NCBI GenBank assembly: GCA_902785275.1 | Contig: CACZYB010000001.1 | Span: 192,001-256,000 of the forward strand | From: an uncultured Pseudomonadota bacterium | GTDB taxonomy: Bacteria > Pseudomonadota > Alphaproteobacteria > Rs-D84 > CACZYB01 | Direction: 5' to 3' | Length of the DNA: 64,000 bases | Part shown: positions 1-64,000 of the stretch, piece after piece | How positions within the stretch are numbered: the stretch's first letter is position 1 | Layout of the letters: every line of letters begins with the position of its first letter | Translations under genes and position numbers: made by a program | Notes under the pieces: model-generated | The model's database searches: none | What the model saw: the letters and a program-made list of their open reading frames with translations, nothing else | Told to the model about the DNA's origin: nothing

Positions 1-1
1 A

Positions 2-280
2 AAATGCCATTTAATAAAAGATGAAACACATTCTATTGGAACAATAAATACCTCTTCTGTTTACCCAAGGGAAATTTTAAAACGAGTATTAGAGGTTGGT
101 GCATCAAGCATAATTATTGTTCACAATCACCCAACCGGTGATCCAAAACCATCTACTGCAGATATAAATATAACAAAGAAAATAGAAGAAAGTCTTAAAA
201 CTATTGATGTTACACTTCATGACCACGTAATAGTTGGAAGGGGTAATTATTTAAGTCTTAAAGCTTTCGGAGTTTTATAA
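2..280 (+). CDS. radC: RadC/JAB-domain protein, C-terminal part (truncated by window start)
   Basis: Frame 2 reads ...VYPREILKRVLEVGASSIIIVHNHPTGDPKPSTADINIT...LHDHVIVG...*, the RadC HNHPxG/D/HDH signature. Confidence 0.92.
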   Translation, partial: KCHLIKDETHSIGTINTSSVYPREILKRVLEVGASSIIIVHNHPTGDPKPSTADINITKKIEESLKTIDVTLHDHVIVGRGNYLSLKAFGVL

Positions 281-297
281 AAAAGAAAGGATATATA

Positions 298-2106
298 ATG
301 TTATTCAAAAAAGATAAAAAGAAAAAAACAACAAAAGCCTCTTCTAAACCTAAAAAAGAAACAAGAGCTGTAAAAAAAGCAAAAAAAGTTGTTGAGGCTC
401 CAAAGGTTGAAAAGAAAAAATTAATTAAAACAAATATGAATTTATCCGCATCAGATAACCGTGTTTACTTCGGTGCTCTTGGTGGTATGGGGGATAAAAT
501 TGGTTGTAATCTATATCTTTACGGAACACGTGGAGATTGGATAATTATCGATATGGGTATCGGCTTCCCAACTGAACGTATGGCTGGCGCTGAATATGTT
601 ATTCCGGACTCGACATTCCTTCGTTCAATAAAGGATAGAGTAAAAGCAATCTTGCTTACCCACTCACACGAAGATCACTATGGCGCAATTCCATACATCT
701 GGCAAGAAGTTGGTTGCCCAATTTATGGTACTGCATTCGCCCTAAAAATGTTGGAAAACAAGCTTGCAGAAAATGATCTTATGGGAAAGGTTCCAATGCG
801 TAAAGTATCAAAGGAAGGTGCGCATTTCAAACTTGGTGCATTTGATATTGAATACTTCCACCTAACCCACTCTATTCCACAATCTTGCGGTATAATTTTA
901 AGAACTGAACAGGGTGCAATTCTTCACACCGGCGATTGGAAGTTTGATCCAAATCCACTTATGGATAAACAAAGCGATATGGCAACACTTAAAAAACTTG
1001 CAAAAGAAGGTGTTCTTGCCGTAATGTGCGATTCAACAAATGCTCTTGAATTAAATCACAGCAGAAGCGAAGCCGATGTTGTAACAGAACTTGAAAAAGT
1101 TGTAAAAGGCATCAAATCAGGCAAGGTTGTAATTACTTGTTTTGCAACAAACGTTGTTCGTATGCACAGTATTTTCCACACAGCCCAAGCAACCGGTCGT
1201 AAACTTGTTGTTCTTGGTCGCTCTATGGAAACAATTATTGATATCGCAAAATCTGAAGGCTATATCGAAGATTTCGAATATATGTCCGCTGATGAAGCAT
1301 ACAAATACGACGATGATAAAGTATTATATCTTTGCACCGGAACCCAGGGTGAACCACGAAGCGTTCTAACCCGTGTATCAGAAAACTCTTACACAGATTT
1401 AAAACTTCACGCTGGCGACACTGTAATCTTCTCATCAAAGATTATTCCAGGAAACGAAGAATCAATTTTGAACGTTCAAAACAATCTTTCACGTCAGGGT
1501 GTAAATGTTATCACAACACTTGATAATCCAAACATTCACGCATCTGGCCACGGAAGCAAACCAGAACTTGAACAACTTTACAATTTGTTAAAACCACAAA
1601 TTGCAATTCCTGTTCACGGTGAACCAATACACCTTTTCCGTAATTCAAAGATTGCTACAGAATGCAAAATTCCAAATGTTGAAATAATAAACAATGGTGA
1701 CTTCATCGCCATAGAAGACGGTAAAAAGCCTGTTGTTGTAGAAAAGATTCCAACTGCTGAAATAATCATCGATGGAACACGTCACATCTCTGCAACAAAC
1801 GATGTCTTCTCTGCAAGACGAAAGATTAACTATAACGGTGCTGTTTTCATAAGTCTTATTATGAATAAATCCGGCTTAGTAGGAAAGCCAGAAGTTTCAT
1901 CTTTCGGAATGTTTGAAACAGACTCAACCGGAATGATAAAATCCGCAATTATTGCAGAAATCAAATCTACAATAAAGAACCTATCAAAAAAAGAACTAAG
2001 CCGTGACGATACAGTCCGTGAAATCACAATCGCCAGTGCAAGACGAGTAATCCGTGATTTAATGGATAAAAAGCCACCAATTTCAGTTCACATAGTAAGG
2101 GTATAA
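298..2106 (+). CDS. rnj: Ribonuclease J (metallo-beta-lactamase/beta-CASP) with Lys-rich N-terminal extension
   Basis: LTHSHEDHYGA, HSIP, HTGDWK, GTQGEP, HASGH and PVHGE motifs. Confidence 0.95.
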   Translation: MLFKKDKKKKTTKASSKPKKETRAVKKAKKVVEAPKVEKKKLIKTNMNLSASDNRVYFGALGGMGDKIGCNLYLYGTRGDWIIIDMGIGFPTERMAGAEYVIPDSTFLRSIKDRVKAILLTHSHEDHYGAIPYIWQEVGCPIYGTAFALKMLENKLAENDLMGKVPMRKVSKEGAHFKLGAFDIEYFHLTHSIPQSCGIILRTEQGAILHTGDWKFDPNPLMDKQSDMATLKKLAKEGVLAVMCDSTNALELNHSRSEADVVTELEKVVKGIKSGKVVITCFATNVVRMHSIFHTAQATGRKLVVLGRSMETIIDIAKSEGYIEDFEYMSADEAYKYDDDKVLYLCTGTQGEPRSVLTRVSENSYTDLKLHAGDTVIFSSKIIPGNEESILNVQNNLSRQGVNVITTLDNPNIHASGHGSKPELEQLYNLLKPQIAIPVHGEPIHLFRNSKIATECKIPNVEIINNGDFIAIEDGKKPVVVEKIPTAEIIIDGTRHISATNDVFSARRKINYNGAVFISLIMNKSGLVGKPEVSSFGMFETDSTGMIKSAIIAEIKSTIKNLSKKELSRDDTVREITIASARRVIRDLMDKKPPISVHIVRV

Positions 2107-2192
2107 ATAACTTTTATCGTGGAATTTTTAAACACATTTAAAGAAAAATTCCCCATTTAATAAAATAAAAATAAAAAAGTTAAAAAAAAGAC

Positions 2193-2221
2193 TTGATTTT
2201 ATAGAAAATATAGGTTATAAA
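2193..2221 (+). promoter_or_regulatory. sigma70-type promoter of tRNA-Asn
   Basis: TTGATT-17 bp-TATAAA, 11 bp upstream of the tRNA. Confidence 0.6.
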
Positions 2222-2232
2222 TTACTCACTAT

Positions 2233-2307
2233 TCCGGTGTAGCGCAGTGGTAGCGCAGTTGACTGTTAATCAATTGGTCGTTGGTTCGAATCCATCCACC
2301 GGAGCCA
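2233..2307 (+). tRNA. tRNA-Asn(GTT)
   Basis: TCCGGTG/CACCGGA acceptor stem, anticodon loop CTGTTAA, GGTTCGAATCC T-arm, encoded CCA. Confidence 0.97.
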
Positions 2308-2448
2308 TAAAATCAAACCCCACTTCATGCGGGGTTTTATTTTTTGCTTTGATGAGAGGGATTAAACCATGCAAAGCAGGTTCGGTGAGCATTAGCGAAC
2401 GACGCCGAAGGCGATCCAAAGGACGAGCGAAGCGAGCAATCCATCCAC
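2308..2448 (+). repeat. tRNA-linked ~140-bp module (terminator hairpin + structured GC-rich segment + partial tRNA 3' copy), copy 1
   Basis: TAAAATCAAA-hairpin-TTTGCTTTGAT...TTAAACCATGC...TTCGGTGAG...CGAACG...GAGCAATCC; a diverged copy follows tRNA-Gln; ends in AATCCATCCAC, identical to the tRNA T-arm 3' side. Confidence 0.8.
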
Positions 2449-2507
2449 AAAAAATTTTTCCAACCCTTACACGGACCATCCCAGCGGAAAATCTAAGCAA
2501 AACCTAC

Positions 2508-3269
2508 TTATCTTCCCACTAATCCATTTTTATAAATTTCACAAACTCTATCCAAAGTAGAAACACCCTGTTTAGAACAATCCGGACACATTGGAGGAAA
2601 TCCTCTTAATTTCCTAAATAATCTCTTCTCTGTAATATCACTCATATTTCCATTCATTCTTTGTTGCATAATACAATACGCTACTGTACAATGAGGTCCT
2701 AGTGCTTCTTTAACATTAGATCTATCTCCATTTGTAAAAAATAGAATATGCCCAAATTCGTGTTGAACTACTGTTTGAAAATTAGCTATATCAAATTTAT
2801 TTGTATTCCAAAAGCGATTTGTAGAAATAACACTAAATCCTCCAGGAACTGTTTGGCCAAGACAATAATTACTTGCATTATAAGAATACAAATCATACTT
2901 AGTTAAATAAATACCAAATTGAGGAATTTTTCTGAAATAAGGATCTAACAACAAACAATGACACATCTCATCAACATTTATTTGTTTCGTTGGTTCCCAA
3001 CGTCCCTCTTCAATAGCTTTTTTCTTTGCTTGCTCTATATACCAATCAATACTTTCATAAGGAGTTAAATTAAATTTTCCATTTTCATAAGTACGGTAAT
3101 TTCCTGATTTCCAATTACCTACAATCTTAATAGGAAATCTATCTTTATAATCAGGAAAACAATTCATAACATCTTCTATCGCTTTTTTAGCATAAGAAGC
3201 AAACTCATCCATTCCTTCTTGATTAAAAATTAAAATCTGTCTAATAGCTTCCCGATTATTCTGTTGCAT
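2508..3269 (-). CDS. Putative zinc metalloprotease (archaemetzincin/M54-like)
   Basis: HEFGH followed by HC-x4-CIM and distal CPDC; own promoter TTGACA-17-TATTAT at 3301-3329 (minus strand). Confidence 0.7.
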   Translation of the reverse strand: MQQNNREAIRQILIFNQEGMDEFASYAKKAIEDVMNCFPDYKDRFPIKIVGNWKSGNYRTYENGKFNLTPYESIDWYIEQAKKKAIEEGRWEPTKQINVDEMCHCLLLDPYFRKIPQFGIYLTKYDLYSYNASNYCLGQTVPGGFSVISTNRFWNTNKFDIANFQTVVQHEFGHILFFTNGDRSNVKEALGPHCTVAYCIMQQRMNGNMSDITEKRLFRKLRGFPPMCPDCSKQGVSTLDRVCEIYKNGLVGR

Positions 3270-3336
3270 AATTTTTACCTATTCAAAAACTTCAAATTCT
3301 ATAATAAACAAAATAATACAAAATGTCAATTAGAAA

Positions 3337-3366
3337 AATCCGTCCACCATCCACTCTCCCGAGCCA
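3337..3366 (+). repeat. 30-bp cassette-boundary repeat R1
   Basis: AATCCGTCCACCATCCACTCTCCCGAGCCA. Confidence 0.95.
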
Positions 3367-3476
3367 AGTTAGATAAGCCGTCCGAAAGGGCGGTTTTTTC
3401 ATATAAATTCAAGCATTTAAGCTAGTCCGTGTGACTATTCTTAAAAATATGCAATTCCCAGCATTTACACGGACCA
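3337..3476 (+). repeat. ~140-bp direct repeat, copy A (30-bp repeat + hairpin + GTCCGTGT...ACACGGAC inverted repeat)
   Basis: Nearly identical to 3947-4086. Confidence 0.9.
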
Positions 3477-3613
3477 CCCCGACGAAAAACCTAAGCAAAA
3501 CCTAGCTTTTATTCCAGTATAAATCCACTCACCCAAAATTAAGATTTAAGAATTTATTGAAAAATAAAAACAAAAAATGCTAAAATAAAAAAGGATTCAA
3601 AAGGAGATATAAA

Positions 3614-3946
3614 ATGAAAAAAATATTATTACTATTATTTGTATCAAGTTTATTTAGTTGCACTACCATTACCAAAGATGGAAAAGAATGTTTTAACACT
3701 CAATCATTTGAAGTCCTTCAAGGATTAGAAGGTGGAGCATTAGCTTATGAATGTCCTTGGTATGATAATGATTGTGATTTTAACCCTCTTGTGCATTTAA
3801 CTAGTCCTAAAGATATAGATTATTATGATGAACAAAAAATTACATCCACATCAACAACCTGTTGGATACAAGATGGAGTATATAGATACACAACTAAAAA
3901 CGAAAGAAAAAAAACTGTTCCTAATTTAATTTTAATTGAAAAATAA
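3614..3946 (+). CDS. Small lipoprotein of unknown function
   Basis: MKKILLLLFVSSLFSC lipobox, AGGAG RBS; stop codon abuts repeat R2. Confidence 0.8.
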   Translation: MKKILLLLFVSSLFSCTTITKDGKECFNTQSFEVLQGLEGGALAYECPWYDNDCDFNPLVHLTSPKDIDYYDEQKITSTSTTCWIQDGVYRYTTKNERKKTVPNLILIEK

Positions 3947-3976
3947 AGTCCGTACACCACCCACTCTTCCGAGCCA
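3947..3976 (+). repeat. 30-bp cassette-boundary repeat R2 (start of ~140-bp copy B, to 4086)
   Basis: AGTCCGTACACCACCCACTCTTCCGAGCCA. Confidence 0.95.
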
Positions 3977-4140
3977 AGTTAGATAAGCCGTCCGAAAGGA
4001 CGGTTTTTTCATATAAATTCAAGCAGTTAAGCTAGTCCGTGTGACTATTTTTAAAATTATGCAAATCCCGACATTTACACGGACCAACACAAAAGGAAAA
4101 AAAACTTGCTTTTGTTCAAACTTCGTTCTATATTATTTTT

Positions 4141-4701
4141 ATGATAAAAAAGATTTTAACATTGTTGTTTCTTCTTATATCTTTTCCCGTAATGGTAAGT
4201 GGAGTTCAAACAGACCAATCCGACCATACAAAATCTGAAGAAATATTATCTATTGAAGAATTCAAGTACAATCTTACACATCAGATAAAAGTGCAAATAC
4301 ATTTTTCTATAGATGACGTATTGGGGAATTACTATGAATTTCCTGATAGTAAAAAATTATATTTTACCATATCCAAAGAAAAATCTGGAAAAATAAAGAT
4401 TGATGATTTTTCCCACAAATATACTTTTATTTGCGATATTGATAAAGAAACATATGAAGATATTTACCTGAATTGTGAAAAATTAAATGAAGAATTGGAT
4501 TGGTTTAAATATCCATATATAATTATAAGTAAGATGAAATCAAATCTTATTTCAAATGATAATTATCTTTTTATTATCTATCACCTACTTGGAAAAGAAA
4601 ATTGGGAAGAATTTGATTGTGATGAAAAAGAAAAAAACGAAATATATGATAGAATAAATTGCACAACAATAGAACAATCAGGATATAAAAGGGAGAAATA
4701 A
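4141..4701 (+). CDS. Secreted Cys-containing protein; putative lysozyme immunity protein
   Basis: Signal peptide, 4 Cys, convergent with the lysozyme gene; paralog of 5646..6149. Function is inferred. Confidence 0.6.
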   Translation: MIKKILTLLFLLISFPVMVSGVQTDQSDHTKSEEILSIEEFKYNLTHQIKVQIHFSIDDVLGNYYEFPDSKKLYFTISKEKSGKIKIDDFSHKYTFICDIDKETYEDIYLNCEKLNEELDWFKYPYIIISKMKSNLISNDNYLFIIYHLLGKENWEEFDCDEKEKNEIYDRINCTTIEQSGYKREK

Positions 4702-4717
4702 TCTCCCCCTTCGACTT

Positions 4718-5386
4718 TTATTCTTCTATTGAATGTAACATATTTTTCCGCCATAGATTTCGTTTTATTTGTATATCCGATGAAGAAGATTCGTTGCCTG
4801 CCAAAATCCAATTCTTTTTATTAATAGCCTCAAAAAAATGAGGCCATTTATTTTTATCAGGCTGGAATTTATTTGCCCCCATATTATACTCCATATCCAA
4901 AATAACAAGCTGAGCATTCCTAGGCAAATTATCAAAATCCTTAAACTTTTTTCTAACTGAATTTAAATCACCTTTTAAATGTTCTAATGCAAGAATTTTC
5001 ATTTCTCCATCCATCAATTCAAGAAATCCCCTTTTTGCTTTTCTATCACGCAACATATAAAATTCTGCTTCTTTTTCCTCTGGTGTAGCAAGCCTGTTTT
5101 TATAATATAAAGGTAATTTTTTAAACTTTTCTACATCATTAAACATACTGCCATAACCAATAGTCACATTACCCTTTGTATCTGTATAAGCATTTCTTCT
5201 ACCTCCTTCATGTTCCTCCAATTTATCAAACAAATCCTCTAAAATTTCTTCCACCTCCACAAATTTACATTTACAGTTTGGGTGAAATGGTGGAATATGT
5301 TCTGGTATCTGGTCAAATTTTCCAGCATACTTTTGACATTCTGAACATACACCATCATCACAAATTATCTCAAAAATTTTACTCAT
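4718..5386 (-). CDS. T4-type (GH24) lysozyme with N-terminal MuF-like Cys/His motif
   Basis: E-x8-D-x5-T catalytic triad (HEGGRRNAYTDTKGNVTIGYG), DMEYNMG; N-terminal CSEC...PPFHPNCKC. Confidence 0.85.
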   Translation of the reverse strand: MSKIFEIICDDGVCSECQKYAGKFDQIPEHIPPFHPNCKCKFVEVEEILEDLFDKLEEHEGGRRNAYTDTKGNVTIGYGSMFNDVEKFKKLPLYYKNRLATPEEKEAEFYMLRDRKAKRGFLELMDGEMKILALEHLKGDLNSVRKKFKDFDNLPRNAQLVILDMEYNMGANKFQPDKNKWPHFFEAINKKNWILAGNESSSSDIQIKRNLWRKNMLHSIEE

Positions 5387-5410
5387 TTTCTCTCCTTAAA
5401 TTTAAGTTAA

Positions 5411-5517
5411 TAAAAAAGCCCTTGGTATAAACCAAAGGCAAAAAAAACAGGATAAGCATATATACACTTATCCCATTAGATAAGATCTACTATACCACAA
5501 AATAAAGAACAAGTCAA
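5411..5517 (-). promoter_or_regulatory. Lysozyme promoter and leader containing two tandem terminator-like hairpins
   Basis: TTGACT-17-TATAGT (5489-5517); GGATAAG..CTTATCC+T-run and GCCTTTGGT..ACCAAGGGC+T6 before the AGGAG RBS. Confidence 0.6.
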
Positions 5518-5526
5518 GAACAATTT

Positions 5527-5556
5527 AGTCCGTCCACCATCCACTCTCCCGAGCCA
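5527..5556 (+). repeat. 30-bp cassette-boundary repeat R3
   Basis: AGTCCGTCCACCATCCACTCTCCCGAGCCA followed by TAAAATCAAACCCC, as after tRNA-Asn. Confidence 0.95.
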
Positions 5557-5645
5557 TAAAATCAAACCCCGCATCTGCGGGGCTTTTTTTACATCCAAGC
5601 GGAAAAAAACTTGCTTTTGTTCAAACTTCGTTCTATATTATTTTT

Positions 5646-6149
5646 ATGATAAAAAAGATTTTAACATTGTTGTTTCTTCTTATATCTTTTCCTGTAATGG
5701 CGAAGAATAATATAATTATTGATAATTTTTTGGGGAATTACTATTCTGCACCAACAAGTATTTTACAAAAATTTTCAATTTCAAAAGAAAAAGATAAAAA
5801 GGTTAAAATTGAAATATTCGATATTCCTTTTCATAAAAATAATGAAGTTATTGTTTCTAAGAAAAATATTTTTTTATGTAATACAGATAAAATAACTAAT
5901 ACAAAAATCTATTTAGATTGTGAAGACATACTACCTAAAGAAGACAAAATATCAGAAGAACTTTTTAGATATATCTATGTTATCATAGATACAACAGAAA
6001 AAGGAAGATTCGGTGATTTGAATTATCTTTACTTTTCTTACTATAACTTAGGCAAAAAAGATTATGAAAAGTATGGTTGTGATGAAAAAGAAGAATATGA
6101 TATAAATTGTAGGACTAATTTTAAAGAAGGATATAAAAGGGAGGAATAA
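5646..6149 (+). CDS. Secreted protein, paralog of 4141..4701; putative orphan immunity protein
   Basis: Identical first 18 aa (MIKKILTLLFLLISFPVM); conserved LGK...CDEKE...INC...GYKRE C-terminus; divergent middle. Confidence 0.65.
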   Translation: MIKKILTLLFLLISFPVMAKNNIIIDNFLGNYYSAPTSILQKFSISKEKDKKVKIEIFDIPFHKNNEVIVSKKNIFLCNTDKITNTKIYLDCEDILPKEDKISEELFRYIYVIIDTTEKGRFGDLNYLYFSYYNLGKKDYEKYGCDEKEEYDINCRTNFKEGYKREE

Positions 6150-6161
6150 ACCTCCCCTTAA

Positions 6162-6190
6162 TTATTCTTCAATGGATTGTAACATATTTT
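6162..6190 (-). pseudogene. Lysozyme gene remnant (last ~8 codons only)
   Basis: Minus strand encodes NMLQSIEE* (vs NMLHSIEE* at 4718), fused directly to a copy of the lysozyme RBS/leader (6191-6316, matching ~5392-5517). Confidence 0.85.
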
Positions 6191-6316
6191 TTCTCCTTAA
6201 ATTTAAGTTAATAAAAAAGCCCTTGGTATAAACCAAAGGCAAAAAAAATAGGATAAGCATATATATACTTATCCCATTAGATAAAATCTACTATACCACA
6301 AATTAGAGAACAAGTT

Positions 6317-6346
6317 AATCCGTCCACCACCCACTCTCCCGAGCCA
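6317..6346 (+). repeat. 30-bp cassette-boundary repeat R4
   Basis: AATCCGTCCACCACCCACTCTCCCGAGCCA, followed by a terminator-like hairpin. Confidence 0.95.
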
Positions 6347-6375
6347 TAAAAAATCCCCACACAAAGTGGAGGCTT

Positions 6376-7635
6376 TTATTGATATCTTAACGCTTCTATC
6401 GGATCAAGCTTTGTCGCTTTTAACGCAGGGAATATTCCCGATGCAATTCCAACCACAATAGCCACAGAAAACGAAATTACAACCGTAATCATAGATATTG
6501 GTACAGATTTATTAAGTATAGCTCCTACCACCTGAGATATTCCAATCCCAAGCACCATTCCAACCATACTTCCGATAAAAGAAATCAAAATCGCTTCTAA
6601 CAAAAATTGATAAAGAATATATGAGTTCTTTGCACCAATAGCTTTTCTTATACCAATTTCCCTTGTTCTTTCCGTTACAGATACAAGCATCATATTCATA
6701 ATACCAATGCTTCCAACAATAAGGGAGATAGATGCAATAGATGCAAGCAAAATCGAAAGATATGTACCCACCGATTTCACAGTTTCAACCATCTCGGTCA
6801 TATCATCAACCCTAAAATCATTTTCGGCACCTGGCTTTATCCTACGTGATTCGCGAAGGGCATTTTCAATATATTTCTTTGCCTTATTTATATGCTTATC
6901 ACTATCAACCTGAGCCATAATATAGTTCACACGATTAGGAATATAACTACCCTTAATTCTTCTTCTATAAGTAGAAACAGGCATAATAACGGTTTCATCC
7001 CTATCCATACCACCCATACCTTGACCTTTTGCTTTTAATACACCCTTAACAACAAAAGGAATATTATTTACACGAACAGTTTTTCCAATGGCATTTTCAC
7101 CACCAGGGAAAAGATTCGATTCAATAGTCTTTCCAATAAGGACATAAGCCTGCGCCAATTTTACATCACGATCGGTTAAACCTTCACCTTTTTCAATCTC
7201 CCACTTTCCAGTATCAAGATAATCCGGAGTAGAAGCAACAATCGATGCAACATAATTCTCGTTTCCATAAATTATTTGCGATGTACCATTAACAATAGGA
7301 GAAACCGCCTTTATATACTTAAGCTTTTTTATAACATCGGCATCATTTGTTTTTACAACAGTCTGACCACCACTTTTCACACCAGAAGTAGCAACATATT
7401 CCGGTCTGATAAGCAAAAGATTACTTCCCATTCCGGCAAAACTATCGTTAATCATATTTTGCACAGTCTGACCTGCAGCAACCATAATAACAACAGCACA
7501 AACACCAATAATAATACCAAGGGTTGTTAAAAACGAACGAAGTTTATTCGATTTGATTGAAATCCAAGACTCACGAAGCACCGCACGTGACATATGAATT
7601 TTCTGATCTATAATTTCAACTTGTTTTTCATCCAT
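6376..7635 (-). CDS. MacB-family ABC transporter permease
   Basis: RSFLTTLGIIIGV, GIMNMMLVSVTERTREIGIRKAIGA, LDPIEALRYQ. Confidence 0.93.
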   Translation of the reverse strand: MDEKQVEIIDQKIHMSRAVLRESWISIKSNKLRSFLTTLGIIIGVCAVVIMVAAGQTVQNMINDSFAGMGSNLLLIRPEYVATSGVKSGGQTVVKTNDADVIKKLKYIKAVSPIVNGTSQIIYGNENYVASIVASTPDYLDTGKWEIEKGEGLTDRDVKLAQAYVLIGKTIESNLFPGGENAIGKTVRVNNIPFVVKGVLKAKGQGMGGMDRDETVIMPVSTYRRRIKGSYIPNRVNYIMAQVDSDKHINKAKKYIENALRESRRIKPGAENDFRVDDMTEMVETVKSVGTYLSILLASIASISLIVGSIGIMNMMLVSVTERTREIGIRKAIGAKNSYILYQFLLEAILISFIGSMVGMVLGIGISQVVGAILNKSVPISMITVVISFSVAIVVGIASGIFPALKATKLDPIEALRYQ

Positions 7636-8342
7636 TATCGTTTTCCCTTAAATTCACTTACTGGTCCATCATAATGCACAACACCATCGACAATATAAAT
7701 AAGGCGTTTCGCAAAATCCGCAATATCCGGTTCATGTGTAACAAGAACTATTGTCTTACCATCATTATTTAATTTTTGGAAAAGGTTCATAATTTCAATA
7801 GATGTCTTTGTATCCAAGTTTCCAGTAGGTTCATCCGCCAAAATAAGCTTTGGATTATTAATCAAAGCACGAGCAATAGCAACCCTTTGTTGCATGCCAC
7901 CGGAAATTTGGCTTGGAAATCTTTCAATAAAATCCTTTAATCCAACATGATCCAACATTTCGGATGCACGTTTGTATTGAGCTTCCAACCCATAGCCGGC
8001 ATAAATAAGTGGAATTGCAACATTATCAAGCAAAGATCTTTTCATCAAAAGATTAAAACCCTGGAAAACGAAACCAATTTTTTCACTTCTTACATTTGCA
8101 AGCTGGTCTTCGTTCATACCAGAAACAACTTCACCACCAATTTTATACACCCCAGATGTAGGAGTATCAAGACAACCAAGTGTATTCATCAAAGTTGATT
8201 TTCCACTACCACTTGGCCCCATAATAGCAACAAACTCCCCCTCCTCTATTGAAAAATTTACATCCTTTAAAACAGGGTAAGGGTCCCCAACAGCCATAGG
8301 ATAGCTTTTGTATAAATGCTCAACTTCTATCACTTTTGCCAT
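7635..8342 (-). CDS. MacB/LolD-family ABC transporter ATP-binding protein
   Basis: GPSGSGKST, ISGGMQQRVAIARAL, LADEPTGNLD. Confidence 0.95.
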   Translation of the reverse strand: MAKVIEVEHLYKSYPMAVGDPYPVLKDVNFSIEEGEFVAIMGPSGSGKSTLMNTLGCLDTPTSGVYKIGGEVVSGMNEDQLANVRSEKIGFVFQGFNLLMKRSLLDNVAIPLIYAGYGLEAQYKRASEMLDHVGLKDFIERFPSQISGGMQQRVAIARALINNPKLILADEPTGNLDTKTSIEIMNLFQKLNNDGKTIVLVTHEPDIADFAKRLIYIVDGVVHYDGPVSEFKGKR

Positions 8343-8360
8343 AGAATTTTTCCTATACTA

Positions 8361-9572
8361 TTACATCATTGGTCCACGTCTTTTATTTCCCTTAAAGACT
8401 GACGATTTATTTGATTTTCTAGATCTAAGCTCACCTTCGTAAACAAAATCAGAAATTATATTATCCCCTTCATTCAAATCTGGAGAAGAAACTTCGGTAA
8501 TCACACCATTAGTAATACCTTTTGCAATCTTAATAGCTTTTATATCCTTATCACCTTTCTTAAATGTATAAACAAACACTTCATTAGGAAGCAAAGTTTT
8601 ATTTTCAGGATAAATTATATAGCTTTGCAATGCTTCATCAGGTTTAAATTGTAATACATAGTTATCAATGGAAAGAACCTCATTCTTTCTTAATGTATCA
8701 ACATCAACAAATGCAGTCATCCCCGGAAGAAGTTTTCCTTCCTTGTTATCAATTTTTATTATAACATTATAGATAACAACATTCTGCTCTGTTGTTGGGT
8801 TAAGACGCACTTGATCCACAACACCATGAAATGTTTCAGTTGGAAAAGCATCAACAGTAAAATCTACATTCTGACCTTTTTTAATATTTCCAATATCTGC
8901 TTCGGAAATACTTGCTTCTATTTGCATCTTTGTTAAATCTTCAGCAATAGTAAAAAGTGTTGGTGCAGAAAATGATGATGCAATAGTTTGGCCTTCTTCA
9001 ACAGCCTTTGAAATCACAACACCCGATACCGGAGATTTAATTTCTGCGTATTCAATATTACGTTTACTTCTTTCATTATTTGCCTTTGCCGCAACATAAT
9101 CTGCTTCGGCACTTGCCAAATCAGTAACAGCCTGATCAAACTCAAACTTTGCAATATAACCTTCGTTATACAAAGACTCTGTTCTTTCTTTTTCAAGCTT
9201 TGCCAAATCATACTTTGCTTTTGATTGAGCCATCTTTGCCTCACTTGAATTTATATCTTCAATAAGCAAAGATTTATCAACCTGAGCTAAAAGTTGACCC
9301 ACCTTTACATTATCATTGTAATCAACATAAATTTTATCAATGATACCGGAAACCTGTGCACCCACAGAAACAACATTCACAGGATTTATTGTTCCTGTTG
9401 CACTTACGGATGAACGGATATCTTGCTTTGAAATTTTTGCAAATTCAAAAAGCTCTGGTTTAAGGGTTAGTGTTTTATTTCTTCCGAAAAAAAGTTTATA
9501 ACAACAAAAAACTGATAATCCAACAACGGTATATATTGCAACTTTTTTCTTATTTATCTCTTTTAAAACCAT
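8361..9572 (-). CDS. MacA-like periplasmic adaptor (membrane fusion protein)
   Basis: VGAQVSGII lipoyl half, coiled hairpin, IKSPVSGVV, LLPGMTA. Confidence 0.92.
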   Translation of the reverse strand: MVLKEINKKKVAIYTVVGLSVFCCYKLFFGRNKTLTLKPELFEFAKISKQDIRSSVSATGTINPVNVVSVGAQVSGIIDKIYVDYNDNVKVGQLLAQVDKSLLIEDINSSEAKMAQSKAKYDLAKLEKERTESLYNEGYIAKFEFDQAVTDLASAEADYVAAKANNERSKRNIEYAEIKSPVSGVVISKAVEEGQTIASSFSAPTLFTIAEDLTKMQIEASISEADIGNIKKGQNVDFTVDAFPTETFHGVVDQVRLNPTTEQNVVIYNVIIKIDNKEGKLLPGMTAFVDVDTLRKNEVLSIDNYVLQFKPDEALQSYIIYPENKTLLPNEVFVYTFKKGDKDIKAIKIAKGITNGVITEVSSPDLNEGDNIISDFVYEGELRSRKSNKSSVFKGNKRRGPMM

Positions 9573-9588
9573 CTAACCTCCTATATTT

Positions 9589-10971
9589 TTACTTAAGTTC
9601 GCCAAGGTTTTGTAAATTAAGTTCTCCCGCAGACTTTAATAATGCAACCTTTGCTGTGTAAAGTCCATATTGTGCAGAAATAAGTTCCTGTCTTGCAGAA
9701 AGAAGCTTTGATTGTGCTTCCATAAGGCTTATAATATCGCCTTTTCCAGCCTTAAATGAACCAAGGGCAACACGTTCATTTTCAACTGCACTTTCGAAAA
9801 GTTTCTTTGCAATAGAAAGAGCTTTCACACTTGTCTTATATCCATTATATGCAGTAACAACACTAAGTTCAACATCTTGTTCAAGTTGTTTCAACTCTTC
9901 TTTATCTGCTGCATATTGATACTTTGCATTTCTCAAAGAATAAGTATTTTCAAACCCAGTAAATATAGGCATACTTACCTTTACACCCATTGCCCAATAA
10001 TCTCTATCTTTATCAAGATTATTTTTATCAGGATCAACATCAGTCCAAGTTCTTGAACCAAATGCAGAAATTGTTGGGAAATATGTTGCACTTGCAGATC
10101 TTACATTTGCATAACTTGCCTTAACAGCCGAAGCCTTTGCCTGTAAATCAGGACGTTTCAATAAAGCAAGTCTTACAATTTCATCAACAGATTTTGAAAT
10201 AAGTTCATCTGTTGTATCAGCAAATGATTGTACAAGTTTTATTTCTTGAGAAGGAGGAAGTCCCAAATAACTTGCCAACTTTGCATTTGCAACTTTTACA
10301 ACTTGCTCTTGCTTTGCAACTTGAAGTTGAGCTTGAGCATAAGCAGTTTCTGCCTGCAATGTAGCAGCCTTTGATGACATACCAAGTTCAAACTTTCTAC
10401 TTGCAAGTTCGAATGATTTCAAACTAGCATCTTCATTTGCTTTAAGTGCAGCTAATTCTTCCACTGATGAAAGAGCATCATAATACGCCACAATAGTGTT
10501 ATATGCTACCTGTTGCAAAGTATTATTATATTGGAAGTTTGCAGAATTCATTGATTGATATGTTCTTTCAACGCTTGCTTCTCTTTTACCAAAATCATAT
10601 AAAAGCCAGCTTAAAGAAAGACCACCTTCTGCACCCTTTGAAACAGTTTCATCACCATCAGGATTAGTCATATAATTCTTTGTATCAGATTTTGTATAAC
10701 TTGCACTTGCAGAAATTTGTGGAAGATATGAACCCAAAGTTCCCTTATATGCAGTTTCCCCAACTTTTGTAGAAAGCCATGCTTGACGAGTAGTAGGGTT
10801 GTTACACATAGAAAGTTCAATTACATCAGCCAAATTAAGGGCATCTTTTGTAACATCTTTTGATATATTACAAGAATTACTTAAAGTCACAGTTTTATTT
10901 TCTAAATTTTCACCAGCCATAGCATTAGTTGATAAAAGTAACGCCATAGCAAATATTGATACTTTTTTCAT
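9589..10971 (-). CDS. TolC-family outer membrane efflux protein
   Basis: Signal peptide, two OEP repeats (YLPQISAS / YFPTISAF), operon context. Confidence 0.92.
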   Translation of the reverse strand: MKKVSIFAMALLLSTNAMAGENLENKTVTLSNSCNISKDVTKDALNLADVIELSMCNNPTTRQAWLSTKVGETAYKGTLGSYLPQISASASYTKSDTKNYMTNPDGDETVSKGAEGGLSLSWLLYDFGKREASVERTYQSMNSANFQYNNTLQQVAYNTIVAYYDALSSVEELAALKANEDASLKSFELASRKFELGMSSKAATLQAETAYAQAQLQVAKQEQVVKVANAKLASYLGLPPSQEIKLVQSFADTTDELISKSVDEIVRLALLKRPDLQAKASAVKASYANVRSASATYFPTISAFGSRTWTDVDPDKNNLDKDRDYWAMGVKVSMPIFTGFENTYSLRNAKYQYAADKEELKQLEQDVELSVVTAYNGYKTSVKALSIAKKLFESAVENERVALGSFKAGKGDIISLMEAQSKLLSARQELISAQYGLYTAKVALLKSAGELNLQNLGELK

Positions 10972-11148
10972 TAAAATACTCCTTTTATATATCTTCTAAT
11001 TATATTTTAAAAACAATCTTGTGTCAAATTATTTAAAATCCCAAAACAAAGGTTTTACACTTTTTTGTCTTTTTTTTAACAAAAAGAAAAAGCTAATACA
11101 AAACCCCCCTCATTTCTAAGGGGGTAATTTTATGTTTTGCTAAAAGCT

Positions 11149-13617
11149 TTAGTACAATGCAATCTTTGGTATTATGGTATCAATTTCAATCATACCAGAA
11201 CTACCAGGAAGACCATAACCATTAGTATTTGTTGAAGGAGGATTTATACCACAGTTTTCACAAGTACCTGATAATGCACCTTCACAATTCAAACCAAATT
11301 CTGATGCATTTGTTGGAAGACCATAACCAGATTTTGCATAAACAAACTTATCTGATAAATGTCTTGCATCTTCACAACCTGCCAATCCATCAACAACTTC
11401 AATTCCTGAAGTAGAGCCACCATAATAACATGCTCCATTAGAACCATTAACCGTTACAGTATTTCCCGAATATATACCCGAGAATTTTGGATCTAAGTTA
11501 CCAGTAATTGTAAATGTTGTTGGATTACCTTGACCTGTACAATTATCATAATAACGACCAGAAGTAGAACCACCAGCACCAATATTATAACTTAGCACTG
11601 CTGTACCTGATGATACACAGAAGTATACAGTTCCTTTTGAACCTTTCTTAGCAGTAGTACGCCAAGAACCACCAGTCGAACCATAAACTTTCACACGGTA
11701 ACAACCAACACCTAATTCTTCTTTACCTTCACCAACTTTTGTAATCTTTTTATTTATACCTTTTTCTGGGTAAAGATATTTTTCATTCTTGTTATCTTTC
11801 TTGCATTCTGATGCACCTTCATCAGACACAAAACCTTCAGGACAAGCCTTACATGATGTTGCTTTACCACCCTTAGAGTAAGTATTAGCAGGGCATTCTT
11901 GACATTCTCCATCTACAAGGATTGAACCAGCATCACAACTTTTTGCTTTTGCCTTTCCTTTTACACATTTACCATCATCAAGAACATAAGATGCCTTACA
12001 TGTCAATGCTTCACCTGTTTCTGCATCACAAGTTTTAACACCAACAGTCAAGCAAGATTCACAAATATCCCCTTCCCCAGCAGAGAAAGTACCTTTCTTA
12101 CATAACTTACAACCTTTTGTTGTTTCATCATACTCTGACCCAGCATCACAAGCAAGGTAAACCGCTGAATCTTCATCAAGCCAAGCTTGCTTCTTCAACT
12201 TTGAACTTGCAGTCCATTCTTTTTCATGAGCATTTTCTGGTAAAAGACAAGTTTTTTCACGAGTATAATAATATCTATCTTCATCTTCTGAATAACCAAG
12301 AACTTTACCAATAGGACAGAATTCATTTTCTTCTTCTGTCTTTGCTTCAACTTTAGGTTCTTCTTTAACTTCCTCTTTTACTTCTTCCTTAACATCTTCC
12401 TTAACATCTTCCTTAGGTTCTTCTTCTCCTTTACATGAAGCTTCACCAGTAGAACCAGCAGGAGCCTTTGTTCCTTCTGGACATGCAGTACATAATGCCA
12501 AATAATCACTTGTACCCTTTACTTTATCTGCAAAGTAATTTTCACGGCAAGAGAAAATTGATGCTTCAGAGAAACCCCATTCTTCTGCTTCTGATGCAGA
12601 CATTTTCTTTACAGCAGATGCAGTAGGTGCGGTACATACTTCATTTGTGTTTGGATTTATATATCCATCTGCACCCTTCTGTACAGGAACACCAATAGGA
12701 CAAGTTTTAAATGCATCAAGACATTCGCCATTCTTTGCCATAAAACCATCATCACATTCAAAATATACAGCTGCACTTTCTTCTACCCATGCAAGCTTTT
12801 TCAATTTTGAACTAGAAGACCAAGCTTCTTCATGAGCATTTTTAGGAGCAGAACAAACCTTTCCACGTGCAGAATAATATTTATTTTCTTCTGCAGAATA
12901 TTCTATAACTTTACTAATAGGACAAGCAGGAAATTCTTCTTTCTTTTCTTCTACTTCCTCTTGTACTTCTTCTTTAACTTCCTCCTCTTTCTTTACTTCA
13001 GCTTTTGCACGTGAGCTTTTTCCACTTGCAGCAACGGCAGATGCTCTTTTAGAGTTAGAAGATGATTTTGTTGCAGCAGCTCTTTTTGAAGATCCAGAAC
13101 GTTTTGAACTTCCTTTTGAACTGCTACTTGCAGTTTGTTTCTTTGAAGAACCTGAACGCTTTGAACTTCCCTTTGCACTAGATTTTGCAGTTTGTTTTTT
13201 TGATGAACCAGAACGTTTTGAACTTCCTTTTGCACTAGATTTTGCAGTTTGCTTCTTTGATGAACCGGAACGTTTTGAACTTCCTTTTGCACTACTACTT
13301 GCGGTTTGCTTTTTAGATGAACCTGAACGTTTAGAGCCACTTTTCTTTGCATTTTGCTTTTTTGAAGAACCTGAACGCTTTGAGCTTCCCTTCTTTGATC
13401 CCTTTTTCTTTCCAGATTTTTTTGATTTTGCTTTTTTCGAAGTTGATGAAGTTTTCTCTGCTTCTTCTTCCCCTTCTACTTCACTATCTTCAAAATCTTC
13501 CTCATAAGTTTCATCAGCTGAACTTTTTGCAACCACTACCTCTGAAACACAAAAAGATACAAAAAAACATAGAAAAATCGATACGAAAATTCTAACAAAC
13601 AATTTCTTTTTCGACAT
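11149..13617 (-). CDS. Large exported protein: acidic patch, Lys/Ser-rich 19-aa repeats, Cys-rich repeats, Gly-rich C-terminal domain
   Basis: Likely start MSKKKLFVR (RBS AGGAAAAGGAAG); hydrophobic N-terminal segment; CxxCPxGT/CPANTYS GCC2/GCC3-like repeats. Confidence 0.8.
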   Translation of the reverse strand: MSKKKLFVRIFVSIFLCFFVSFCVSEVVVAKSSADETYEEDFEDSEVEGEEEAEKTSSTSKKAKSKKSGKKKGSKKGSSKRSGSSKKQNAKKSGSKRSGSSKKQTASSSAKGSSKRSGSSKKQTAKSSAKGSSKRSGSSKKQTAKSSAKGSSKRSGSSKKQTASSSSKGSSKRSGSSKRAAATKSSSNSKRASAVAASGKSSRAKAEVKKEEEVKEEVQEEVEEKKEEFPACPISKVIEYSAEENKYYSARGKVCSAPKNAHEEAWSSSSKLKKLAWVEESAAVYFECDDGFMAKNGECLDAFKTCPIGVPVQKGADGYINPNTNEVCTAPTASAVKKMSASEAEEWGFSEASIFSCRENYFADKVKGTSDYLALCTACPEGTKAPAGSTGEASCKGEEEPKEDVKEDVKEEVKEEVKEEPKVEAKTEEENEFCPIGKVLGYSEDEDRYYYTREKTCLLPENAHEKEWTASSKLKKQAWLDEDSAVYLACDAGSEYDETTKGCKLCKKGTFSAGEGDICESCLTVGVKTCDAETGEALTCKASYVLDDGKCVKGKAKAKSCDAGSILVDGECQECPANTYSKGGKATSCKACPEGFVSDEGASECKKDNKNEKYLYPEKGINKKITKVGEGKEELGVGCYRVKVYGSTGGSWRTTAKKGSKGTVYFCVSSGTAVLSYNIGAGGSTSGRYYDNCTGQGNPTTFTITGNLDPKFSGIYSGNTVTVNGSNGACYYGGSTSGIEVVDGLAGCEDARHLSDKFVYAKSGYGLPTNASEFGLNCEGALSGTCENCGINPPSTNTNGYGLPGSSGMIEIDTIIPKIALY
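13085..13400. repeat. In-frame ~57-bp tandem repeat (GSSKRSGSSKKQTAKSSAK), about 6 copies
   Basis: Recurring GAACGTTTTGAACTTCC...TTTGCACTA on + strand; boundaries approximate. Confidence 0.85.
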
Positions 13618-14023
13618 AGCTCTTCCTTTTCCTATATGGTTTTTTAAATTCCTTTTCTCACGCGATTTTGTACAAATCAAGCATATTATAACAAAACCCC
13701 AAGTATTTTTCAACCCTTTTTTATTACAAACTTCAATTTTATACAAATAAACATAACATCTTGAATTTATCTATGTTTTTTAAGCAAAATTTTATTACAA
13801 TAGACTTAATAAAAAAACTTCATTTTTCACTTACAAAACTAGGAATTTTCTTTTCATTATTCGTCAAAAATCACATCTTTTAATGATATACAAAAACTTT
13901 AAACCACCCTTTTTTGTATATCACTTTCAATATATTCTTTTTTGTACCAAAAAGCAAGGATTTTCAATAAAATTGAAGATAATTGCAATTTTTGTAAAAT
14001 GCGAAAAATTAAAGGGTCGTTTT

Positions 14024-14947
14024 ATGTTTAAACTATTAAAAAATATCATCTGTACCTTTGTTTATTCAAAAGGTTTAAGAAACGCCATTCGTGGCAACTA
14101 TGTTAAACATTATTTTTCCGTAAAACATTCAGTAAAAAACTTTAAGGATTACAAGTATGATTTGGCTTTTGTTGCCATTGTAAAAAACGAAGGTGCATAC
14201 TTACCTGAATGGATTGAATTTCATAAATTGGTTGGGGTAAAAAAGTTCTATATTTACGATAATGAATCAACAGATAATACAAAAGAAATCCTATCATCCT
14301 ATATCCAGGATGGAACTGTAACATACGAATATATCAAAGGCCGCGGAATGCAAAAATTCGTATACAATGATGCCATAGATAAATACAAAAATATCTGTAA
14401 ATGGATGGGTTTTATCGATTTGGATGAATTCGTTACACCAATAAAATATAAAACTATTACCGAACTTTTTGATAAGGATTTCAAAAAATACTATGGTGTA
14501 GGAATAAACTGGCTTATCTATGGTGATAACAATCACAAAAAGAAAACAAAGGGTCTTGTTATCGAAAGGTTTACCAAACACGCCGAAAAAAATTTTGAAA
14601 TGAATCGAAACATAAAATCTATTATAAACCCAAGATATTGCACATTAATGAGAAATCACCACGCATACTTTATTGGAAATGCATCATGCGTAAACACTAA
14701 TGGTAAAAAAATAAAAGGTTGGCGTACAAACCCTTGCTTTGATAAAATAAGGATTAATCACTATTGGTCAAAATCTTATGAAGAATATATTCAAAAGAAA
14801 TTCAAAGGTGATGCATGGGATGGAACCAAAATTCGTGATATTGATGATACCTATAAACAGGCAAATCAAAATGTCGAAGAAGACAGTATCATGGAAAAAT
14901 ATATTCCATTAATAAAAACCGAACTTAAAAAAAGAAATATTAAATAA
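14024..14947 (+). CDS. Glycosyltransferase (GT92/GT2-like)
   Basis: AIVKNEGAYLPEWIEFH, IYDNESTD, FIDLDEF, INHYWSKS; start MFKLLK chosen. Confidence 0.85.
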   Translation: MFKLLKNIICTFVYSKGLRNAIRGNYVKHYFSVKHSVKNFKDYKYDLAFVAIVKNEGAYLPEWIEFHKLVGVKKFYIYDNESTDNTKEILSSYIQDGTVTYEYIKGRGMQKFVYNDAIDKYKNICKWMGFIDLDEFVTPIKYKTITELFDKDFKKYYGVGINWLIYGDNNHKKKTKGLVIERFTKHAEKNFEMNRNIKSIINPRYCTLMRNHHAYFIGNASCVNTNGKKIKGWRTNPCFDKIRINHYWSKSYEEYIQKKFKGDAWDGTKIRDIDDTYKQANQNVEEDSIMEKYIPLIKTELKKRNIK

Positions 14948-15028
14948 AAAATTTCTATTCATACAGATTGTAAATTTCAAACAAATACTCCTTGCCTTTG
15001 TTTAGGAATTTTTATATAATTAAAAGTT

Positions 15029-15589
15029 ATGATTAAAGAGCAAAAAAAGTTTTTCAGAAAATGTGACCATCCAGGATGTGAACTGGAAGGGGAATATCGT
15101 GCACCAAAAGATCGTAACCTTACTGATTACTATTGGTTCTGCCTTAAACACGTATCTGAATACAATAAATCATGGAACTTCTACGAAGGTATGACTCAAG
15201 AAGAAATAGAACGTGAAAACAAACTTGATGAAACATGGCATAACCAAAGTTGGAAATTTGGTATAAATCTTGAAAACCTTGCCCGTGAAGGACGTCTTGA
15301 CGATCCATTCGAAATATATAACACTTATATGCGACGTGTTGGCGGTGCAAGAAATAAGGGGCGTATTTATGGTAATTCTCAAACATCTCTTACAACAAAG
15401 GAATGGGAGGCTTTAGGTATATTGGAACTTAAATTTCCGCTTACCGAAACTCAGCTTAAAACTCGTTATAAACAGTTGGTAAAGAAGTATCACCCTGACC
15501 TTAACGGCGGTTCAAAAAAAGCCGAAGAAATGTTTAAAAAGGTTGCCGAGTCATACAGAATTTTACTTAAAAAGATTCAAAAAAAATAA
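15029..15589 (+). CDS. DnaJ-domain protein (alphaproteobacterial type, C-terminal J domain)
   Basis: CDHPGC...YRAPK...WFCLKHV; KKYHPDLNGG. Confidence 0.9.
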   Translation: MIKEQKKFFRKCDHPGCELEGEYRAPKDRNLTDYYWFCLKHVSEYNKSWNFYEGMTQEEIERENKLDETWHNQSWKFGINLENLAREGRLDDPFEIYNTYMRRVGGARNKGRIYGNSQTSLTTKEWEALGILELKFPLTETQLKTRYKQLVKKYHPDLNGGSKKAEEMFKKVAESYRILLKKIQKK

Positions 15590-15653
15590 CAAAAAAGCCG
15601 GCTTTTTTTATAAATTTTTGCCGACTTTTTCTTATTCCAAAAATCTATAAAAA

Positions 15654-15956
15654 CTATTTTTTAAATCTTTTATTGTTTATTTCAAGCTTACTTAAAACTG
15701 CACTATCCAAATCAACACCACACTTTTCAGCCAAAGCATAAAGATAGATTAAAACATCCGCCATTTCATGCTTAAGTGAACTTTTATCATCCTCTGGAAT
15801 TGCAGGTTTATTATAAACATACTGTGCACGAACCGCAGTGGCAAGTTCACCCACTTCCGCAGCAAGCCCACAAATAAGAAGCATATGATCCTCATCGGCA
15901 AAGCCCCATGATTTTCTTGATTGTATAACAACATCTTGAAGTTTTTTATCTGTCAT
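15654..15956 (-). CDS. MazG-like nucleotide pyrophosphohydrolase
   Basis: EVGELA...EMADVLIYL...KLEIN. Confidence 0.88.
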   Translation of the reverse strand: MTDKKLQDVVIQSRKSWGFADEDHMLLICGLAAEVGELATAVRAQYVYNKPAIPEDDKSSLKHEMADVLIYLYALAEKCGVDLDSAVLSKLEINNKRFKK

Positions 15957-16000
15957 TTTGACCTCCTTTACTTCAGAAAAGAAAAGTAGTTTTAAAAAAA

Positions 16001-16564
16001 CTACCCTCCTTTTTCATTATGTTTCATATTTATATACGCAAGCTTCACACCACCCAACACAGAATTTTTATTACTACTAAAGCTATATAAAAACTTTTCA
16101 AAATCTTCCGTCGGATAGTAAAGTCTGTTTGCATACGCATCACTTATATTTATCGGATTTTCAATATTTGATGGATGCATATTTACAAAGTCACGAAAAT
16201 AAGGTGAAGACATAGGATTTTTCCATGTTTCCAATAAAGACAAAACTTCTTTATTCAAAAACTTTTTTTCCTTCCTTTGCATATCTTTTGTATCAATATA
16301 TTCAAAAGTTTTATACTTTGGAACATCCATTACTTTAAATTTTTTTTCATTATAACCAGTAGAAGAAATAGACATTCCTACACTATATAAAACATCTTCA
16401 TTATTGGACTTTTCCAAAGAAAGTTCCAATCTATGAGCCATAGTTTTTTCATTTTCCAAAGTATAACAAGTTTTCTCAAACCTTATACTATCAACTTCGG
16501 TATCCGAAGAAAAATAACCAGTCATACGAATATCATTTATTGTTTCACTATGAACTTTTTTCAT
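16001..16564 (-). CDS. Hypothetical protein
   Basis: Open ORF immediately after the proS stop; no recognisable motif. Confidence 0.65.
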   Translation of the reverse strand: MKKVHSETINDIRMTGYFSSDTEVDSIRFEKTCYTLENEKTMAHRLELSLEKSNNEDVLYSVGMSISSTGYNEKKFKVMDVPKYKTFEYIDTKDMQRKEKKFLNKEVLSLLETWKNPMSSPYFRDFVNMHPSNIENPINISDAYANRLYYPTEDFEKFLYSFSSNKNSVLGGVKLAYINMKHNEKGG

Positions 16565-16565
16565 A

Positions 16566-17852
16566 TTATTTTTCCTTTGCAATAATATCCATTACACCAT
16601 CAAAAATATTTTCAATATTTATAGTTTCAGGATATTCCTCCAAAAGTCCAGAATATTTCATTTCAAAAACACCTTTTTCAATATTCTTTGGGCTGATAAT
16701 AGCACGTATAGGAGCACCAATCAAATCTGCATTTGCAAACTTTGAACCAGCTCTATCATCTGTTGTATCAATAATTACTTCAATCCCAGCGGCAATCAAA
16801 TTATTATAAAGTTTTTCCGCCAAAGTTTTTGCTTCGCCATCACCTATTGCAATAATGTGAACCTTATATGGAGCAACCGCCATATTAAATACAGCCTTTG
16901 ATTCATTTTCACTTTGTTCAAGAAGACATCCAAACACACGGCTTACACCAATGCCATAGCAACCCATAATAGGTGTTTGTTTTTGACCTTCGGCATCAGT
17001 ATATGATACATTCATTGACTTTGTGTATTTATCCCCAAGTTGGAAGATATTACCAACCTCAACACCACGAAGTTTATTTAAAGGTTTTCCACACTTTGGA
17101 CATACCAAAATATCATCCGCATCTTTATCAGTTAAAACTTCTTTGTTTGCACGATAATCACATCCAGAACAAGTATAAATTGTATCTTCACCAATATCAC
17201 TTATCATCTGGAATTCGTGGGAAATCTTTCCTCCCATATCACCAGTAGGAGCAAGAATATCAATCACATTTTTCATACCAATGCTTTTGTAAATCTTATG
17301 ATACACATTTAAAAGTATATCATAAAAACTATTCAAATCTTCCCATGATGAATGGAAAGAGTAAGCATCCTTCATCATAAATTCACGACAACGAATTAAC
17401 CCTGCTCTTGCCCTTAATTCATCACGATACTTTGTCTGAATTTGATAGAGGCAAAGTGATTTAGGAGCAGATGGTAATTGCTTATAACTTTGAAGAATTG
17501 AGCGAACATAATCTGTTACAATTTCTTCATGTGTAGGATTTACAACAGCATCAATTCCTGCACGTGTTTTAAATTTCAAAAGAACATCAATGTTTTCACG
17601 ACCAGTTTCTTTCCAAAGAGAAAGTGGTGATACAACCGGCATATTCATTTCCTGACATCCAACTGAATCAAGTTCTTTTCTAATAATCTTTTCAATATTT
17701 TGTAAAACTTTAAAACCAAGTGGAGAATAAGTATAAAGCCCCGCACCTGTCTGATGAATATATCCACCCTTTAATGCAAGTTTATGCCCAGATGTTGTAG
17801 CATCCGCAGGCAACTCCTTCATTCTTTTGATAAATAAATTTTCTATCTGCAT
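16566..17852 (-). CDS. proS: Proline--tRNA ligase (short form, no INS editing domain)
   Basis: PTHEE, YRDELRARAGLIRCREFMMKDAYSF, EVGNIFQLG, MGCYGIGVSR. Confidence 0.96.
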   Translation of the reverse strand: MQIENLFIKRMKELPADATTSGHKLALKGGYIHQTGAGLYTYSPLGFKVLQNIEKIIRKELDSVGCQEMNMPVVSPLSLWKETGRENIDVLLKFKTRAGIDAVVNPTHEEIVTDYVRSILQSYKQLPSAPKSLCLYQIQTKYRDELRARAGLIRCREFMMKDAYSFHSSWEDLNSFYDILLNVYHKIYKSIGMKNVIDILAPTGDMGGKISHEFQMISDIGEDTIYTCSGCDYRANKEVLTDKDADDILVCPKCGKPLNKLRGVEVGNIFQLGDKYTKSMNVSYTDAEGQKQTPIMGCYGIGVSRVFGCLLEQSENESKAVFNMAVAPYKVHIIAIGDGEAKTLAEKLYNNLIAAGIEVIIDTTDDRAGSKFANADLIGAPIRAIISPKNIEKGVFEMKYSGLLEEYPETINIENIFDGVMDIIAKEK

Positions 17853-18115
17853 TTTTCATCCTTAATATTAACAAATAAACCAACTTCTTTATTTCGCTTT
17901 TCTGCATTTTGAGGATTATACTTTCCTTCCTTAAAACACTTGTGACATGGACTATCGCAACCCCAATTATTTGAAGAACATGTATTATCAAAAAAATGAG
18001 GACACCCTTTAAAAAAGCCAACAGGAGAAGTATCTTTTTCTTCTTCCTTTAATTGTTCCAAATAACCATTATAATAATAACGATCTATTGAAATTTTTCT
18101 AAATATTTTTCTCAT
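17843..18115 (-). CDS. Small Cys-rich hypothetical protein
   Basis: Fills the infA-proS gap, overlapping both genes; C-x7-C-x6-C-x3-C-x2-C. Confidence 0.6.
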   Translation of the reverse strand: MRKIFRKISIDRYYYNGYLEQLKEEEKDTSPVGFFKGCPHFFDNTCSSNNWGCDSPCHKCFKEGKYNPQNAEKRNKEVGLFVNIKDEKCR

Positions 18116-18366
18116 TATAATTCTTCTTTAATTGTACCTTGCTTATCTTTGTAACGGAAAGTAATGCGACCTTTTGATAAATCATATGGAGTCATTTCAA
18201 TATTTACAACATCACCAACCATAACCCATATTCTAAACTTTCTCATTTTTCCAGCGGTATGAGCAATAACCTGATGACCATTTTCAAGTTCAACTTTGAA
18301 CATAGCATTTGGAAGTTTATCAATAACAGTACCTTTAAATTCCAATAATTCTTCTTTATCTGACAT
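18115..18366 (-). CDS. infA: Translation initiation factor IF-1
   Basis: [14 protein letters not shown]...GKMRK...[15 protein letters not shown]. Confidence 0.98.
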
Positions 18367-18451
18367 AATTTAACCTTTTTTGTTGTTTTTATTGTTATAA
18401 TTCATTATACTTATAGAACAATTTTAATGGATTTGCAAGAAGGTTTTTATT

Positions 18452-19396
18452 ATGAATTATTTAGAATTCTTTCATTTTGATAATCATCCCTTTGCTGGCG
18501 ATGAAAATCTTAACTATTTTTTCCCCAAAAAATATTTTCTAAAAATTACGGATGATATGATAAATTTCTGCAGATTTAAGGGAGGAATTTACATAATCAC
18601 CGGAAATACAGGTGTTGGAAAATCAACCCTACTTAACAATATTTTACAAACTTTGAATAATAATGATATCACTATTTCATTACAGGCAGATGAAAAAACT
18701 GATGTTTTAAAAATCATCGCAAATAAAATAGGTGTAGATAGTCGAAACATAAACTCTATTTTATCAAAACTTTCTACAATATACTCTGGCGGTAAAAACA
18801 TTATCATATCTATTGATAAGGCTGAAAATCTTTCAAAGGAAGAATTTGTAAATCTTTACTCCTTAATTAAGGTTATTCCAAACTTAAGGATTATTCTTTG
18901 CGGCAAAAAGACTTTGTATAAAACATTAAAACATAAAGCTGTAAGCCCAATAAAGAAATTTATTGTAAAAAAATTCAAAATCAAACATCCAAGCATTTTC
19001 CAAACCGTAAACTATATTTCATACATTGAAAAAAATGCTTTGGCTTTAAGTCAGTATAAACCAGTTATTTCAAAACCTTCATTATTTTTAATTGCACTAT
19101 GCACCAACAGAAATATCAAAAACATAAATTATATATCTGAAAAATCTTTGATTGATGCATTCACAAACAGACAAGAAAAAGTTCGCATCAAAAATGTTTT
19201 CTCTGTTATAAAGGAAAATTTTGATACTGTAAAATATAACATCTATCTTAAATTTCAAAAGTTTTTCTTTTTACTTCTTTTGATTTTCTCATTGTACTAT
19301 GCAATGAAAATAATATTGGATAGAAACGATTTGATTAACCACATAGAAGCACAAAAATCCATCCGCAAACAAGAACAAGAATTAAGGAATAATTAA
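18452..19396 (+). CDS. ExeA-like AAA ATPase with C-terminal membrane anchor (degenerate)
   Basis: YLEFFHFDNHPF N-terminus, GNTGVGKS Walker A, IDKAE in place of Walker B DE. Confidence 0.7.
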   Translation: MNYLEFFHFDNHPFAGDENLNYFFPKKYFLKITDDMINFCRFKGGIYIITGNTGVGKSTLLNNILQTLNNNDITISLQADEKTDVLKIIANKIGVDSRNINSILSKLSTIYSGGKNIIISIDKAENLSKEEFVNLYSLIKVIPNLRIILCGKKTLYKTLKHKAVSPIKKFIVKKFKIKHPSIFQTVNYISYIEKNALALSQYKPVISKPSLFLIALCTNRNIKNINYISEKSLIDAFTNRQEKVRIKNVFSVIKENFDTVKYNIYLKFQKFFFLLLLIFSLYYAMKIILDRNDLINHIEAQKSIRKQEQELRNN

Positions 19397-20596
19397 TTGT
19401 CAAACATAGGAAGACGTATTTCAAAAAACTCCTCTAACTCTTATGGTTGGATAAGAGATTTAAAGCGTGGTGAAGTAAAATTCAATAAACCTGTTGTTCT
19501 TTGCCTTGCGGGTGATGCAACACAGGATGATATTTCTGCAAATGGTATGGCAAAAGAAGCCGAAGATATACTTGGCAGAAACGGTATCACCGATAATGAT
19601 ATACAAATACTTTCGGTACAATACCCAAAGAAAAAACTTTATGCTAACCAATTTTCTATGGAACGACGTAGCTTTGCTGAACAATTTAACAATGATAGTG
19701 ATGAAATAAAAAATCCACAGTATATAAAGGATATTTACTCAATACTTTTTCAACCACTTATCATAAATGCAAAGGGTCAAAGATTCTCTTTTTCCGAAGC
19801 ACAATCAAAGTTCAGAAATCTTACCATATTTGCACATTGTCATGGAACATTTGTTTCCTGTAAATTAATGTCATATTTAAGGGAAGAAATGAAAAAATAT
19901 GGCTATAACGAAGACGAAATAAATTTATTAATGGGAGAAATTGTAAATATAGGTTTAAGCCCCCGAGTTGGTTTCCACCGAAATGACGGTTCATTAAAAT
20001 TTGGATTTACAATGCTTGATGATGCAATTGCATCCTACCTTTACCCAATATTAACAGAAAATTCTGGTAAAAATTGTGTAATATCAACACTTGGTCTTGG
20101 GTTAATAGAACACGAAAACGCAAATATGTATTTTTCAGGTGATAATCTTAACTACACAGATATAGACAATGATACTTTTTGCCTTTTGGATACAACCTTT
20201 ATGCATTGTGTAAATTGCTACACAGACGACGAATTTTATTACACAACAGAGACAAAAAGAACTCTAAATAAAAACAATGTCGGAAAAAATATTTCCCATT
20301 TAATAGTTCGAAGCCTACAAAATGCTGTTTCACTATCAAAACAAAATGTAAAAAGAACTGTTGAAAACATAATTTCAAACCAAACTCCTATAACATTTAA
20401 ACAGGGAAGCAAAGAACTTAATTCAAAGTTTTTAAATGTAAAATTCACTGGTAATAATGCATCATTCAAAAAAACTTTGGATGACTATACAAAGCAAGCA
20501 AAAGAAAAACGTTTCGAAAAAGCAGAAAATAAAATAAAAGACAAAGAAGTTGCCGAAATTTTAAAAACATCCATAACAAAATCGATTGAAAAATAA
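19397..20596 (+). CDS. Hypothetical protein (possible alpha/beta-hydrolase-like fold)
   Basis: 399-aa ORF; IFAHCHG resembles a nucleophile-elbow motif. Confidence 0.6.
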   Translation: MSNIGRRISKNSSNSYGWIRDLKRGEVKFNKPVVLCLAGDATQDDISANGMAKEAEDILGRNGITDNDIQILSVQYPKKKLYANQFSMERRSFAEQFNNDSDEIKNPQYIKDIYSILFQPLIINAKGQRFSFSEAQSKFRNLTIFAHCHGTFVSCKLMSYLREEMKKYGYNEDEINLLMGEIVNIGLSPRVGFHRNDGSLKFGFTMLDDAIASYLYPILTENSGKNCVISTLGLGLIEHENANMYFSGDNLNYTDIDNDTFCLLDTTFMHCVNCYTDDEFYYTTETKRTLNKNNVGKNISHLIVRSLQNAVSLSKQNVKRTVENIISNQTPITFKQGSKELNSKFLNVKFTGNNASFKKTLDDYTKQAKEKRFEKAENKIKDKEVAEILKTSITKSIEK

Positions 20597-20674
20597 TGGG
20601 GCGAGTGATCAGATTCGAACTGACGGCATCCAGTACCACAAACTGGCGCTCTAACCAACTGAGCTACACTCGCC
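20597..20674 (-). tRNA. tRNA-His(GTG) with encoded G-1 and C73
   Basis: G-GCGAGTG...TTGTGGT...CACTCGC-C-CCA. Confidence 0.96.
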
Positions 20675-20838
20675 ATAGTAAAGAATAACAGATTTATAAC
20701 CTAAAACTTTTGAAAAATCAAGAAAAAATCAAAAATTTCAAAATAAATACCGTTATATATCAAAAATTCTTGACTTTTACCTTGTTTTGTCTATAATTTG
20801 GTTTAAAAATAAAAAATAATGAAAGATAATAAACTATT

Positions 20839-21399
20839 ATGCGTAAAAATACAAAAAATAATGTTAAAAAATCCGACCATATAAACACATATCTAATTCT
20901 ATCTGCACTACTTGTAAGTGTTATTCTTGGAAATTATGTGTATGAAAGGGAAAATGATTTAAGAAATTCAGATTTTGAACTAAAGGAAAGCTATGTTCTA
21001 TCCGTCTTTAAAGATGTAGAATACAGATTAAAAGAAGATAATATAAAATCTCAAGAGAAAACTTTCAAAAGCGGAAGAAACGAATTATTCTACAACTATA
21101 CTATTATTTTTGATAGAAATAATGATAGAGTATTTGATCCAGAAAAGGATGAAATAATACAAATCACAAAACAACATCATATGGTTCCTGTTCAAAAAGG
21201 AGACCACGCTGTATACATAGAAAAAAGAAAAAAAGGAAAACTTCTTGATATAGAAGTTCTTGCATTAAAAGCAAACAATAATGTATATAATGTTTACCGT
21301 AATCCCGAAGACTTCTTTGATAAAAATTATTGGAAGAAAAATGAGTCTTTTAGACAAGCAATTAATTTGTTTTACAGTAAATATGCAAACCAAAAATAA
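20839..21399 (+). CDS. Membrane-anchored hypothetical protein
   Basis: N-terminal TM segment; paralog of the next gene. Confidence 0.7.
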   Translation: MRKNTKNNVKKSDHINTYLILSALLVSVILGNYVYERENDLRNSDFELKESYVLSVFKDVEYRLKEDNIKSQEKTFKSGRNELFYNYTIIFDRNNDRVFDPEKDEIIQITKQHHMVPVQKGDHAVYIEKRKKGKLLDIEVLALKANNNVYNVYRNPEDFFDKNYWKKNESFRQAINLFYSKYANQK

Positions 21400-21446
21400 A
21401 AATTTTATGTAAACATTATCCTACACAAATAAAAAAAGGATTTAAT

Positions 21447-21935
21447 ATGAATAAGAATTCTCAAAATTTAAAATACAAACTTAACCACATAACCGAAGGA
21501 AAAGGTCGCTTTGTCCTTGCTATTTTAATTTTGGGTTCTCTTAGTGCATTACTTAAAAATTCAAAGGATATCAGTAATAAAGAAAAATCATTTAACTTTG
21601 ATATAAAAGAAGCACCAATCCTTGAAAAATCAAATAACTTCAAAACATTTATCCTTGATACAGATAAAAATGGCATATATGAAAAAGACAAGGATATCGT
21701 AATAAGCGATACAACCTTAATCTTGCATAAATCTTCACAAAAAGGTGATACTATCGTTTATATCGAACGCGAAGGCTGGGAACGAAAAATTCTCGCGATA
21801 AAAAAGGTTGGTTCAAAACAATATAATATCATTAAACGTCCTACTGATATTTATTCAGAAAGAGCTTTGAAAAACAATAATTCTTTCAATAAAGTAAAAT
21901 TGATTTTTGCAAACAAATACGTAAATCAAAAATAA
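21447..21935 (+). CDS. Membrane-anchored hypothetical protein, paralog of 20839..21399
   Basis: Shared D-x-x-x-N/D...KD, QKGDxxVYIE, LAxK and KYxNQK* motifs. Confidence 0.7.
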   Translation: MNKNSQNLKYKLNHITEGKGRFVLAILILGSLSALLKNSKDISNKEKSFNFDIKEAPILEKSNNFKTFILDTDKNGIYEKDKDIVISDTTLILHKSSQKGDTIVYIEREGWERKILAIKKVGSKQYNIIKRPTDIYSERALKNNNSFNKVKLIFANKYVNQK

Positions 21936-22011
21936 AATTTTCTTGAAATTCCATATATAAGTGTTAAATAATATCCTTAGAATCTTTTTTTTAAAAAAAA
22001 GGAGGTTTGAC

Positions 22012-22197
22012 ATGAATATAGGAAGACGACACAAAGAAATTTCCAACTGGATTATCACCGCAGTAGAGGAACGAATGATTACACCATCAAAAGGTGCAAA
22101 ATTCGCACTTGAAGAAAATAATCTTAAAGAAAACAATAAGAAATATAAAAAATATCTATCTTTCCTAAAACAAATAAAAAGGGAAAAAACAAGATAG
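22012..22197 (+). CDS. Small basic hypothetical protein
   Basis: Strong AGGAGG RBS before ATG 22012. Confidence 0.55.
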   Translation: MNIGRRHKEISNWIITAVEERMITPSKGAKFALEENNLKENNKKYKKYLSFLKQIKREKTR

Positions 22198-22261
22198 TTT
22201 ACACCAATAAAAAAATACCTGCCGATTTTCCAGCAGGTATTAATTTTATATACTCTATGTA

Positions 22262-23377
22262 TTAAATTCTCATAGGCATCAAAACATAGATTGTTGATTC
22301 GTCATCAAGTTCCTTAATAATAGCAGGAGAAGAAGAATCAGAAATAACAAATTTCATAAATTTACCTTCTATCTGACCAGCAATATCAAGAAGATATCTT
22401 GAATTGAAACCAATTTCCATTGATTCGTTATCATATTCAACTTCTACATCTTCAACGGCACTACCTGAATCAGGTGTTGAAGCAGAAAGTGTAAGTTTTG
22501 CTTTTGAAAGTTTAAGTTTAATTGCTTTTGACTTTTCATAAGAAACAGATGAAACACGGTCAACAGCTTCACTAAACAATTTGCAATCAACTTCCATTTC
22601 CTTATCATTTGATGTAGGAATAACCTTTTCATAGTCAGGGAATTTTCCATCAATAAGTTTTGATGTAATTGTTGTATTACCAAATGTAAATCTTGCTTTT
22701 GTTTCACTTGTTTCAACTTTGATATCAGCAGAAGTATCATCAAGTTGAGCACGAAGTTCAGTAATAACTTTTCTTGGAACAATTATGCTTGGCATACCTT
22801 TTGCACCTTCAGGAGAAGCAACATCTTGTCTTGCAAGTCTGTGACCATCAGTAGCAACAGCACGAAGCAATTCTTTACCATCTTTTTCCAAAGTATGGAA
22901 GAAAATACCGTTCAAGAAATATCTTGTTTCTTCTGTTGAAACAGCAAACTTTGTTTTATCAATAAGCTTTATCAAATCATCACATGGAAGTGTAAATCTG
23001 AAAGGCATTGATGAACTTGTCATAACAGGAAAATCAGTTGCAGGAAGAGCAGGAAGAGTAAATTCTGAATTTCCAGCTTTAATCACAACGTTTGAATCAT
23101 CACTTGAAGTTTTAAGTTCAACATCAAAACCTTCAGGAAGTTTTCTTACGATATCATAAAGAACATGAACAGGAATTGTAATAGAACCTTTTTCATTTAT
23201 TGAACCTTCAACAACTTCAATAATTTCCAAATCTATATTTGTTGCTGTAAATTTCAATTCATCCCCAGCTTCGATTTTAACATTCGAAAGAACAGGAATA
23301 GTAGATTTTTTTTCAACGATTCTGTAAAGGTGTGAAAGTGTCTTTACAAGGTTAGATTTAGCAACTGTAATATACAT
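22262..23377 (-). CDS. dnaN: DNA polymerase III beta clamp
   Basis: ETRYFLNG, VATDGHRLA, GKFPDY, VLMPMRI. Confidence 0.98.
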   Translation of the reverse strand: MYITVAKSNLVKTLSHLYRIVEKKSTIPVLSNVKIEAGDELKFTATNIDLEIIEVVEGSINEKGSITIPVHVLYDIVRKLPEGFDVELKTSSDDSNVVIKAGNSEFTLPALPATDFPVMTSSSMPFRFTLPCDDLIKLIDKTKFAVSTEETRYFLNGIFFHTLEKDGKELLRAVATDGHRLARQDVASPEGAKGMPSIIVPRKVITELRAQLDDTSADIKVETSETKARFTFGNTTITSKLIDGKFPDYEKVIPTSNDKEMEVDCKLFSEAVDRVSSVSYEKSKAIKLKLSKAKLTLSASTPDSGSAVEDVEVEYDNESMEIGFNSRYLLDIAGQIEGKFMKFVISDSSSPAIIKELDDESTIYVLMPMRI

Positions 23378-23547
23378 AATTTATCTCCTTTTCTTTTTTG
23401 ATTCTGGTTTGATTCTAGTACCAAACATATACTAAAAGCAAGCAATAAATTTTTTATTTTTAAAAGAAAATAAATTACCGGAAAAATCAAATAATTGAAA
23501 AAGGGAAAAGCCCCCAAAAGGAGGCTTTTTAAAAACGAATCTTTTTA

Positions 23548-23823
23548 TTACCCACGAGGTCTATTATACGAAGACATCATAATTTTTACTGTTCTCATTT
23601 TTTGTTCATCAGAATAGCAATCATTCATTTCATCATAAAATTTTGAAAACTTACAATACCCCAAATTTTTACATCTTGAAGCCAAATTATTCTTTTGATA
23701 AACAATACAATTTCTACATTGCATAACAAAAGAACGCTTCTTAATATTTGTTGCATCATCTTTATAAAAACCAGTGTATTTAATAATCTTTGGACCTTTC
23801 ACTTCTTTCATAATATACCCCAC
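23548..23823 (-). CDS. Small Cys-containing hypothetical protein
   Basis: ORF flanked by terminator-like hairpins; CxxC...C..C. Confidence 0.5.
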   Translation of the reverse strand: MGYIMKEVKGPKIIKYTGFYKDDATNIKKRSFVMQCRNCIVYQKNNLASRCKNLGYCKFSKFYDEMNDCYSDEQKMRTVKIMMSSYNRPRG

Positions 23824-23890
23824 TTAATACGCTCAAAAAAAAGGGGGCAGAATAAAAAATTCTGTCGCCCAATTTTTTTATAATAAAAAA

Positions 23891-25195
23891 TTATTTTCTT
23901 ACTTTCATAAGGTCAGATGCAGAAACTTCTTTTTCCTTCATCTTTACCTTCGAAAGGATAACATCCAAAACTTTATCTTCAAAAATACCAGCCTTAATAC
24001 CTTCAGCAGCTTGAGGATTCTTTGTATAATATTCGAATACCTGTTGAGCTTGGTTTGGATATCTCATAGCTTCTTGCATAATTGCGTTTTGAATTTCGTT
24101 TTGATCAATCTTAATTTCGCTCTTCTTACCAATATCAGCAAGGATTAAACCAAGTTTAACACGAGAAGTAGCTTGTTTCTTAAGTTCTTCTTTCTTCTTT
24201 GCTTCTGCTTTTTCATCCATTTTTTCATTTGGATTTGCTTGTTTAAATTGAGCAAACATGAAATTAACTTCTTGATCAATCAAAGATTCTGGAACTTCGA
24301 TTTTTTCATCAGCAAGCTTATCTAAAACTTCATCTTTCATAAGGTTTTTAGAAGCTGTTTCATAGTTTTGTTCCAAAAGTTCTTTTACATAAACTTTTAA
24401 ATCAGCCAAATCTTTTCTTTTAAGATCAACAGCAAATTTATCATCTATTACTGGAACTTTCTTTTCTTTAATAGAATTGATTTTTACTTTGAATAAAGCT
24501 TTTGCACCAGCCAATTTTTCATGACCATAATCTTTTGGGAATTCAACGTTTACATCAACATCATCACCCTTTGATTTACCGATAAGTTGATCTTCGAATC
24601 CAGGGATAAATGCACCACTACCAAGTTCAAGTGGATAATTATCAGCTTTACCACCTTCAAATTCAACACCATCAACAGAACCAACAAAGTTGATATCAAC
24701 AACATCACCTTTTTTAGTTTTTCTATCTTCTGTAACTTCTTCAAAAGTATATCTTGAATTTGCGATATTTTGGATTGCTTCATCAATTTCTTTATCGCCA
24801 GCTTTTGCAACTTTCTTTTCAACAGAAATTTTTGAAAAATCGATATCTTTAATTTCTGGAATAATTTCAAAGTCAGCAGAGAATTTTAATGGTTCATTTC
24901 TTACAAAGCTATCAACTTTTACTTGAGGAGCAACAGCAGGATTAATTTTCTTTTCTTCACAGTAAGAAACTAATGTTTCATTGATAAGAGCGTTTAAAAC
25001 ATCACCAATGAAATGACCTTCGTATTTTGATCTAATAACATCCATAGGAACATGACCCTTACGGAAACCTTTTTCTTCATGATTTTTTGCAAATTCAGCA
25101 AGTTGTTCATTTAATTTTGTTTCAAAAACATCTGCTGGGATTTCAAAAGATAATTCGTATTTAATACCTTTAATTTTTTCTTTTATTGGTTGCAT
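23891..25195 (-). CDS. tig: Trigger factor
   Basis: GFRKGHVP, FKBP domain LGSGAFIPGFEDQL; follows tRNA-Leu. Confidence 0.97.
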   Translation of the reverse strand: MQPIKEKIKGIKYELSFEIPADVFETKLNEQLAEFAKNHEEKGFRKGHVPMDVIRSKYEGHFIGDVLNALINETLVSYCEEKKINPAVAPQVKVDSFVRNEPLKFSADFEIIPEIKDIDFSKISVEKKVAKAGDKEIDEAIQNIANSRYTFEEVTEDRKTKKGDVVDINFVGSVDGVEFEGGKADNYPLELGSGAFIPGFEDQLIGKSKGDDVDVNVEFPKDYGHEKLAGAKALFKVKINSIKEKKVPVIDDKFAVDLKRKDLADLKVYVKELLEQNYETASKNLMKDEVLDKLADEKIEVPESLIDQEVNFMFAQFKQANPNEKMDEKAEAKKKEELKKQATSRVKLGLILADIGKKSEIKIDQNEIQNAIMQEAMRYPNQAQQVFEYYTKNPQAAEGIKAGIFEDKVLDVILSKVKMKEKEVSASDLMKVRK

Positions 25196-25236
25196 TTTTA
25201 ATTCCTTGATTAAGGTTAGATTAATAATTTATTTAA

Positions 25237-25321
<85 letters not shown>

Positions 25322-25430
25322 AAATTTCATTTAACACCGATTATTTATATCACAAAAAAAAATAATTTCCATAAAAAAAATTAAAATTTTTAAAAATATG
25401 TGTTATAATACCATTCGTCTGGAGGGGAAA

Positions 25431-25910
25431 ATGAGACGTTTTTTGTGTATCATATTGTTTTTATTCACAAATTTACATTCAGCATACGCTGGAGAAGCTC
25501 GTTTTTCAGGTAATCCTATCCCTCGATTCGTTTCAATTGCAAAAACTCCTGCAAATACTCGTGTTGGTCCTGATATCAACTATCCTGTAAAATTTGTATA
25601 CCAATCAAAATACACTCCTGTAAGAGTTGTAAACGAATATTTCGGATGGTACCAAGTAGAAGATATAAATGGAGATCTTTCATGGATACATAAAAATTCA
25701 ATCGGAAAACCAAACTATGTTATGACACTACACGATGGTACAAAGCTTTATCAAAAGAAAAAATTAACCTCCAAAGTTATCGCAAAAGTTGATAAGGGAA
25801 CCACATTCAAAGTGTTAAAATGTTCCTCTGGTTTTTGTAAGGTTGAAACCACTTTCAATGGAACATTATTTACCGGATATTTAATTCAAGATAACCTATG
25901 GGGTATATAA
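25431..25910 (+). CDS. Bacterial SH3-domain protein
   Basis: Signal peptide; PRFVS...NTRVGP...WIH...LWG (alphaproteobacterial SH3_4 pattern). Confidence 0.88.
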   Translation: MRRFLCIILFLFTNLHSAYAGEARFSGNPIPRFVSIAKTPANTRVGPDINYPVKFVYQSKYTPVRVVNEYFGWYQVEDINGDLSWIHKNSIGKPNYVMTLHDGTKLYQKKKLTSKVIAKVDKGTTFKVLKCSSGFCKVETTFNGTLFTGYLIQDNLWGI

Positions 25911-25914
25911 GGAT

Positions 25915-26106
25915 ATGAACATATATTCATCATTGGTTTTATATCTGATATTTTCCACATTTATGTTTATCCTAAACAAAGCAAATATCGATAGGTATAA
26001 CCAAAAATGGATTCAATACACCTACCACGGATTAAAATACATTTTCTATCTATTTACATTAATAATTCTAATAAAAATAGTTTTGTTCATCATAAAAAAT
26101 TCTTAA
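25915..26106 (+). CDS. Small two-TM membrane protein
   Basis: AGGA RBS, two hydrophobic stretches. Confidence 0.5.
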   Translation: MNIYSSLVLYLIFSTFMFILNKANIDRYNQKWIQYTYHGLKYIFYLFTLIILIKIVLFIIKNS

Positions 26107-26710
26107 TACTAAAATCTTTTCTAACCAAAAATCTATTAAGTGTTATAACAGAAACCCCGCATTTTCTTGCTATTTTTCTTTTTGAAACCTTTTGCACCAT
26201 CATATCAAAAATAAATTTTTCTTTTCCTGTCAGTTTATAAATATTATTCTTACTTCCAACAGGCCGGCCAAGTTTCATCCCTTCTGATTTTCGTTTTGCC
26301 AAAGCTTCCCTTGTCCTTTCAGAAATACGTTCTCTTTCTATCTGAGCAGAAAAGGCAAACACCGTCATAATCATAAGACCTATTGCAGTATTTCCCAGTT
26401 CCAAATTTTCCTTCAAACAAAAAACTCTAACTTCCTTATCCGCAAATATTTTTGCAAGGCTATACATATCAATCATACTTCGTGAAAGTCGGGAAAGTTC
26501 CGAAACAATAACATAATCCCCCTTTTTTAAAACCCTAAGAAGTTTACCTAAATTTCGTTTTTTATAATTTACCGTTCCACTTACACCTTCATCGACATAT
26601 TCTTTTGATATTTTTATGTCACGATATTCACAATATTTTATAATTCCATACCTTTGATTTTCATAATCTTGTTCTTCTGTTGATACCCTTAAATAAGCAT
26701 AAACCGTCAT
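26090..26710 (-). CDS. Small serine recombinase (resolvase/invertase family)
   Basis: YAYLRVST catalytic Ser, ELSRLSRS, ERERISERT, GRP, C-terminal HTH. Confidence 0.95.
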   Translation of the reverse strand: MTVYAYLRVSTEEQDYENQRYGIIKYCEYRDIKISKEYVDEGVSGTVNYKKRNLGKLLRVLKKGDYVIVSELSRLSRSMIDMYSLAKIFADKEVRVFCLKENLELGNTAIGLMIMTVFAFSAQIERERISERTREALAKRKSEGMKLGRPVGSKNNIYKLTGKEKFIFDMMVQKVSKRKIARKCGVSVITLNRFLVRKDFSIKNFL

Positions 26711-26852
26711 TTTTTATTTTAATAAGCAAATACAAAAATTTAAAAGAACTTTCTTTGATAATTATATAGACGATTAAGACAAAGTCAAACCGTAAAAATA
26801 CCTTTCATTTTTCAAAAAAGGTGCTATAATAGGAAGGAGTAAGGAAACATTT

Positions 26853-27155
26853 ATGAAAAAAATGTTGTTTGCATTACTATTCTCTTTAAATGCATTAACA
26901 AATGTTTATGCACAAGTCCCAAGTTGGTATAATGGTGATATTGAACTTTATAATAAATTTATAAAAACTTGTAACATTGCACAAAAATCATGTCCCAATG
27001 AAACATATAATTGCAATAATGTAAAAAGTCAGGATGAGTTTTTTTCCTTAAACATTCGTGTCGGTTCATGTTTTCTTTCAATAAAAAATGAAACTATAAA
27101 ATCTAGAGATTACACACCTAGCAGTGCAATAGGAGTAGCAAGCGTACGTGGATAA
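26853..27155 (+). CDS. Small secreted Cys-containing protein
   Basis: Signal peptide ending VYA, 4 Cys, AGGAG upstream. Confidence 0.7.
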   Translation: MKKMLFALLFSLNALTNVYAQVPSWYNGDIELYNKFIKTCNIAQKSCPNETYNCNNVKSQDEFFSLNIRVGSCFLSIKNETIKSRDYTPSSAIGVASVRG

Positions 27156-27159
27156 AGAA

Positions 27160-28029
27160 ATGAAAAAAATATTGGCAATATTACTTGGAATAATTTCTTT
27201 TAACAGCACATCATTTGCTTATGACTTTTCCATTCTTCAATCAAAAATCGATAATGTAAAATCTGAATGTTCTGGAATAAAATCAAGTCTTGATACAATC
27301 TTTGGTTTAAGTGTTGCAACAACTGTATCAAGTGGAATTGGAACATTAACTTCAACTGGTGCTTTGGTTGCAGGCCTTAAAAAAAGAACTCAAGATTATA
27401 AACTTGACGAAGAAACATTACATAATGATATTGATCGTTTCATAGAAGATTATAACGCCCTTACAGAGGATATAAAAAACTCTATGAAAAAATCAGAAAC
27501 ACTTGGTAATGTTCGTTCTGCTTTACTTGCTGGAACAACTGTAACATCCGCTGTATCAACTGGAACATCAATCGGTACAACATTAACCGCATCAAAGCTT
27601 GCAGAAAAAATGTCTAATTGTAACAAATCATTACAAGCATTAAAAATTGCAAAATCTTCTACCGAAAGCGAAACAGAAGACAGTCTTGAACCAATCGATA
27701 GTACAATAATAGAAATTGCAAAAAATATTTTATCCACCTGTATTGGCTATGATGAATCAAATATAAAATCACTTAAAAATTTTGCCACCGCAAACGCTGT
27801 TGTTTCTGGAATCGGCACTGGTATTTCTGGTGTTGGAACCGCAACATCAATCATGGCAAACAAAACAAAAGATAAAGAAAAAAATAAAAAATTAGACACT
27901 GCTTCAAACATTTTATCTGGTGTTGCAATTGGCACATCTGGCACATCAACTACTCTTTCTGCTATTCAAATTTCGAAGGCTAAAAAAGACAGTTCCATAG
28001 CCGAAAAATGTGAAAATATTTTAAGATAA
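27160..28029 (+). CDS. Secreted protein with duplicated Gly/Ser/Thr-rich helical hairpins
   Basis: Signal peptide; two internal repeats (TVSSGIGT / VVSGIGT), each bracketed by Cys. Confidence 0.7.
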   Translation: MKKILAILLGIISFNSTSFAYDFSILQSKIDNVKSECSGIKSSLDTIFGLSVATTVSSGIGTLTSTGALVAGLKKRTQDYKLDEETLHNDIDRFIEDYNALTEDIKNSMKKSETLGNVRSALLAGTTVTSAVSTGTSIGTTLTASKLAEKMSNCNKSLQALKIAKSSTESETEDSLEPIDSTIIEIAKNILSTCIGYDESNIKSLKNFATANAVVSGIGTGISGVGTATSIMANKTKDKEKNKKLDTASNILSGVAIGTSGTSTTLSAIQISKAKKDSSIAEKCENILR

Positions 28030-28162
28030 TTTTTAATTAATAATTCCCATCACATAAGCAAAAAACCTGAATTTTTGTTAATTTTTTGACAACTTTATTT
28101 ACTTGACTTAGTTCTTTATATAGGTGTAAAATCCTAATTATAATAAGAGAAAGGATTTTATT

Positions 28163-29317
28163 ATGAAAAAAATTATTTCAACTTTGTTGATTACAACAAT
28201 GTTTTCAACTGCAGCTTTTGCTCAAACTGTAAGTAATACAAAAGAAAGTGAAACAAAAAATTCTTTTGATCTTACACAAAAAAATTTCGTTGATGATTTT
28301 GAAGATGATGATACTGTCGTAAATTCAAAATTAGTAAACACACAAAAAGCATTAAAACCTGTAGCAGATAAATTTGCAGAAAAACCAGAAATTCCTTCTA
28401 ACATCAAACAAGATTTTAAAGAAGATAAAGATGATGGTTACCTATTAGAAGGTTTTCAACTCGGTGTCGGTGTTGGTGTTTTGGGTGGTGCCAACGCACA
28501 CTTAGGATACAGAATTCCAAGAAGAGATTATAATTTCTGGAAAAACAGATTTGGTTTCAGAATTGATTACAACTCATGGAAACCACTTGAAAGTACAATC
28601 GAAAAATACTTAGAAGACAACCCTATCGATGTTGATGGAAACGACTTCTCAGGTATGATTACTGGTACAAACTATGGTGCTTTGATTGATTTCTATCCAT
28701 TCGGAAACACATGGTTCCTTGGCAACTTCAGAATCAGTGGTGGTTACTATACCGGAGATTTCGCCATTAATGCATCCATGACAAAAAATGGTGGTGGTGA
28801 ATTCGAAATGAAAAACTTAAGATATAAAGTTGAAAATGCAACTGCTACATTAAGAGCAGGTATTGAAGCAGATGTAAAAGGCCCATACGCAGGTATCGGT
28901 TTCGATTTACAAATCCTTTACGGATTAAAACTTTACTTTGATGCCGGTGTTGTATTCATCAATAATCCAAAAATTACAACTGACCTTACTGGTAATGCTG
29001 ATTTGTGGATTAAATATTCTGAAGAATATGAAAATAAATTAAGAGAATTAGGTATTGATATTAGCGCTGTAAATGTAAATGAATTGGCACAACAAGCTGG
29101 TATCGATATATCAAATCTTCCAATAGAACTTCCTTCAGGAAGCAGTGCTATAAAAGATGCTAATGGATATACTCTTGTAGGAAAGATTACAGCAGATAAC
29201 GAATACGTAAAACAACTTCTTGCTGATACCGAAGCAGAGTATAAAGATGAACTTAAAGTTATTACAGATTCAAAGATATTCCCAATGGTTAAAATTGGTT
29301 TAATGCTTCGTTTCTAA
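28163..29317 (+). CDS. Outer membrane beta-barrel protein
   Basis: Signal peptide, amphipathic strands (PYAGIGF, LYFDAGVVF), terminal KIGLMLRF. Confidence 0.8.
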   Translation: MKKIISTLLITTMFSTAAFAQTVSNTKESETKNSFDLTQKNFVDDFEDDDTVVNSKLVNTQKALKPVADKFAEKPEIPSNIKQDFKEDKDDGYLLEGFQLGVGVGVLGGANAHLGYRIPRRDYNFWKNRFGFRIDYNSWKPLESTIEKYLEDNPIDVDGNDFSGMITGTNYGALIDFYPFGNTWFLGNFRISGGYYTGDFAINASMTKNGGGEFEMKNLRYKVENATATLRAGIEADVKGPYAGIGFDLQILYGLKLYFDAGVVFINNPKITTDLTGNADLWIKYSEEYENKLRELGIDISAVNVNELAQQAGIDISNLPIELPSGSSAIKDANGYTLVGKITADNEYVKQLLADTEAEYKDELKVITDSKIFPMVKIGLMLRF

Positions 29318-29422
29318 TAACAAAAATTCAATTCAAAAATACCTATGGCCAAAACCATGGGTATTTTTTTTATTTTTTTGCTTGAAACTTAGAAAAATAT
29401 TGGTTATATTATTTGCCATAGT

Positions 29423-29496
29423 GCGGGTGTAGCTCAATGGTAGAGTTCCAGCCTTCCAAGCTGGCCGTGAGGGTTCGATTCCCTTCACCCGCTCCA
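29423..29496 (+). tRNA. tRNA-Gly(TCC)
   Basis: GCGGGTG...CTTCCAA...CACCCGCTCCA; promoter TTGAAA-17-TATATT at 29382-29410. Confidence 0.97.
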
Positions 29497-29620
29497 AAGT
29501 TAAATCCTTGATTTTATTGCATTTTTTAGTTCATACTTTATGAAGAAGTATTTTTATACTTATTGCAAAACTCTTGTAAATACAAATACTTAGCTTTTTG
29601 CTTATAAAGGGTTTTGGCGA

Positions 29621-31144
29621 ATGTTTGATAAGTGTGATGCAAAGTGTGATGCATTTGGTTTTAGGAATATCCCTCATTTGTGGTTGAGAAAGAATGTTTT
29701 TTATTGTAGAATAGAGTTGCCAAAGAAGGATAGCAAACGAAGATATGGACGTTATTCGTTGCATACAAATAATTATTATGAGGCTTTAACTAAAATGGAT
29801 GGTATTAAGCAGTTTAATGTAAAGTTTAATAGATTGTGTGAATTGTATTCTCAAATAAGTGTTATTCGTAGAAATGTTGAGCAAATTCCAGGTCATGCAA
29901 TAATGACATTTTATGTTCCGGATGAATTAGTGTTATCTCCAAATAATAAGCCTGAAACATTGATAGAATTTATAGAGTTATTTGCTGAAATAAAACAGGG
30001 TCTTGAAAGATATAATGTTAATAAAGAAGTTGCAAACAATCTTAAAACTATGGAAACTAAACTTAATTTAATTGAAAAAAAGTTAGGTCCTGAGGCTTTT
30101 GCAAAACTTATTCAAACTAATGCTCCACAAGTAAAAGAAACACCTAAACATACATTAAAAGAGATATTGGATATAATGCTTCTTAGAGCAAATAATAAAG
30201 AAGATGAAAAGACAAGAAAAAGGAACTTTTTAAGTAGTGTTTTTGATAGTGTAAATTTGAATTTAGAAAGCGATTATTTGGATTTTTATAAGCCTGATAT
30301 TATTTCTAAGATTTCAGAAAGTATTGTAAATAAGGTAGGTGTAAAGAATGATAATAGACGTCAAAAACTTAGATATATTACGGAATTTGTAAATTGCGCA
30401 TGTAATGTAGAGCCTGATTTTTATAAGAATAACCTTATATTAAATTTGCCTAAAATAACAAAAACAAAGAAGAGTGATAGAAAACCTCATTTGCCTTATT
30501 CTGAGGAACAACTTAAAGAAATATTTGATACAAAGCATAAGTTTTTTGATGAAAACCCGGATGTTTTTTGGATTTGTATGATTGCTTTGTTTACTGGTGC
30601 AAGGTTAAATGCAGCAACAACTTTACAATACGGAGATGTTTTTGAAAAAGATAAGATAAAATGTTTATATTTCCGTTCAAATCATACTATAAAGCATTTG
30701 AAAAATGATGCAAGTGAAAGAATTGTTCCAATACACAAACAGTTATTAGATTTAGGATTTTGGAATTATGTAGAGCGTAGAAAAAAGAAATTAAAAGCAA
30801 AAGATGAAGATTTTATTTTCCCAAAATGTAAAACAAAAAGTGGTGAATACAATGACAGGTATATGTTAAGAACTTTGTTTGTATTTTTGGAAGAACTTGA
30901 TATTAAAGAAAAAGGTTTGGATTTCCATTCATTCCGTAAAAATGCCAGTCTTGCAATGCAATCTGCTGGTTTAGTTGCAAGTTGTATCAATAGAATTATT
31001 GGTTGGGAAGGAACTGGAACTATGGAGCAATCTTATTCCAATTACACATTACAACAGATAAATACAGAATTAAATAAGTTTAGTTATGATTACTTACAGA
31101 CAGAGTTTGATGAGTGGGAAAAAATTATGGAGAAGAAGGATTAG
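29621..31144 (+). CDS. Tyrosine integrase (DUF6538-like N-terminus)
   Basis: ALFTGARLN, K(N)DAS-RIVPIH, FHSFRK, IIGW and SYS catalytic motifs; N-terminal FYCRIELP...SLHT. Confidence 0.93.
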   Translation: MFDKCDAKCDAFGFRNIPHLWLRKNVFYCRIELPKKDSKRRYGRYSLHTNNYYEALTKMDGIKQFNVKFNRLCELYSQISVIRRNVEQIPGHAIMTFYVPDELVLSPNNKPETLIEFIELFAEIKQGLERYNVNKEVANNLKTMETKLNLIEKKLGPEAFAKLIQTNAPQVKETPKHTLKEILDIMLLRANNKEDEKTRKRNFLSSVFDSVNLNLESDYLDFYKPDIISKISESIVNKVGVKNDNRRQKLRYITEFVNCACNVEPDFYKNNLILNLPKITKTKKSDRKPHLPYSEEQLKEIFDTKHKFFDENPDVFWICMIALFTGARLNAATTLQYGDVFEKDKIKCLYFRSNHTIKHLKNDASERIVPIHKQLLDLGFWNYVERRKKKLKAKDEDFIFPKCKTKSGEYNDRYMLRTLFVFLEELDIKEKGLDFHSFRKNASLAMQSAGLVASCINRIIGWEGTGTMEQSYSNYTLQQINTELNKFSYDYLQTEFDEWEKIMEKKD

Positions 31145-31149
31145 TAGTA

Positions 31150-31173
31150 GTTGGTGACAAATTGTCATCAACT
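31150..31173. terminator. Hairpin between the convergent integrase and XRE genes
   Basis: GTTGGTGACA-AAT-TGTCATCAAC. Confidence 0.5.
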
Positions 31174-31180
31174 GAAGAAA

Positions 31181-31519
31181 TTATTTCATTTCAAGTAATG
31201 CTTCAATCTGTTTTAGAATAATTTTTAATGTTTTATCGTCTTGTGTTTCTAGTAAACTTATAATGTGGTTTAATGTTTCATTATTTGAAATATTATTTAT
31301 AGGTGTATCAACCAATAAATCTTGAATCGAAATATTTAATGTTTTTGCAAAAGAATAAAGTGTTGTAATTCTTGGATCGGTAAGGCCTCTTTCAATATTT
31401 GAAACGGTATTTATCATTTTACCAGATAGTTCAGCAAAGTCTTCTTGGCTCATTCCTTTTTGTTTTCTTAAATTAGCAATATGTCTTCCAAGAGTTTGTA
31501 AAAATACTTTATCCATCAT
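31181..31519 (-). CDS. XRE-family HTH transcriptional regulator
   Basis: IANLRKQKGMSQEDFAELSG...VSNIERG..DP. Confidence 0.93.
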   Translation of the reverse strand: MMDKVFLQTLGRHIANLRKQKGMSQEDFAELSGKMINTVSNIERGLTDPRITTLYSFAKTLNISIQDLLVDTPINNISNNETLNHIISLLETQDDKTLKIILKQIEALLEMK

Positions 31520-31546
31520 AAAACCTCACTTTTATGATTTAATTTT

Positions 31547-31627
31547 CACATTAAAATGTGGAAAACACCATAGTGCTATAATGTGTATTTTTTAATTGAC
31601 TTCTTTAATATTACACATTATAATGTG
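31547..31627. promoter_or_regulatory. Divergent promoter with CACAT-N4-ATGTG operators
   Basis: Palindromes at 31547-31560 and 31614-31627; TTGACT-17-TATAAT at 31596-31624. Confidence 0.75.
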
Positions 31628-31663
31628 AATTGCACTTACAATACACATAAAGGAATGTGAAAA

Positions 31664-32113
31664 ATGGATGAAATAATAAAAGAAAAAGTTTTGCAAGAAA
31701 TTGGAATATTTAAACAAAACGAAGATATAAAAGTATCTGGAACTCAAAAATATTTTTTAGTTACTTTTGGTGTGGTTAAAAATGTTAATCCAATAGAATT
31801 TCAAGTTATTGATGATAAAAACAAAAATATAACGATTCAGTATACTAATGCATTTGAAGGATTAGAATATCAACTACGTCAAGATATTGAAGTTATAACA
31901 AGTATTATTGAAGATAAAACTGCGATAAAAAAACAATCAACAAAGTCTATAAATATATTTTTTCTTGTAGATAAAAATGGTAAATTTAATGAACAGATTT
32001 TATCTAAAATTTATAAAATTGGTATAGAACAAGATATTGCAGCTTTAAACTTGTATAAAATACCTTTTAATGTCTTTGTAAAAGAAGTAAAAGATTTAAA
32101 ACCTATAATTTAA
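31664..32113 (+). CDS. Hypothetical protein (element cargo)
   Basis: 149-aa ORF downstream of a consensus promoter. Confidence 0.7.
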   Translation: MDEIIKEKVLQEIGIFKQNEDIKVSGTQKYFLVTFGVVKNVNPIEFQVIDDKNKNITIQYTNAFEGLEYQLRQDIEVITSIIEDKTAIKKQSTKSINIFFLVDKNGKFNEQILSKIYKIGIEQDIAALNLYKIPFNVFVKEVKDLKPII

Positions 32114-32133
32114 TCAAAGTAAAGGAAAAAATT

Positions 32134-33036
32134 ATGAAAAAATTTTTAATATTATTTAGCTTTATCTTAACATTTATTTTTAAATTGGATGTAGCGTATG
32201 CAGAATCTCAAGAAAAATTAGAAGAAAAGATTGCTTATGTTTCAAATTTTCGTAAAAAAATTCATGAACTTAAGCCTGAACTGAATGATGAAGAGTTAGA
32301 TGTTTTTAATACTCTTTCGCTTTCTATGATTTTTCACGACGAAGTTGTAAAAAATTGTAGTGAAGATGGAATTTTATCTGTAAGTGAAGATACTGTGTCA
32401 CCTGGAATTATAAATTATTTACAAGTATTTATGAAAAAAGAAATAAATCCTCAATATTTTATGGAATATTATAATAGATTTATTGATAATAGTGATGAAT
32501 GTATTTTACAAAGAAGAAATAATAAAGGCCCAACATCTATTTGTTGGTTTGATTATAAAAGATTTCTTCCAAAAACATCAAAAATAAAAACGGATAATGA
32601 TTTCTTATATTTTTATAAAGCATATGATTTTTTTAGTGTTTCAAACTTTTGTAACAATACACAAGAATTAACAACAGCAGAAAGAAAAGAATGTAAGGAA
32701 AAATTTAGAAAATTTCTTGTCCAACTATCAAATAAAACAGCCCCACATTGTAGGGATATTATTCCAGGAGAGTACAAGAAACTTTTACAAGAAAGTAAAG
32801 ATTTGTTGAAAACTGTTAATGATACTCGTATAGAAAATGCTTTGGGTCATGAAAAACAGCTTGAAACAATGATGTATCGTGCAATGTATGGAAGTGCATA
32901 TGAAAAGGCAGCAATTGAAGCATTGCAAAATATGGGATTTAGAAATTTCTGTATAGTTGAAGGTTTTGAAGAAGATTTAAAGAAAATACAAGGTAAAAAT
33001 ATTTATAAAAAAATTGAAAGTATTGAATTAAATTAG
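32134..33036 (+). CDS. Secreted Cys-containing hypothetical protein (element cargo)
   Basis: Signal peptide ending AYA; 7 Cys. Confidence 0.75.
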   Translation: MKKFLILFSFILTFIFKLDVAYAESQEKLEEKIAYVSNFRKKIHELKPELNDEELDVFNTLSLSMIFHDEVVKNCSEDGILSVSEDTVSPGIINYLQVFMKKEINPQYFMEYYNRFIDNSDECILQRRNNKGPTSICWFDYKRFLPKTSKIKTDNDFLYFYKAYDFFSVSNFCNNTQELTTAERKECKEKFRKFLVQLSNKTAPHCRDIIPGEYKKLLQESKDLLKTVNDTRIENALGHEKQLETMMYRAMYGSAYEKAAIEALQNMGFRNFCIVEGFEEDLKKIQGKNIYKKIESIELN

Positions 33037-33292
33037 TATTTAAATATAAAATAAAAAACTTCGTATCTCTAATGACACGAGGTTTTTTTATGTGTATTTC
33101 TGGATAGAAAACGTTTTCTTAAAAATTTGTTAATACTTAGAGATAACAAATAATTGAAATCCCCAATTCTAAATAAAGGATGTGAATGGCTGTTTTTAGC
33201 CAATTTTGTTGCATTTTTATGCGTTTTTTTGTGTGCTTTTAAGGGAAAAACTGGGATAATAGCTATGTAAAACAAAAAAGAAAGGCTTAAAA

Positions 33293-33541
33293 ATGTTAAA
33301 GAAATTTGAAAATTGGTTGCTACAAAATAATTATAAACCTAATACTGCAAAGGATTACCAATATAGAATAAAGCGTGTATGTAAAAAAGAAAATATTAGT
33401 TTGGATATGCTTGTAGAAAATATAAATAATTTATTGCCAGAATATGAATTAAGTGGAATGAAAGCTGAGTATGGAAAAACTAGCCATGAAAGTGTTAAAC
33501 AAGCATTGCGTAGATTTAATAAGTTTTTAATGCAAGCATAA
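33293..33541 (+). CDS. Small protein resembling a stand-alone integrase core-binding (SAM-like) domain
   Basis: FENWL...YKPNTAKDY...I...ALRRFNKF pattern. Confidence 0.55.
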   Translation: MLKKFENWLLQNNYKPNTAKDYQYRIKRVCKKENISLDMLVENINNLLPEYELSGMKAEYGKTSHESVKQALRRFNKFLMQA

Positions 33542-33640
33542 TTAAATATTATTTAGATTAAAAATAATGAACCAGGATTGATTGAATTTAGTCCTGGTTT
33601 ATATTTTATAAAGAAAAGATTTTATGAATTTAGAATTGAT

Positions 33641-34231
33641 TTAATTGAATATTTGATAATCGAAGATGATGTTGTCGGTATTAGAGAATTGCATATCGTT
33701 TGATTGAATTAATGTGAATTCTTTGGATAGATATTCGGCGATGCCGTTTGTATTAAATATAGGAGAAATTACGATATTGTCTGGATATTGATTGGATGGT
33801 TTAAAATTTTTATTTGTTTTTAATGAAACGGACATGTGTAATTTATTTTGTAATGAAAAAAGAGTGTTTATAAGGTCGCCGGTTGTAAATTTATTTGATT
33901 TGAGCCCTAAAATAACGTGAGCATGAAAATTTGTATTAGATTGGCCTTGCTCTTGAACAGCAATAAAAATAAAATGTTTTTGATATAATTTGAACCAATG
34001 TGAACCTAATAATTTATTGAATATTTGATTAAACATTGTATGAAGTTTGCTTATAAGTTGAGCTTGGGTTGTAGGGGGATTATAAAACCAACGAATACTA
34101 AAAAATAAACCATTACTGCTTAGTGAGGAGGAGAACCAGCTTGTAATGGTTTGGATGCTTTGCATATTTTTGCAGAATTGTGTTGAATGTTGAGAAAGAG
34201 ATTTTATTTTTTTAAACTTAGATTTATACAT
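33641..34231 (-). CDS. HUH-endonuclease/Rep-like protein (rolling-circle type)
   Basis: E...FHAHVIL (HUH motif) and AEYLSKE (YxxK motif). Confidence 0.65.
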   Translation of the reverse strand: MYKSKFKKIKSLSQHSTQFCKNMQSIQTITSWFSSSLSSNGLFFSIRWFYNPPTTQAQLISKLHTMFNQIFNKLLGSHWFKLYQKHFIFIAVQEQGQSNTNFHAHVILGLKSNKFTTGDLINTLFSLQNKLHMSVSLKTNKNFKPSNQYPDNIVISPIFNTNGIAEYLSKEFTLIQSNDMQFSNTDNIIFDYQIFN

Positions 34232-34952
34232 TTTATTTATTTTTATATTTATTGTTAGTTAGTATTATTTTTTGCATAATAATATTTACTATATAAAAAT
34301 ACTATATAGTTTTTAAATTTACAAATTAAGTATCTACACTACCTTCGTATTTGACCAATAAGGGCCTATACTATATAGAACTGTGAAAATTTTTTATTTT
34401 TGGGGATTTTTAATTTTTTTTATTTGGAATTTTTATATATGATTTATTTTTTTTATTAATATTAGAAAATAAAAAATAATGTTTATATAGTATATACAAT
34501 GAGTTAGAAGATTTTTGTGTCGGGGTTTTTAATGAAATTTAGATAAAATAAGAGGAAAAATATATAAAAAACCCCTTAGAAATGAAGGTTTAATATGTAG
34601 TGATTTTTTGATGTTTTTAAAAAACACTTCCTATAAGACGCGTTTTTTTAGGGGCTAAAATTGGGTTTTTATGAAGTTTTTGAAGAAAATTTTTTGAAAA
34701 AATATTTTAATGAAAAATGTTGAAAATATGGGGGAGGAGAGGGGGAGCCAGGGTCCCATATTTTTATGCTTTTAATGTAAAATTTAAAATTTATTAAAAA
34801 AACTTGTTTGCTTTAAGGGAAAAACGTTTTATAATAAGTGTGATGCAATTAGTGATGCAGTAAGTATGTATGGCTAAAAATAATTGCGTGAAAAGTTAGA
34901 GATTTGGTTGGTTTTGGTGTTGTGTAAAGGCTTAATTTTTAGATGAGTTATA

Positions 34953-34970
34953 CCCTTCACCCGCTCCAAA
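34953..34970 (+). repeat. attR: duplicated tRNA-Gly 3' end
   Basis: 18-bp exact match to 29481-29498. Confidence 0.95.
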
Positions 34971-35157
34971 ATCAGAAGTGGCAATCGCCACTTTTTTTAT
35001 TTGCAAAAATACCCTTCAAAATTAAAAGCAATATTAAAAAACTAAATACTTTTATTTTGTTTATGAAAATAAAAATACTCTTAACAACAAACGATGTTAG
35101 TAAGGAGTTCTAGAATTACTGATTTGGAATCGAAGAGTTCTACGACTTTAGATTTAG

Positions 35158-35245
35158 TGGCGGAAAGAGGGGGATTCGAACCCTCGATACCTTGCGGTAT
35201 GCACGCTTTCCAAGCGTGTGCAATCGACCACTCTGCCATCTTTCC
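35158..35245 (-). tRNA. tRNA-Ser(GGA)
   Basis: GGAAAGA...TTGGAAA...long variable arm...TCTTTCCGCCA. Confidence 0.96.
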
Positions 35246-35320
35246 TTAATATAACTATAATACCGTACAATCACTGTACTTATGCAGAAATTCTACATAA
35301 AAATTTTTACAAGTCAATAA

Positions 35321-35554
35321 TTATCTTGCTTTTTTAAATGGATTTCGTGGATGTAAAAACCAATTAATAACAAGCATTGTTTTTCCAACACATAAAAACA
35401 AAATCCACATTAAAATCAATAACACTGGCACTGATGTATGAATTCTGTATCCAAGCCAAAATATATCAACTACGCCATAATTATTCGAAATCCATACCCC
35501 AATCACAGAAAACAAAAGGAATATAAAAAAATATTTAAGAGAAGCTTTCAACAT
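35321..35554 (-). CDS. Short HemY N-terminal-like membrane protein
   Basis: TM-W-x-x-N-x-G-x-V-x-I-x-W-L-G-Y-R-I-x-T-S-TM pattern; directly after the Mic60 homolog. Confidence 0.65.
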   Translation of the reverse strand: MLKASLKYFFIFLLFSVIGVWISNNYGVVDIFWLGYRIHTSVPVLLILMWILFLCVGKTMLVINWFLHPRNPFKKAR

Positions 35555-35567
35555 TTTCTTTATCTCC

Positions 35568-36611
35568 TTATATATTAACTTCTTTTACTGGTTCAGTAAT
35601 GGTAATAACCTTTTTCTTTACAGGAACTTTCTTTACTTCTACATCATGCAAAGCCTTTTCCAAAGCAACCTTTAAAACCGGAGCAATAACTTCATCTACA
35701 GAAAGTTTCACCTTTGCATCATCATACCATTTTTTTGCAAAATTAAAGCCAGCTTCTGAAACATCTTTTAACTTTTCAAATTCAAAAACTGCCTTTGCCA
35801 AATTACCTTCTTTTAAGGCATCCTCAGTCTTTGCAACAATAAAATCCGGAGTTTTTTCTTCATCCAAAGGATTGCTAAAATCAATCTTTCTTATTTTCAA
35901 AAGACCCTTTACACGGAACAAAAATCTATCTCTCATATTGTCACCTTCACCCTTTGGGTTATTGGAAACAAAAACAACATCTGTTGCAATTTTATCAAAT
36001 TCATTTCTTAATTCAGAAACGGTCTTAATTCCATTTTCAGAGTAAGGAGAAAGTACAGTTTCTGCTTCTTGCACAACCTTATCCTTACCGGCAATTTCCA
36101 TCAATGTATCAAGCTCTGCTTTGAAACTATCACCTCTATTTATTGCATCACGAAGCAAAGTTGCCGAAGTCAACATCAAAAGGTTCAAACCTTTATATGT
36201 TTTATTATATTCTTCTAAGGAGCTTATTTTTGATTCAAGTTTAGCCAAATCATTCTTATCAAACATAAGTTCACGTACACGTTGAATATTATCTTTTATA
36301 TCCAAACCAAATTGTTGAACTTGATCTTTAATATCAACCTTTTGCAAATCACGAATTTTTTCAATATAGGTTTCCAAAAGTTCAACGCCACCCTTTTCCA
36401 TATTATCAACTTTGTTTGCTAAAATAAGTACTTGTCTTTTTTGGTTATCAAGCTCTAAGCTTAAAAAACCAATAATCCAAATCATAAGAATAAAAAGGAA
36501 AGCAAAAATCACCACCTGAAACACAGAAAAAGAAGTTTCCTTTTTTGGTGTTTTTACAATTTCAACAACAGTATCTTCTGTTTTTTCTAATTTTTTCTTT
36601 TTACTAAACAT
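35568..36611 (-). CDS. Mitofilin/Mic60 (COG4223) family protein
   Basis: N-terminal TM, coiled coil, LRDAINRGDSFKAEL, GIKTVSELRNEF, EDALKEGNLAKA...W. Confidence 0.8.
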   Translation of the reverse strand: MFSKKKKLEKTEDTVVEIVKTPKKETSFSVFQVVIFAFLFILMIWIIGFLSLELDNQKRQVLILANKVDNMEKGGVELLETYIEKIRDLQKVDIKDQVQQFGLDIKDNIQRVRELMFDKNDLAKLESKISSLEEYNKTYKGLNLLMLTSATLLRDAINRGDSFKAELDTLMEIAGKDKVVQEAETVLSPYSENGIKTVSELRNEFDKIATDVVFVSNNPKGEGDNMRDRFLFRVKGLLKIRKIDFSNPLDEEKTPDFIVAKTEDALKEGNLAKAVFEFEKLKDVSEAGFNFAKKWYDDAKVKLSVDEVIAPVLKVALEKALHDVEVKKVPVKKKVITITEPVKEVNI

Positions 36612-36620
36612 AACACTCTC

Positions 36621-36995
36621 CTAAAATTTAAAATCAATAACTGTACTTTGTTTTGGTTTATTGCTTGAAGAAAAAGCCGCAGACAAAGTTTTAATTTTTG
36701 TTGTAATCTGAGCAAGCACATTTGCCAAAGCATTCTCATCCAATGCTTCTTCTTTCAAAACAGAAACTTGCTTTTCCAAACTTGCAATTTTTGTTTTTGC
36801 CTTTGAAATATCACCAAAGGTAAGAATACAAACCATCAAAAGCAAAGTTTCACTATCAACATCACCAAACATAGATGATAAACTTCTTGCTTTATTATCA
36901 ATTTGCTCAGCAATAGCAAGTATTTGTTCTTCTTGCCCTGCCCCACAATCCACAGAATAATTTTTTGAATTTATTTTAAAATTAACTGTTGGCAT
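36621..36995 (-). CDS. zapA: Cell division protein ZapA
   Basis: VNFKINSKNYSVDCGAGQE...LLLMVCI, C-terminal coiled coil. Confidence 0.88.
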   Translation of the reverse strand: MPTVNFKINSKNYSVDCGAGQEEQILAIAEQIDNKARSLSSMFGDVDSETLLLMVCILTFGDISKAKTKIASLEKQVSVLKEEALDENALANVLAQITTKIKTLSAAFSSSNKPKQSTVIDFKF

Positions 36996-37003
36996 TTTTC
37001 CCT

Positions 37004-37267
37004 CTAAAATTTATTTATCTTGTTTTTCAAAGAAATTGATAAATCATGTATTTCACCAATAGCACGTCGAACCTTACTTTGTTCAACAAGCAACGAATGT
37101 TTAAGGTTATCTATTTCCACCTTATTTTTTTCATCATTTTCCTTATAAAAACGGATTTCATCATCAAAATTTTGCAATTTTGTACTTTTATATACATCAA
37201 AATTCCGCTCCAACTCGGAAACGGACTCTGATAATAATTGCAAAGAATTACTAAGTTTCTCTTTCAT
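37004..37267 (-). CDS. Small coiled-coil protein upstream of zapA (DUF4164-like position)
   Basis: Heptad pattern; gene context. Confidence 0.55.
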   Translation of the reverse strand: MKEKLSNSLQLLSESVSELERNFDVYKSTKLQNFDDEIRFYKENDEKNKVEIDNLKHSLLVEQSKVRRAIGEIHDLSISLKNKINKF

Positions 37268-37344
37268 ACTTGCCTTTTTCAAAAAAGTTATATATAACTT
37301 ATATAAAATATACAAAAAAAACAAATAAAATTCAAGGATAAAAA

Positions 37345-38214
37345 ATGAGAAAGTCTTTAAGGAAGAATGATGAACTAAGAAATATTACATTGGTACCAAA
37401 CATAAATAAATACGCTGATGGTTCTTGTTTAATAACATGTGGTGATACAAAAGTTATGTGTACTGCAACAATAGAATCAAAAGTTCCATTATTCTTAAAA
37501 CATTCCGGAAAAGGTTGGGTAACTGCAGAATACGGAATGCTTCCTGCATCATGTCAAACGCGTATAGATAGGGAAAAATCACGTGTTGGTGGTCGTACAG
37601 CCGAAATCCAAAGATTAATCGGACGTTCTCTTCGCTCTGTTGTTGACCTTGATAAAATAGGCGAAAGACAAATAATTATTGATTGCGATGTTATCCAAGC
37701 CGATGGTGGTACAAGAACCGCATCCATTACTGGTGGATATATTGCTTTGTACATCGCATTAAAAAAACTTCAAGAAAAACAAAGATGGCAAAATCTTCCT
37801 ATACTTGATATGGTTGCTGCTATCTCATGCGGTATCATTGATGGCGAAGTATTACTCGATCTTGATTATGATGAAGATAGTAACGCCGAAACAGACAGTA
37901 ATTTTGTTATGACAGAAAGTGGTGGCATCATTGAAATACAAGGAACCGCCGAAAGAATTCCTTTCACAGAAACAGAATTCACAAAACTTCTTTCTACTGC
38001 AAAAAATGCATTAAAAACTATCTTTGAAAAACAAAAAGAAGTTATAAATCAAATAGACGAGCAATTCGAAAAAAATCGTCAGGAAAGATTAGAAGCACGT
38101 CTTTTATCTGCTGGAATTAATACATTAATAAAGACAAAGAAAAATAATTCAAATCAAATCTTAGATGAAAACAGAGATATAAACGGAAACGTTGCTAACG
38201 GTTCAAATATATAA
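37345..38214 (+). CDS. rph: Ribonuclease PH
   Basis: [42 protein letters not shown]. Confidence 0.97.
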
Positions 38215-38232
38215 TCACAAGGGAGGTATAAA

Positions 38233-38943
38233 ATGTCAAAAACCGAAAAATCTAAAACTTTATCATTGAAAGAACAATATCTCGAAAGCCAAAAAAATGC
38301 ATTCTTCCGTGAAGTACAAGAAGATGTTCAGGCCGAAAGAATTTCTCAAATCTGGAATAAGTATAAAAACTATATAATCACAGTAATTGCAATAGTACTT
38401 CTTATTTCCATAATAAAAAATTGCTATGTTTCATACAAAAAGAATGTAAACCTTAAAAACGCAAAGCAATTTGAACAAATAATATCAAAAAATTCAACTC
38501 CTGATGCAAAAATCACAGAATTACAAGAATTTGTAAAAACTGCAAAGTTTGGATACAAAGATATTGCATACTTCAATATTTACTCAATCCAAATTGAAAA
38601 CAAAAAGTATAATGATGCGATTGATACACTAAACGAAATCACAAAAAATTCCTCTGATGAAGTATTTGAAAATCTTGCCATAGTAAAGCTTGGTACATTA
38701 CTTTCATCACTTCCTGAAAAAGATTTAGTTTCAGTAAAAAAACAACTTTCAAACGTTGGTTCATCCGAAGCATTATCACCTGTTGCAAAATTTGTTCTTG
38801 GCACAATTTATGTAAAAGAAAACAACTATGATGCTGCAAAAAAGATTTTTGAAAAACTTTCTGATGATATCAATCTTCCAGTAAGTATCAAATCTCAAAG
38901 TTTAACTATGTTAAACTACATAAAATCTGCAAAATCAAAATAA
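38233..38943 (+). CDS. YfgM-like TPR membrane protein
   Basis: FFREVQEDV...W.KY + TM + TPR helices; upstream of the BamB-like gene. Confidence 0.82.
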   Translation: MSKTEKSKTLSLKEQYLESQKNAFFREVQEDVQAERISQIWNKYKNYIITVIAIVLLISIIKNCYVSYKKNVNLKNAKQFEQIISKNSTPDAKITELQEFVKTAKFGYKDIAYFNIYSIQIENKKYNDAIDTLNEITKNSSDEVFENLAIVKLGTLLSSLPEKDLVSVKKQLSNVGSSEALSPVAKFVLGTIYVKENNYDAAKKIFEKLSDDINLPVSIKSQSLTMLNYIKSAKSK

Positions 38944-38965
38944 TTAAAAAGGAGGGAAAAACAAA

Positions 38966-40231
38966 ATGAAAAAAACACAAAATATTAAAAAAAAGCTGGG
39001 TATTTTGTTTTTCTCAACCTTAATTTTGGGGTGTGAAAACGCACCTCTTCCTTTGCAAGGTGAAAAAGTTTCTATCTTTAACAAAGAAAAAACACAAAAA
39101 ACAGAAAATAAAAAAATCATCCTTGAAAAACCATACATAAACAAATTATGGAATTCAAACGGTGGTAACTCTGAAAACAATATGGGACATATTGCCGGCC
39201 ATAAAAAATTCCATAAACTATATTCAAATGATATCGGTTCCGTAAGCTCTAAAAAGCAAATTTTATACACTCCTGTTGCTAATGAGAATATGGTATTCAC
39301 AATATCAGGAAATCTTCGTTTAACTGCAATAAATATAAATACAGGAAAAACGGTTTGGTTCCAAAAATTTTCAAATAATGATTTAATAAAATTTGGAACA
39401 CTTGCCTTAAATGGAAATGATTTATACCTTCTAACAAACAATTCACAACTTGTAAAACTTAACGCTAAAACTGGTGAAATAATTTACAGTAAATATTTCA
39501 ATACAAACCTAAAGTCTGGCCTTACAATCTGTGATAACAAACTATTCTTCACAAACGATAATAACGAAACATTTGCAATAAACCAAACCACTGGTGAAAA
39601 AGAATACATCCACAAAACAATAGAAGAAAGTTCCTCTTTCATTAAAGGTTCAACACCTGCGTGTAAAGACGATAAACTTATAACTGCATTCTCAAATGGT
39701 GAAGTCCATATGATTATGGCCGAAACATCAACACCAATTTGGCTTGATTCTGTTTATAAAATAAATCCATCAAATATAAACACTATATCTGACATCATTG
39801 CAAATCCTGCTATAAAAAACAATATCGTCGTTGTAAAAAGCTATAACGATATTACAAAGGCATTTGATATAGATGAAGGAAAAACACTTTGGATTACATC
39901 AAACGGTGGAAAAACAACTCCTATAATCTCTAATGATACTATGTTTGATATAAACAATAACAAAGTATTATTTGCATCAAACGTTTCAAATGGAAACAAG
40001 ATTTGGGAAACAAAGCTTAATATAAAACAAGATGATATATTCTTTGATCCACTTTTGATAAACAATCAAATCATAATCCCTGTATCAAACGGAGATATTA
40101 TAAAGGTAAATCCATACAACGGAAATATCATTGAAACCGAAAGCTTAACATCACAAATTGATGTTTCCCCTATCGTAATAAATGATAAATTAATAATTAT
40201 TTCAAACGGAGATTTAGAAGTTTTCAACTAA
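38966..40231 (+). CDS. PQQ-like beta-propeller lipoprotein (BamB-like)
   Basis: ILGC lipobox; repeated GKxxW motifs. Confidence 0.85.
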   Translation: MKKTQNIKKKLGILFFSTLILGCENAPLPLQGEKVSIFNKEKTQKTENKKIILEKPYINKLWNSNGGNSENNMGHIAGHKKFHKLYSNDIGSVSSKKQILYTPVANENMVFTISGNLRLTAININTGKTVWFQKFSNNDLIKFGTLALNGNDLYLLTNNSQLVKLNAKTGEIIYSKYFNTNLKSGLTICDNKLFFTNDNNETFAINQTTGEKEYIHKTIEESSSFIKGSTPACKDDKLITAFSNGEVHMIMAETSTPIWLDSVYKINPSNINTISDIIANPAIKNNIVVVKSYNDITKAFDIDEGKTLWITSNGGKTTPIISNDTMFDINNNKVLFASNVSNGNKIWETKLNIKQDDIFFDPLLINNQIIIPVSNGDIIKVNPYNGNIIETESLTSQIDVSPIVINDKLIIISNGDLEVFN

Positions 40232-41253
40232 CCTCTTTTGAAAAGCCTTTTATACCATGGTTTCTTCAACTTTAATTGAAGTTGTCTGAAATAATCTTCG
40301 GCAAGTCTTGACCCTTTCATACCATTAATAGTCTTAAGCACTTTCATAAACTCTTCAAAATCCGGATGATTTGGATCCCAACAGGTATATTTTTCATAAT
40401 TAGAATTCATTTCTGAATTAGTAGCCCACTTTCTAAATCTTGAAAAATAAGCCTCTGCACCAAATTTATTTGCCATTTTAACAAATGCAGGCATTTCCCT
40501 AAAGTTACCAGAATGAAAAACAAAATTGAAATCTAATTCTTTTAATTCACCCTTCTTTTTTAATTTAGAAATATATTTCAAATTCTTTTGAAGTTGTTCC
40601 CAATGTCCACCCCTAACTATTCGTTCATAAGTTTCCTTTGTTGCAGCATGAATAGAAAGACATACTTTACAAATCTTACCTTCTATACCAAAATCTTTTA
40701 CATGTTTTTCATCAAACAAAAGTCCATTTGATATCAACATAAATTTTATCTTTGGGTACTTTTCTGAAATACGTCTTACCAAACACTTCAAATGCTCACT
40801 TACAAAAACTTCACCCGAACCATTCAAAAAAACAAATTCTGCATGCTTACAAATTTCAAGAACTTTATCAATAATAGTATTATTTTGATTAATATCATCC
40901 TTTGATTCTGTAAACCATTCATCACGACAAGTAACACATCTTACATTACATGCCTTAACATAGCTTAAATGAACATATTTTGGATAAGGAGGATGATCAA
41001 TAAAACTTTCTTCAAAATCCTTCATATTCCAATCATTATACTCAAAACAAAACTTTAAATTACAGTGAGTATAAAGGTTGTTATAAATATCTCTTCTAAA
41101 AGCTTTTGCCCTTTCACCATACCAAATATCCTCAAAAGAATCTTTGTAAATATTTCCAATTACATAATAATCAACAAAAGGAGCACAACAAAAAAATACT
41201 TGCCCATCCCAATCGATATTTATTCGTTCAAAAGGATATTTGCAACATCTCAT
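40228..41253 (-). CDS. Radical SAM protein with N-terminal SPASM-like segment
   Basis: CNVRCVTC, GSGEVF; N-terminal CKYPF...DGQVFFCC...IGNI. Confidence 0.88.
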   Translation of the reverse strand: MRCCKYPFERINIDWDGQVFFCCAPFVDYYVIGNIYKDSFEDIWYGERAKAFRRDIYNNLYTHCNLKFCFEYNDWNMKDFEESFIDHPPYPKYVHLSYVKACNVRCVTCRDEWFTESKDDINQNNTIIDKVLEICKHAEFVFLNGSGEVFVSEHLKCLVRRISEKYPKIKFMLISNGLLFDEKHVKDFGIEGKICKVCLSIHAATKETYERIVRGGHWEQLQKNLKYISKLKKKGELKELDFNFVFHSGNFREMPAFVKMANKFGAEAYFSRFRKWATNSEMNSNYEKYTCWDPNHPDFEEFMKVLKTINGMKGSRLAEDYFRQLQLKLKKPWYKRLFKRG

Positions 41254-42278
41254 TATTTTTCTCCTAAAATTTTACTTTTCAATCTCAACCACCATGTGTC
41301 TTTAAGTTTAGATTGAACATATCTAAAGAATTCTTCATCAAATCTATAATTCTTCATTTTCTTAAGCTTTCTAAGTATATTTAAGAACTTTCTATAATCT
41401 TTATGCGCAACCTCCCAACATGCATATTTTTCATAATTTTTGCACATTAACGAAGAATTCCAATTTCTAAACATTGAAAAATGCACATCAATACCATACT
41501 TTTGTGCAATCTCAACAGCTTTAGGCATTTCCTTAAAGTTAAGAGAATGAAAAACGAAACTAAGACTTAGGGATTTAATTTTTCCTTGAGTTTTTAGTTC
41601 GGATAAATATTTCAAATTATTTTGAAGCTTTTTCCAATTTCCACCACGGGTAATTTTTTTATAAGTTCTCTTTGTTCCAGCATTAATTGAAACATCAATA
41701 TACTTTACTTTTATATCCTCACCAAAAAAATCTTTTATATTTTTTTCATCACACAAAAGACCATTTGTCTGAATAAAAAACTCAATATTTGAGTTAAGTT
41801 CAGATATTTTCTTAACAATATTTTTCAAATGGTTACTTACAAAAACTTCACCTGAACCATCTAAATAAATAAATTCAGCCTTTTTACAAATATCAACAAC
41901 CTTATCTGTAATCTTATTATAATTTGCTGTATCTTTTTTTGTTTCGATACACAAATCATCACGACAAGTTCTACACCTTAAATTACAAGTCTTAACATAA
42001 CTTAAATTTACAATCTTTGGATACGAAGGATTTTTGATAAATTTTTCATCAAAATCTTTCATATTCCAATCATTATATTCAAAACAAAACTTTAAATTAC
42101 AGTGTTTACAAGAACCCTCAAAAACAGACTTTCTAAATTCAACCGCTTTTTCCCCATACCATAAATCTTCAAAGGAATCATTGTAAATATTTCCAAGCAA
42201 AAAGTTGCTACCACAAAAGGTAACGCTACCGTCCCATTCAATGTTAAGCCTTTCAAATGGAAATTTACAACATCTCAT
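41253..42278 (-). CDS. Radical SAM protein with N-terminal SPASM-like segment (tandem paralog)
   Basis: CNLRCRTC; shares CNLKFCFEYNDWNMKDF with its neighbour. Confidence 0.88.
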   Translation of the reverse strand: MRCCKFPFERLNIEWDGSVTFCGSNFLLGNIYNDSFEDLWYGEKAVEFRKSVFEGSCKHCNLKFCFEYNDWNMKDFDEKFIKNPSYPKIVNLSYVKTCNLRCRTCRDDLCIETKKDTANYNKITDKVVDICKKAEFIYLDGSGEVFVSNHLKNIVKKISELNSNIEFFIQTNGLLCDEKNIKDFFGEDIKVKYIDVSINAGTKRTYKKITRGGNWKKLQNNLKYLSELKTQGKIKSLSLSFVFHSLNFKEMPKAVEIAQKYGIDVHFSMFRNWNSSLMCKNYEKYACWEVAHKDYRKFLNILRKLKKMKNYRFDEEFFRYVQSKLKDTWWLRLKSKILGEK

Positions 42279-42291
42279 ACTAACTTCTCCC

Positions 42292-44133
42292 TTAACGTTT
42301 TACATACTTAAGTAAAGCAGTCAAGCCCGCAGGTGTCATACCAGGAATTCTTGATGCACTTGCCAAAGTTGTAGGTTTTGCCTTTTCAAGCTTTGCTCTC
42401 AACTCCAAATTAAGACCACCGATTTTACTATAATCTATATTATAAGGAATAGTCAATTCTTGATCTTTTTTATACGAAGCAATATCTTGTTCCTGACGTT
42501 TAAGATAACCTTGATACTTTCCCTCAATTTCAACTTGTTTAACAATATTATATGGAAAATCATTTACTTCTGGGAACATAGTTTTTATTTTATCCATATC
42601 TATATCACTATATTTCAATGCTTCATAAGCATTTACCCCAGCGGCACCACAACCTTCACAATCAACAAGTCTAAGCTTTTTATTATTAACTTTTTTTGCC
42701 TTCAAAAGATTTTTCAAACTTTCAATTTGTTTCATCTTTTCATTGAAAAGTTTTTCTCTCTTTTTTCCAACACAACCAATTTTCAAACCTATTGGTGTAA
42801 GTCTTTGATCGGCATTATCTGCCCTTATACTTAATCTATATTCTGATCTTGCGGTAAACATTCTGTATGGTTCATCAACACCAAGTGTTGTAATATCATC
42901 AACTAAAACACCAATATAAGCCTGACTTCTATCAAGTATAATTTCATCTTCACCCTTTGCAAAAAGCCCTGCATTAAGTCCTGCTAAAATACCCTGAGAT
43001 GCAGCTTCTTCATAACCACTTGTTCCATTTATCTGACCTGCAAAATAAAGTCCATTAATACGTTTTGAACCAAGTGTTGGTTTAAGCTCTCTTGCATCAA
43101 TCGCATCATATTCAATCGCATAACCATAACGAAGAATTTTAACATTCTCCAATCCCTTTATAGAGTGGATAAAATCTTCTTGCACATCCTTTGGTAAAGA
43201 CGTTGAAATACCATTAGGATAAATCACATCCGAACCATAACCTTCTTGTTCCAAAAATATATGATGACTTGGGTGTGAAGCAAATCTAACAACCTTATCT
43301 TCAATACTTGGACAATATCTTGGCCCAATAGATTTTATCTGACCATTATAAAGTGGAGTTCTATCCTTATTATCAGTAATAATCTTATGTGTTTTTTCAT
43401 TTGTATAAGTTATATAACAAGGAAGTAACTCTTGTGAAATCTTCTCTGTCATATAAGAAAAAGCTTCCGGAGGATTATCACTTTCTTGACACTCTAAACC
43501 ATCATAATTTATAGTAGCCATAGAAAGCCTTGCTGGTGTTCCAGTTTTAAGTCTTAATATTTCAAATCCTGCTTTTTTCAAGGATTCTGTAATACCATAA
43601 CTTGCCTTTTCACCAATTCTTCCACCTTTAGTTTGTTCTTCACCGGTATGCATAACACCGTTTAAGAAAGTACCTGTTGTAATGACAACTGATTTACATT
43701 TTATTTCTCCGTTATTTTTAAGAACTACCCCTTTAACAGAAGAAAACTTCTCATCAAACAAAATTTCAACAGCTTCATCTTCAATAATAGTCAAAGTTTC
43801 TTGCTCTGCCAAAATTTCATTCACAGCCTTTTTATACAAAGCTCTATCCGCCTGTGCTCTTGGTCCTTGAACCGCAGCACCCTTTGATGCATTAAGAACT
43901 CTAAATTGTGTACCAGCTTTATCAATAGCCCTTGCCATAACACCATCTAAAGCATCAATTTCACGAACCAAATGCCCCTTTCCAAGACCACCAATAGAAG
44001 GGTTACAAGACATTTCACCAATGTTTGTTTTCATAAAAGTAACAAGTGCTGTTTTAAGACCTAATCTTGCCGATGCAGAACTTGCTTCTATACCGGCATG
44101 ACCGCCACCAATAACTACGACATCATAATCCAT
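42292..44133 (-). CDS. mnmG: tRNA U34 modification enzyme MnmG (GidA)
   Basis: GGGHAG, MSCNPSIGG, RLKTGTP, GPRYCPSIEDK, AGQINGTSGYEEA. Confidence 0.98.
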   Translation of the reverse strand: MDYDVVVIGGGHAGIEASSASARLGLKTALVTFMKTNIGEMSCNPSIGGLGKGHLVREIDALDGVMARAIDKAGTQFRVLNASKGAAVQGPRAQADRALYKKAVNEILAEQETLTIIEDEAVEILFDEKFSSVKGVVLKNNGEIKCKSVVITTGTFLNGVMHTGEEQTKGGRIGEKASYGITESLKKAGFEILRLKTGTPARLSMATINYDGLECQESDNPPEAFSYMTEKISQELLPCYITYTNEKTHKIITDNKDRTPLYNGQIKSIGPRYCPSIEDKVVRFASHPSHHIFLEQEGYGSDVIYPNGISTSLPKDVQEDFIHSIKGLENVKILRYGYAIEYDAIDARELKPTLGSKRINGLYFAGQINGTSGYEEAASQGILAGLNAGLFAKGEDEIILDRSQAYIGVLVDDITTLGVDEPYRMFTARSEYRLSIRADNADQRLTPIGLKIGCVGKKREKLFNEKMKQIESLKNLLKAKKVNNKKLRLVDCEGCGAAGVNAYEALKYSDIDMDKIKTMFPEVNDFPYNIVKQVEIEGKYQGYLKRQEQDIASYKKDQELTIPYNIDYSKIGGLNLELRAKLEKAKPTTLASASRIPGMTPAGLTALLKYVKR

Positions 44134-44226
44134 TTTTTGCCTCAAATATTCAGATAAAATATAAGCCTTATTATAACAATAACAAGGCAAATATCAACTG
44201 TTTTTATAAATTAATAATTAAAATTA

Positions 44227-45000
44227 TTATCTATCAAAATCCAATATTTTCTTTATATGATGAATAAAAGAGACTCTATCTGTAAAAGAAATAAAGTCAT
44301 CTGGATTTTCGTTATACAACTTTTCCCTATTTGCATATTTACCATATCCAACAGCAATAGTTTTCATACCTGCATTCTTACCCATCTTTATATCATTAGG
44401 AGAATCCCCAATCATTACAGCTCTTTCAATAGGAATTCCAATTTCCTGTGCAATATAATGAACTATTGCGGGATGTGGTTTATCTTTATAATTTCTACCA
44501 CCTTCTGTTGCTTCTACCATTTCAAAGCAATCACGAACTTCTTCTTTTTGTAAAAACTTAAGTATAGAATGTAAATCACGGGAAGAAGCAATTGCTAATG
44601 CAATATCTGTCTTTGCTAATGATTTAATAACATCCTTCATTTCATCAAAAAACCTCATTTTATTGATAAAATAAGTATCATTCGAAAGTTTAGTAACCAA
44701 AGGAGTAAATTTTGTTCTGTAAATTTCTTTTTGTTCTTCCAAATTTTTACCCCAACCAATATATTCTTTATCCCATTTATCAAAGATTTTTTCAACAATC
44801 TCTTTTGTACAAGGAAGCTCAAGCATTATCATTGCCTTTGCATTTACTTCAAAAAACATATCTTGAGATTGAACCAATGTTTCATCAAAATCAAAAACAG
44901 CTAATTTTGTTTTTTCAGGTTTATAACCATACATACGAACAGGAACAGCCTTAAATTTATTTACCAATATATTATTTTTTTCTATTGAATTCATTTTCAC
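44227..45000 (-). CDS. HAD-superfamily hydrolase (phosphoglycolate phosphatase-like)
   Basis: FDFDETL, KPHP, MIGDSPNDI. Confidence 0.9.
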   Translation of the reverse strand: MKMNSIEKNNILVNKFKAVPVRMYGYKPEKTKLAVFDFDETLVQSQDMFFEVNAKAMIMLELPCTKEIVEKIFDKWDKEYIGWGKNLEEQKEIYRTKFTPLVTKLSNDTYFINKMRFFDEMKDVIKSLAKTDIALAIASSRDLHSILKFLQKEEVRDCFEMVEATEGGRNYKDKPHPAIVHYIAQEIGIPIERAVMIGDSPNDIKMGKNAGMKTIAVGYGKYANREKLYNENPDDFISFTDRVSFIHHIKKILDFDR

Positions 45001-45066
45001 ACCTTGTTATCATTAGCTTTATTAACTTAAATTTAATTGCTAGGATTTTAAACAAAGGAAAATATT

Positions 45067-48000
45067 ATGTCAAGTAAAAATATATATCCGGAAACTATTG
45101 CTAAACCAAACTTTCCAAAGATAGAAGAGCAAATTCTTGATTTTTGGAATAAAAACAAGATTTTTGAACGTTCTGTTGATGAACGTGAAGAAAAGAATGA
45201 ATTCGTATTCTATGATGGTCCTCCATTTGCAAATGGACTTCCACACTATGGTCACGTATTGCAAAGCTTTATGAAAGATAGCGTTGCACGTTACCAAACT
45301 ATGCTTGGTCGAAAGGTAAAACGTCGCTGGGGTTGGGATTGTCACGGTCTTCCACCTGAACTTAAAACAGAAAAAGATCTTGGCATTTCAGGAAAGAAAG
45401 CTATTGAAGCATACGGCGTTGATAAATTTACAACAAAATGTCGTGAAGATGTTTTGACCTATACAAAAGAATGGAAAGGTATTATTAACCGTCTTGGCCG
45501 TTGGGTTGATATGGAAAATGCTTATAAAACTATGGATAAAGAATATTCCGAAAGTATCCTTTGGGCATTCAAAACATTGTATGAAAAAGGTTTACTTTAC
45601 GAAGATTTCCGTATACTTCCTTATTCATGGGCTGCGGAAACACCTCTTTCAAACTTCGAAGTAAATCAGGGTTATCAGGATAAAACAGATAACACTGCAA
45701 CCGTAAAATTCCATCTTGAAAATGGTTTAACATTACTTGCTTGGACAACAACACCATGGACTCTTCCATCAAACTTAATGCTTGTTGTTGGTCGTGATAT
45801 TGACTACTCTGTTTATGAATTAAATGGTGAAAATCTTGTTCTTGCAACTGCACGTGTTCCTGCATATAAAAAAGAACTTGAAAAAGCTACTTTCGTTCGT
45901 GAAGTAAAAGGAAGCGAACTTGTTGGTTTACACTATACGCCACTTTTTCCATACTTTGCAGACTATCGTGAAAAATATGATGCATTTCAGGTTCTTTCTG
46001 GTGAATATGTTTCAACCGAAGATGGTACAGGTATAGTTCACACAGCACCAGGATTTGGTGAGGATGATTTCTCTGTATGTAAATCTTTCAATAAAGATTT
46101 CCCTGTACTTTGCCCAGTTGATAGCGAAGGAAAATTTACATCCGAAGTTTCCGATTATGCTGGTATGCAAGTATTCGATACAAACGATTTAATATTCACA
46201 AGATTAAAGGAAGAAGGAAAGCTCTTCCAAAAATCACAAATAACTCACTCTTACCCATTCTGTTGGAGAACAGATAAACCTCTTATCTACAAAGCAATGA
46301 GTTCATGGTTCGTACGTGTAGAAGATATAAAAGAAGAGTTATTAAAAGCAAACGAAAATATAACATGGATTCCTGAACACATAAAATATGGTCGTTTTGG
46401 TAAATGGCTTGAAGGAGCCAGAGATTGGTCTATTTCCAGAAATAGATTCTGGGGTGCTCCACTTCCTGTATGGAAATCTGATGATCCAAAATACCCAAGA
46501 ATTGATGTATTCGGTTCTATTGCTGAAATTGAAAAAGCATCTGGTATGAAGGTTGTTGATTTACACCGTCCATACATTGATCAAATAGTATATCCAAACC
46601 CAGATGATCCAACAGGAAAATCAATGATGCGCCGTATTCCTGATGTATTTGATTGTTGGTTCGAAAGTGGTTCTATGCCATTTGCATCTTGCCACTATCC
46701 ATTCGAAAATAAGGAATGGTTCGATAAAAACTTCCCATCAGATTTCATCGTAGAAGGTACCGATCAAACACGTGGTTGGTTCTATACATTAACAGTATTG
46801 GGTGTTGCCTTGTTTGGTCGTGCACCATTTAAAACTTGTGTATGCTCTGGCTTTGTTTTCGATGAAAAAGGTCAAAAACTTTCAAAAAAATTAAAGAATT
46901 ATTCTGAACCAACAGAATTCTTTAATAAATACGGTTCTGATGCTCTAAGATGGATTATGCTTGCATCTCCGGCTTTAAGAGGTGAAATGATTCGTCTTTC
47001 AAAAGAAGGAACAGAAATTGCTGTTTCATCAAGAAAGGCTCAAATCCCATTCTATAACGCATACCACTTCTTCACATTGTACGCAAATGCTGATGGTATA
47101 AAAGCAAGCTATGATACATCTTCTGATGAAATTATGGATAAATACATTCTTTCAAAGCTTGAAGAATTAAAGGAAATCACAACAAAGGCACTAAGTCACT
47201 ATGATATCGCGACATTCTGTACCGAAGTTGAAAAATTCCTTGATATACTTAACAATTGGTATATTCGTCAATGCCGTGAAAGATTCTGGGGTACCAGCGT
47301 ATCAAAAGAAACTCAAATAAAGGCGTTTAACACCCTTTACACAGTATTAATTGATATAACAAAGATAATCGCACCAATTATGCCATTCATAAGCGAATTC
47401 GTTTATAAAAACCTAACTGGTGAAGATTCTGTACATCTTGCACTTTATCCAAAGGTAACAAACGTAAAAGATTCTGCATTAATTTCTGCAATGGATACTG
47501 TAATTGCTATTTGCTCTAGTGCAAAAACCTTGCGTGAGGAAGCAAAAATCCGTAATCGTCAACCATTACAGGCTATGACTATTGCATCACCTAAATCCGA
47601 AGATTTAAAACCTTATGCTGATATTATAAAAACAGAGTGTAATGTAAAAGAAATTACTTTCACAACAGATATTGATAAATATGCGAAAAAGCTTCTTTAT
47701 ATTTACACACCTATCGTTGGAAAGCGTCTTGGCCGTGCATTGGCAGAAATCCAAAAAGCTGCAAAACAAAACCAATACGAAATAGTAGACAATATTTGTA
47801 AGGTTGCCGGATACGAATTACAACCAAACGAATTTGAAATAAAGGTTGAAGTTCTTGGTAATTTCAAGGGTAAATCAACATCTGATAATTCAGCTGTGGT
47901 TCTTCTTGATACAACAATCACTCCAGAACTTAAAATCGAAGGTATTATTCGTGATTTTATTCGTGCTATACAAGAAAACAGAAAGAACAAAGATTTCAAC

Positions 48001-48180
48001 GTTTCTGACAGAATAACAATCAAATACAATTCAAATTCTGAAGAAATTATTTCTGGTGTAAAGAAGTTTGAATCTGAAATTTCAACAACCACTTTAGCAA
48101 CAAGTATTTCATTTACTCCATCGCCTCTAAGTGAAAAGTTGGAAGAAACAGATTTAACTTATGAAATTGAAAAAATATAA
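45067..48180 (+). CDS. ileS: Isoleucine--tRNA ligase, type 2
   Basis: DGPPFANGLPHYGH, GWDCHGLP, WTTTPWTLP, SRNRFWG, KLSKK; 1037 aa with no C-terminal Zn finger. Confidence 0.97.
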   Translation: MSSKNIYPETIAKPNFPKIEEQILDFWNKNKIFERSVDEREEKNEFVFYDGPPFANGLPHYGHVLQSFMKDSVARYQTMLGRKVKRRWGWDCHGLPPELKTEKDLGISGKKAIEAYGVDKFTTKCREDVLTYTKEWKGIINRLGRWVDMENAYKTMDKEYSESILWAFKTLYEKGLLYEDFRILPYSWAAETPLSNFEVNQGYQDKTDNTATVKFHLENGLTLLAWTTTPWTLPSNLMLVVGRDIDYSVYELNGENLVLATARVPAYKKELEKATFVREVKGSELVGLHYTPLFPYFADYREKYDAFQVLSGEYVSTEDGTGIVHTAPGFGEDDFSVCKSFNKDFPVLCPVDSEGKFTSEVSDYAGMQVFDTNDLIFTRLKEEGKLFQKSQITHSYPFCWRTDKPLIYKAMSSWFVRVEDIKEELLKANENITWIPEHIKYGRFGKWLEGARDWSISRNRFWGAPLPVWKSDDPKYPRIDVFGSIAEIEKASGMKVVDLHRPYIDQIVYPNPDDPTGKSMMRRIPDVFDCWFESGSMPFASCHYPFENKEWFDKNFPSDFIVEGTDQTRGWFYTLTVLGVALFGRAPFKTCVCSGFVFDEKGQKLSKKLKNYSEPTEFFNKYGSDALRWIMLASPALRGEMIRLSKEGTEIAVSSRKAQIPFYNAYHFFTLYANADGIKASYDTSSDEIMDKYILSKLEELKEITTKALSHYDIATFCTEVEKFLDILNNWYIRQCRERFWGTSVSKETQIKAFNTLYTVLIDITKIIAPIMPFISEFVYKNLTGEDSVHLALYPKVTNVKDSALISAMDTVIAICSSAKTLREEAKIRNRQPLQAMTIASPKSEDLKPYADIIKTECNVKEITFTTDIDKYAKKLLYIYTPIVGKRLGRALAEIQKAAKQNQYEIVDNICKVAGYELQPNEFEIKVEVLGNFKGKSTSDNSAVVLLDTTITPELKIEGIIRDFIRAIQENRKNKDFNVSDRITIKYNSNSEEIISGVKKFESEISTTTLATSISFTPSPLSEKLEETDLTYEIEKI

Positions 48181-48186
48181 AAAAGA

Positions 48187-48212
48187 AAACCGGTGAAAAA
48201 GCCGGTTTTTTT
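48187..48212 (+). terminator. Rho-independent terminator after ileS
   Basis: AAACCGG-loop-CCGGTTTTTTT. Confidence 0.8.
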
Positions 48213-48268
48213 ATAAAATCATTGCCTAAAATTAAAAAATATGCTATATTAAAGTCAAAGGATAGAGA

Positions 48269-48610
48269 ATGAGTACACAGGAAAAACTTTACTTAATAAT
48301 GGTAAATAAGCGTGACGAAAGATGTATCTTTCTTACACCAAAGGATATTTCTAAACTTAAAATAACAAATCCTGAAATTGTTTACGATGGCGGTGAACAC
48401 GCAATTCTATATCGCAGTGAAAAGGAAAGTATCTTACTTGATTACATACCTGAATCGCAAAGAAATGAGCTTACAAAACTATCTGAAATCCTTGTTGTTG
48501 AATACGATGTTAATAAAAAGGATATTGCCAACGAATATATGGCAAAGATTACAATATTAAATAAAATTCCTAATATATCAAAAGATTTAAAGGTAATCGC
48601 AAAAAAATAA
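48269..48610 (+). CDS. Hypothetical protein
   Basis: 113-aa ORF with upstream TTGCCT/TATATT promoter and AGGA. Confidence 0.7.
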   Translation: MSTQEKLYLIMVNKRDERCIFLTPKDISKLKITNPEIVYDGGEHAILYRSEKESILLDYIPESQRNELTKLSEILVVEYDVNKKDIANEYMAKITILNKIPNISKDLKVIAKK

Positions 48611-48631
48611 GGCATATTTCTATGCCCTATC

Positions 48632-49117
48632 CTACTTTTTAACCTTAATTTTACGATTTTTCTGTTTCGAAGCCAAAGTTTTTGGTAAATGTATCTTAAG
48701 AACACCATTCGAAAAACTTGCTTCTGTATTATCAATATCCACATCAGCTGGCAAAGGAATTGTTCTGCTTACCATACCATAAGAACGTTCAGAAAAATAC
48801 CTTCCATTCGATTTATTTTCAACATTACTTCGCTTTTCCCCACGTACAGTCAAATAACCATCCTCTGACACATCTATATCAATATCATCATCGTTCATTC
48901 CAGGAAGTTCAACCGATATATTAATATCATTTTCCCCATCAACCATCTCTACTTTAGGTTCAATAAAACTAAAATCACTCAAAGATGTTAATGGATAATC
49001 CAAGATATTAAAGAAATTATCAAAAGCTCTGTTTATATTATGACGAAGTTCGCCAACTTTTTTACTATAATTTTTCTGAGGAAGATTGTGTTTACCCTCA
49101 CATTTATTACATACCAT
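48632..49117 (-). CDS. Hsp20/alpha-crystallin small heat-shock protein
   Basis: ELPGM, LTVRGEK, ERSYG..SRTIPLP, NGVLKIHLPK. Confidence 0.93.
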   Translation of the reverse strand: MVCNKCEGKHNLPQKNYSKKVGELRHNINRAFDNFFNILDYPLTSLSDFSFIEPKVEMVDGENDINISVELPGMNDDDIDIDVSEDGYLTVRGEKRSNVENKSNGRYFSERSYGMVSRTIPLPADVDIDNTEASFSNGVLKIHLPKTLASKQKNRKIKVKK

Positions 49118-49207
49118 AATGCCTCCTTTGTTTTTACACAAACCACACTATGCAGTAAGGATAACACCAAACATTACATAAAGATATAGGTATATCTTCA
49201 AAAAGAA

Positions 49208-49510
49208 TTAGAAATCTTCTTCTTCATCAGAGTAGTAATTTGTTTTTGATACAGTTTGTTCATCACTATCCATATCAAAGAACATTTCCGATTCGGAAAG
49301 ATCAACCACTTCATCGTTAACATCTAATTCTTCTATTTGATCTACTGGTTTAACTTCAGTCTTTTTCTTTTTTCTGATAAATTCAATTTCGTCTTCCTCA
49401 GTTAAGTTCTTTTTACACTTAGGACAAACGATAACTTCCTTTTTCATATCATAAAACATAGCGCCACAAAAAGGACAAATATGTTTCTTACCCCAGTTTT
49501 CTTTAACCAT
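49208..49510 (-). CDS. FYDLN-acid domain protein
   Basis: WGKKHICPFCGAMFYDM...CPKC plus acidic tail. Confidence 0.88.
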   Translation of the reverse strand: MVKENWGKKHICPFCGAMFYDMKKEVIVCPKCKKNLTEEDEIEFIRKKKKTEVKPVDQIEELDVNDEVVDLSESEMFFDMDSDEQTVSKTNYYSDEEEDF

Positions 49511-49583
49511 AATATAGACCTCTCTATTTAATAGATTAAACACTTGAAAAATATAACCATATAAGAAAAAGTCAAGAAAAAAG

Positions 49584-50285
49584 TTACCAAGCCTTACAAA
49601 GATTTTTTACTCTCTGATATTCTTCTTTGCTATCATAGGTATTATTATTTTCAATCAAAGCCTTTTCTAGCTTTGATCTTAAGATTTTTATGTTCCTATT
49701 TTCGAACACCATTTTTTGAATTTCATTCCCAAGTTTTTTTTCTGAAATCTTTTCATCAAAAAACATCGGACCAACATCACTTGCAATACGTCTAAGCTCT
49801 TTTAAGATTAACGAACCATAATATTTAAGTTCTTTTCTGTAAATAGCAACATGTCCCAATTCATGCTCTTTTATCGCATTATATTCACAACTACCCTCTT
49901 CATATTTATCATCTATAAGCACATCAATATTCTTGTATCCTATAGTAAAATTAATATTGGAAAGTATCGCACAAATACCATCATTTATTTTATATCTTCC
50001 AAAACCGAAGTCATATTTAATACCAAAATTCGACTTTGTAAGACCCAAAGTAGCTTTTGGGTTTTTTAAATTTTTTAAATCAGAAATTTCCTCTCTTGGT
50101 ACCGATTTAACAACAACATTACCATACTTTATTTGTGTTGTAACATTAGGTTCCTTATAGAAAGTTTCACAAAGTTCATTTGCATAAACAGGCAATGAAA
50201 AATATAAAAAGCCGGCTATTTTCAAAGTTTTTATGACAAAATTACTTAAAAGAGTCAAGATAAACCTCCACAAATTTATCTCCAT
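49584..50285 (-). CDS. Exported hypothetical protein downstream of virB4
   Basis: Signal-like segment ending VYA; HELGH HExxH motif; 4 Cys; true start uncertain. Confidence 0.65.
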   Translation of the reverse strand: MEINLWRFILTLLSNFVIKTLKIAGFLYFSLPVYANELCETFYKEPNVTTQIKYGNVVVKSVPREEISDLKNLKNPKATLGLTKSNFGIKYDFGFGRYKINDGICAILSNINFTIGYKNIDVLIDDKYEEGSCEYNAIKEHELGHVAIYRKELKYYGSLILKELRRIASDVGPMFFDEKISEKKLGNEIQKMVFENRNIKILRSKLEKALIENNNTYDSKEEYQRVKNLCKAW

Positions 50286-52677
50286 GAAGTTTTCTTAATT
50301 CTTCAACCAAAAGAACTTGCTTTCTACCACTATTAAATATTTGAAGATATGGACCAAGTCCTGATAAATCAACATTCAAGATAACAGATTCATCAATAGA
50401 AGGTTTTCTAAACAATATTGCATATTTCAAATCTTTAAATATCTTTCCTTGAATAAATGCCATTTCCTTTGGTGTAAGGTTCCAACTTTCGTAATCTTCA
50501 ACCCTTGCTTGAACGTTTCTAAAGAATATTTGTGTCTGGCATTGACCACGAATAACTTCACCAATTCCAAGTTTATCCAAAACATTTGGTTGCTGGAATG
50601 CTGCCAAATAAGCTTGTCTTTTCTTTCGACCTTCCTGAAGACCTATCACAAAATTCTTTCTGAATTCTGGATTTTGAAGCATAGGAGCAGTTTCATCGAT
50701 TATAATAAGTGATGGATCACCAGTTCTTCCGGTAATATTTTGTATCCTGTTCATAATATAACTAACTACCGCCGGTGCCAAAGTTCCATCTTCAAAAATA
50801 TATGTAAAATCAAATGCAGTAAATCTATTTGATAAATCCAAATTATCGCTATCACTATTAAAAAGCTCTCCATATTGGTTATCATCAACCCATCTGAATA
50901 ACTCCCTTCTCATTTTTCCAGCAGGTGAAAAACATGATTTATAAAGGTTTTTAAGAGAACGTTTTTCAGGTTCCAAATAATCAAATGCAGTTGTCACCGC
51001 ACGCGCAATTTCATTCTCACTTACCGCATCATTAACCAAAGTTATTTCCTTAAGCCATCTTCTTAAAAAAGCTCTATTTTCAGGATTATCATCAATTCTA
51101 AATGGATTAAGATGAGCAATAGTTCCTGTTTTCTTAATATCCTTATCTTTTGTATCACCATCAAAATTTATGTAAGAACCACCTATTGCATGGGTAAAAA
51201 TCTCCGCACCCCTGTATCTATCAAAGAAGAAGCATTTCAAATCTTTAAAACGTAATGATTGCCCAGCCAAGAAAGAATAAAGAGTTGTTTTACCTTGTCC
51301 AGTAGGACCAATCGCAACAGTATGAGCCACCGCAGTAGGTTCCTCAGAAACATGAAATTCGAATTGATAAGCAGTTCCCTGATATGTTGGAAAAATTGCA
51401 ACCGGTCCCTCACCCCAATCACACTTTGAAAAACCTTCTGGTTGCTTTTCAAAATTAAAACTTGTTGCCACAGCACGTGAAAGCATTTTATACATTCTTG
51501 GGTACTTATCATATGTTGGAAATTGAGAGAACCATGATGCCTGAGCCACCCAACCTTCACGTACAGGTGTAATACCATAAAGACGACAAACCTTTTCTAT
51601 TTCAAATACAACTGCATCAAGTTCTTTTAAGCTATCCGCACTAACAAAAAATGTTTCAGCATAATTTACCAATGTCTGATGATCTTCATCACCCTGTTCT
51701 ATCAAAGCCAAAGCATCATCAAATTGTCTTAAAACATCATATGAAAAAGTTGTTGAACTTGCCATTCTTCGTTGATTAACCAAAACCATCTGTGCTTTAA
51801 GTTTTGATATTGGGAAAAGGTTATGAAGTACAGTAATTTCAAAATTCTTTGATAATATATCGGAAAGCATTTGTTCATCAACACTGCTTGCCTGTTGCTT
51901 TATTCCAACAACAGCCATATATTTTGTTCTGTTACCAGATGTAAATCTTATATATCCCTTATTACTAAAAAAAATTTCATCTGATACCAAAAGTTCAGAA
52001 ATTCTATCATAAATAATATTTTCAGACTTTGGATTTGGTCTACTTATCGGATTAATAACATGCGCAAAAAATGCAAGAGGACTTTCTTTTACACCATCTT
52101 CTTTTAAAATATCTACACCAAAATTTGAAAGAACCGCCTGCAAAGTAGATGTTGCAGTATCCAAATCTTTCATTGCATCCTTTCTATCATTAACAGAAAG
52201 AACAATATAGTGAGTATTCATAAAAATCTCACTTTGAGCTTCATTCCATTTTTCGCTTATATCTTTCAAAAGTTTATTATAGTTATTAACGACCTTATCG
52301 GAATGAACTTTTTCTCTTATGGTAAAAATACGTGTTTCAACACTTATCTCGGAAAGACTATCAATCCATTTCTTTCTATCTTCCAAAAACTCCTGAATAA
52401 CTTCACGCTTTGCAAAGGCAAGAGAAACACCATTAACCTTAAAAACTCTAACTAATGTACCATTCTGACAAAGTATAGTTTTTTTATCGTTTAAAATTCT
52501 TTCAAAAGGAAGATAATTAACAAGTCTTGTATCAAAAGGCTTTGGAAGAAAAATATTTACCTTATCAGACATAAATACAACAATAATAACAGCAATCGCT
52601 ATCAACGAAATAACCAAACCCCAATAATAAGAATTTGATAAACCAGCAACTAAAACATTTTCTAAATTAAAGTTCAT
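50242..52677 (-). CDS. virB4: Type IV secretion ATPase VirB4
   Basis: GPTGQGKT Walker A, FFDRYRGAE, LNPF, IIIDE; follows the VirB3-like gene. Confidence 0.9.
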   Translation of the reverse strand: MNFNLENVLVAGLSNSYYWGLVISLIAIAVIIVVFMSDKVNIFLPKPFDTRLVNYLPFERILNDKKTILCQNGTLVRVFKVNGVSLAFAKREVIQEFLEDRKKWIDSLSEISVETRIFTIREKVHSDKVVNNYNKLLKDISEKWNEAQSEIFMNTHYIVLSVNDRKDAMKDLDTATSTLQAVLSNFGVDILKEDGVKESPLAFFAHVINPISRPNPKSENIIYDRISELLVSDEIFFSNKGYIRFTSGNRTKYMAVVGIKQQASSVDEQMLSDILSKNFEITVLHNLFPISKLKAQMVLVNQRRMASSTTFSYDVLRQFDDALALIEQGDEDHQTLVNYAETFFVSADSLKELDAVVFEIEKVCRLYGITPVREGWVAQASWFSQFPTYDKYPRMYKMLSRAVATSFNFEKQPEGFSKCDWGEGPVAIFPTYQGTAYQFEFHVSEEPTAVAHTVAIGPTGQGKTTLYSFLAGQSLRFKDLKCFFFDRYRGAEIFTHAIGGSYINFDGDTKDKDIKKTGTIAHLNPFRIDDNPENRAFLRRWLKEITLVNDAVSENEIARAVTTAFDYLEPEKRSLKNLYKSCFSPAGKMRRELFRWVDDNQYGELFNSDSDNLDLSNRFTAFDFTYIFEDGTLAPAVVSYIMNRIQNITGRTGDPSLIIIDETAPMLQNPEFRKNFVIGLQEGRKKRQAYLAAFQQPNVLDKLGIGEVIRGQCQTQIFFRNVQARVEDYESWNLTPKEMAFIQGKIFKDLKYAILFRKPSIDESVILNVDLSGLGPYLQIFNSGRKQVLLVEELRKLHGDKFVEVYLDSFK

Positions 52678-52691
52678 TTTGTATTATTCCT

Positions 52692-52985
52692 CTAGGCTGT
52701 AAACTTATTACCCTTTTCTCTAATTAAATTCTTTGTTCTTGCCCTAATATTTTTTCTTGAGGCTATAATATTATCAATATGAGGTTCATTTTTTCCAATA
52801 ATCACTGCAATAAAGTGTAAAAATATGAACATCACAATAGGAATCCACATATAAACACCAAAACCGGTAATTAGAAACAAAATAATAAATGCAAAGGAAA
52901 AAGCAACATTCAAAAGAAAAAGTCCGAATGGTGCGAAAAAAACCTGCATAGGTTGAGCCACAGATTTAAGTAATTCCTCTTTCAA
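52692..52985 (-). CDS. virB3: VirB3-like T4SS membrane protein
   Basis: 97 aa, two TMs, P-M-x-x-F-x-A-P N-terminus and H...EPH motif; directly upstream of virB4. Confidence 0.75.
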   Translation of the reverse strand: MKEELLKSVAQPMQVFFAPFGLFLLNVAFSFAFIILFLITGFGVYMWIPIVMFIFLHFIAVIIGKNEPHIDNIIASRKNIRARTKNLIREKGNKFTA

Positions 52986-53058
52986 AAATTCCCCCTCTTA
53001 TAATATATTAATATTATAAAATCATTATAAAATAAAAGCAATAATAAAACAAGGAATT

Positions 53059-53616
53059 TTAAGAATTCTGTTTATTTCGTCTTTCTATACGATATTTTTC
53101 AAACTTCATTGTAACTTTGTATCCAACAATAGAAAAAACAACAGCCCATGGTAAACAACCAACAACCATAGAAACGCCCCAATCTTTAAGAAGTATCTTA
53201 AAAAGTAATCCCCACTTTTCTACAAAACCTAAATCACCCATAAACGCTTCTTTAAAAATACTTGAAAGCTTTCCATAACCGTTTATATCAGAAATATTTC
53301 CACGTAAAATCTGCCCTGTAACATAGAATATATAATATACAGGTATCATAGTAAATACATTGGTAACCCATGTATAGGCAATTCCAAGTACAAGTGAAAA
53401 ATCAATATGCAAAACTTTCTTAAAGAAAACCCATGTCATAAAAACAATCCACATCTGTATTCCAACCAAAGGAGTCATTGCCCAAAAAAGACCAACTGCA
53501 ACACCCAAAGCTTTAACTTCTGGTGGTAAAGAAAGTCTTGCTACTGGAACAACCAATTTCATTTTCAAAAGTCTTTGTAATCTTTCTTTCAATGTATATT
53601 TCTTATGTTTTACCAT
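53059..53616 (-). CDS. DUF2062-family membrane protein
   Basis: PEVKALGVAVGLFWAMTPLVGIQ...WVTNVFT. Confidence 0.85.
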   Translation of the reverse strand: MVKHKKYTLKERLQRLLKMKLVVPVARLSLPPEVKALGVAVGLFWAMTPLVGIQMWIVFMTWVFFKKVLHIDFSLVLGIAYTWVTNVFTMIPVYYIFYVTGQILRGNISDINGYGKLSSIFKEAFMGDLGFVEKWGLLFKILLKDWGVSMVVGCLPWAVVFSIVGYKVTMKFEKYRIERRNKQNS

Positions 53617-53915
53617 AATATTTTAAATCCTATCTTATTGATTTTACAAAATAATTTTTAAATTTATAAAAATATTAACAAATTAAATTTAAATATAACA
53701 CCAAAAATAAACTTGTCAATTATAATTATAAAAATAAAATTTAAACATATAAATAAACTTAACTATTTGTTTTTACAATAAAAATATCTTATAAAAAGCA
53801 AATCTTTATATTTTATAAGTTATTCTTAATTAATCAAAAAATTATTATAAATATTATTATGAAAATTTTCAAAAAAAATCACCTCGTGTAAGACGAGGTT
53901 TAATTCTTTAACTTA

Positions 53916-54062
53916 GGTAACAGGATTGCTCGGGATAATATCCCCCATCCTTAAAGACCACTCTCGAAACCGTTCGTTAAAACTCACCGAATCAACTTCG
54001 CATGGTTTAATTTATCTAATCAAAGCAAAAATAAAATCCCATCGAAATGGGATTTGATTTTA
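53916..54062 (-). repeat. tRNA-linked module, copy 2 (after tRNA-Gln)
   Basis: Minus strand: TAAAATCAAA-hairpin-TTTGCTTTGAT..TTAAACCATGCGAAG..TTCGGTGAG..CGAACG..GAGCAATCC, colinear with 2308-2448. Confidence 0.8.
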
Positions 54063-54137
54063 TGGCTGGGGTGGCTGGATTCGAACCAACGAATGGCGGA
54101 ACCAAAACCCGCTGCCTTACCACTTGGCGACACCCCA
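54063..54137 (-). tRNA. tRNA-Gln(TTG)
   Basis: TGGGGTG...TTTTGGT...CACCCCAGCCA. Confidence 0.96.
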
Positions 54138-54180
54138 AAAGATGTATACATAATATAATATATTTTTAAAAAATCAACAA

Positions 54181-54399
54181 CTATTTTAAAAAGTTAAATC
54201 TTTTAATTAAATTTCCATCTTTTTCAACAGTTTCCAAAAACATTTTCTTTGGTCGGACCCAAATCTGTCCATCACCATATAATGCTTTGTAAACAACCAT
54301 CTCTTCTAAATTCTCACTATCTTTAGCAAGAGCTAAAACTTTATACTCATTTCCTTTAAAATGTTTATAAGTACCACCAATTATAACTTTTTCTTCCAT
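54181..54399 (-). CDS. DUF1653-domain protein
   Basis: YKHFKGNEY...VVYKALYG...WVRP..MF. Confidence 0.9.
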   Translation of the reverse strand: MEEKVIIGGTYKHFKGNEYKVLALAKDSENLEEMVVYKALYGDGQIWVRPKKMFLETVEKDGNLIKRFNFLK

Positions 54400-54411
54400 A
54401 ATTTTTTCCAA

Positions 54412-54649
54412 ACTGTTAATAAATTGTTAATAACTTTTGTAAATATGTTAATATCTTTATCATTTTAAATCAATCAACAAATCTATTAACATGTGAATAA
54501 CTTTAATAAAATTTCAAAAATTGTTAATAACTAAAAAAAGAATCCCTATTTTAAGGGATTCCATATAATAAAAAATAATTTTTTTCTGTGAATAAGTGGA
54601 CTCAAAACTATTAATAAACAGTTTTCACAGGCCCTACAACAAAAACTAT
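54412..54649. other. Probable replication origin (oriC)
   Basis: DnaA boxes TGTGAATAA at 54492 and 54587, three TGTTAATAA variants, a CtrA-type box at 54415-54430, and TTTTCACAG-GCCC-trio-like tract; next to parAB/parS. Confidence 0.7.
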
Positions 54650-55534
54650 TTATATATTATTTAGTTTTGTGGTTATGTTGTTAAGTTCAGACAAATCATT
54701 AAACTTAATAACAATTTCACCTTTCTTACCTTTAAGTTTAATATCTACTTTTGCATTCAAGGTATCAGAAAGATTTTCACGTAAAGAGATTAACTCACTT
54801 GTAAGTTCATTTGACTCTTCAGAAGAAGTTTCATTTTTCTTTACAGGTTTTACTATATCCTCTGCTTCCTTAACTGTCATATCACCTTTCAATATTGATT
54901 TTGCCATCTTTATTGGATTTTCTTTTCCAACTAAAGTTCTTGCAATACTGTATGAAAGATCTCCATTATTAACCATATCTTGAACTTCCTGAGGAAGATA
55001 AAGAAGTCTTAAAACATTTGCAATGTATGAACGGCTTTTATTAACTATCTTTGCAATATCTTCCTGAGTGTAATCAAAAGAGTTCATAAGTTTCTTGTAA
55101 CCATTAGCTTCTTCGATAGGTGAAAGATTTTCTCTTTGTAAATTTTCAATCAAACCTATCTCAAAAGTTTCTTTATCTGATAATTCTTTGATTATAGCTG
55201 GAATTTCAGTTATTCCAGCAAAAGTACTAGCTCTCCATCTTCTTTCACCAGCAATAATTTCATACATATTTGGCTGGGTTTTTAGTTCTCTAACTAAAAT
55301 TGGTTGTAAAACACCATTTTTTTCAATAGATGAAGCTAATTCTTTTAATTGATCTTCCTTAAAATTTTTTCTTGGCTGATCTTTATTTGGAACTATATTA
55401 CCAACAGGAATATATTTTATATCACCCTGCTCTACTTCTGTCTCTGAATTTGGATTTTTAAAAACAGGAACTTCTTTTTGCTTATTTTCAAAAAAAGTTG
55501 ATAAACCTTTTCCTAATCTTGACTCTACTTTCAT
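54650..55534 (-). CDS. parB: Chromosome partitioning protein ParB
   Basis: LGKGLS, QPRKNF, IIAGERRWRA, ENLQRENL. Confidence 0.97.
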   Translation of the reverse strand: MKVESRLGKGLSTFFENKQKEVPVFKNPNSETEVEQGDIKYIPVGNIVPNKDQPRKNFKEDQLKELASSIEKNGVLQPILVRELKTQPNMYEIIAGERRWRASTFAGITEIPAIIKELSDKETFEIGLIENLQRENLSPIEEANGYKKLMNSFDYTQEDIAKIVNKSRSYIANVLRLLYLPQEVQDMVNNGDLSYSIARTLVGKENPIKMAKSILKGDMTVKEAEDIVKPVKKNETSSEESNELTSELISLRENLSDTLNAKVDIKLKGKKGEIVIKFNDLSELNNITTKLNNI

Positions 55535-55544
55535 ATTTCCCTCC

Positions 55545-56354
55545 TTAAGCTACTTTTTTAAGATTTTTATTTTCATTTCTTGTTATGAATTCAGCAGCTA
55601 AATTTATATAAGCTTGACTTCCCATACAATCTAAATCATATAAAATAACAGGTTTTCCATGTGAAGGAGCCTCTGAAATTCTTACATTTCTTGGTATTAA
55701 TGTATTAAAAACAAGTTCTCCAAAACAATTTCTTACATCTTTTTCAACAAGCTCAGAAAGTTTATTTCTTCTATCATACATAGTAAGTAAAACACCTTCA
55801 ATTTCCAGTTCGTTATTAATATTTTGTTGAACAAGTTGTATTGTATTCATAAGATGACTTACACCTTCTAATGCAAAAAATTCACATTGTAATGGTATCA
55901 TAACAGAGTCAGATGCACCTAAAGCATTAAGTGTTAAAAAGCCAAGTGCTGGTGGACAATCTATTAAAATATAGTCATATTCTGATAAAAATTGATTTTT
56001 TTGAAAAAGATAACGTAATTTTAAAGTTTTTTCTTCCATATTTGCAAGATCAATTTCAGCAGCAGAAAGATCAATAGAAGCCGGAATTACATCTAAATTT
56101 TTTATTTTTGTTTGTTTTATTACTTCTTTAAAAGTATTTTTTTCAAAAAGTAAAGAATAAATATCTTCATTTCTTTCATTTTGTTCAATTCCAAGACCTG
56201 TACTTGCATTTCCTTGAGGATCAAAATCTATTACTAAAACTTTTTTATCTATTGTCGCAAGTGCAGTTGCTAAATTTATAGCTGTTGTTGTTTTACCAAC
56301 CCCGCCTTTTTGGTTTGTTATTGATATTATTTTTGTATTTTGAAATATTGTCAT
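55545..56354 (-). CDS. parA: Chromosome partitioning ATPase ParA
   Basis: NQKGGVGKTT, DPQGN, DCPP, SEAPSHGKP. Confidence 0.97.
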   Translation of the reverse strand: MTIFQNTKIISITNQKGGVGKTTTAINLATALATIDKKVLVIDFDPQGNASTGLGIEQNERNEDIYSLLFEKNTFKEVIKQTKIKNLDVIPASIDLSAAEIDLANMEEKTLKLRYLFQKNQFLSEYDYILIDCPPALGFLTLNALGASDSVMIPLQCEFFALEGVSHLMNTIQLVQQNINNELEIEGVLLTMYDRRNKLSELVEKDVRNCFGELVFNTLIPRNVRISEAPSHGKPVILYDLDCMGSQAYINLAAEFITRNENKNLKKVA

Positions 56355-56524
56355 ATTTCCTCCTGATTTGTTTTTATATATTAAAAATATAAGATTTTTT
56401 TAGAATCTTTGCAAGAAATTTTTAATTATTACCGGTATTTTTTTTATTTATATCGAATTTATTATTAAAAATTATAAAATTTTTAAAAGTTAATATATTG
56501 TTTTTACAGAGAAATAGTTGAAAT

Positions 56525-56540
56525 TGTTTCACGTGAAACA
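56525..56540. promoter_or_regulatory. parS centromere site
   Basis: Perfect TGTTTCACGTGAAACA, within a 24-bp palindrome, upstream of parA. Confidence 0.95.
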
Positions 56541-56575
56541 ATTTTATTGAAAATTAAAATTTTTGTATAAAATAA

Positions 56576-57133
56576 TTATTTTTTAGAAATATTTGTTATT
56601 TTTATAATAAAACCATCTTGTTTTTTATTTAAAACAAAATTAAAATTCCAATTAATTTTTGCTTTATTTATTTCTTCATTTATGTTTTCACCTTTAAGTA
56701 AATACATTTCAGTTTTATCATAAATAATATTTTCACATAGATCTAAAAATTTATCTAATGGTGCAAAAGCACGTCCAATTATTGTATTAGCTTTTGATTT
56801 AATTTTTTCCACACGATCGTTTATAATATTGCAATCAATATTATATTCTTTTTTTATTTCTTTAAGAAAAAAGCATTTTCTTTCATCTGCTTCAATAAAA
56901 TTTATTCCTTTTATACCGGCAACGCTTAAAACCATACCTGGAAAACCACCACCACTACCTATATCATAGATATTTTCTTTATCTTTTAAATAATCATAAA
57001 GATATAAACTGTCTTTAAAATGTCTTTCCCAAATAGAAGGTATTGTTTTTGGGCTGATAAGGTTTATCGCCTTTTGCCATTTTAAAAGAATTTTTATATA
57101 ATTTTCAAATTTTTCTTTTTTTATTTCAGTCAT
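56576..57133 (-). CDS. rsmG: 16S rRNA m7G527 methyltransferase RsmG (GidB)
   Basis: WQKAINLIS, RHFKDS, DIGSGGGFPG, RAFA. Confidence 0.95.
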   Translation of the reverse strand: MTEIKKEKFENYIKILLKWQKAINLISPKTIPSIWERHFKDSLYLYDYLKDKENIYDIGSGGGFPGMVLSVAGIKGINFIEADERKCFFLKEIKKEYNIDCNIINDRVEKIKSKANTIIGRAFAPLDKFLDLCENIIYDKTEMYLLKGENINEEINKAKINWNFNFVLNKKQDGFIIKITNISKK

Positions 57134-57202
57134 TTTTTATACTTTTTTTTAAACGTTTTTTGTGGTATAATATATTATATATAATATAAGGTATACAAGA
57201 AA

Positions 57203-58927
57203 ATGCAAAATAAAAAAGTAAAAAATATATTTTCAACAATTTTTATTATTGGATTTATTTCCTTTTTGTTTTTAGCGTACGTTTTTGAAAATTCAGAAAT
57301 TATAGTAAAAACAAAAAATTATGAATCTAATGATTTATTAAAAGAAAATAAATATGGACTTTTTTTATCAAGCTTTCATGCTAATATTTCTGGTGATTTT
57401 CCTAAACTTTCATCTATTTATCCAGATGCAATCTCTCAAAATAAAGATGATTTTTTGGGAAAAGAACTTATATTAAAATCAATAACAAGTGATAAAAAGG
57501 ATACTTTTTCTTTTGCATTAAAAGAATATCAAAAAAATAAAAATAATATAATTCCAGTAATGTACCTTGCTAATGATTATTTTTTAAAAGGTAATTATAA
57601 AAAAGCGTATGATATTTATAATGGTATGGGTGAAAAATCTGAAACCTTTATTATTAAGCTGTTACGTTCATGGATTTTGATTGCTCAAAATAATTACGAA
57701 GAAGCATTGGATCTTCTTGAAACAGAAATTGAAAATCCTGCTTTTCGTAAATATGTTTTAATGCATCTTGGTGCTCAGGCTGAAATTGCAAAAGATTTTG
57801 ATTATGCAGATGAAATTTATACGGAACTTTTAAATAATAATGATTTAAATATTTTTGATATTGAAAATATTACTGCTTTTTATTTAAAAAGAAATAATAA
57901 AAATAAAGCAATGGAAATTTTAAATGATTATTATAATAAAAAGCCGGATTCAATATCTATTTTATCATTGTTAAGTAAAATTAAAAAAGATTTATATAAA
58001 CCAGTATCTCTTGATACTGCAAAAAAAGGAATGGCAAAAGCTTTATTTGATATTTCATTTCTTTTGAATTCAGTTTTTTCATCAGCACAAGATTTACATC
58101 TTATGTATCTTTCTATGATAAATGATTTGTATCCAGAACTTTATATGGCAAATATTGTACAGGCTGAAATTTATAAAAAATATTCAATGACAGAGAGTGT
58201 TTATGAATATCTTGATTTAATACCAGAAAATCATTATCTTTATTTAATATCCAGAATTAATAAAATATTTTATGATTTTTCTGTTTTAAAAAAAGAAAAG
58301 AAATCACTGGAATCTTTTAATGATTTGATTAAAAAATATCCAACCTATACACATTTATATCTTAAACTTGGAAATTATTATCAAGATATCAAAGATTATG
58401 ATAATGCTTTGAAGAATTATTCAAAAGTTTTAAGTTTAACTGAAAATAAAAAACTTCAGGCAAAAACATATTATCTTATTGCTCGTGTGTATGACGATTT
58501 AAAAGATATAGAAAAGGCTAGGGTGAATTTTGATAAATCTTATGAATTAGGAAATAACGAACCTGACTTTTTGAATTATTATGGTTATTTCCTTGTTTAT
58601 AATAACCTTGATTTTAGTAAAGGTTTAGTTTTGATTTCTGGTGCAATTATAAAGGAACCATCAAATCCATATTACCTTGATAGTTATGGTTGGGCATTAT
58701 TTAGAAATAATGATGTTGAAAAAGCTTTATTTACACTTGAATTTGCAAAAAGTTTACAACCAAAAAATCCAATCATTGTAAATCATCTTGCAGATATTTA
58801 TTGGTTTTTGGATCGTAAACGTGAAGCTATATTTGAGTGGAAAAAAGCTTTATCTTTACAAAAAAATTTTCCACAGGAAGAATTAAATTCTAATGAAATA
58901 GAATACAAAATTAATTTCGGTTTATAA
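57203..58927 (+). CDS. TPR-repeat membrane-anchored protein
   Basis: LNYYGY...YLDSYGW...HLADIYW...EA..EW C-terminal TPRs. Confidence 0.88.
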   Translation: MQNKKVKNIFSTIFIIGFISFLFLAYVFENSEIIVKTKNYESNDLLKENKYGLFLSSFHANISGDFPKLSSIYPDAISQNKDDFLGKELILKSITSDKKDTFSFALKEYQKNKNNIIPVMYLANDYFLKGNYKKAYDIYNGMGEKSETFIIKLLRSWILIAQNNYEEALDLLETEIENPAFRKYVLMHLGAQAEIAKDFDYADEIYTELLNNNDLNIFDIENITAFYLKRNNKNKAMEILNDYYNKKPDSISILSLLSKIKKDLYKPVSLDTAKKGMAKALFDISFLLNSVFSSAQDLHLMYLSMINDLYPELYMANIVQAEIYKKYSMTESVYEYLDLIPENHYLYLISRINKIFYDFSVLKKEKKSLESFNDLIKKYPTYTHLYLKLGNYYQDIKDYDNALKNYSKVLSLTENKKLQAKTYYLIARVYDDLKDIEKARVNFDKSYELGNNEPDFLNYYGYFLVYNNLDFSKGLVLISGAIIKEPSNPYYLDSYGWALFRNNDVEKALFTLEFAKSLQPKNPIIVNHLADIYWFLDRKREAIFEWKKALSLQKNFPQEELNSNEIEYKINFGL

Positions 58928-58989
58928 AAATACTCAGTAATTTTCTATACTAGTTTTATTAATATAAAGAATCCACTGGGTTTTTGTTT

Positions 58990-60999
58990 TTATTTATAAG
59001 TGTATGCATCTGAATAGCTTGAATGTTCAATATCCTCTCTTGGAAGTTCTTGAAGAAATATAGATGGAATATTTTGTTGCCATTGGCCGAATACAAGTCT
59101 GCTTCCTGCATAATATATTTCTACAATCTTTTTTGCACGAGTTATTCCAACATAAGCTAATCTTCTTTCTTCTTCCACAGAACTACTTAATTGATCACCC
59201 ATAGATTTTTCATTTGGAAAAATACCCATTTCCCATCCAGGAAGAAATACTATATCAAATTCCAAACCTTTTGCTGCATGCAAAGTCATTAATGATACGT
59301 ATTCAGAGTTATCAATAGTTGTTTGATTACTTTCAGTAAATAAAGTAATATATTCCAAAAATTCAGGGATAGACTCAAAATCAGCCTTTATTATACCAAT
59401 AAGTTCCATTATATTTTGAACTTTTGTTTCGGCTTCCATCTTTTTGGAATTTTGCCACATTTCAAAATAACCGGATTCATGTATTATATGTTCAACAAGT
59501 TGAGCTTGATCCATAACTTTATTTGTATCAAAAAGATTATCGCTTTTTCCACTGTAAATCATTCTCCATTTATAAAAATCATCTATAAATTTTTGAAGAT
59601 TTAAACTTGCTTTACCGGTAATTTTATTTGATTTCAACATTCTATCAGTCGCTTCAAATAATGATGTTTTATTTGCTCTAGCATACTCTGATATTGCTTG
59701 AAGAGTTCTTTCTCCAACACCACGTTTTGGTACGTTTATAATTCTTTCAAATGAAAGATTATCTTGTGGATAAATAAGTAATCTTAAGTAAGCAATAATA
59801 TCTTTTATTTCTTGTCTTTCATAGAAACGTAATCCACCAACAATTTTATATGGAATACCGGCTCTTATTAACTTTTCTTCAAAAAGACGTGTTTGATAAC
59901 CAGCTCTTACTAATATTGCCATTTCAGAAAGAGAATAATTGTGTCTTTGATAATATTCAATTTCATCTACAACTTGTAAAGCTTCTTCCTCTCCATTCCA
60001 AACACCGTGAACCTGTATTTTTTTACTATTAGGATCAGCAAGCATAGCTGAGCAAGGTTTTAATTCTTTTCCGAGCCTGTCTTTATTTCTTGAAATTAAA
60101 CATGATGCAGCATGAAGTATATGAGGTGTGGAACGATAATTTGTTTCCAATCTTATGATTGTTGCATTATCATAATCCTTTTCAAAACGTAAAATATTTT
60201 CAATTTCTGCACCTCTCCATGAATAAATAGATTGATCATCATCACCAACACAACAGATATTATGATGAAAATCAGAAAGAAGTTTCAATAATTTATATTG
60301 TACTGCATTAGTATCCTGATACTCATCTACTAAAATATATTTAAATTTTTGTTGGTATTCTTGTAAAATAACTGGGTTTTTCTCAAAAATCATAAGTGGA
60401 TAAAGTAATAAATCACCAAAATCCACAGCATTTAGTTCTTTTAATTTTTCTTGATACACACGGTAAACTTCCAAAAGTCGGCCGTTTATAGTATCAACAT
60501 CAATCATTTTTATATTTTCATCATCAAAATAAAAAGCTTTATCTTTTAATCTTGCAATATTTTCAAGAACAATAGCTGGGGACCACTTTTTTGTATCAAT
60601 TCTAAGTTCTTCTTCCATAACTTTTTTAACCAAAACTTTTTGATCATTTTCATCATATATAATAAAGTTTGGTTTAAGTCCGACAAGTGAAGTGTATTTT
60701 TTAAGTATCTTAAGTCCGATAGAATGAAATGTACCAATCCATAAACTTTCTGCATTATCACCAATCATATTCTTTATACGATTTTTCATTTCATTTGCGG
60801 CTTTATTGGTAAAAGTTACCGCTAAGATTTGCCATGGTAAAGCCAGTTGTTTTGATATAATATAGGCAATCCTTGATGTTAAAACACGTGTTTTTCCGGT
60901 TCCAGCCCCAGAAAGCACCAATAATGGTCCTTCTGTTGTCTCTACAGCACTTCTTTGTTCTGGATTTAGTTTATTTAACCAATCGGGAATAATATTCAT
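58990..60999 (-). CDS. uvrD: UvrD/PcrA DNA helicase
   Basis: GAGTGKT, DEYQD, VGDDDQSIYSWRGA, HAAKGLEF, EERRLAYVGITRA. Confidence 0.95.
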   Translation of the reverse strand: MNIIPDWLNKLNPEQRSAVETTEGPLLVLSGAGTGKTRVLTSRIAYIISKQLALPWQILAVTFTNKAANEMKNRIKNMIGDNAESLWIGTFHSIGLKILKKYTSLVGLKPNFIIYDENDQKVLVKKVMEEELRIDTKKWSPAIVLENIARLKDKAFYFDDENIKMIDVDTINGRLLEVYRVYQEKLKELNAVDFGDLLLYPLMIFEKNPVILQEYQQKFKYILVDEYQDTNAVQYKLLKLLSDFHHNICCVGDDDQSIYSWRGAEIENILRFEKDYDNATIIRLETNYRSTPHILHAASCLISRNKDRLGKELKPCSAMLADPNSKKIQVHGVWNGEEEALQVVDEIEYYQRHNYSLSEMAILVRAGYQTRLFEEKLIRAGIPYKIVGGLRFYERQEIKDIIAYLRLLIYPQDNLSFERIINVPKRGVGERTLQAISEYARANKTSLFEATDRMLKSNKITGKASLNLQKFIDDFYKWRMIYSGKSDNLFDTNKVMDQAQLVEHIIHESGYFEMWQNSKKMEAETKVQNIMELIGIIKADFESIPEFLEYITLFTESNQTTIDNSEYVSLMTLHAAKGLEFDIVFLPGWEMGIFPNEKSMGDQLSSSVEEERRLAYVGITRAKKIVEIYYAGSRLVFGQWQQNIPSIFLQELPREDIEHSSYSDAYTYK

Positions 61000-61116
61000 T
61001 CTTTTCTATCTTTATTTTTTGTTTTACTTATGTTCGATTATATAAAAAATAGTAATTATTTCAAGTTATTTTTATTTAAAAGAAAAAGGTACAACTTTCA
61101 TCGTACCTTTATTTTT

Positions 61117-61899
61117 TTATTTTCCAGTTATTTCTTTGAATCCTTTGTCAACAACCTCATAACAATATTTAGCCAACTCTTTTCTATCTTTAAATTTTGT
61201 TATATCAACAGGATCGTGAATAATTACTTCCATAGTAAATGGAACATGCTTCAAAGCATTCAATAAATGTTCACCCAAAGTTTGTTCCTTAATATACCAT
61301 GCATAATTATGTCTTTGTTCATCAGAAAGTTTTTTCCTTCCTTCATACATATATGCAATAGATATAGGTTGTATTAATACAGGGTTATCAGTCTGTTTTT
61401 CAAATTGATTTTCAAACATCGCAAACAATGAACTTTTAAAAGGAAGTACTTCGTTGCCATCAGTTGATGTTCCTTCTGGGAAAACAATTACTGGAATTCT
61501 TCTTTTTTCCAGTTCTTTTTCCATAAAACCAACTTCATGACCAGCCTGCATCTTATTTCTGGAAATAAATATAGTATTTCCAATAGTTGCAATATAACCA
61601 AAAACCGGCCATTTTTTCACATCTGCTTTTGATATAAAGTTTGTGATAATTTTTGAACCAAGTCCGAAAATATCAAGATATGAATTATGATTTGAAACCA
61701 AAAGCACTTTTTTATTTTTTACAACCTTACCTTTTACGATTTTTACTTTCATACCAATACAAAAGCAAAAGATTTTAAAAGCAATAAGGTTATAATAAGG
61801 TGCAATTCTTGTCTTGTATAAAAAAATTAAGGGTGGTACCACCAATATCATCGCGAGGACGAATAGTACAACCCTTATGTAAGCGATTAAAGTTTTCAT
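61117..61899 (-). CDS. plsC: 1-acyl-sn-glycerol-3-phosphate acyltransferase family protein
   Basis: NHNSYLD and FPEGT motifs. Confidence 0.85.
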   Translation of the reverse strand: MKTLIAYIRVVLFVLAMILVVPPLIFLYKTRIAPYYNLIAFKIFCFCIGMKVKIVKGKVVKNKKVLLVSNHNSYLDIFGLGSKIITNFISKADVKKWPVFGYIATIGNTIFISRNKMQAGHEVGFMEKELEKRRIPVIVFPEGTSTDGNEVLPFKSSLFAMFENQFEKQTDNPVLIQPISIAYMYEGRKKLSDEQRHNYAWYIKEQTLGEHLLNALKHVPFTMEVIIHDPVDITKFKDRKELAKYCYEVVDKGFKEITGK

Positions 61900-61941
61900 A
61901 ATAAAACCTTACAATCTGTTTATTACTTACCCAATCAATGT

Positions 61942-62430
61942 TTATTCATTAGCAGGGGTAGGAGCAGGTGCAGTTTCATTTGCAGGAGCTTCATTATTTT
62001 CCATAGGTTTTACTTCTACTTTTGAAAAATCAATAGGAGCAAGTACAAAAGGAGGGAATCCACTTTCTTTTGTAAGATCTGTTACAATACCACGTGCAAA
62101 TGGGAAAAGATAAGCAGGTACTTGTTTAAGTAAGATATCTGTATTTTCTTCTTTTGAATTTTGAGCGTTAACTGCAACCATAGAACTATAAGAAAGTTCA
62201 ATGAAGTACAAAGTTCTTTCTTTTAATGAATTTTTTACAGTCAAATGAATGTTTACTTCAAAAAGATTTTCCCCAGCAGGAGCAGATTTGATTTCAAAAC
62301 CAACTTCTACATTTGGTTTTTCTTCTATCTTTTCAAAAAATATTCTTGGAGAATTAGGAGCTTCAAAAGATAAATCTTTTATAAATTGATTTAAAATTTC
62401 AAATTTTTTTGTGTTAGTATTTTCAACCAT
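61942..62430 (-). CDS. secB: Protein-export chaperone SecB
   Basis: QFIKDLSFEAPNSP, LFPFAR, GFPPFVLAPIDF. Confidence 0.95.
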   Translation of the reverse strand: MVENTNTKKFEILNQFIKDLSFEAPNSPRIFFEKIEEKPNVEVGFEIKSAPAGENLFEVNIHLTVKNSLKERTLYFIELSYSSMVAVNAQNSKEENTDILLKQVPAYLFPFARGIVTDLTKESGFPPFVLAPIDFSKVEVKPMENNEAPANETAPAPTPANE

Positions 62431-62513
62431 TTTAATTTTCCTCTTTAAATTTGATTTTTTTTATATTATATATAATACGTAATAAAACAAATAAAAACAA
62501 GAAAATTTTTAAA

Positions 62514-63182
62514 ATGGATATTATTATGAGTTCATTAAATTATTTTGATATTGCAATTATGATACTATTTTCAATAGTTTCTTTTTCTATATATAAGATG
62601 TTAAAGCCGGAAAATAGTGATGAAAAAATGCCTTCTTATGAGGGAAAAAATGAAAAAAACACTAAAATTGTAAAGATTTTCAGAAATAAAAAATCATTAC
62701 AACATTTTGTTTTAGAAATTATTAAAAATGAAAGTTTGGATTTAAAAATTCAAAAACTTACAAAATTAGAAAAAGATTTTCATCCACAATCCTTTATGTC
62801 ATGGACAAAGGATATATTCAAACTTATTTTTGACTCTTTTTATTCAAATCGTATGGAAAAAATTAAACCATTAGTTTCAAACGATATTTATAACGAGTTT
62901 AAAAATTTTAATGATGATCTTGCATCGAAAAAGCAATCTATTATTGCTGAAATCATTCGTTTTAAAACTGTTATGATAAGGGATGTTAATATTTCAAAGA
63001 AAAAAGTTGACATTATCCTTGAGTTTGTAACTGAACAAACTGCAGTTGTTAAAAATTCTGCTGGTAAAATAGTAAAGGGTGATGATAACCAAATTGAAAC
63101 TATAAGGGATGTTTGGTGTTTTTCAAAAGATTTTTCACAAAAAAAAGCCGGCTGGATTTTATCTAAGACAATAGAAGCTTAA
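62514..63182 (+). CDS. Tim44/TimA-like protein
   Basis: Divergent from secB; F.TEQ...G.IV.GD...DVWCF...W.L. Confidence 0.88.
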   Translation: MDIIMSSLNYFDIAIMILFSIVSFSIYKMLKPENSDEKMPSYEGKNEKNTKIVKIFRNKKSLQHFVLEIIKNESLDLKIQKLTKLEKDFHPQSFMSWTKDIFKLIFDSFYSNRMEKIKPLVSNDIYNEFKNFNDDLASKKQSIIAEIIRFKTVMIRDVNISKKKVDIILEFVTEQTAVVKNSAGKIVKGDDNQIETIRDVWCFSKDFSQKKAGWILSKTIEA

Positions 63183-63201
63183 GTAAGGAAAGGATTTAAA
63201 A

Positions 63202-63384
63202 ATGTTATTCGAAAGAAAAATTACACTTGGAAGTTCAAGAAGAAGAACAAACTTTTCAAAGAAAAAGATTTTCGGTTTAATTGCTGTTATTGTGCTTCTT
63301 TTTCTATCTATTTGGCAAATGCCAATAAAACAAACAGAAGTTTCAGAAAATGTTGCACTACCAAAGCCAACTGAAATAAAATAA
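63202..63384 (+). CDS. Small single-TM protein
   Basis: AGGA RBS; basic N-terminus, one TM, P..QTEV tail. Confidence 0.6.
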   Translation: MLFERKITLGSSRRRTNFSKKKIFGLIAVIVLLFLSIWQMPIKQTEVSENVALPKPTEIK

Positions 63385-63461
63385 TTTTATCTTTTTTCTG
63401 TTTACAATATTATTTTCCTATGCTAGATTCCTTATATATTAACTCCAATAAGGATAATAAA

Positions 63462-64000
63462 ATGGCATATACAAATTTTTCAGAATTAAAAATAGATCTT
63501 TCCTCTAAAATGGCAAAGGCTGTTGAAGTATTAAAACGTGATTTAGCTGGCTTAAGAACTGGCCGTGCATCCGTAAACCTTCTTGATAATATCATGGTAA
63601 TGGCTTATGGTGCACCAACACCAATTAATCAAGTTGCAAGTATTTCTACACCAGAAGCGAGACTTATTTGCGTATCTGTATGGGATAAATCATTGGCATC
63701 TGCTGTGGAAAAGGCAATTCGTGATTCTGATCTTGGTTTAAATCCTGCATCTGATGGTACACTTGTTCGTATTCCAATACCTGCACTTACAGAAGAGAGA
63801 AGAAAAGAACTTTCTAAAATTGCAAGCGGTTATACAGAACAAACAAAAGTTTCAATTAGAAACGTTCGTCGTGATGGTATGGAAGCTGTTAAATCTATGG
63901 AAAAAGAAAAACTTATTTCTGAAGATGATAAAAAATCATATGAAGAAGAAATTCAAAAATTAACAGATTCATCTATTGCTGATGCAGAAAAGCTTTTCGA
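63462..64000 (+). CDS. frr: Ribosome recycling factor (truncated by window end)
   Basis: Translates MAYTNF...LRTGRAS...LGLNP...PALTEERRKEL...IRNVRRD. Confidence 0.96.
   Translation, partial: MAYTNFSELKIDLSSKMAKAVEVLKRDLAGLRTGRASVNLLDNIMVMAYGAPTPINQVASISTPEARLICVSVWDKSLASAVEKAIRDSDLGLNPASDGTLVRIPIPALTEERRKELSKIASGYTEQTKVSIRNVRRDGMEAVKSMEKEKLISEDDKKSYEEEIQKLTDSSIADAEKLF

Follow-up and report, generated by a model that had tools for sequence, protein, structure and literature searches.

Directly behind a tRNA-Asn (GTT) gene (2233–2307, plus strand; ARAGORN, with an Rfam tRNA score of 71.3 bits), four small gene units stand in tandem at positions 2308–6346 of the window, the 64,000-nt stretch of DNA analysed here. 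The host is a small-genome gut alphaproteobacterium, represented by a metagenome-assembled genome (MAG) of 1,048,135 bases (1.05 Mb), G000; coordinates are window positions unless marked otherwise. Each unit runs from a terminator through 110–250 bp of conserved non-coding backbone and one or two cargo genes to a repeat of 28–30 nt, R. The order of the units, which spans repeats at which contigs of the probable source sample break, is given as assembled in the MAG.

Repeat and backbone of the units

A preliminary description of this sequence had divided the region at four repeats, and our repeat search places the same four on the plus strand: R1 (3337–3366), R2 (3947–3976), R3 (5527–5556) and R4 (6317–6346), each at the right end of the unit of that number. 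Their start-to-start spacings are 610, 1580 and 790 nt, with 1059 nt from the tRNA end (2307) to the end of R1 (3366). A 28-mer of R matches at 3339, 3949, 5529 and 6319 with 0, 3, 0 and 1 mismatches, respectively; none of 100 shuffled sequences gave any match, and the whole genome contains exactly these four (up to 3 mismatches), all in the window. R and tRNA-Asn (2302–2307) end in the same 6-nt core, GAGCCA, which is the joint common to all units. The resemblance to the tRNA end proposed earlier holds at 77% over 52 nt when the tRNA end and its terminator are compared with R3 and its terminator (family D5); R itself is a poor match to the host tRNA end, with 13 of 18 nt in the D5 alignment and identity at the joint over only 6 nt. 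The four copies form two pairs, R1/R2 with a common stretch of 142 nt at 92% and R3/R4 with a further 133 nt at 95% (repeat families), and across pairs only about 30–60 nt are in common. No internal inverted repeat was found in R by the repeat search, and in 400 sampled genomes of the class no tRNA has a 3′ terminus resembling the second half of R.

A hairpin follows every R copy (3375–3396, 3985–4006, 5567–5582 and 6355–6371), and TAAAATCAAACCCC stands directly behind both tRNA-Asn and R3, in agreement with the preliminary description. With their T runs, the stems look like ordinary terminators, in a region with 14 terminator-like sites against 2.1 expected. Unit 1 begins with the terminator hairpin T1 (TAAAATCAAACCCC...GGGGTTTT; 2308–2345, plus strand; sequence and terminator prediction), a module that recurs after R3 and, in the relative G003, after the tRNA and after two R copies. 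It is followed by a GC-rich element of about 105 nt (2346–2452, plus strand; no Rfam match, fold z −0.9), delimited by comparison with relatives and ending in a truncated tRNA-end copy (AATCCATCCAC, 2438–2448). In G003, G012 and G002 this element ends in a perfect 19-nt tRNA-end copy, which makes it a cargo-less, att-flanked element of 150–170 nt; the copy in G002 carries that genome's own A/G variant. Next comes a J-tail (ACACGGACCATCCCAGCGGAAAATCTAAGCAAAACCTA; 2469–2506, plus strand; family D8, blastn) in common with the J module of unit 2, and the junctions between truncated tRNA-end copy and J-tail are imprecise, with three different fillers (G000; L045 and G003; X3). Unit 1 is a cargo-less 150-nt element fused to a second, J-type unit.

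The backbone of unit 2 (3367–3510, plus strand; family D1) consists of a T2 hairpin (3375–3396) and the J module, with an inverted pair formed by AGTCCGTGTGAC (3424–3435) and ACACGGACC (3467–3475). T2 and the J module stand directly behind tRNA-Asn in G011, where the J inverted repeat is lost, and in the metagenome runs X3 and X4. Unit 3 opens with T2 (3985–4006) and a truncated J (3977–4086, plus strand; family D1, 92%), unit 4 with a T1-type terminator hairpin (5557–5590, plus strand; family D5). A T1-like hairpin predicted between R4 and the macB stop codon (6347–6375, plus strand) is probably the original tRNA-Asn terminator.

Cargo genes

The cargo assignments of the preliminary description proved right, although the profile matches are weak. 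Unit 1 carries a 253-aa HExxH metalloprotease gene (2508–3269, minus strand) whose product is archaemetzincin-like, with a match (E 6.5e-6) far under the curated cut-off; one of its 9 homologues has PF07998. The −35 box (end 3329) of its predicted promoter, TTGACA-17-TATTAT (3301–3329, minus strand), lies 7 nt from R1, and promoter and R form a 60-nt block at 82% identity. Unit 2 encodes a 110-aa lipoprotein (3614–3946, plus strand; signal peptide then Cys, read from the sequence), the end of which at 3946 abuts the start of R2 at 3947; copies 81–87% identical lie directly behind tRNA-Asn in G013 and G011. Consensus-like promoters predicted inside the units have 11/12 and 10/12 matches.

Unit 3 holds two convergent genes. 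One encodes a 186-aa secreted protein (sec186; 4141–4701, plus strand), the putative cognate immunity protein by gene order and co-occurrence. The other encodes a 222-aa muramidase (4718–5386, minus strand; PF00959 lysozyme match, E 8.7e-6) with an N-terminal MuF-like Cys/His motif, and is preceded by a predicted promoter, TTGACT-17-TATAGT, and a two-hairpin leader (5387–5517, minus strand), conserved in G012. The −35 box (end 5517) is 9 nt from R3, and the tight packing noted earlier is thus present at R1, R2 and R3. The first 21% of the muramidase is 89% identical to 301-aa proteins that bear GH108 and PG-binding domains instead, and G010 has a 302-aa form; a conserved N-terminal part with alternative toxin domains identifies it as a polymorphic toxin.

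Unit 4 encodes a 167-aa secreted paralogue of the 186-aa protein (sec167; 5646–6149, plus strand), followed by a remnant that comprises the 3′ end, leader and promoter of the muramidase gene, with the ORF deleted (6162–6318, minus strand; families D2 and D11). An orphan in G000, sec167 has an intact muramidase partner gene in X3 and X4 (joint 6204 to 4787). Neither secreted protein nor the lipoprotein has a family match in profile searches. Units 3 and 4 have near-identical outer ends around a diverged middle, and they are two alleles of one convergent module of muramidase toxin and putative immunity gene, the second without its toxin gene, rather than two separate captures. Deletions within toxin genes are present in G000 and in G003.

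Turnover at the joint

Among relatives and independent gut metagenomes, whole units are present, absent or reordered; they vary in number, order and content, the outcome that the comparison proposed in the preliminary description was meant to look for, and the joints lie exactly at the GAGCCA of the tRNA-like repeat. Contigs of two other studies join 2301 to 3361, with exactly unit 1 (1059 nt) missing and six letters that fit both sides, and one further run joins 2301 to 3971, with units 1 and 2 missing and six ambiguous letters. Compared with G013 and its lipoprotein unit, the site in G009 is empty, and in L045 and G003 both flanks are 99% identical around wholly different content.

Six left/right combinations occur at this single joint across genomes and metagenome runs: tRNA/T1 (G000, G003, G012 and L045); tRNA/T2 (X3 and X4, into the lipoprotein unit; X2, into the sec186 unit; G011); tRNA-end copy/T2 (G003, G012 and G002); R/T2 (R1, R2 and L045); R/T1 (R3 and two copies in G003); and R/T1-like (R4). 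The backbone composed of T1, GC-rich element and J-tail carries the protease in G000, a GNAT acetyltransferase in G003, two other ORFs in L045, and sec167 with the muramidase in X3, and the toxin/immunity cargo is found in two different backbones. No alternative joint turned up among contigs from the probable source sample, a weak negative because contigs drop rare variants. As related strains have different units at the same exact joint, the interval is a fast-changing insertion hotspot, not a fixed gene cluster.

The R-bearing family is limited to a single clade of genus level: it occurs in 2 of the 41 relatives examined, a count that takes in G000, and in one metagenome contig, and in G000 and G003 R is restricted to the tRNA-Asn locus. 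It is degenerate in G011 and G013, and degenerate copies are also found in G012, where one in reverse complement (GTGGATGGT) lies upstream of the same promoter type, inverted and away from tRNA-Asn; the G003 copy at 1928–1956 has a scrambled first half. The degenerate R of G011 and G013, the lost J inverted repeat of G011 and the scrambled R of G003 are consistent with decay.

Search for recombinases and larger elements

The array contains no recombinase, as previously described: neither PF00589 nor PF00239 has a match in it, the nearest on the contig being at window positions about 26276 and about 30503, and for PF00589 at about 30503 and, outside the window, C1:261877. ORF and profile searches revealed no genes for an integrase, an excisionase or transfer within the units, nor any fragments of integrase or mobilisation genes that would prove an origin from larger elements. 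Near tRNA-Asn in 14 genomes of the genus, several with the locus on contigs shorter than 6 kb, the only gene of integrase type is a Xer-like one in G007, at a distance of 2.2 kb. The recombinase acting in trans that had been postulated found no counterpart either: the MAG yielded neither a candidate tRNA-Asn-specific integrase nor a helper with an attP, and among contigs, which drop rare variants, none showed a circle or attP junction. A full-size relative was absent from 328 genomes of the order (searched with the backbone), 19 genomes of the family (searched with J) and the phage and plasmid collections; the collections searched held no R-bearing phage, plasmid or viral contig, and the 19 family genomes no tRNA-Asn end copies elsewhere besides the 150–170-nt units. 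A dif-like consensus pattern (up to 3 mismatches) matched six times in the window, fewer than expected by chance, and not at all within 2308–6346.

The same window contains a classical island at tRNA-Gly, with a 507-aa integrase ORF, that ends with a 16-nt tRNA-end copy and a hairpin. R and the hairpin behind it have the anatomy of an attR scar, as at this island, and can be read as an attR-type joint. This comes close to the alternative raised by the preliminary description, that the repeats are attR scars of decayed large prophages, but there are no signs of large prophages.

Likeness to known systems

In the outline given by Streptococcus ICESt1/IME work, CIMEs keep their att repeats, lack integration and transfer genes and accumulate in head-to-tail order where a tRNA gene has its 3′ end, and newcomers accrete by using the att site of resident elements (PMC5704250). 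The array units are likewise flanked by direct, tRNA-end-derived att repeats and lack genes for integration, excision and transfer. Unlike CIMEs, they measure 0.6–1.6 kb with one or two genes, or 150 nt with none in one case; they show no traces of lost integrase or transfer genes, and the site harbours no ICE or IME akin to them; and their repeat only partly resembles the host tRNA end.

Tycheposons of Prochlorococcus are outlined as tandem elements split by partial tRNAs, together with remnants (10.1101/2020.12.28.424599), and match the array in a small streamlined genome, tRNA-anchored variable islands, partial tRNA copies, degenerate remnants and strain-variable cargo; on the same outline they span several kb or more and encode an integrase of their own, often with replication genes as well, whereas the array has neither gene type. 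The dif modules of Acinetobacter plasmids, as sketched in two sources (PMC6449649, PMC13141974), are also small recombinase-less modules with short boundary sites and a shuffling enzyme encoded elsewhere, but use XerC/D sites on plasmids, and no dif-like site lies in the array. Integron cassettes, too, are small, comprise one or two genes each, end in a recombination-site-like repeat and gather at one platform with strain-variable content. The array differs from integrons in having no intI by the platform, which is a tRNA 3′ end, a repeat that is not an attC-type imperfect palindrome, and units with their own predicted promoters and terminators, where integron cassettes are mostly promoterless and served by a platform promoter. 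Classical tRNA islands (prophage, ICE or tycheposon-like) differ from the array units in holding their own recombinase beside the att end.

A further parallel is found in polymorphic toxin/immunity loci with orphan immunity genes, those of MuF-type toxins included. Units 3 and 4 resemble them in the conserved toxin N terminus, the exchangeable peptidoglycan-hydrolase C termini, the adjacent secreted partner and the second partner gene left beside a deleted toxin; this likeness concerns the cargo of these two units, not the R-bounded architecture, and the toxin–immunity pairing is putative.

Origin of the array

We consider it probable that the array consists of four tandemly accreted, recombinase-less, CIME-like mini-islands at the tRNA-Asn 3′ end, moved by site-specific recombination at the core. 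This reading builds on observations of how the units are organised, of joints that are exact, of turnover between strains and of a locus that lacks any recombinase. Right behind GAGCCA, each unit opens with T1 or T2 as its intrinsic terminator; either a J module or a GC-rich element and J-tail comes next, then one or two cargo genes, and the unit ends with the GAGCCA of its R. Site-specific recombination at the core would insert, remove or exchange whole units, catalysed most likely by a tyrosine integrase with tRNA-Asn specificity, which would be encoded away from the locus and act in trans. Homologous recombination and deletion would reshape units afterwards, as in the fusion of unit 1 and the deletion of the second toxin gene in units 3/4.

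Alternatively, the units may be dead scars of a few larger integrase-bearing islands that integrated long ago, lost almost all their content by deletion and have since been rearranged by nothing but homologous recombination, tandem duplication and allelic exchange among strains, none being mobile now. The decay of R and J in relatives fits this account, as do the long common modules (142, 133 and 98 nt at 92–99%) able to drive homologous recombination, the toxin-gene deletions in G000 and G003, the lack of a recombinase and the rearranged surroundings of the locus. We nevertheless find it unlikely: the presence/absence joints of unit 1 and of units 1 and 2 share 6 nt, too little for homologous recombination; at least seven units keep both conserved ends and one or two intact genes, which is unexpected under random deletion; and 99%-identical flanks around completely different content point to recent turnover.

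The integron-like accretion of the preliminary description stands in so far as discrete modules turn over at a tRNA joint. Its dedicated capture system, in which sub-2-kb cassettes with an attP-like end (R, GAGCCA, terminator and arm) are routinely excised as circles and captured at tRNA-Asn by a recombinase encoded elsewhere, strikes us as quite unlikely. Four different cargoes in one backbone and one toxin/immunity cargo in two backbones speak for it, all units are small, intact and tightly packed with their own terminator, R1 matches R3 at all 28 nt despite differing surroundings, and a motif of R that J carries as an inverted pair (GTCCGTNNNAC) could mark arm-type sites. However, neither a recombinase nor a circle junction turned up, contigs from the probable source sample showed no variation, the imprecise joints between tRNA-end copy and J-tail indicate deletion rather than site-specific exchange, and duplication with deletion accounts for units 3 and 4; the degenerate R of G011, G013 and G012 and the confinement of the family to one clade also count against it.

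That R is a regulatory or terminator-associated box (an operator or upstream promoter element serving the minus-strand genes, or one portion of a bidirectional terminator) spread together with promoters by local duplication, with a chance likeness to the tRNA end, is very improbable: R does lie 7–9 nt upstream of the −35 boxes of the protease and muramidase promoters, extends with them over the 60-nt block and, in degenerate form, accompanies the same promoter type off tRNA-Asn in G012, but no promoter stands beside R2 or the R copies of L045 and G003 (2797–2825), the presence/absence joints lie exactly at the R end, and R keeps to the tRNA-Asn locus in G000 and G003.

Uncultured gut bacteria with reduced genomes are credited with few gene-exchange routes. 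Here a 4-kb spot behind one tRNA gene turns over completely, in units of one or two genes, between strains with 99%-identical flanks. If the mini-islands are still mobile, they would be among the smallest site-specifically integrating elements known and would illustrate the trade in toxin/immunity genes within such lineages; as scars, they would nevertheless point to an integrase specific for tRNA-Asn, or to a helper element, yet to be assembled. It is a doubtful but conceivable extension that the genus runs a tRNA-anchored, integron-like exchange, in which cassettes of less than 2 kb with their own attP would be served by a trans integrase (perhaps from a transient helper element), form circles and be captured at tRNA-Asn; such a system would allow rapid strain turnover of antibacterial toxin/immunity and surface genes. 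Around the locus itself, the surroundings are much rearranged among relatives, and only in G000 is macB adjacent.

Architecture of the tRNA-Asn array

The tRNA-Asn(GTT) gene (2233–2307) is followed by four units, each closed by a copy of a tRNA-end-like repeat, R (R1–R4). The 28-nt core of R lies at 3339, 3949, 5529 and 6319 with 0, 3, 0 and 1 mismatches, respectively (no matches in 100 shuffles), and a whole-genome scan of the metagenome-assembled genome (MAG) under study (G000; 18 contigs, 1,048,135 bases, estimated completeness 95.7%) found no copies beyond these four. The window covers positions 192001–256000 of contig C1 of this assembly. A terminator-like hairpin stands 3′ of every copy, and the region has 14 such sites in total against 2.1 expected; pattern scan, shuffles and terminator prediction thus bear out the preliminary description of four copies, each with its hairpin. 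Hairpin type T1 (TAAAATCAAACCCC...) follows both tRNA-Asn and R3, the shared hairpin that had been described, and a looser version follows R4, whereas type T2 (AGTTAGATAAGCCGTCC...) follows R1 and R2. The copies fall into two pairs: R1 and R2 have a common stretch of 142 nt at 92% identity that extends downstream, R3 and R4 one of 133 nt at 95% that lies upstream, and across these pairs just ~30–60 nt are common. The host tRNA end matches R at 13 of 18 nt.

The tight packing described for the units holds in detail. The lipoprotein stop codon, at 3946, touches R2 (start, 3947); the minus-strand promoters have their −35 boxes 7 nt from R1 and 9 nt from R3. As had been stated, the array is free of recombinase genes, with no match to PF00589 or PF00239 inside it.

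Unit turnover at a six-nucleotide core

Unit joints fall at GAGCCA, the last bases of tRNA-Asn (2302–2307) and of R. This one core joins six left/right combinations, with the tRNA, a tRNA-end copy or R on the left and T1, T2 or a T1-like hairpin on the right. R is present in 2 of the 41 relatives searched, G000 counted; the second, G003, has two copies, and its contig was the sole match when the genome collection was scanned with a 22-nt R pattern. R also occurs on a single metagenome contig of 1,522 nt (L045); another contig from the metagenome scan, L044, was an unrelated GC-rich sequence matched by chance. The MAG of the closest relative originates from ruminant rectum, and the runs that contain the sequence are animal gut metagenomes.

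As the preliminary description had anticipated, the number, order and content of units behind tRNA-Asn differ between genomes. In tRNA orientation, with joints marked by a double slash, G000 reads tRNA // T1-GCrich-Jtail-protease(−)-R1 // T2-J-lipoprotein-R2 // T2-J′-sec186-muramidase(−)-R3 // T1-sec167-deleted muramidase-R4 // hairpin-macB, where J denotes a module described below and sec186 and sec167 are secreted proteins. G003 reads tRNA // T1-GCrich-copy // T2-J′-sec186-truncated muramidase-R // T1-GCrich-Jtail-GNAT-R // T1-tRNA-Met(−), and L045 reads tRNA // T1-GCrich-Jtail-two other ORFs-R // T2-J-tRNA-Met(−); both flanks of these two loci are 99% identical, and their cargoes have nothing in common. 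A further relative, G011, has tRNA // T2-like-J-lipoprotein-degenerate R // hairpin. The lipoprotein unit of G013 lies between ~36-nt direct repeats (CCA + T1), whereas G009 has the matching empty site.

Independent metagenome runs, compared through their Logan contigs only and with coverage gaps of runs X2–X4 over parts of the stretch left out of the evidence, contain further joints. In X3 and X4, which come from two other studies, contigs join 2301 directly to 3361, skipping exactly unit 1 (1,059 nt); six letters (GAGCCA) fit either side of this joint, and the short side carries 51 nt of true tRNA sequence. In X2 the joint runs from 2301 to 3971 and omits units 1 and 2; some X2 contigs carry the R2 arrangement as well. 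A 2,638-nt X3 contig, tRNA // T2-J-lipoprotein ... T1-GCrich-Jtail-sec167-intact muramidase-R3, differs from G000 in unit order and pairs sec167 with an intact toxin gene, and in X4, R3 // T1 leads into a 5′ region of the sec186 type. Among the contigs of X1, the probable source run, there was no alternative joint; these contigs break at every repeat, so the unit order of G000 is that of the MAG assembly alone.

Whole units are thus present or absent with microhomology limited to the 6-nt core, one backbone carries four different cargoes, and toxin/immunity cargo is found in both backbones. Six combinations at one core, unit presence/absence and the mixing of cargo and backbone together bear the mark of site-specific recombination at the 3′ end of the tRNA gene, in which each unit would bring its own terminator. 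Deletion and decay clearly act too, as the J tail is fused imprecisely to the truncated tRNA-end copy, and R and J have degenerated in G011, G013 and G012. The array behind tRNA-Asn without integrase is real and dynamic, as had been proposed; the integron-like reading attached to it is disfavoured, and we consider it unlikely. The array is best filed as a miniature accretion array resembling cis-mobilizable elements (CIMEs). Its closest described counterparts are CIMEs formed by decay, with accretion at the 3′ ends of tRNA genes (PMC5704250), and Prochlorococcus islands, where tandem elements and remnants have partial tRNAs between them (10.1101/2020.12.28.424599).

On the distal side, macB was rejected as a conserved right flank, since all five relatives checked have a macB 3′ flank unrelated to tRNA-Asn (loci L126–L130); tRNA-Asn adjoins macB in G000 alone (6347–6375). 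The distal neighbours are tRNA-Met and tuf in G003 and L045, and a HAD-like and a ruvB-like gene in G011. A rearrangement breakpoint coincides with the array's distal end.

Search for a recombinase or helper element

Neither G000 nor the neighbourhood of tRNA-Asn in the 14 genus genomes, where several loci sit on short contigs, yielded an integrase for the tRNA-Asn site; in G007 a Xer-like gene lies 2.2 kb from tRNA-Asn. Contig C16 of G000 carries a partial integrase, yet no R-like sequence. Among 19 family genomes there was no larger element with tRNA-Asn ends on either side. Scans of viral contigs matched an R 16-mer at 15 loci and a J 14-mer at 45, all by chance, and a blastn comparison of the island with these 60 loci returned a single irrelevant 40-nt match. 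In the phage and plasmid collections the tRNA gene alone matched, and neither these nor the viral contigs yielded an R-bearing virus or plasmid. Unit boundaries at dif/Xer sites were rejected, there being no dif-like site within the array. The idea that the second half of R derives from a foreign tRNA-Asn end is unsupported, as none of 400 sampled class genomes has a tRNA that ends in this way.

J module and GC-rich element

The J module (~110 nt), 3′ of T2, contains the inverted pair AGTCCGTGTGAC / ACACGGACC, and its tail (ACACGGACCAYCCC...AAGCAAAACCTA) recurs at 2469–2506, behind tRNA-Asn. Directly after the T1 of tRNA-Asn lies a GC-rich element (~105 nt, 2346–2452) with two GAA-loop hairpins 11 nt apart. 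In G000 it terminates in a truncated tRNA-end copy (2438–2448); in G003, G012 and G002 the copy at its end is perfect over 19 nt and precedes a T2-type hairpin, and the copy in G002 has that genome's own A-to-G variant. With this perfect ending, tRNA // T1 + GC-rich // copy forms a cargo-less unit of 150–170 nt with true att-type direct repeats.

The element occurs only in four genus genomes and L045, with copies elsewhere at locus L011 (817–931 and 1994–2104) and, after the tRNA-Gln terminator, at 53915–54027 (−); T1 and the element together follow tRNA-Gln as a diverged copy (54063–54137, −), beside ORFs that by sequence look VirB3/VirB4-like. A known RNA was rejected (best Rfam match no better than E 2.2), the single-sequence fold was not significant (z −0.9) and the four-sequence consensus fold was weak. 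The element may represent arm sites, a small RNA or a decayed tRNA copy. The sole other J/GC-rich motif cluster in the genome was a chance one within a uvrA-like gene.

Cargo modules

The 222-aa muramidase combines a phage-lysozyme domain with an N-terminal Cys/His motif similar to the end part of MuF-type minor head proteins. Over its first 21% it is 89% identical to proteins of 301 aa in which GH108 and peptidoglycan-binding domains take the place of the lysozyme domain, and in G010 such a 302-aa form adjoins a secreted protein of 186 aa. The shared N terminus with alternative hydrolase domains indicates that the 222-aa protein is a polymorphic peptidoglycan-hydrolase toxin. The convergently encoded secreted partners of 186 and 167 aa (six homologues altogether) are putative immunity proteins; complex prediction for muramidase residues 46–222 with residues 22–186 of the 186-aa protein gave a score of zero, which speaks neither for nor against pairing. 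Units 3 and 4 are 99% and 95% identical at their outer ends and diverged in the middle, unit 4 being without the toxin ORF, and the toxin truncation in G003 is an independent event. The protease cargo is archaemetzincin-like; the lipoprotein has no family match.

Upstream of the MuF-motif muramidase genes is a conserved two-hairpin leader plus promoter (5387–5517, −; copy at 6187–6318), also present in G012 (locus L032, tRNA-oriented 4840–4990), with a U run after each hairpin and a compensatory change in hairpin 1 in G012. Rfam gave only sub-threshold matches (nqrA-II, freshwater-2); the leader may be an attenuator or riboregulator.

Other tRNA-linked elements

A classical 5.5-kb island at tRNA-Gly(tcc) (29423–34968) ends in the same way as the tRNA-Asn units, with a 16-nt tRNA-end copy (34953–34968) and then a hairpin, but has an integrase, a 507-aa tyrosine-recombinase ORF (29621–31144). 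Similar sequences also follow tRNA-Thr(tgt) on contig C2 and tRNA-Leu(taa) on contig C4; the integrases at tRNA-Gly and tRNA-Thr of this genome are 507–518 aa long. tRNA-Gln and its GC-rich element are followed directly, on the minus strand, by a possible conjugative or type IV secretion locus (50242–53616) with an 811-aa ORF that contains a GPTGQGKT motif and a 97-aa ORF, which by sequence look VirB4-like and VirB3-like, respectively. About 1 kb from tRNA-Leu(tag) lies a small serine recombinase (26276–26704, −; PF00239, 207-aa frame), and two more copies and one 520-aa serine recombinase are found elsewhere in the genome.

Follow-up and report, generated by a model that had tools for sequence, protein, structure and literature searches.

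The window analysed here, a stretch of 64,000 nucleotides, contains an array of small gene cassettes anchored by a gene for tRNA-Asn(GTT) at positions 2233-2307 on the plus strand (ARAGORN; Rfam tRNA, 71 bits). The array is divided by a 28-mer boundary repeat which, in alignment, resembles the 3' end of the tRNA-Asn and of which all four copies in the genome lie at this locus and on the same strand. Between the tRNA gene and boundary repeat 1 (3339-3366, plus strand, followed by a terminator hairpin at 3375-3396), cassette 1 consists of an ORF of 253 amino acids (2508-3269, minus strand) to which no function was assigned by Pfam; by eye, it contains a metallopeptidase-like HEFGH motif, and it matches Peptidase_M10 weakly (E 0.1). 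Cassette 2 is a lipoprotein-like ORF of 110 amino acids (3614-3946, plus strand), for which no family was found in Pfam or PHROGs, and is followed by boundary repeat 2 (3949-3976, plus strand, two mismatches, repeat family D3). Boundary repeat 3 is at 5529-5556 (plus strand, followed by a hairpin at 5567-5582), and boundary repeat 4 (6319-6346, plus strand) ends the array ahead of a MacB gene. An Rfam scan of positions 2000-6500 identified the tRNA only, the remaining matches being far under their gathering scores. The same tRNA-Asn lies 0.3-2.6 kb from cassettes encoding related hydrolases in three other genomes (G003, G004 and G005), and by this comparison of gene order it is a hotspot at which cassettes accumulate.

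Between boundary repeats 2 and 3 lie two convergent genes with a spacing of 16 nt, coding for a protein of 222 amino acids (4718-5386, minus strand), hereafter called the toxin, and a protein of 186 amino acids (4141-4701, plus strand), hereafter called partner A. Toxin residues 1-45 (5252-5386) form a Cys/His module, referred to as mini-MuF, and residues 46-222 (4718-5251) a muramidase domain of the T4/pesticin type (GH24). An earlier note on this DNA had described an intact E-x8-D-x5-T triad in the 222-residue protein, the lack of a signal peptide, an N-terminus corresponding to the conserved end of phage MuF domains, a signal peptide and four cysteines in the convergent gene product and a hairpin between the two genes, all of which were borne out. 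The hairpin (4691-4709, with GGGAGA-AATAA-TCTCCC at 4691-4707) overlaps the stop codon of partner A and is terminator-like when read on the minus strand, i.e. for the toxin transcript; its folding energy is unexceptional (z -0.5 and -1.7). Similar hairpins occur 3' of partner B (6139-6156) and 3' of the toxin at another locus, L005.

The region upstream of partner A (4098-4140, plus strand) belongs to repeat family D4, and the stretch 4098-4195, which extends into the signal-peptide codons, recurs with 99% identity at 5603-5700 ahead of partner B, a paralogue of partner A with 167 amino acids (5646-6149, plus strand). A promoter-like pair, TTGCTT-17-TATATT, ending about 7 nt ahead of the ATG of partner A, was seen by eye; the promoter scan did not list this pair. 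Partner B adjoins a clean deletion scar of a second toxin gene (6162-6185, minus strand), read directly from the sequence, in which an RBS, an ATG, the last six codons and the stop codon are left, corresponding to M216-E222 of the toxin; positions 6162-6204 are 84% identical to 4718-4760. A second copy of the toxin leader (6186-6318, minus strand, repeat family D2), 95% identical to 5385-5517 (nhmmer E 1.8e-14), now drives the scar only.

The toxin matched the Pfam family Phage_lysozyme (PF00959) with an E value of 8.7e-6 and 26.5 bits, above the cut-off of 22.3, and Pesticin weakly; at E<=1 nothing besides lysozyme, pesticin and MuF families was matched in Pfam. Its PHROG matches were endolysin (2.9e-11) and minor head protein (1e-6). 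All 13 aligned relatives, the most distant of them 36% identical, retain E60, D69 and T75, whose spacing is that of the catalytic residues E11, D20 and T26 of T4 lysozyme. A profile of these 13 relatives matched T4 lysozyme chains at E 9e-5. The AF2 model of the toxin (pLDDT 91.3) has a two-lobed lysozyme fold, and the Foldseek comparison that the earlier note had proposed returned pesticin (4arq_B, E 3.6e-4) and T4 lysozyme (about 1e-3) as the best PDB matches, with a target-normalised TM of about 0.6; the T4 gp5-Spackle complex (6xc0) was also matched, via its lysozyme chain. The dN/dS of the toxin is 0.26-0.28. Its N-terminus is, by eye, not hydrophobic, and for this reason the toxin is regarded as having no signal peptide. 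From sequence and model together, the 222-residue protein is predicted to be a muramidase.

Among viral proteins, those closest to the catalytic domain are ordinary endolysins: among 56 loci found in viral contigs, all 16 that were examined encode plain endolysins of 154-221 amino acids without the MuF motif. A tblastn search of 50,697 phage records with the toxin gave two weak partial matches only. A search for longer toxin relatives (390-2000 amino acids) returned one unrelated-looking match, and a full-length MuF-lysozyme fusion was not found by this route.

Toxin residues 4-42 match positions 68-111 of the 112-position Phage_Mu_F profile with 16.1 bits (19.1 bits in a second search), under the cut-off of 29.6, and the first two-thirds of MuF proteins are missing from the module. 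Residues C14, C17, H35, C38 and C40 are invariant among the 13 aligned relatives. Residues 2-45 are 43.5% identical to the last approximately 45 amino acids of a canonical MuF protein of 301 amino acids, whose gene comes after those of the terminase and portal in phage MT835509.1. Longer MuF forms are found in the genus; their profile matches extend over positions 59-112 (28.1 bits) or 20-112 (20.2 bits). By these alignments the 45-residue module shares its ancestry with the C-terminal end of MuF and amounts to less than the full domain. By analogy, portal binding is a candidate function of the short module.

Partner A has, by eye, a signal-peptide-like N-terminal segment, and four cysteines in its mature part. 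Its family is tiny and unnamed, with 15 clusters among 1.84 billion, and its dN/dS is 0.28-0.60. Partner B shares 47-57% identity with partner A, depending on the method, with a dN/dS of 0.28. The earlier note had suggested a new family of lysozyme inhibitors, and no known relatives of the partner were in fact recognised: neither partner matched a lysozyme-inhibitor family (LprI, MliC/PliC, Ivy, PliI/PliG) in Pfam at E<=1, a partner profile searched against PDB sequences found nothing at E<0.2, Foldseek against the PDB gave nothing at E<=1e-3, and the best score in the ESM Atlas was 0.78, below lead level. The model of partner A has a lipocalin-like beta-barrel core (residues 54-186). Its fold matches were Tp0751 (Z 8.9, lipocalin domain), 9jdd_B (Z 7.0, rmsd 3.3 over 89 residues) and staphostatin (Z 6.2), a range of values that is common by chance; the second of the three named here, listed third, is a chain of an entry titled BtaeB-BtaiB effector-immunity complex. 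Lysozyme inhibitors were absent from these top matches, which have middling Z values. Prediction of a complex between the toxin and the partner core gave a score of 0.00, i.e. no answer, and carries no weight either way. From the gene arrangement, partner A is probably the cognate inhibitor, or immunity protein, of the muramidase; as such it would be a candidate for a new inhibitor family, and partner B a candidate orphan immunity protein.

The toxin leader (5387-5517, minus strand) consists of a promoter, TTGACT-17-TATAGT (5517-5489), a conserved box, CTAATGGGA, starting from 5479, two terminator-like hairpins (5477-5446 and 5439-5418) and an RBS, GGAGA. It is present three times in the genome: ahead of the toxin, ahead of the scar and ahead of an operon of T7-like phage genes. 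A strict 49-nt pattern of the leader had 25 matches in 11 of 14 genomes of the genus, and a reversed control had none. Downstream of the 25 leaders are nine structural operons, eight MuF toxins and six tail-fibre-like genes; one further leader precedes a superoxide dismutase gene and one has no ORF nearby. Two of the eight leader-MuF toxin cases run through a holin/lipoprotein/endolysin cassette, and in G002 and G013 the toxin comes directly after a holin-like/lipoprotein/GH24 endolysin cassette with the same leader. The common promoter and leader thus tie the toxin, as far as sequence can tell, to head-tail, tail-fibre and lysis genes.

A small gene is present at the 3' end of the hydrolase gene in 11 of 11 evaluable MuF-hydrolase loci of the genus, convergent in ten and co-directional in one. 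Ten of these genes have, by eye, a signal-peptide- or lipoprotein-like N-terminus, and the eleventh, at L005, is cut at its 5' side by the contig end. One of the 11, after a classic-GH24 toxin, belongs to the Pfam LprI lysozyme inhibitors (9.6e-15). The partner family follows the type of hydrolase with one exception, the T4L-like toxin of G005 (70% identical), which is accompanied by a different Cys-rich convergent ORF that is not of family A. Partners of family A accompany T4L-like toxins in the window and in G006, G001 and G002, as well as a remnant in G004, and in a Rickettsiales MAG such a partner is beside a T4L-like toxin that has a different N-terminus.

The N-terminal module is joined to three kinds of hydrolase, T4L-like, classic GH24 and GH108, the last with or without PG_binding_1, so that variable C-terminal toxin domains follow a conserved N-terminus. 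The proteins P0012 and P0013 have 89% of the N-module in common, but carry PG_binding_1+GH108+PG_binding_3, and the N-termini of P0005 (T4L type) and of the G003 toxin (GH108 type) are near-identical. Besides partner B, an orphan is found in G004, which retains a 91%-identical partner next to a toxin remnant of 58 amino acids. MuF-hydrolases are present in about half of the 19 family genomes. Judged from these sequences, C-terminal hydrolase domains and partners are swapped as units between lineages, and comparative genomics supports the view that the two genes are a polymorphic toxin/immunity-like pair.

The immediate neighbours of the array are RNase J and MacB/ABC/HlyD/OEP genes, and locally the statement of the earlier note that holin and phage structural genes are missing nearby holds. 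It does not hold for the genome, in which a T7-like structural cluster is found on the same contig, about 63-80 kb from the toxin gene. The cluster encodes a portal (1.6e-119) of the T7 type (PF12236), a capsid protein (4.6e-75), a T7 scaffold, tubular proteins A and B and an internal virion protein; its TerL is split, and the structural operon, which is preceded by an OmpR-type gene, also includes a SleB-like hydrolase that at 24.8 bits stays under the cut-off. A TerL_ATPase match on another contig, C2, was sub-threshold. Large T7 core proteins were not recognisable in the element, and T7-type RNA polymerase (PF00940) was found in none of 19 genomes, the control genomes being likewise silent. 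The view that the genome has no phage element, based on the lack of an HK97-type portal and capsid and of an SPP1-type portal, was overturned by the T7-type genes. To our knowledge, characterised MuF proteins go with SPP1- or Mu-type portals, whereas the portal here is T7-type.

The element was syntenic in all seven other genomes checked, from three genera, as would be expected of vertical inheritance. Of 19 family genomes, 18 have the portal gene and 15 the capsid gene, and at the level of the order the portal gene was found in 186 of 201 genomes; across genera the capsid protein is 74-87% identical, compared with 55-71% for FtsZ. Among the sequencing runs listed for this genome none is of RNA, and most of those with small shares are ruminant gut metagenomes. 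The toxin gene in the window is not adjacent to portal or terminase. In G051 and G131, of the same order, TerL_C, portal, MuF+GH108 and a small exported gene follow each other, an order that corresponds to the adjacency of portal and muf used by Jamet et al. (PMC5576092, in the text available) to define MuF genes; when about 20 portal/MuF pairs on the same contig were compared by hand, it was seen in these two. The literature searched, at the level of the titles and abstract starts listed, gave no description of a T7-like gene transfer agent (GTA), nor of the element under Rs-D84/Enterousia and phage, and a paper on reduced gut Alphaproteobacteria (PMC12306168) has no mention of phage, lysozyme, GTA or T4SS in its main text. 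The host element appears, from its genes, to be an undescribed domesticated podovirus-like element.

We favour, with moderate confidence, the interpretation that the pair encodes a particle-borne muramidase and its cognate periplasmic inhibitor, a variant of MuF polymorphic toxins in a domesticated podovirus-like element. The pair would be a late-gene accessory module of a T7-like phage-derived particle. The Cys/His module would direct the enzyme to portal and capsid, as suggested by analogy with SPP1 gp7 and MuF toxins, and the enzyme may then be ejected into the periplasm of an attacked cell and cut peptidoglycan there. The partner, putatively a Sec-exported, disulfide-bonded, lipocalin-like barrel expressed from its own promoter, would reside in the periplasm and neutralise the cognate muramidase; kin would therefore be shielded from particles of their own type, either as immunity against a killing particle or as exclusion and protection from lysis-from-without. 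One or two terminator hairpins between the strong promoter and the RBS are predicted to hold toxin expression off, and the toxin may be turned on together with head-tail, fibre and lysis genes through the common promoter and box, possibly by antitermination-type control of the leader. More tentatively, we suggest the wider reading of a T7-like podovirus domesticated throughout an order of gut Alphaproteobacteria with reduced genomes, chromosomally fixed, with genes straddling ftsZ and a split terminase, in which interchangeable MuF-tagged muramidases and new lipocalin-like periplasmic inhibitors under the shared terminator leader would be a polymorphic system for kin discrimination or killing.

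The earlier note had proposed a polymorphic toxin-immunity cassette, and domain swapping, pairing in 11 of 11 loci and orphan partners agree with this part of the proposal. Its phage-free picture does not stand, since the leader is common with the T7-like operon, and a self-sufficient miniature delivery tag working without phage finds no support, given the leader common with head-tail, fibre and lysis genes and the portal adjacency in G051 and G131. A related alternative is that of a stand-alone antibacterial toxin with immunity, delivered apart from the phage-like element by a T4SS or by cell lysis, with the mini-MuF as a recombination relic or novel secretion tag. VirB4 (50242-52677 in the window) and VirD4 are present, the cassette is at a tRNA hotspot far from structural genes, and there are known cases in which a T4SS delivers peptidoglycan hydrolases that have periplasmic immunity proteins, such as the X-Tfe/X-Tfi of Xanthomonas and Stenotrophomonas (PMC10933484, PMC6759196, in the text available). 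TssC was sought and none was found, so that no specialised system other than the T4SS was detected. VirB4 is, on the other hand, present in 19 of 19 family genomes and MuF-hydrolases in about half; the two are therefore uncorrelated, and the T4SS does not discriminate. With the late-type promoter and leader linking the toxin to head-tail, fibre and lysis genes, and the MuF-hydrolase gene right after the portal gene in two relatives, delivery apart from the element is considered unlikely.

That the muramidase is an accessory endolysin acting from within, reaching the wall via a holin of the element at particle release, with the periplasmic partner as an anti-lysin against premature or leaky lysis (cis-protection), seems rather improbable, even if the toxin has no signal peptide, follows the endolysin cassette in G002 and G013 and has endolysins as its closest viral catalytic-domain relatives (16 of 16 examined), and even if cis-protection by immunity proteins has been reported for a T4SS effector (PMC10933484, in the text available). 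Dedicated lysins are already there, namely the GH24 endolysins in G002 and G013 and the SleB-like hydrolase in the operon of this genome, and a role as endolysin leaves the conserved MuF module, the three swapped hydrolase types with matched partners and the retained orphan partners unexplained. The MuF domain cut to 45 amino acids, the toxin remnants and deletion scar and the split TerL of the element could also be read as debris of a decaying prophage, in which a truncated MuF-lysin fusion and an unrelated neighbour would now be without function. We hold this to be very improbable indeed, given intact reading frames, full conservation of the catalytic and Cys/His residues in 13 relatives that range down to 36% identity, the low dN/dS of the toxin (0.26-0.28), the conserved leader and a capsid protein that is better conserved across genera than FtsZ.

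The particle-borne muramidase and inhibitor proposed here resemble several known systems in part. Like the MuF toxins (Jamet et al. 2017, PMC5576092, in the text available), the pair has a MuF-derived N-terminus, a variable toxic C-terminus, a small partner gene and a link to the portal, but only the last approximately 45 (short form) or 95 (long form) amino acids of MuF are kept. The cargo here is a peptidoglycan hydrolase, with predicted action in the periplasm, and the words lysozyme, peptidoglycan and muramidase do not appear in the main text of that paper. The host is not a temperate prophage but an element fixed in the chromosome across the order, with a portal of the T7 type (PF12236), and in this genus the toxin gene is away from the portal. 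Pesticin of Yersinia is likewise a T4-lysozyme-fold muramidase used as a toxin and was the best Foldseek match. Its immunity protein Pim is periplasmic, and pesticin has receptor-binding and translocation domains and is taken up through FyuA, whereas the N-terminus here is a MuF scrap. In phage T4, the small exported protein Spackle inhibits the virion lysozyme gp5 in the periplasm, and a virion-borne lysozyme with a periplasmic inhibitor from the same element is what is proposed here from genes; T4, however, has no polymorphic domain swapping, gp5 is a tail protein without a MuF tag, and the partner model here is a beta-barrel. MuF toxins have been described as cargo of temperate phages, and their known toxic domains act intracellularly.

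The hydrolase pairs of T6SS and T4SS (Tse/Tsi, Tge/Tgi, X-Tfe/X-Tfi and BtaeB-BtaiB) also have effectors without signal peptides, periplasmic immunity and orphan immunity genes, but no T6SS sheath gene was found here, the T4SS is uncorrelated with the toxin, and it is with phage-like late genes that the toxin has its promoter in common. The lysozyme inhibitors LprI, MliC/PliC, Ivy, PliI and PliG are small exported proteins as well, and LprI is in the partner position at one MuF-GH24 toxin, whereas for partner A they are absent both from the Pfam matches at E<=1 and from the top fold matches; it would be a new family. With GTAs such as RcGTA (reviews PMC11841831 and PMC10883770, in the text available) the element has in common vertically inherited head-tail genes, dispersed loci under common control and a lysis module; unlike them, it is podovirus (T7)-like and not HK97/siphovirus-like, and carries polymorphic hydrolase/inhibitor modules.

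What is new here is a minimal MuF tag on cell-wall hydrolases, several unnamed exported partner families that are candidates for new lysozyme inhibitors, and a host phage-like element that is apparently a fixed organelle throughout an order of bacteria whose genomes measure about 1 Mb. If the interpretation is correct, the tag would be a compact, testable targeting signal for the loading of proteins into T7-type capsids, and the partner a new inhibitor scaffold against T4-type lysozymes. The system would also be a model for how domesticated phage particles come by weapons and immunity that differ from strain to strain in a densely populated gut, and it suggests how poorly known and possibly partner-dependent bacteria may deal with their neighbours.

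The toxin ORF (window 4718-5386, minus strand, 222 aa) and the ORF of partner A (4141-4701, plus strand, 186 aa) are convergent, with a gap of 16 nt. They are flanked on one side by RNase J and tRNA-Asn and on the other by a MacB/ABC/HlyD/OEP exporter. The genome, G000, is 1.05 Mb in size and 95.7 % complete (window, G000:C1:192001-256000); public records list its relatives under titles of uncultured Alphaproteobacteria MAGs, and several of these come from ruminant guts.

In Pfam, toxin residues 58-100 match Phage_lysozyme over the cut-off (E 8.7e-6), a Pesticin match is weak, and residues 4-42 align below threshold with positions 68-111 of the 112 in the Phage_Mu_F profile. PHROGs assigned the toxin to endolysins (2.9e-11) and its N-terminus to minor-head or head-morphogenesis families. 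Residues C14, C17, H35, C38 and C40 and the triad E60, D69 and T75 are invariant in an alignment of 13 relatives with identity down to 36 %. The phage MT835509.1 encodes a canonical 301-aa MuF protein, its gene following terminase and portal, and the C-terminal stretch of this protein has 43.5 % identity with toxin residues 2-45. Given the profile matches, the invariant residues and this likeness, the earlier note was correct in describing the N-terminus as the Cys/His end of a MuF domain. The AF2 model of the toxin (pLDDT 91.3) has pesticin, T4 lysozyme and phage endolysins as predicted structural matches, and T4 lysozyme was also found by sequence with the toxin-family profile. With the model of partner A, Foldseek returned no significant match.

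Read by eye, partner A begins with a signal-peptide-like segment and contains four Cys; it matched no Pfam and no PHROG family. Its relatives form only 6 clusters in an index of 5.8 billion proteins, and the partner profile had only 15 matches among 1.84 billion representatives, one belonging to a second partner family (E 5.7e-4). The core (residues 54-186) is predicted by AF2 to be an eight-stranded barrel (pLDDT about 90). An exhaustive structure aligner retrieved lipocalin-type barrels: Tp0751 (Z 8.9, the top match), a T6SS effector-immunity complex through its chain B (Z 7.0), and staphostatin (Z 6.2). According to the aligner, Z values of this size are attainable from a common arrangement. 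The partner dN/dS, between paralogues or orthologues, was 0.28-0.60.

Toxin matches were present in 10 of the 19 family genomes, all of one genus, and partner matches in 5. ORFs read at the relatives' loci carry the MuF module in a short (~45 aa) or long (~95 aa) form, fused to T4L-like, classic GH24 or GH108 domains, the last with or without PG_binding_1 and with PG_binding_3. Fourteen MuF-hydrolase places were found, two cut by contig ends and one a remnant; in each of the remaining 11 a small gene lies at the 3' end of the hydrolase gene, convergent in 10 and co-directional in one. By eye, ten of these small genes encode a signal-peptide or lipoprotein-like N-terminus, and the eleventh (locus L005) has lost its 5' end at a contig end. 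Partner type tracks the hydrolase: T4L-like enzymes go with family A, the family of partner A, GH108 enzymes go with one of two other families, and the gene behind the classic GH24 toxin encodes a lysozyme inhibitor of the Pfam family LprI (9.6e-15). The exception is the toxin of genome G005 (70 % identical), which stands opposite a different Cys-rich ORF, itself cut by a contig end. Beyond the genus, a Rickettsiales MAG pairs a T4L-like hydrolase having a different N-terminus with a facing family-A protein; an in-frame stop splits this hydrolase between its PG-binding and catalytic parts (L108:3647-4576), which may reflect a pseudogene or an assembly error. Near-identical N-modules are borne by different hydrolases (related proteins P0012 and P0013 compared with the toxin, and P0005 with the toxin of genome G003), which shows that domains have been exchanged.

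Beside the tRNA-Asn lies an array of four small cassettes (window 2233-6346), each closed by a 28-mer resembling the tRNA-Asn 3' end and a hairpin. In a whole-genome search of G000 the 28-mer was confined to this locus, and no integrase was seen within the array. The same tRNA-Asn adjoins cassettes in three other species; in the relative G004, the same array repeats enclose a different cargo, a 197-aa ORF. About 1.5 kb downstream of the pair, a second cassette encodes the paralogue partner B (5646-6149). Next to it, a toxin-gene remnant consisting of the RBS, the ATG and the last six codons (6162-6185), followed by a toxin-leader copy with 95 % identity, is a clean deletion scar of a toxin gene. 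A partner with 91 % identity lies beside a 58-aa toxin remnant in G004. Partners beside the scar and the remnant indicate that partners outlive toxins, as expected of immunity genes.

The toxin 5' region contains a near-consensus promoter, an invariant box (CTAATGGGA...), two terminator-like hairpins and then the RBS; 13 terminator-like sites were found in the region, compared with 1.8 expected. The same design precedes other toxins: of 12, 9 have it no more than 150 nt upstream, one is truncated at a contig end, and two are behind lysis genes bearing the leader. Hairpin stems differ among copies by paired changes (by eye), and the layout resembles that of lambda PR'-tR'. Three leader copies were found in the genome with nhmmer, the third (E 2.6e-5) heading a structural operon. 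The 49 nt of promoter and box, TTCTTGAC-18-TATRRT-8/9-CTAATGGG, are followed by terminator hairpins and are located at window 5489-5517, window 6290-6318 and G000:C1:133507-133555, all on the minus strand. The strict pattern occurred 25 times in 11 of the 14 genus genomes and not once in a reversed control. Downstream are 9 structural operons, 8 MuF toxins (2 reached via holin/lipoprotein/endolysin genes), 6 fibre-like genes (1 confirmed as Mtd_N) and 1 SOD gene, and 1 site has no ORF close by. Within the genus, this promoter-and-box sequence marks out a putative small regulon made up of late genes of phage-like type.

The structural operon belongs to a T7-like element (locus L116; G000:C1:116142-133560), on the same contig and about 63 kb upstream of the pair. 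An OmpR-type winged-helix DNA-binding gene (L116:18594-19094) lies just upstream of its leader. The genes after the leader encode, in this order, a protein that is holin-like by eye and whose PHROG family has no known function, a weak SleB-like hydrolase, a T7 scaffold, a histone-like protein and the capsid (PF19821, 4.6e-75); these are followed by tail tubular proteins A and B, an internal virion protein and the N-half of TerL. Past three secreted proteins and ftsZ come a T7-type portal (PF12236, 1.6e-119) and the C-half of TerL. The TerL halves, ATPase (L116:10748-11347; G000:C1:125748-126347) and nuclease (L116:1142-2011; G000:C1:116142-117011), are separate genes about 9 kb apart, with ftsZ and secreted Ser-rich proteins between them. 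The Ser-rich proteins (L116:5552-9558, minus strand), between a terminase half and ftsZ, are similar to a large secreted protein of the window (11149-13746, minus strand) with Ser/Lys-rich repeats, Cys-rich modules and an Ephrin_rec_like match. The Lys/Ala-rich histone H1-like (HC2) protein (L116:16081-16527, minus strand), encoded between scaffold and capsid, may be a DNA-condensing cargo.

The TerL split is kept in all 7 relatives checked, the gene order in 7/7 other genomes of three genera, and the position of ftsZ between the terminase halves in 6/7. Across the compared genomes the capsid is more conserved than FtsZ. Of the 19 family genomes, 18 have the portal and 15 the capsid; across the order, the portal is present in 186 of 201 genomes. 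None of the 19 family portal matches has an internal stop; one or two stops were present in eleven of the order-level matches listed (G072, G093, G181, G087, G186, G043, G056, G050, G136). The element is fixed in the chromosome and is not a passing prophage. It appears to be a domesticated particle of podovirus-like type, as yet undescribed.

MuF-type matches occur in 97 of 201 order genomes, mostly covering only profile positions ~56-111. Genomes G051 and G131 have the gene order TerL_C, portal, MuF+GH108+PG_binding_3 and a small exported or lipoprotein gene, matching the portal-muf adjacency by which Jamet et al. (PMC5576092) defined MuF genes. MuF toxins and polyvalent proteins that bear a lysozyme are treated by Jamet et al. 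and Iyer et al. In the titles, abstracts and main-text passages searched, no description was found of a minimal MuF-muramidase accompanied by exported partners, nor of a domesticated T7-like element for this group of bacteria. Other Alphaproteobacteria MAGs have a second, unnamed N-terminal Cys/His module, GHDTSGHCQ...HV..H.R.G..V..Y.R.CG (L101:3722-4645, L103:6037-7350, L106:1131-2081, L109:3704-4597, L114:3632-4624), to which either of the same two types of hydrolase (T4L-like or PG_binding_1+GH108) is joined; one to three lipoprotein genes of ~125 aa come next in tandem. These genes make up a parallel polymorphic system that uses a different 'tag'.

T4SS homologues are also encoded, VirB4 at window 50242-52677 and VirD4 at G000:C1:20274-21848 (both minus strand). 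VirB4 is present in 19/19 family genomes, and a T4SS universal in the family neither explains nor excludes delivery by this route. The pair is best read, at slightly better than even confidence, as a muramidase carried by a particle together with the muramidase's cognate periplasmic inhibitor, both under shared regulation with the domesticated T7-like particle. The MuF scrap would direct packaging of the muramidase into the particle, from which it would be ejected into target cells, the partner would inhibit it in the periplasm, and toxin expression would be under antitermination-type control. In distant Alphaproteobacteria, a long T4L-like hydrolase gene directly follows a gene that is scaffold-like by eye (L111:2089-2811 with 2846-4540), and at another locus an exported partner gene abuts one that is tail-tubular-protein-B-like by eye (L113:4548-5177 with 5139-7034). 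These neighbours suggest that elements of this kind have long included the hydrolase/partner pair.
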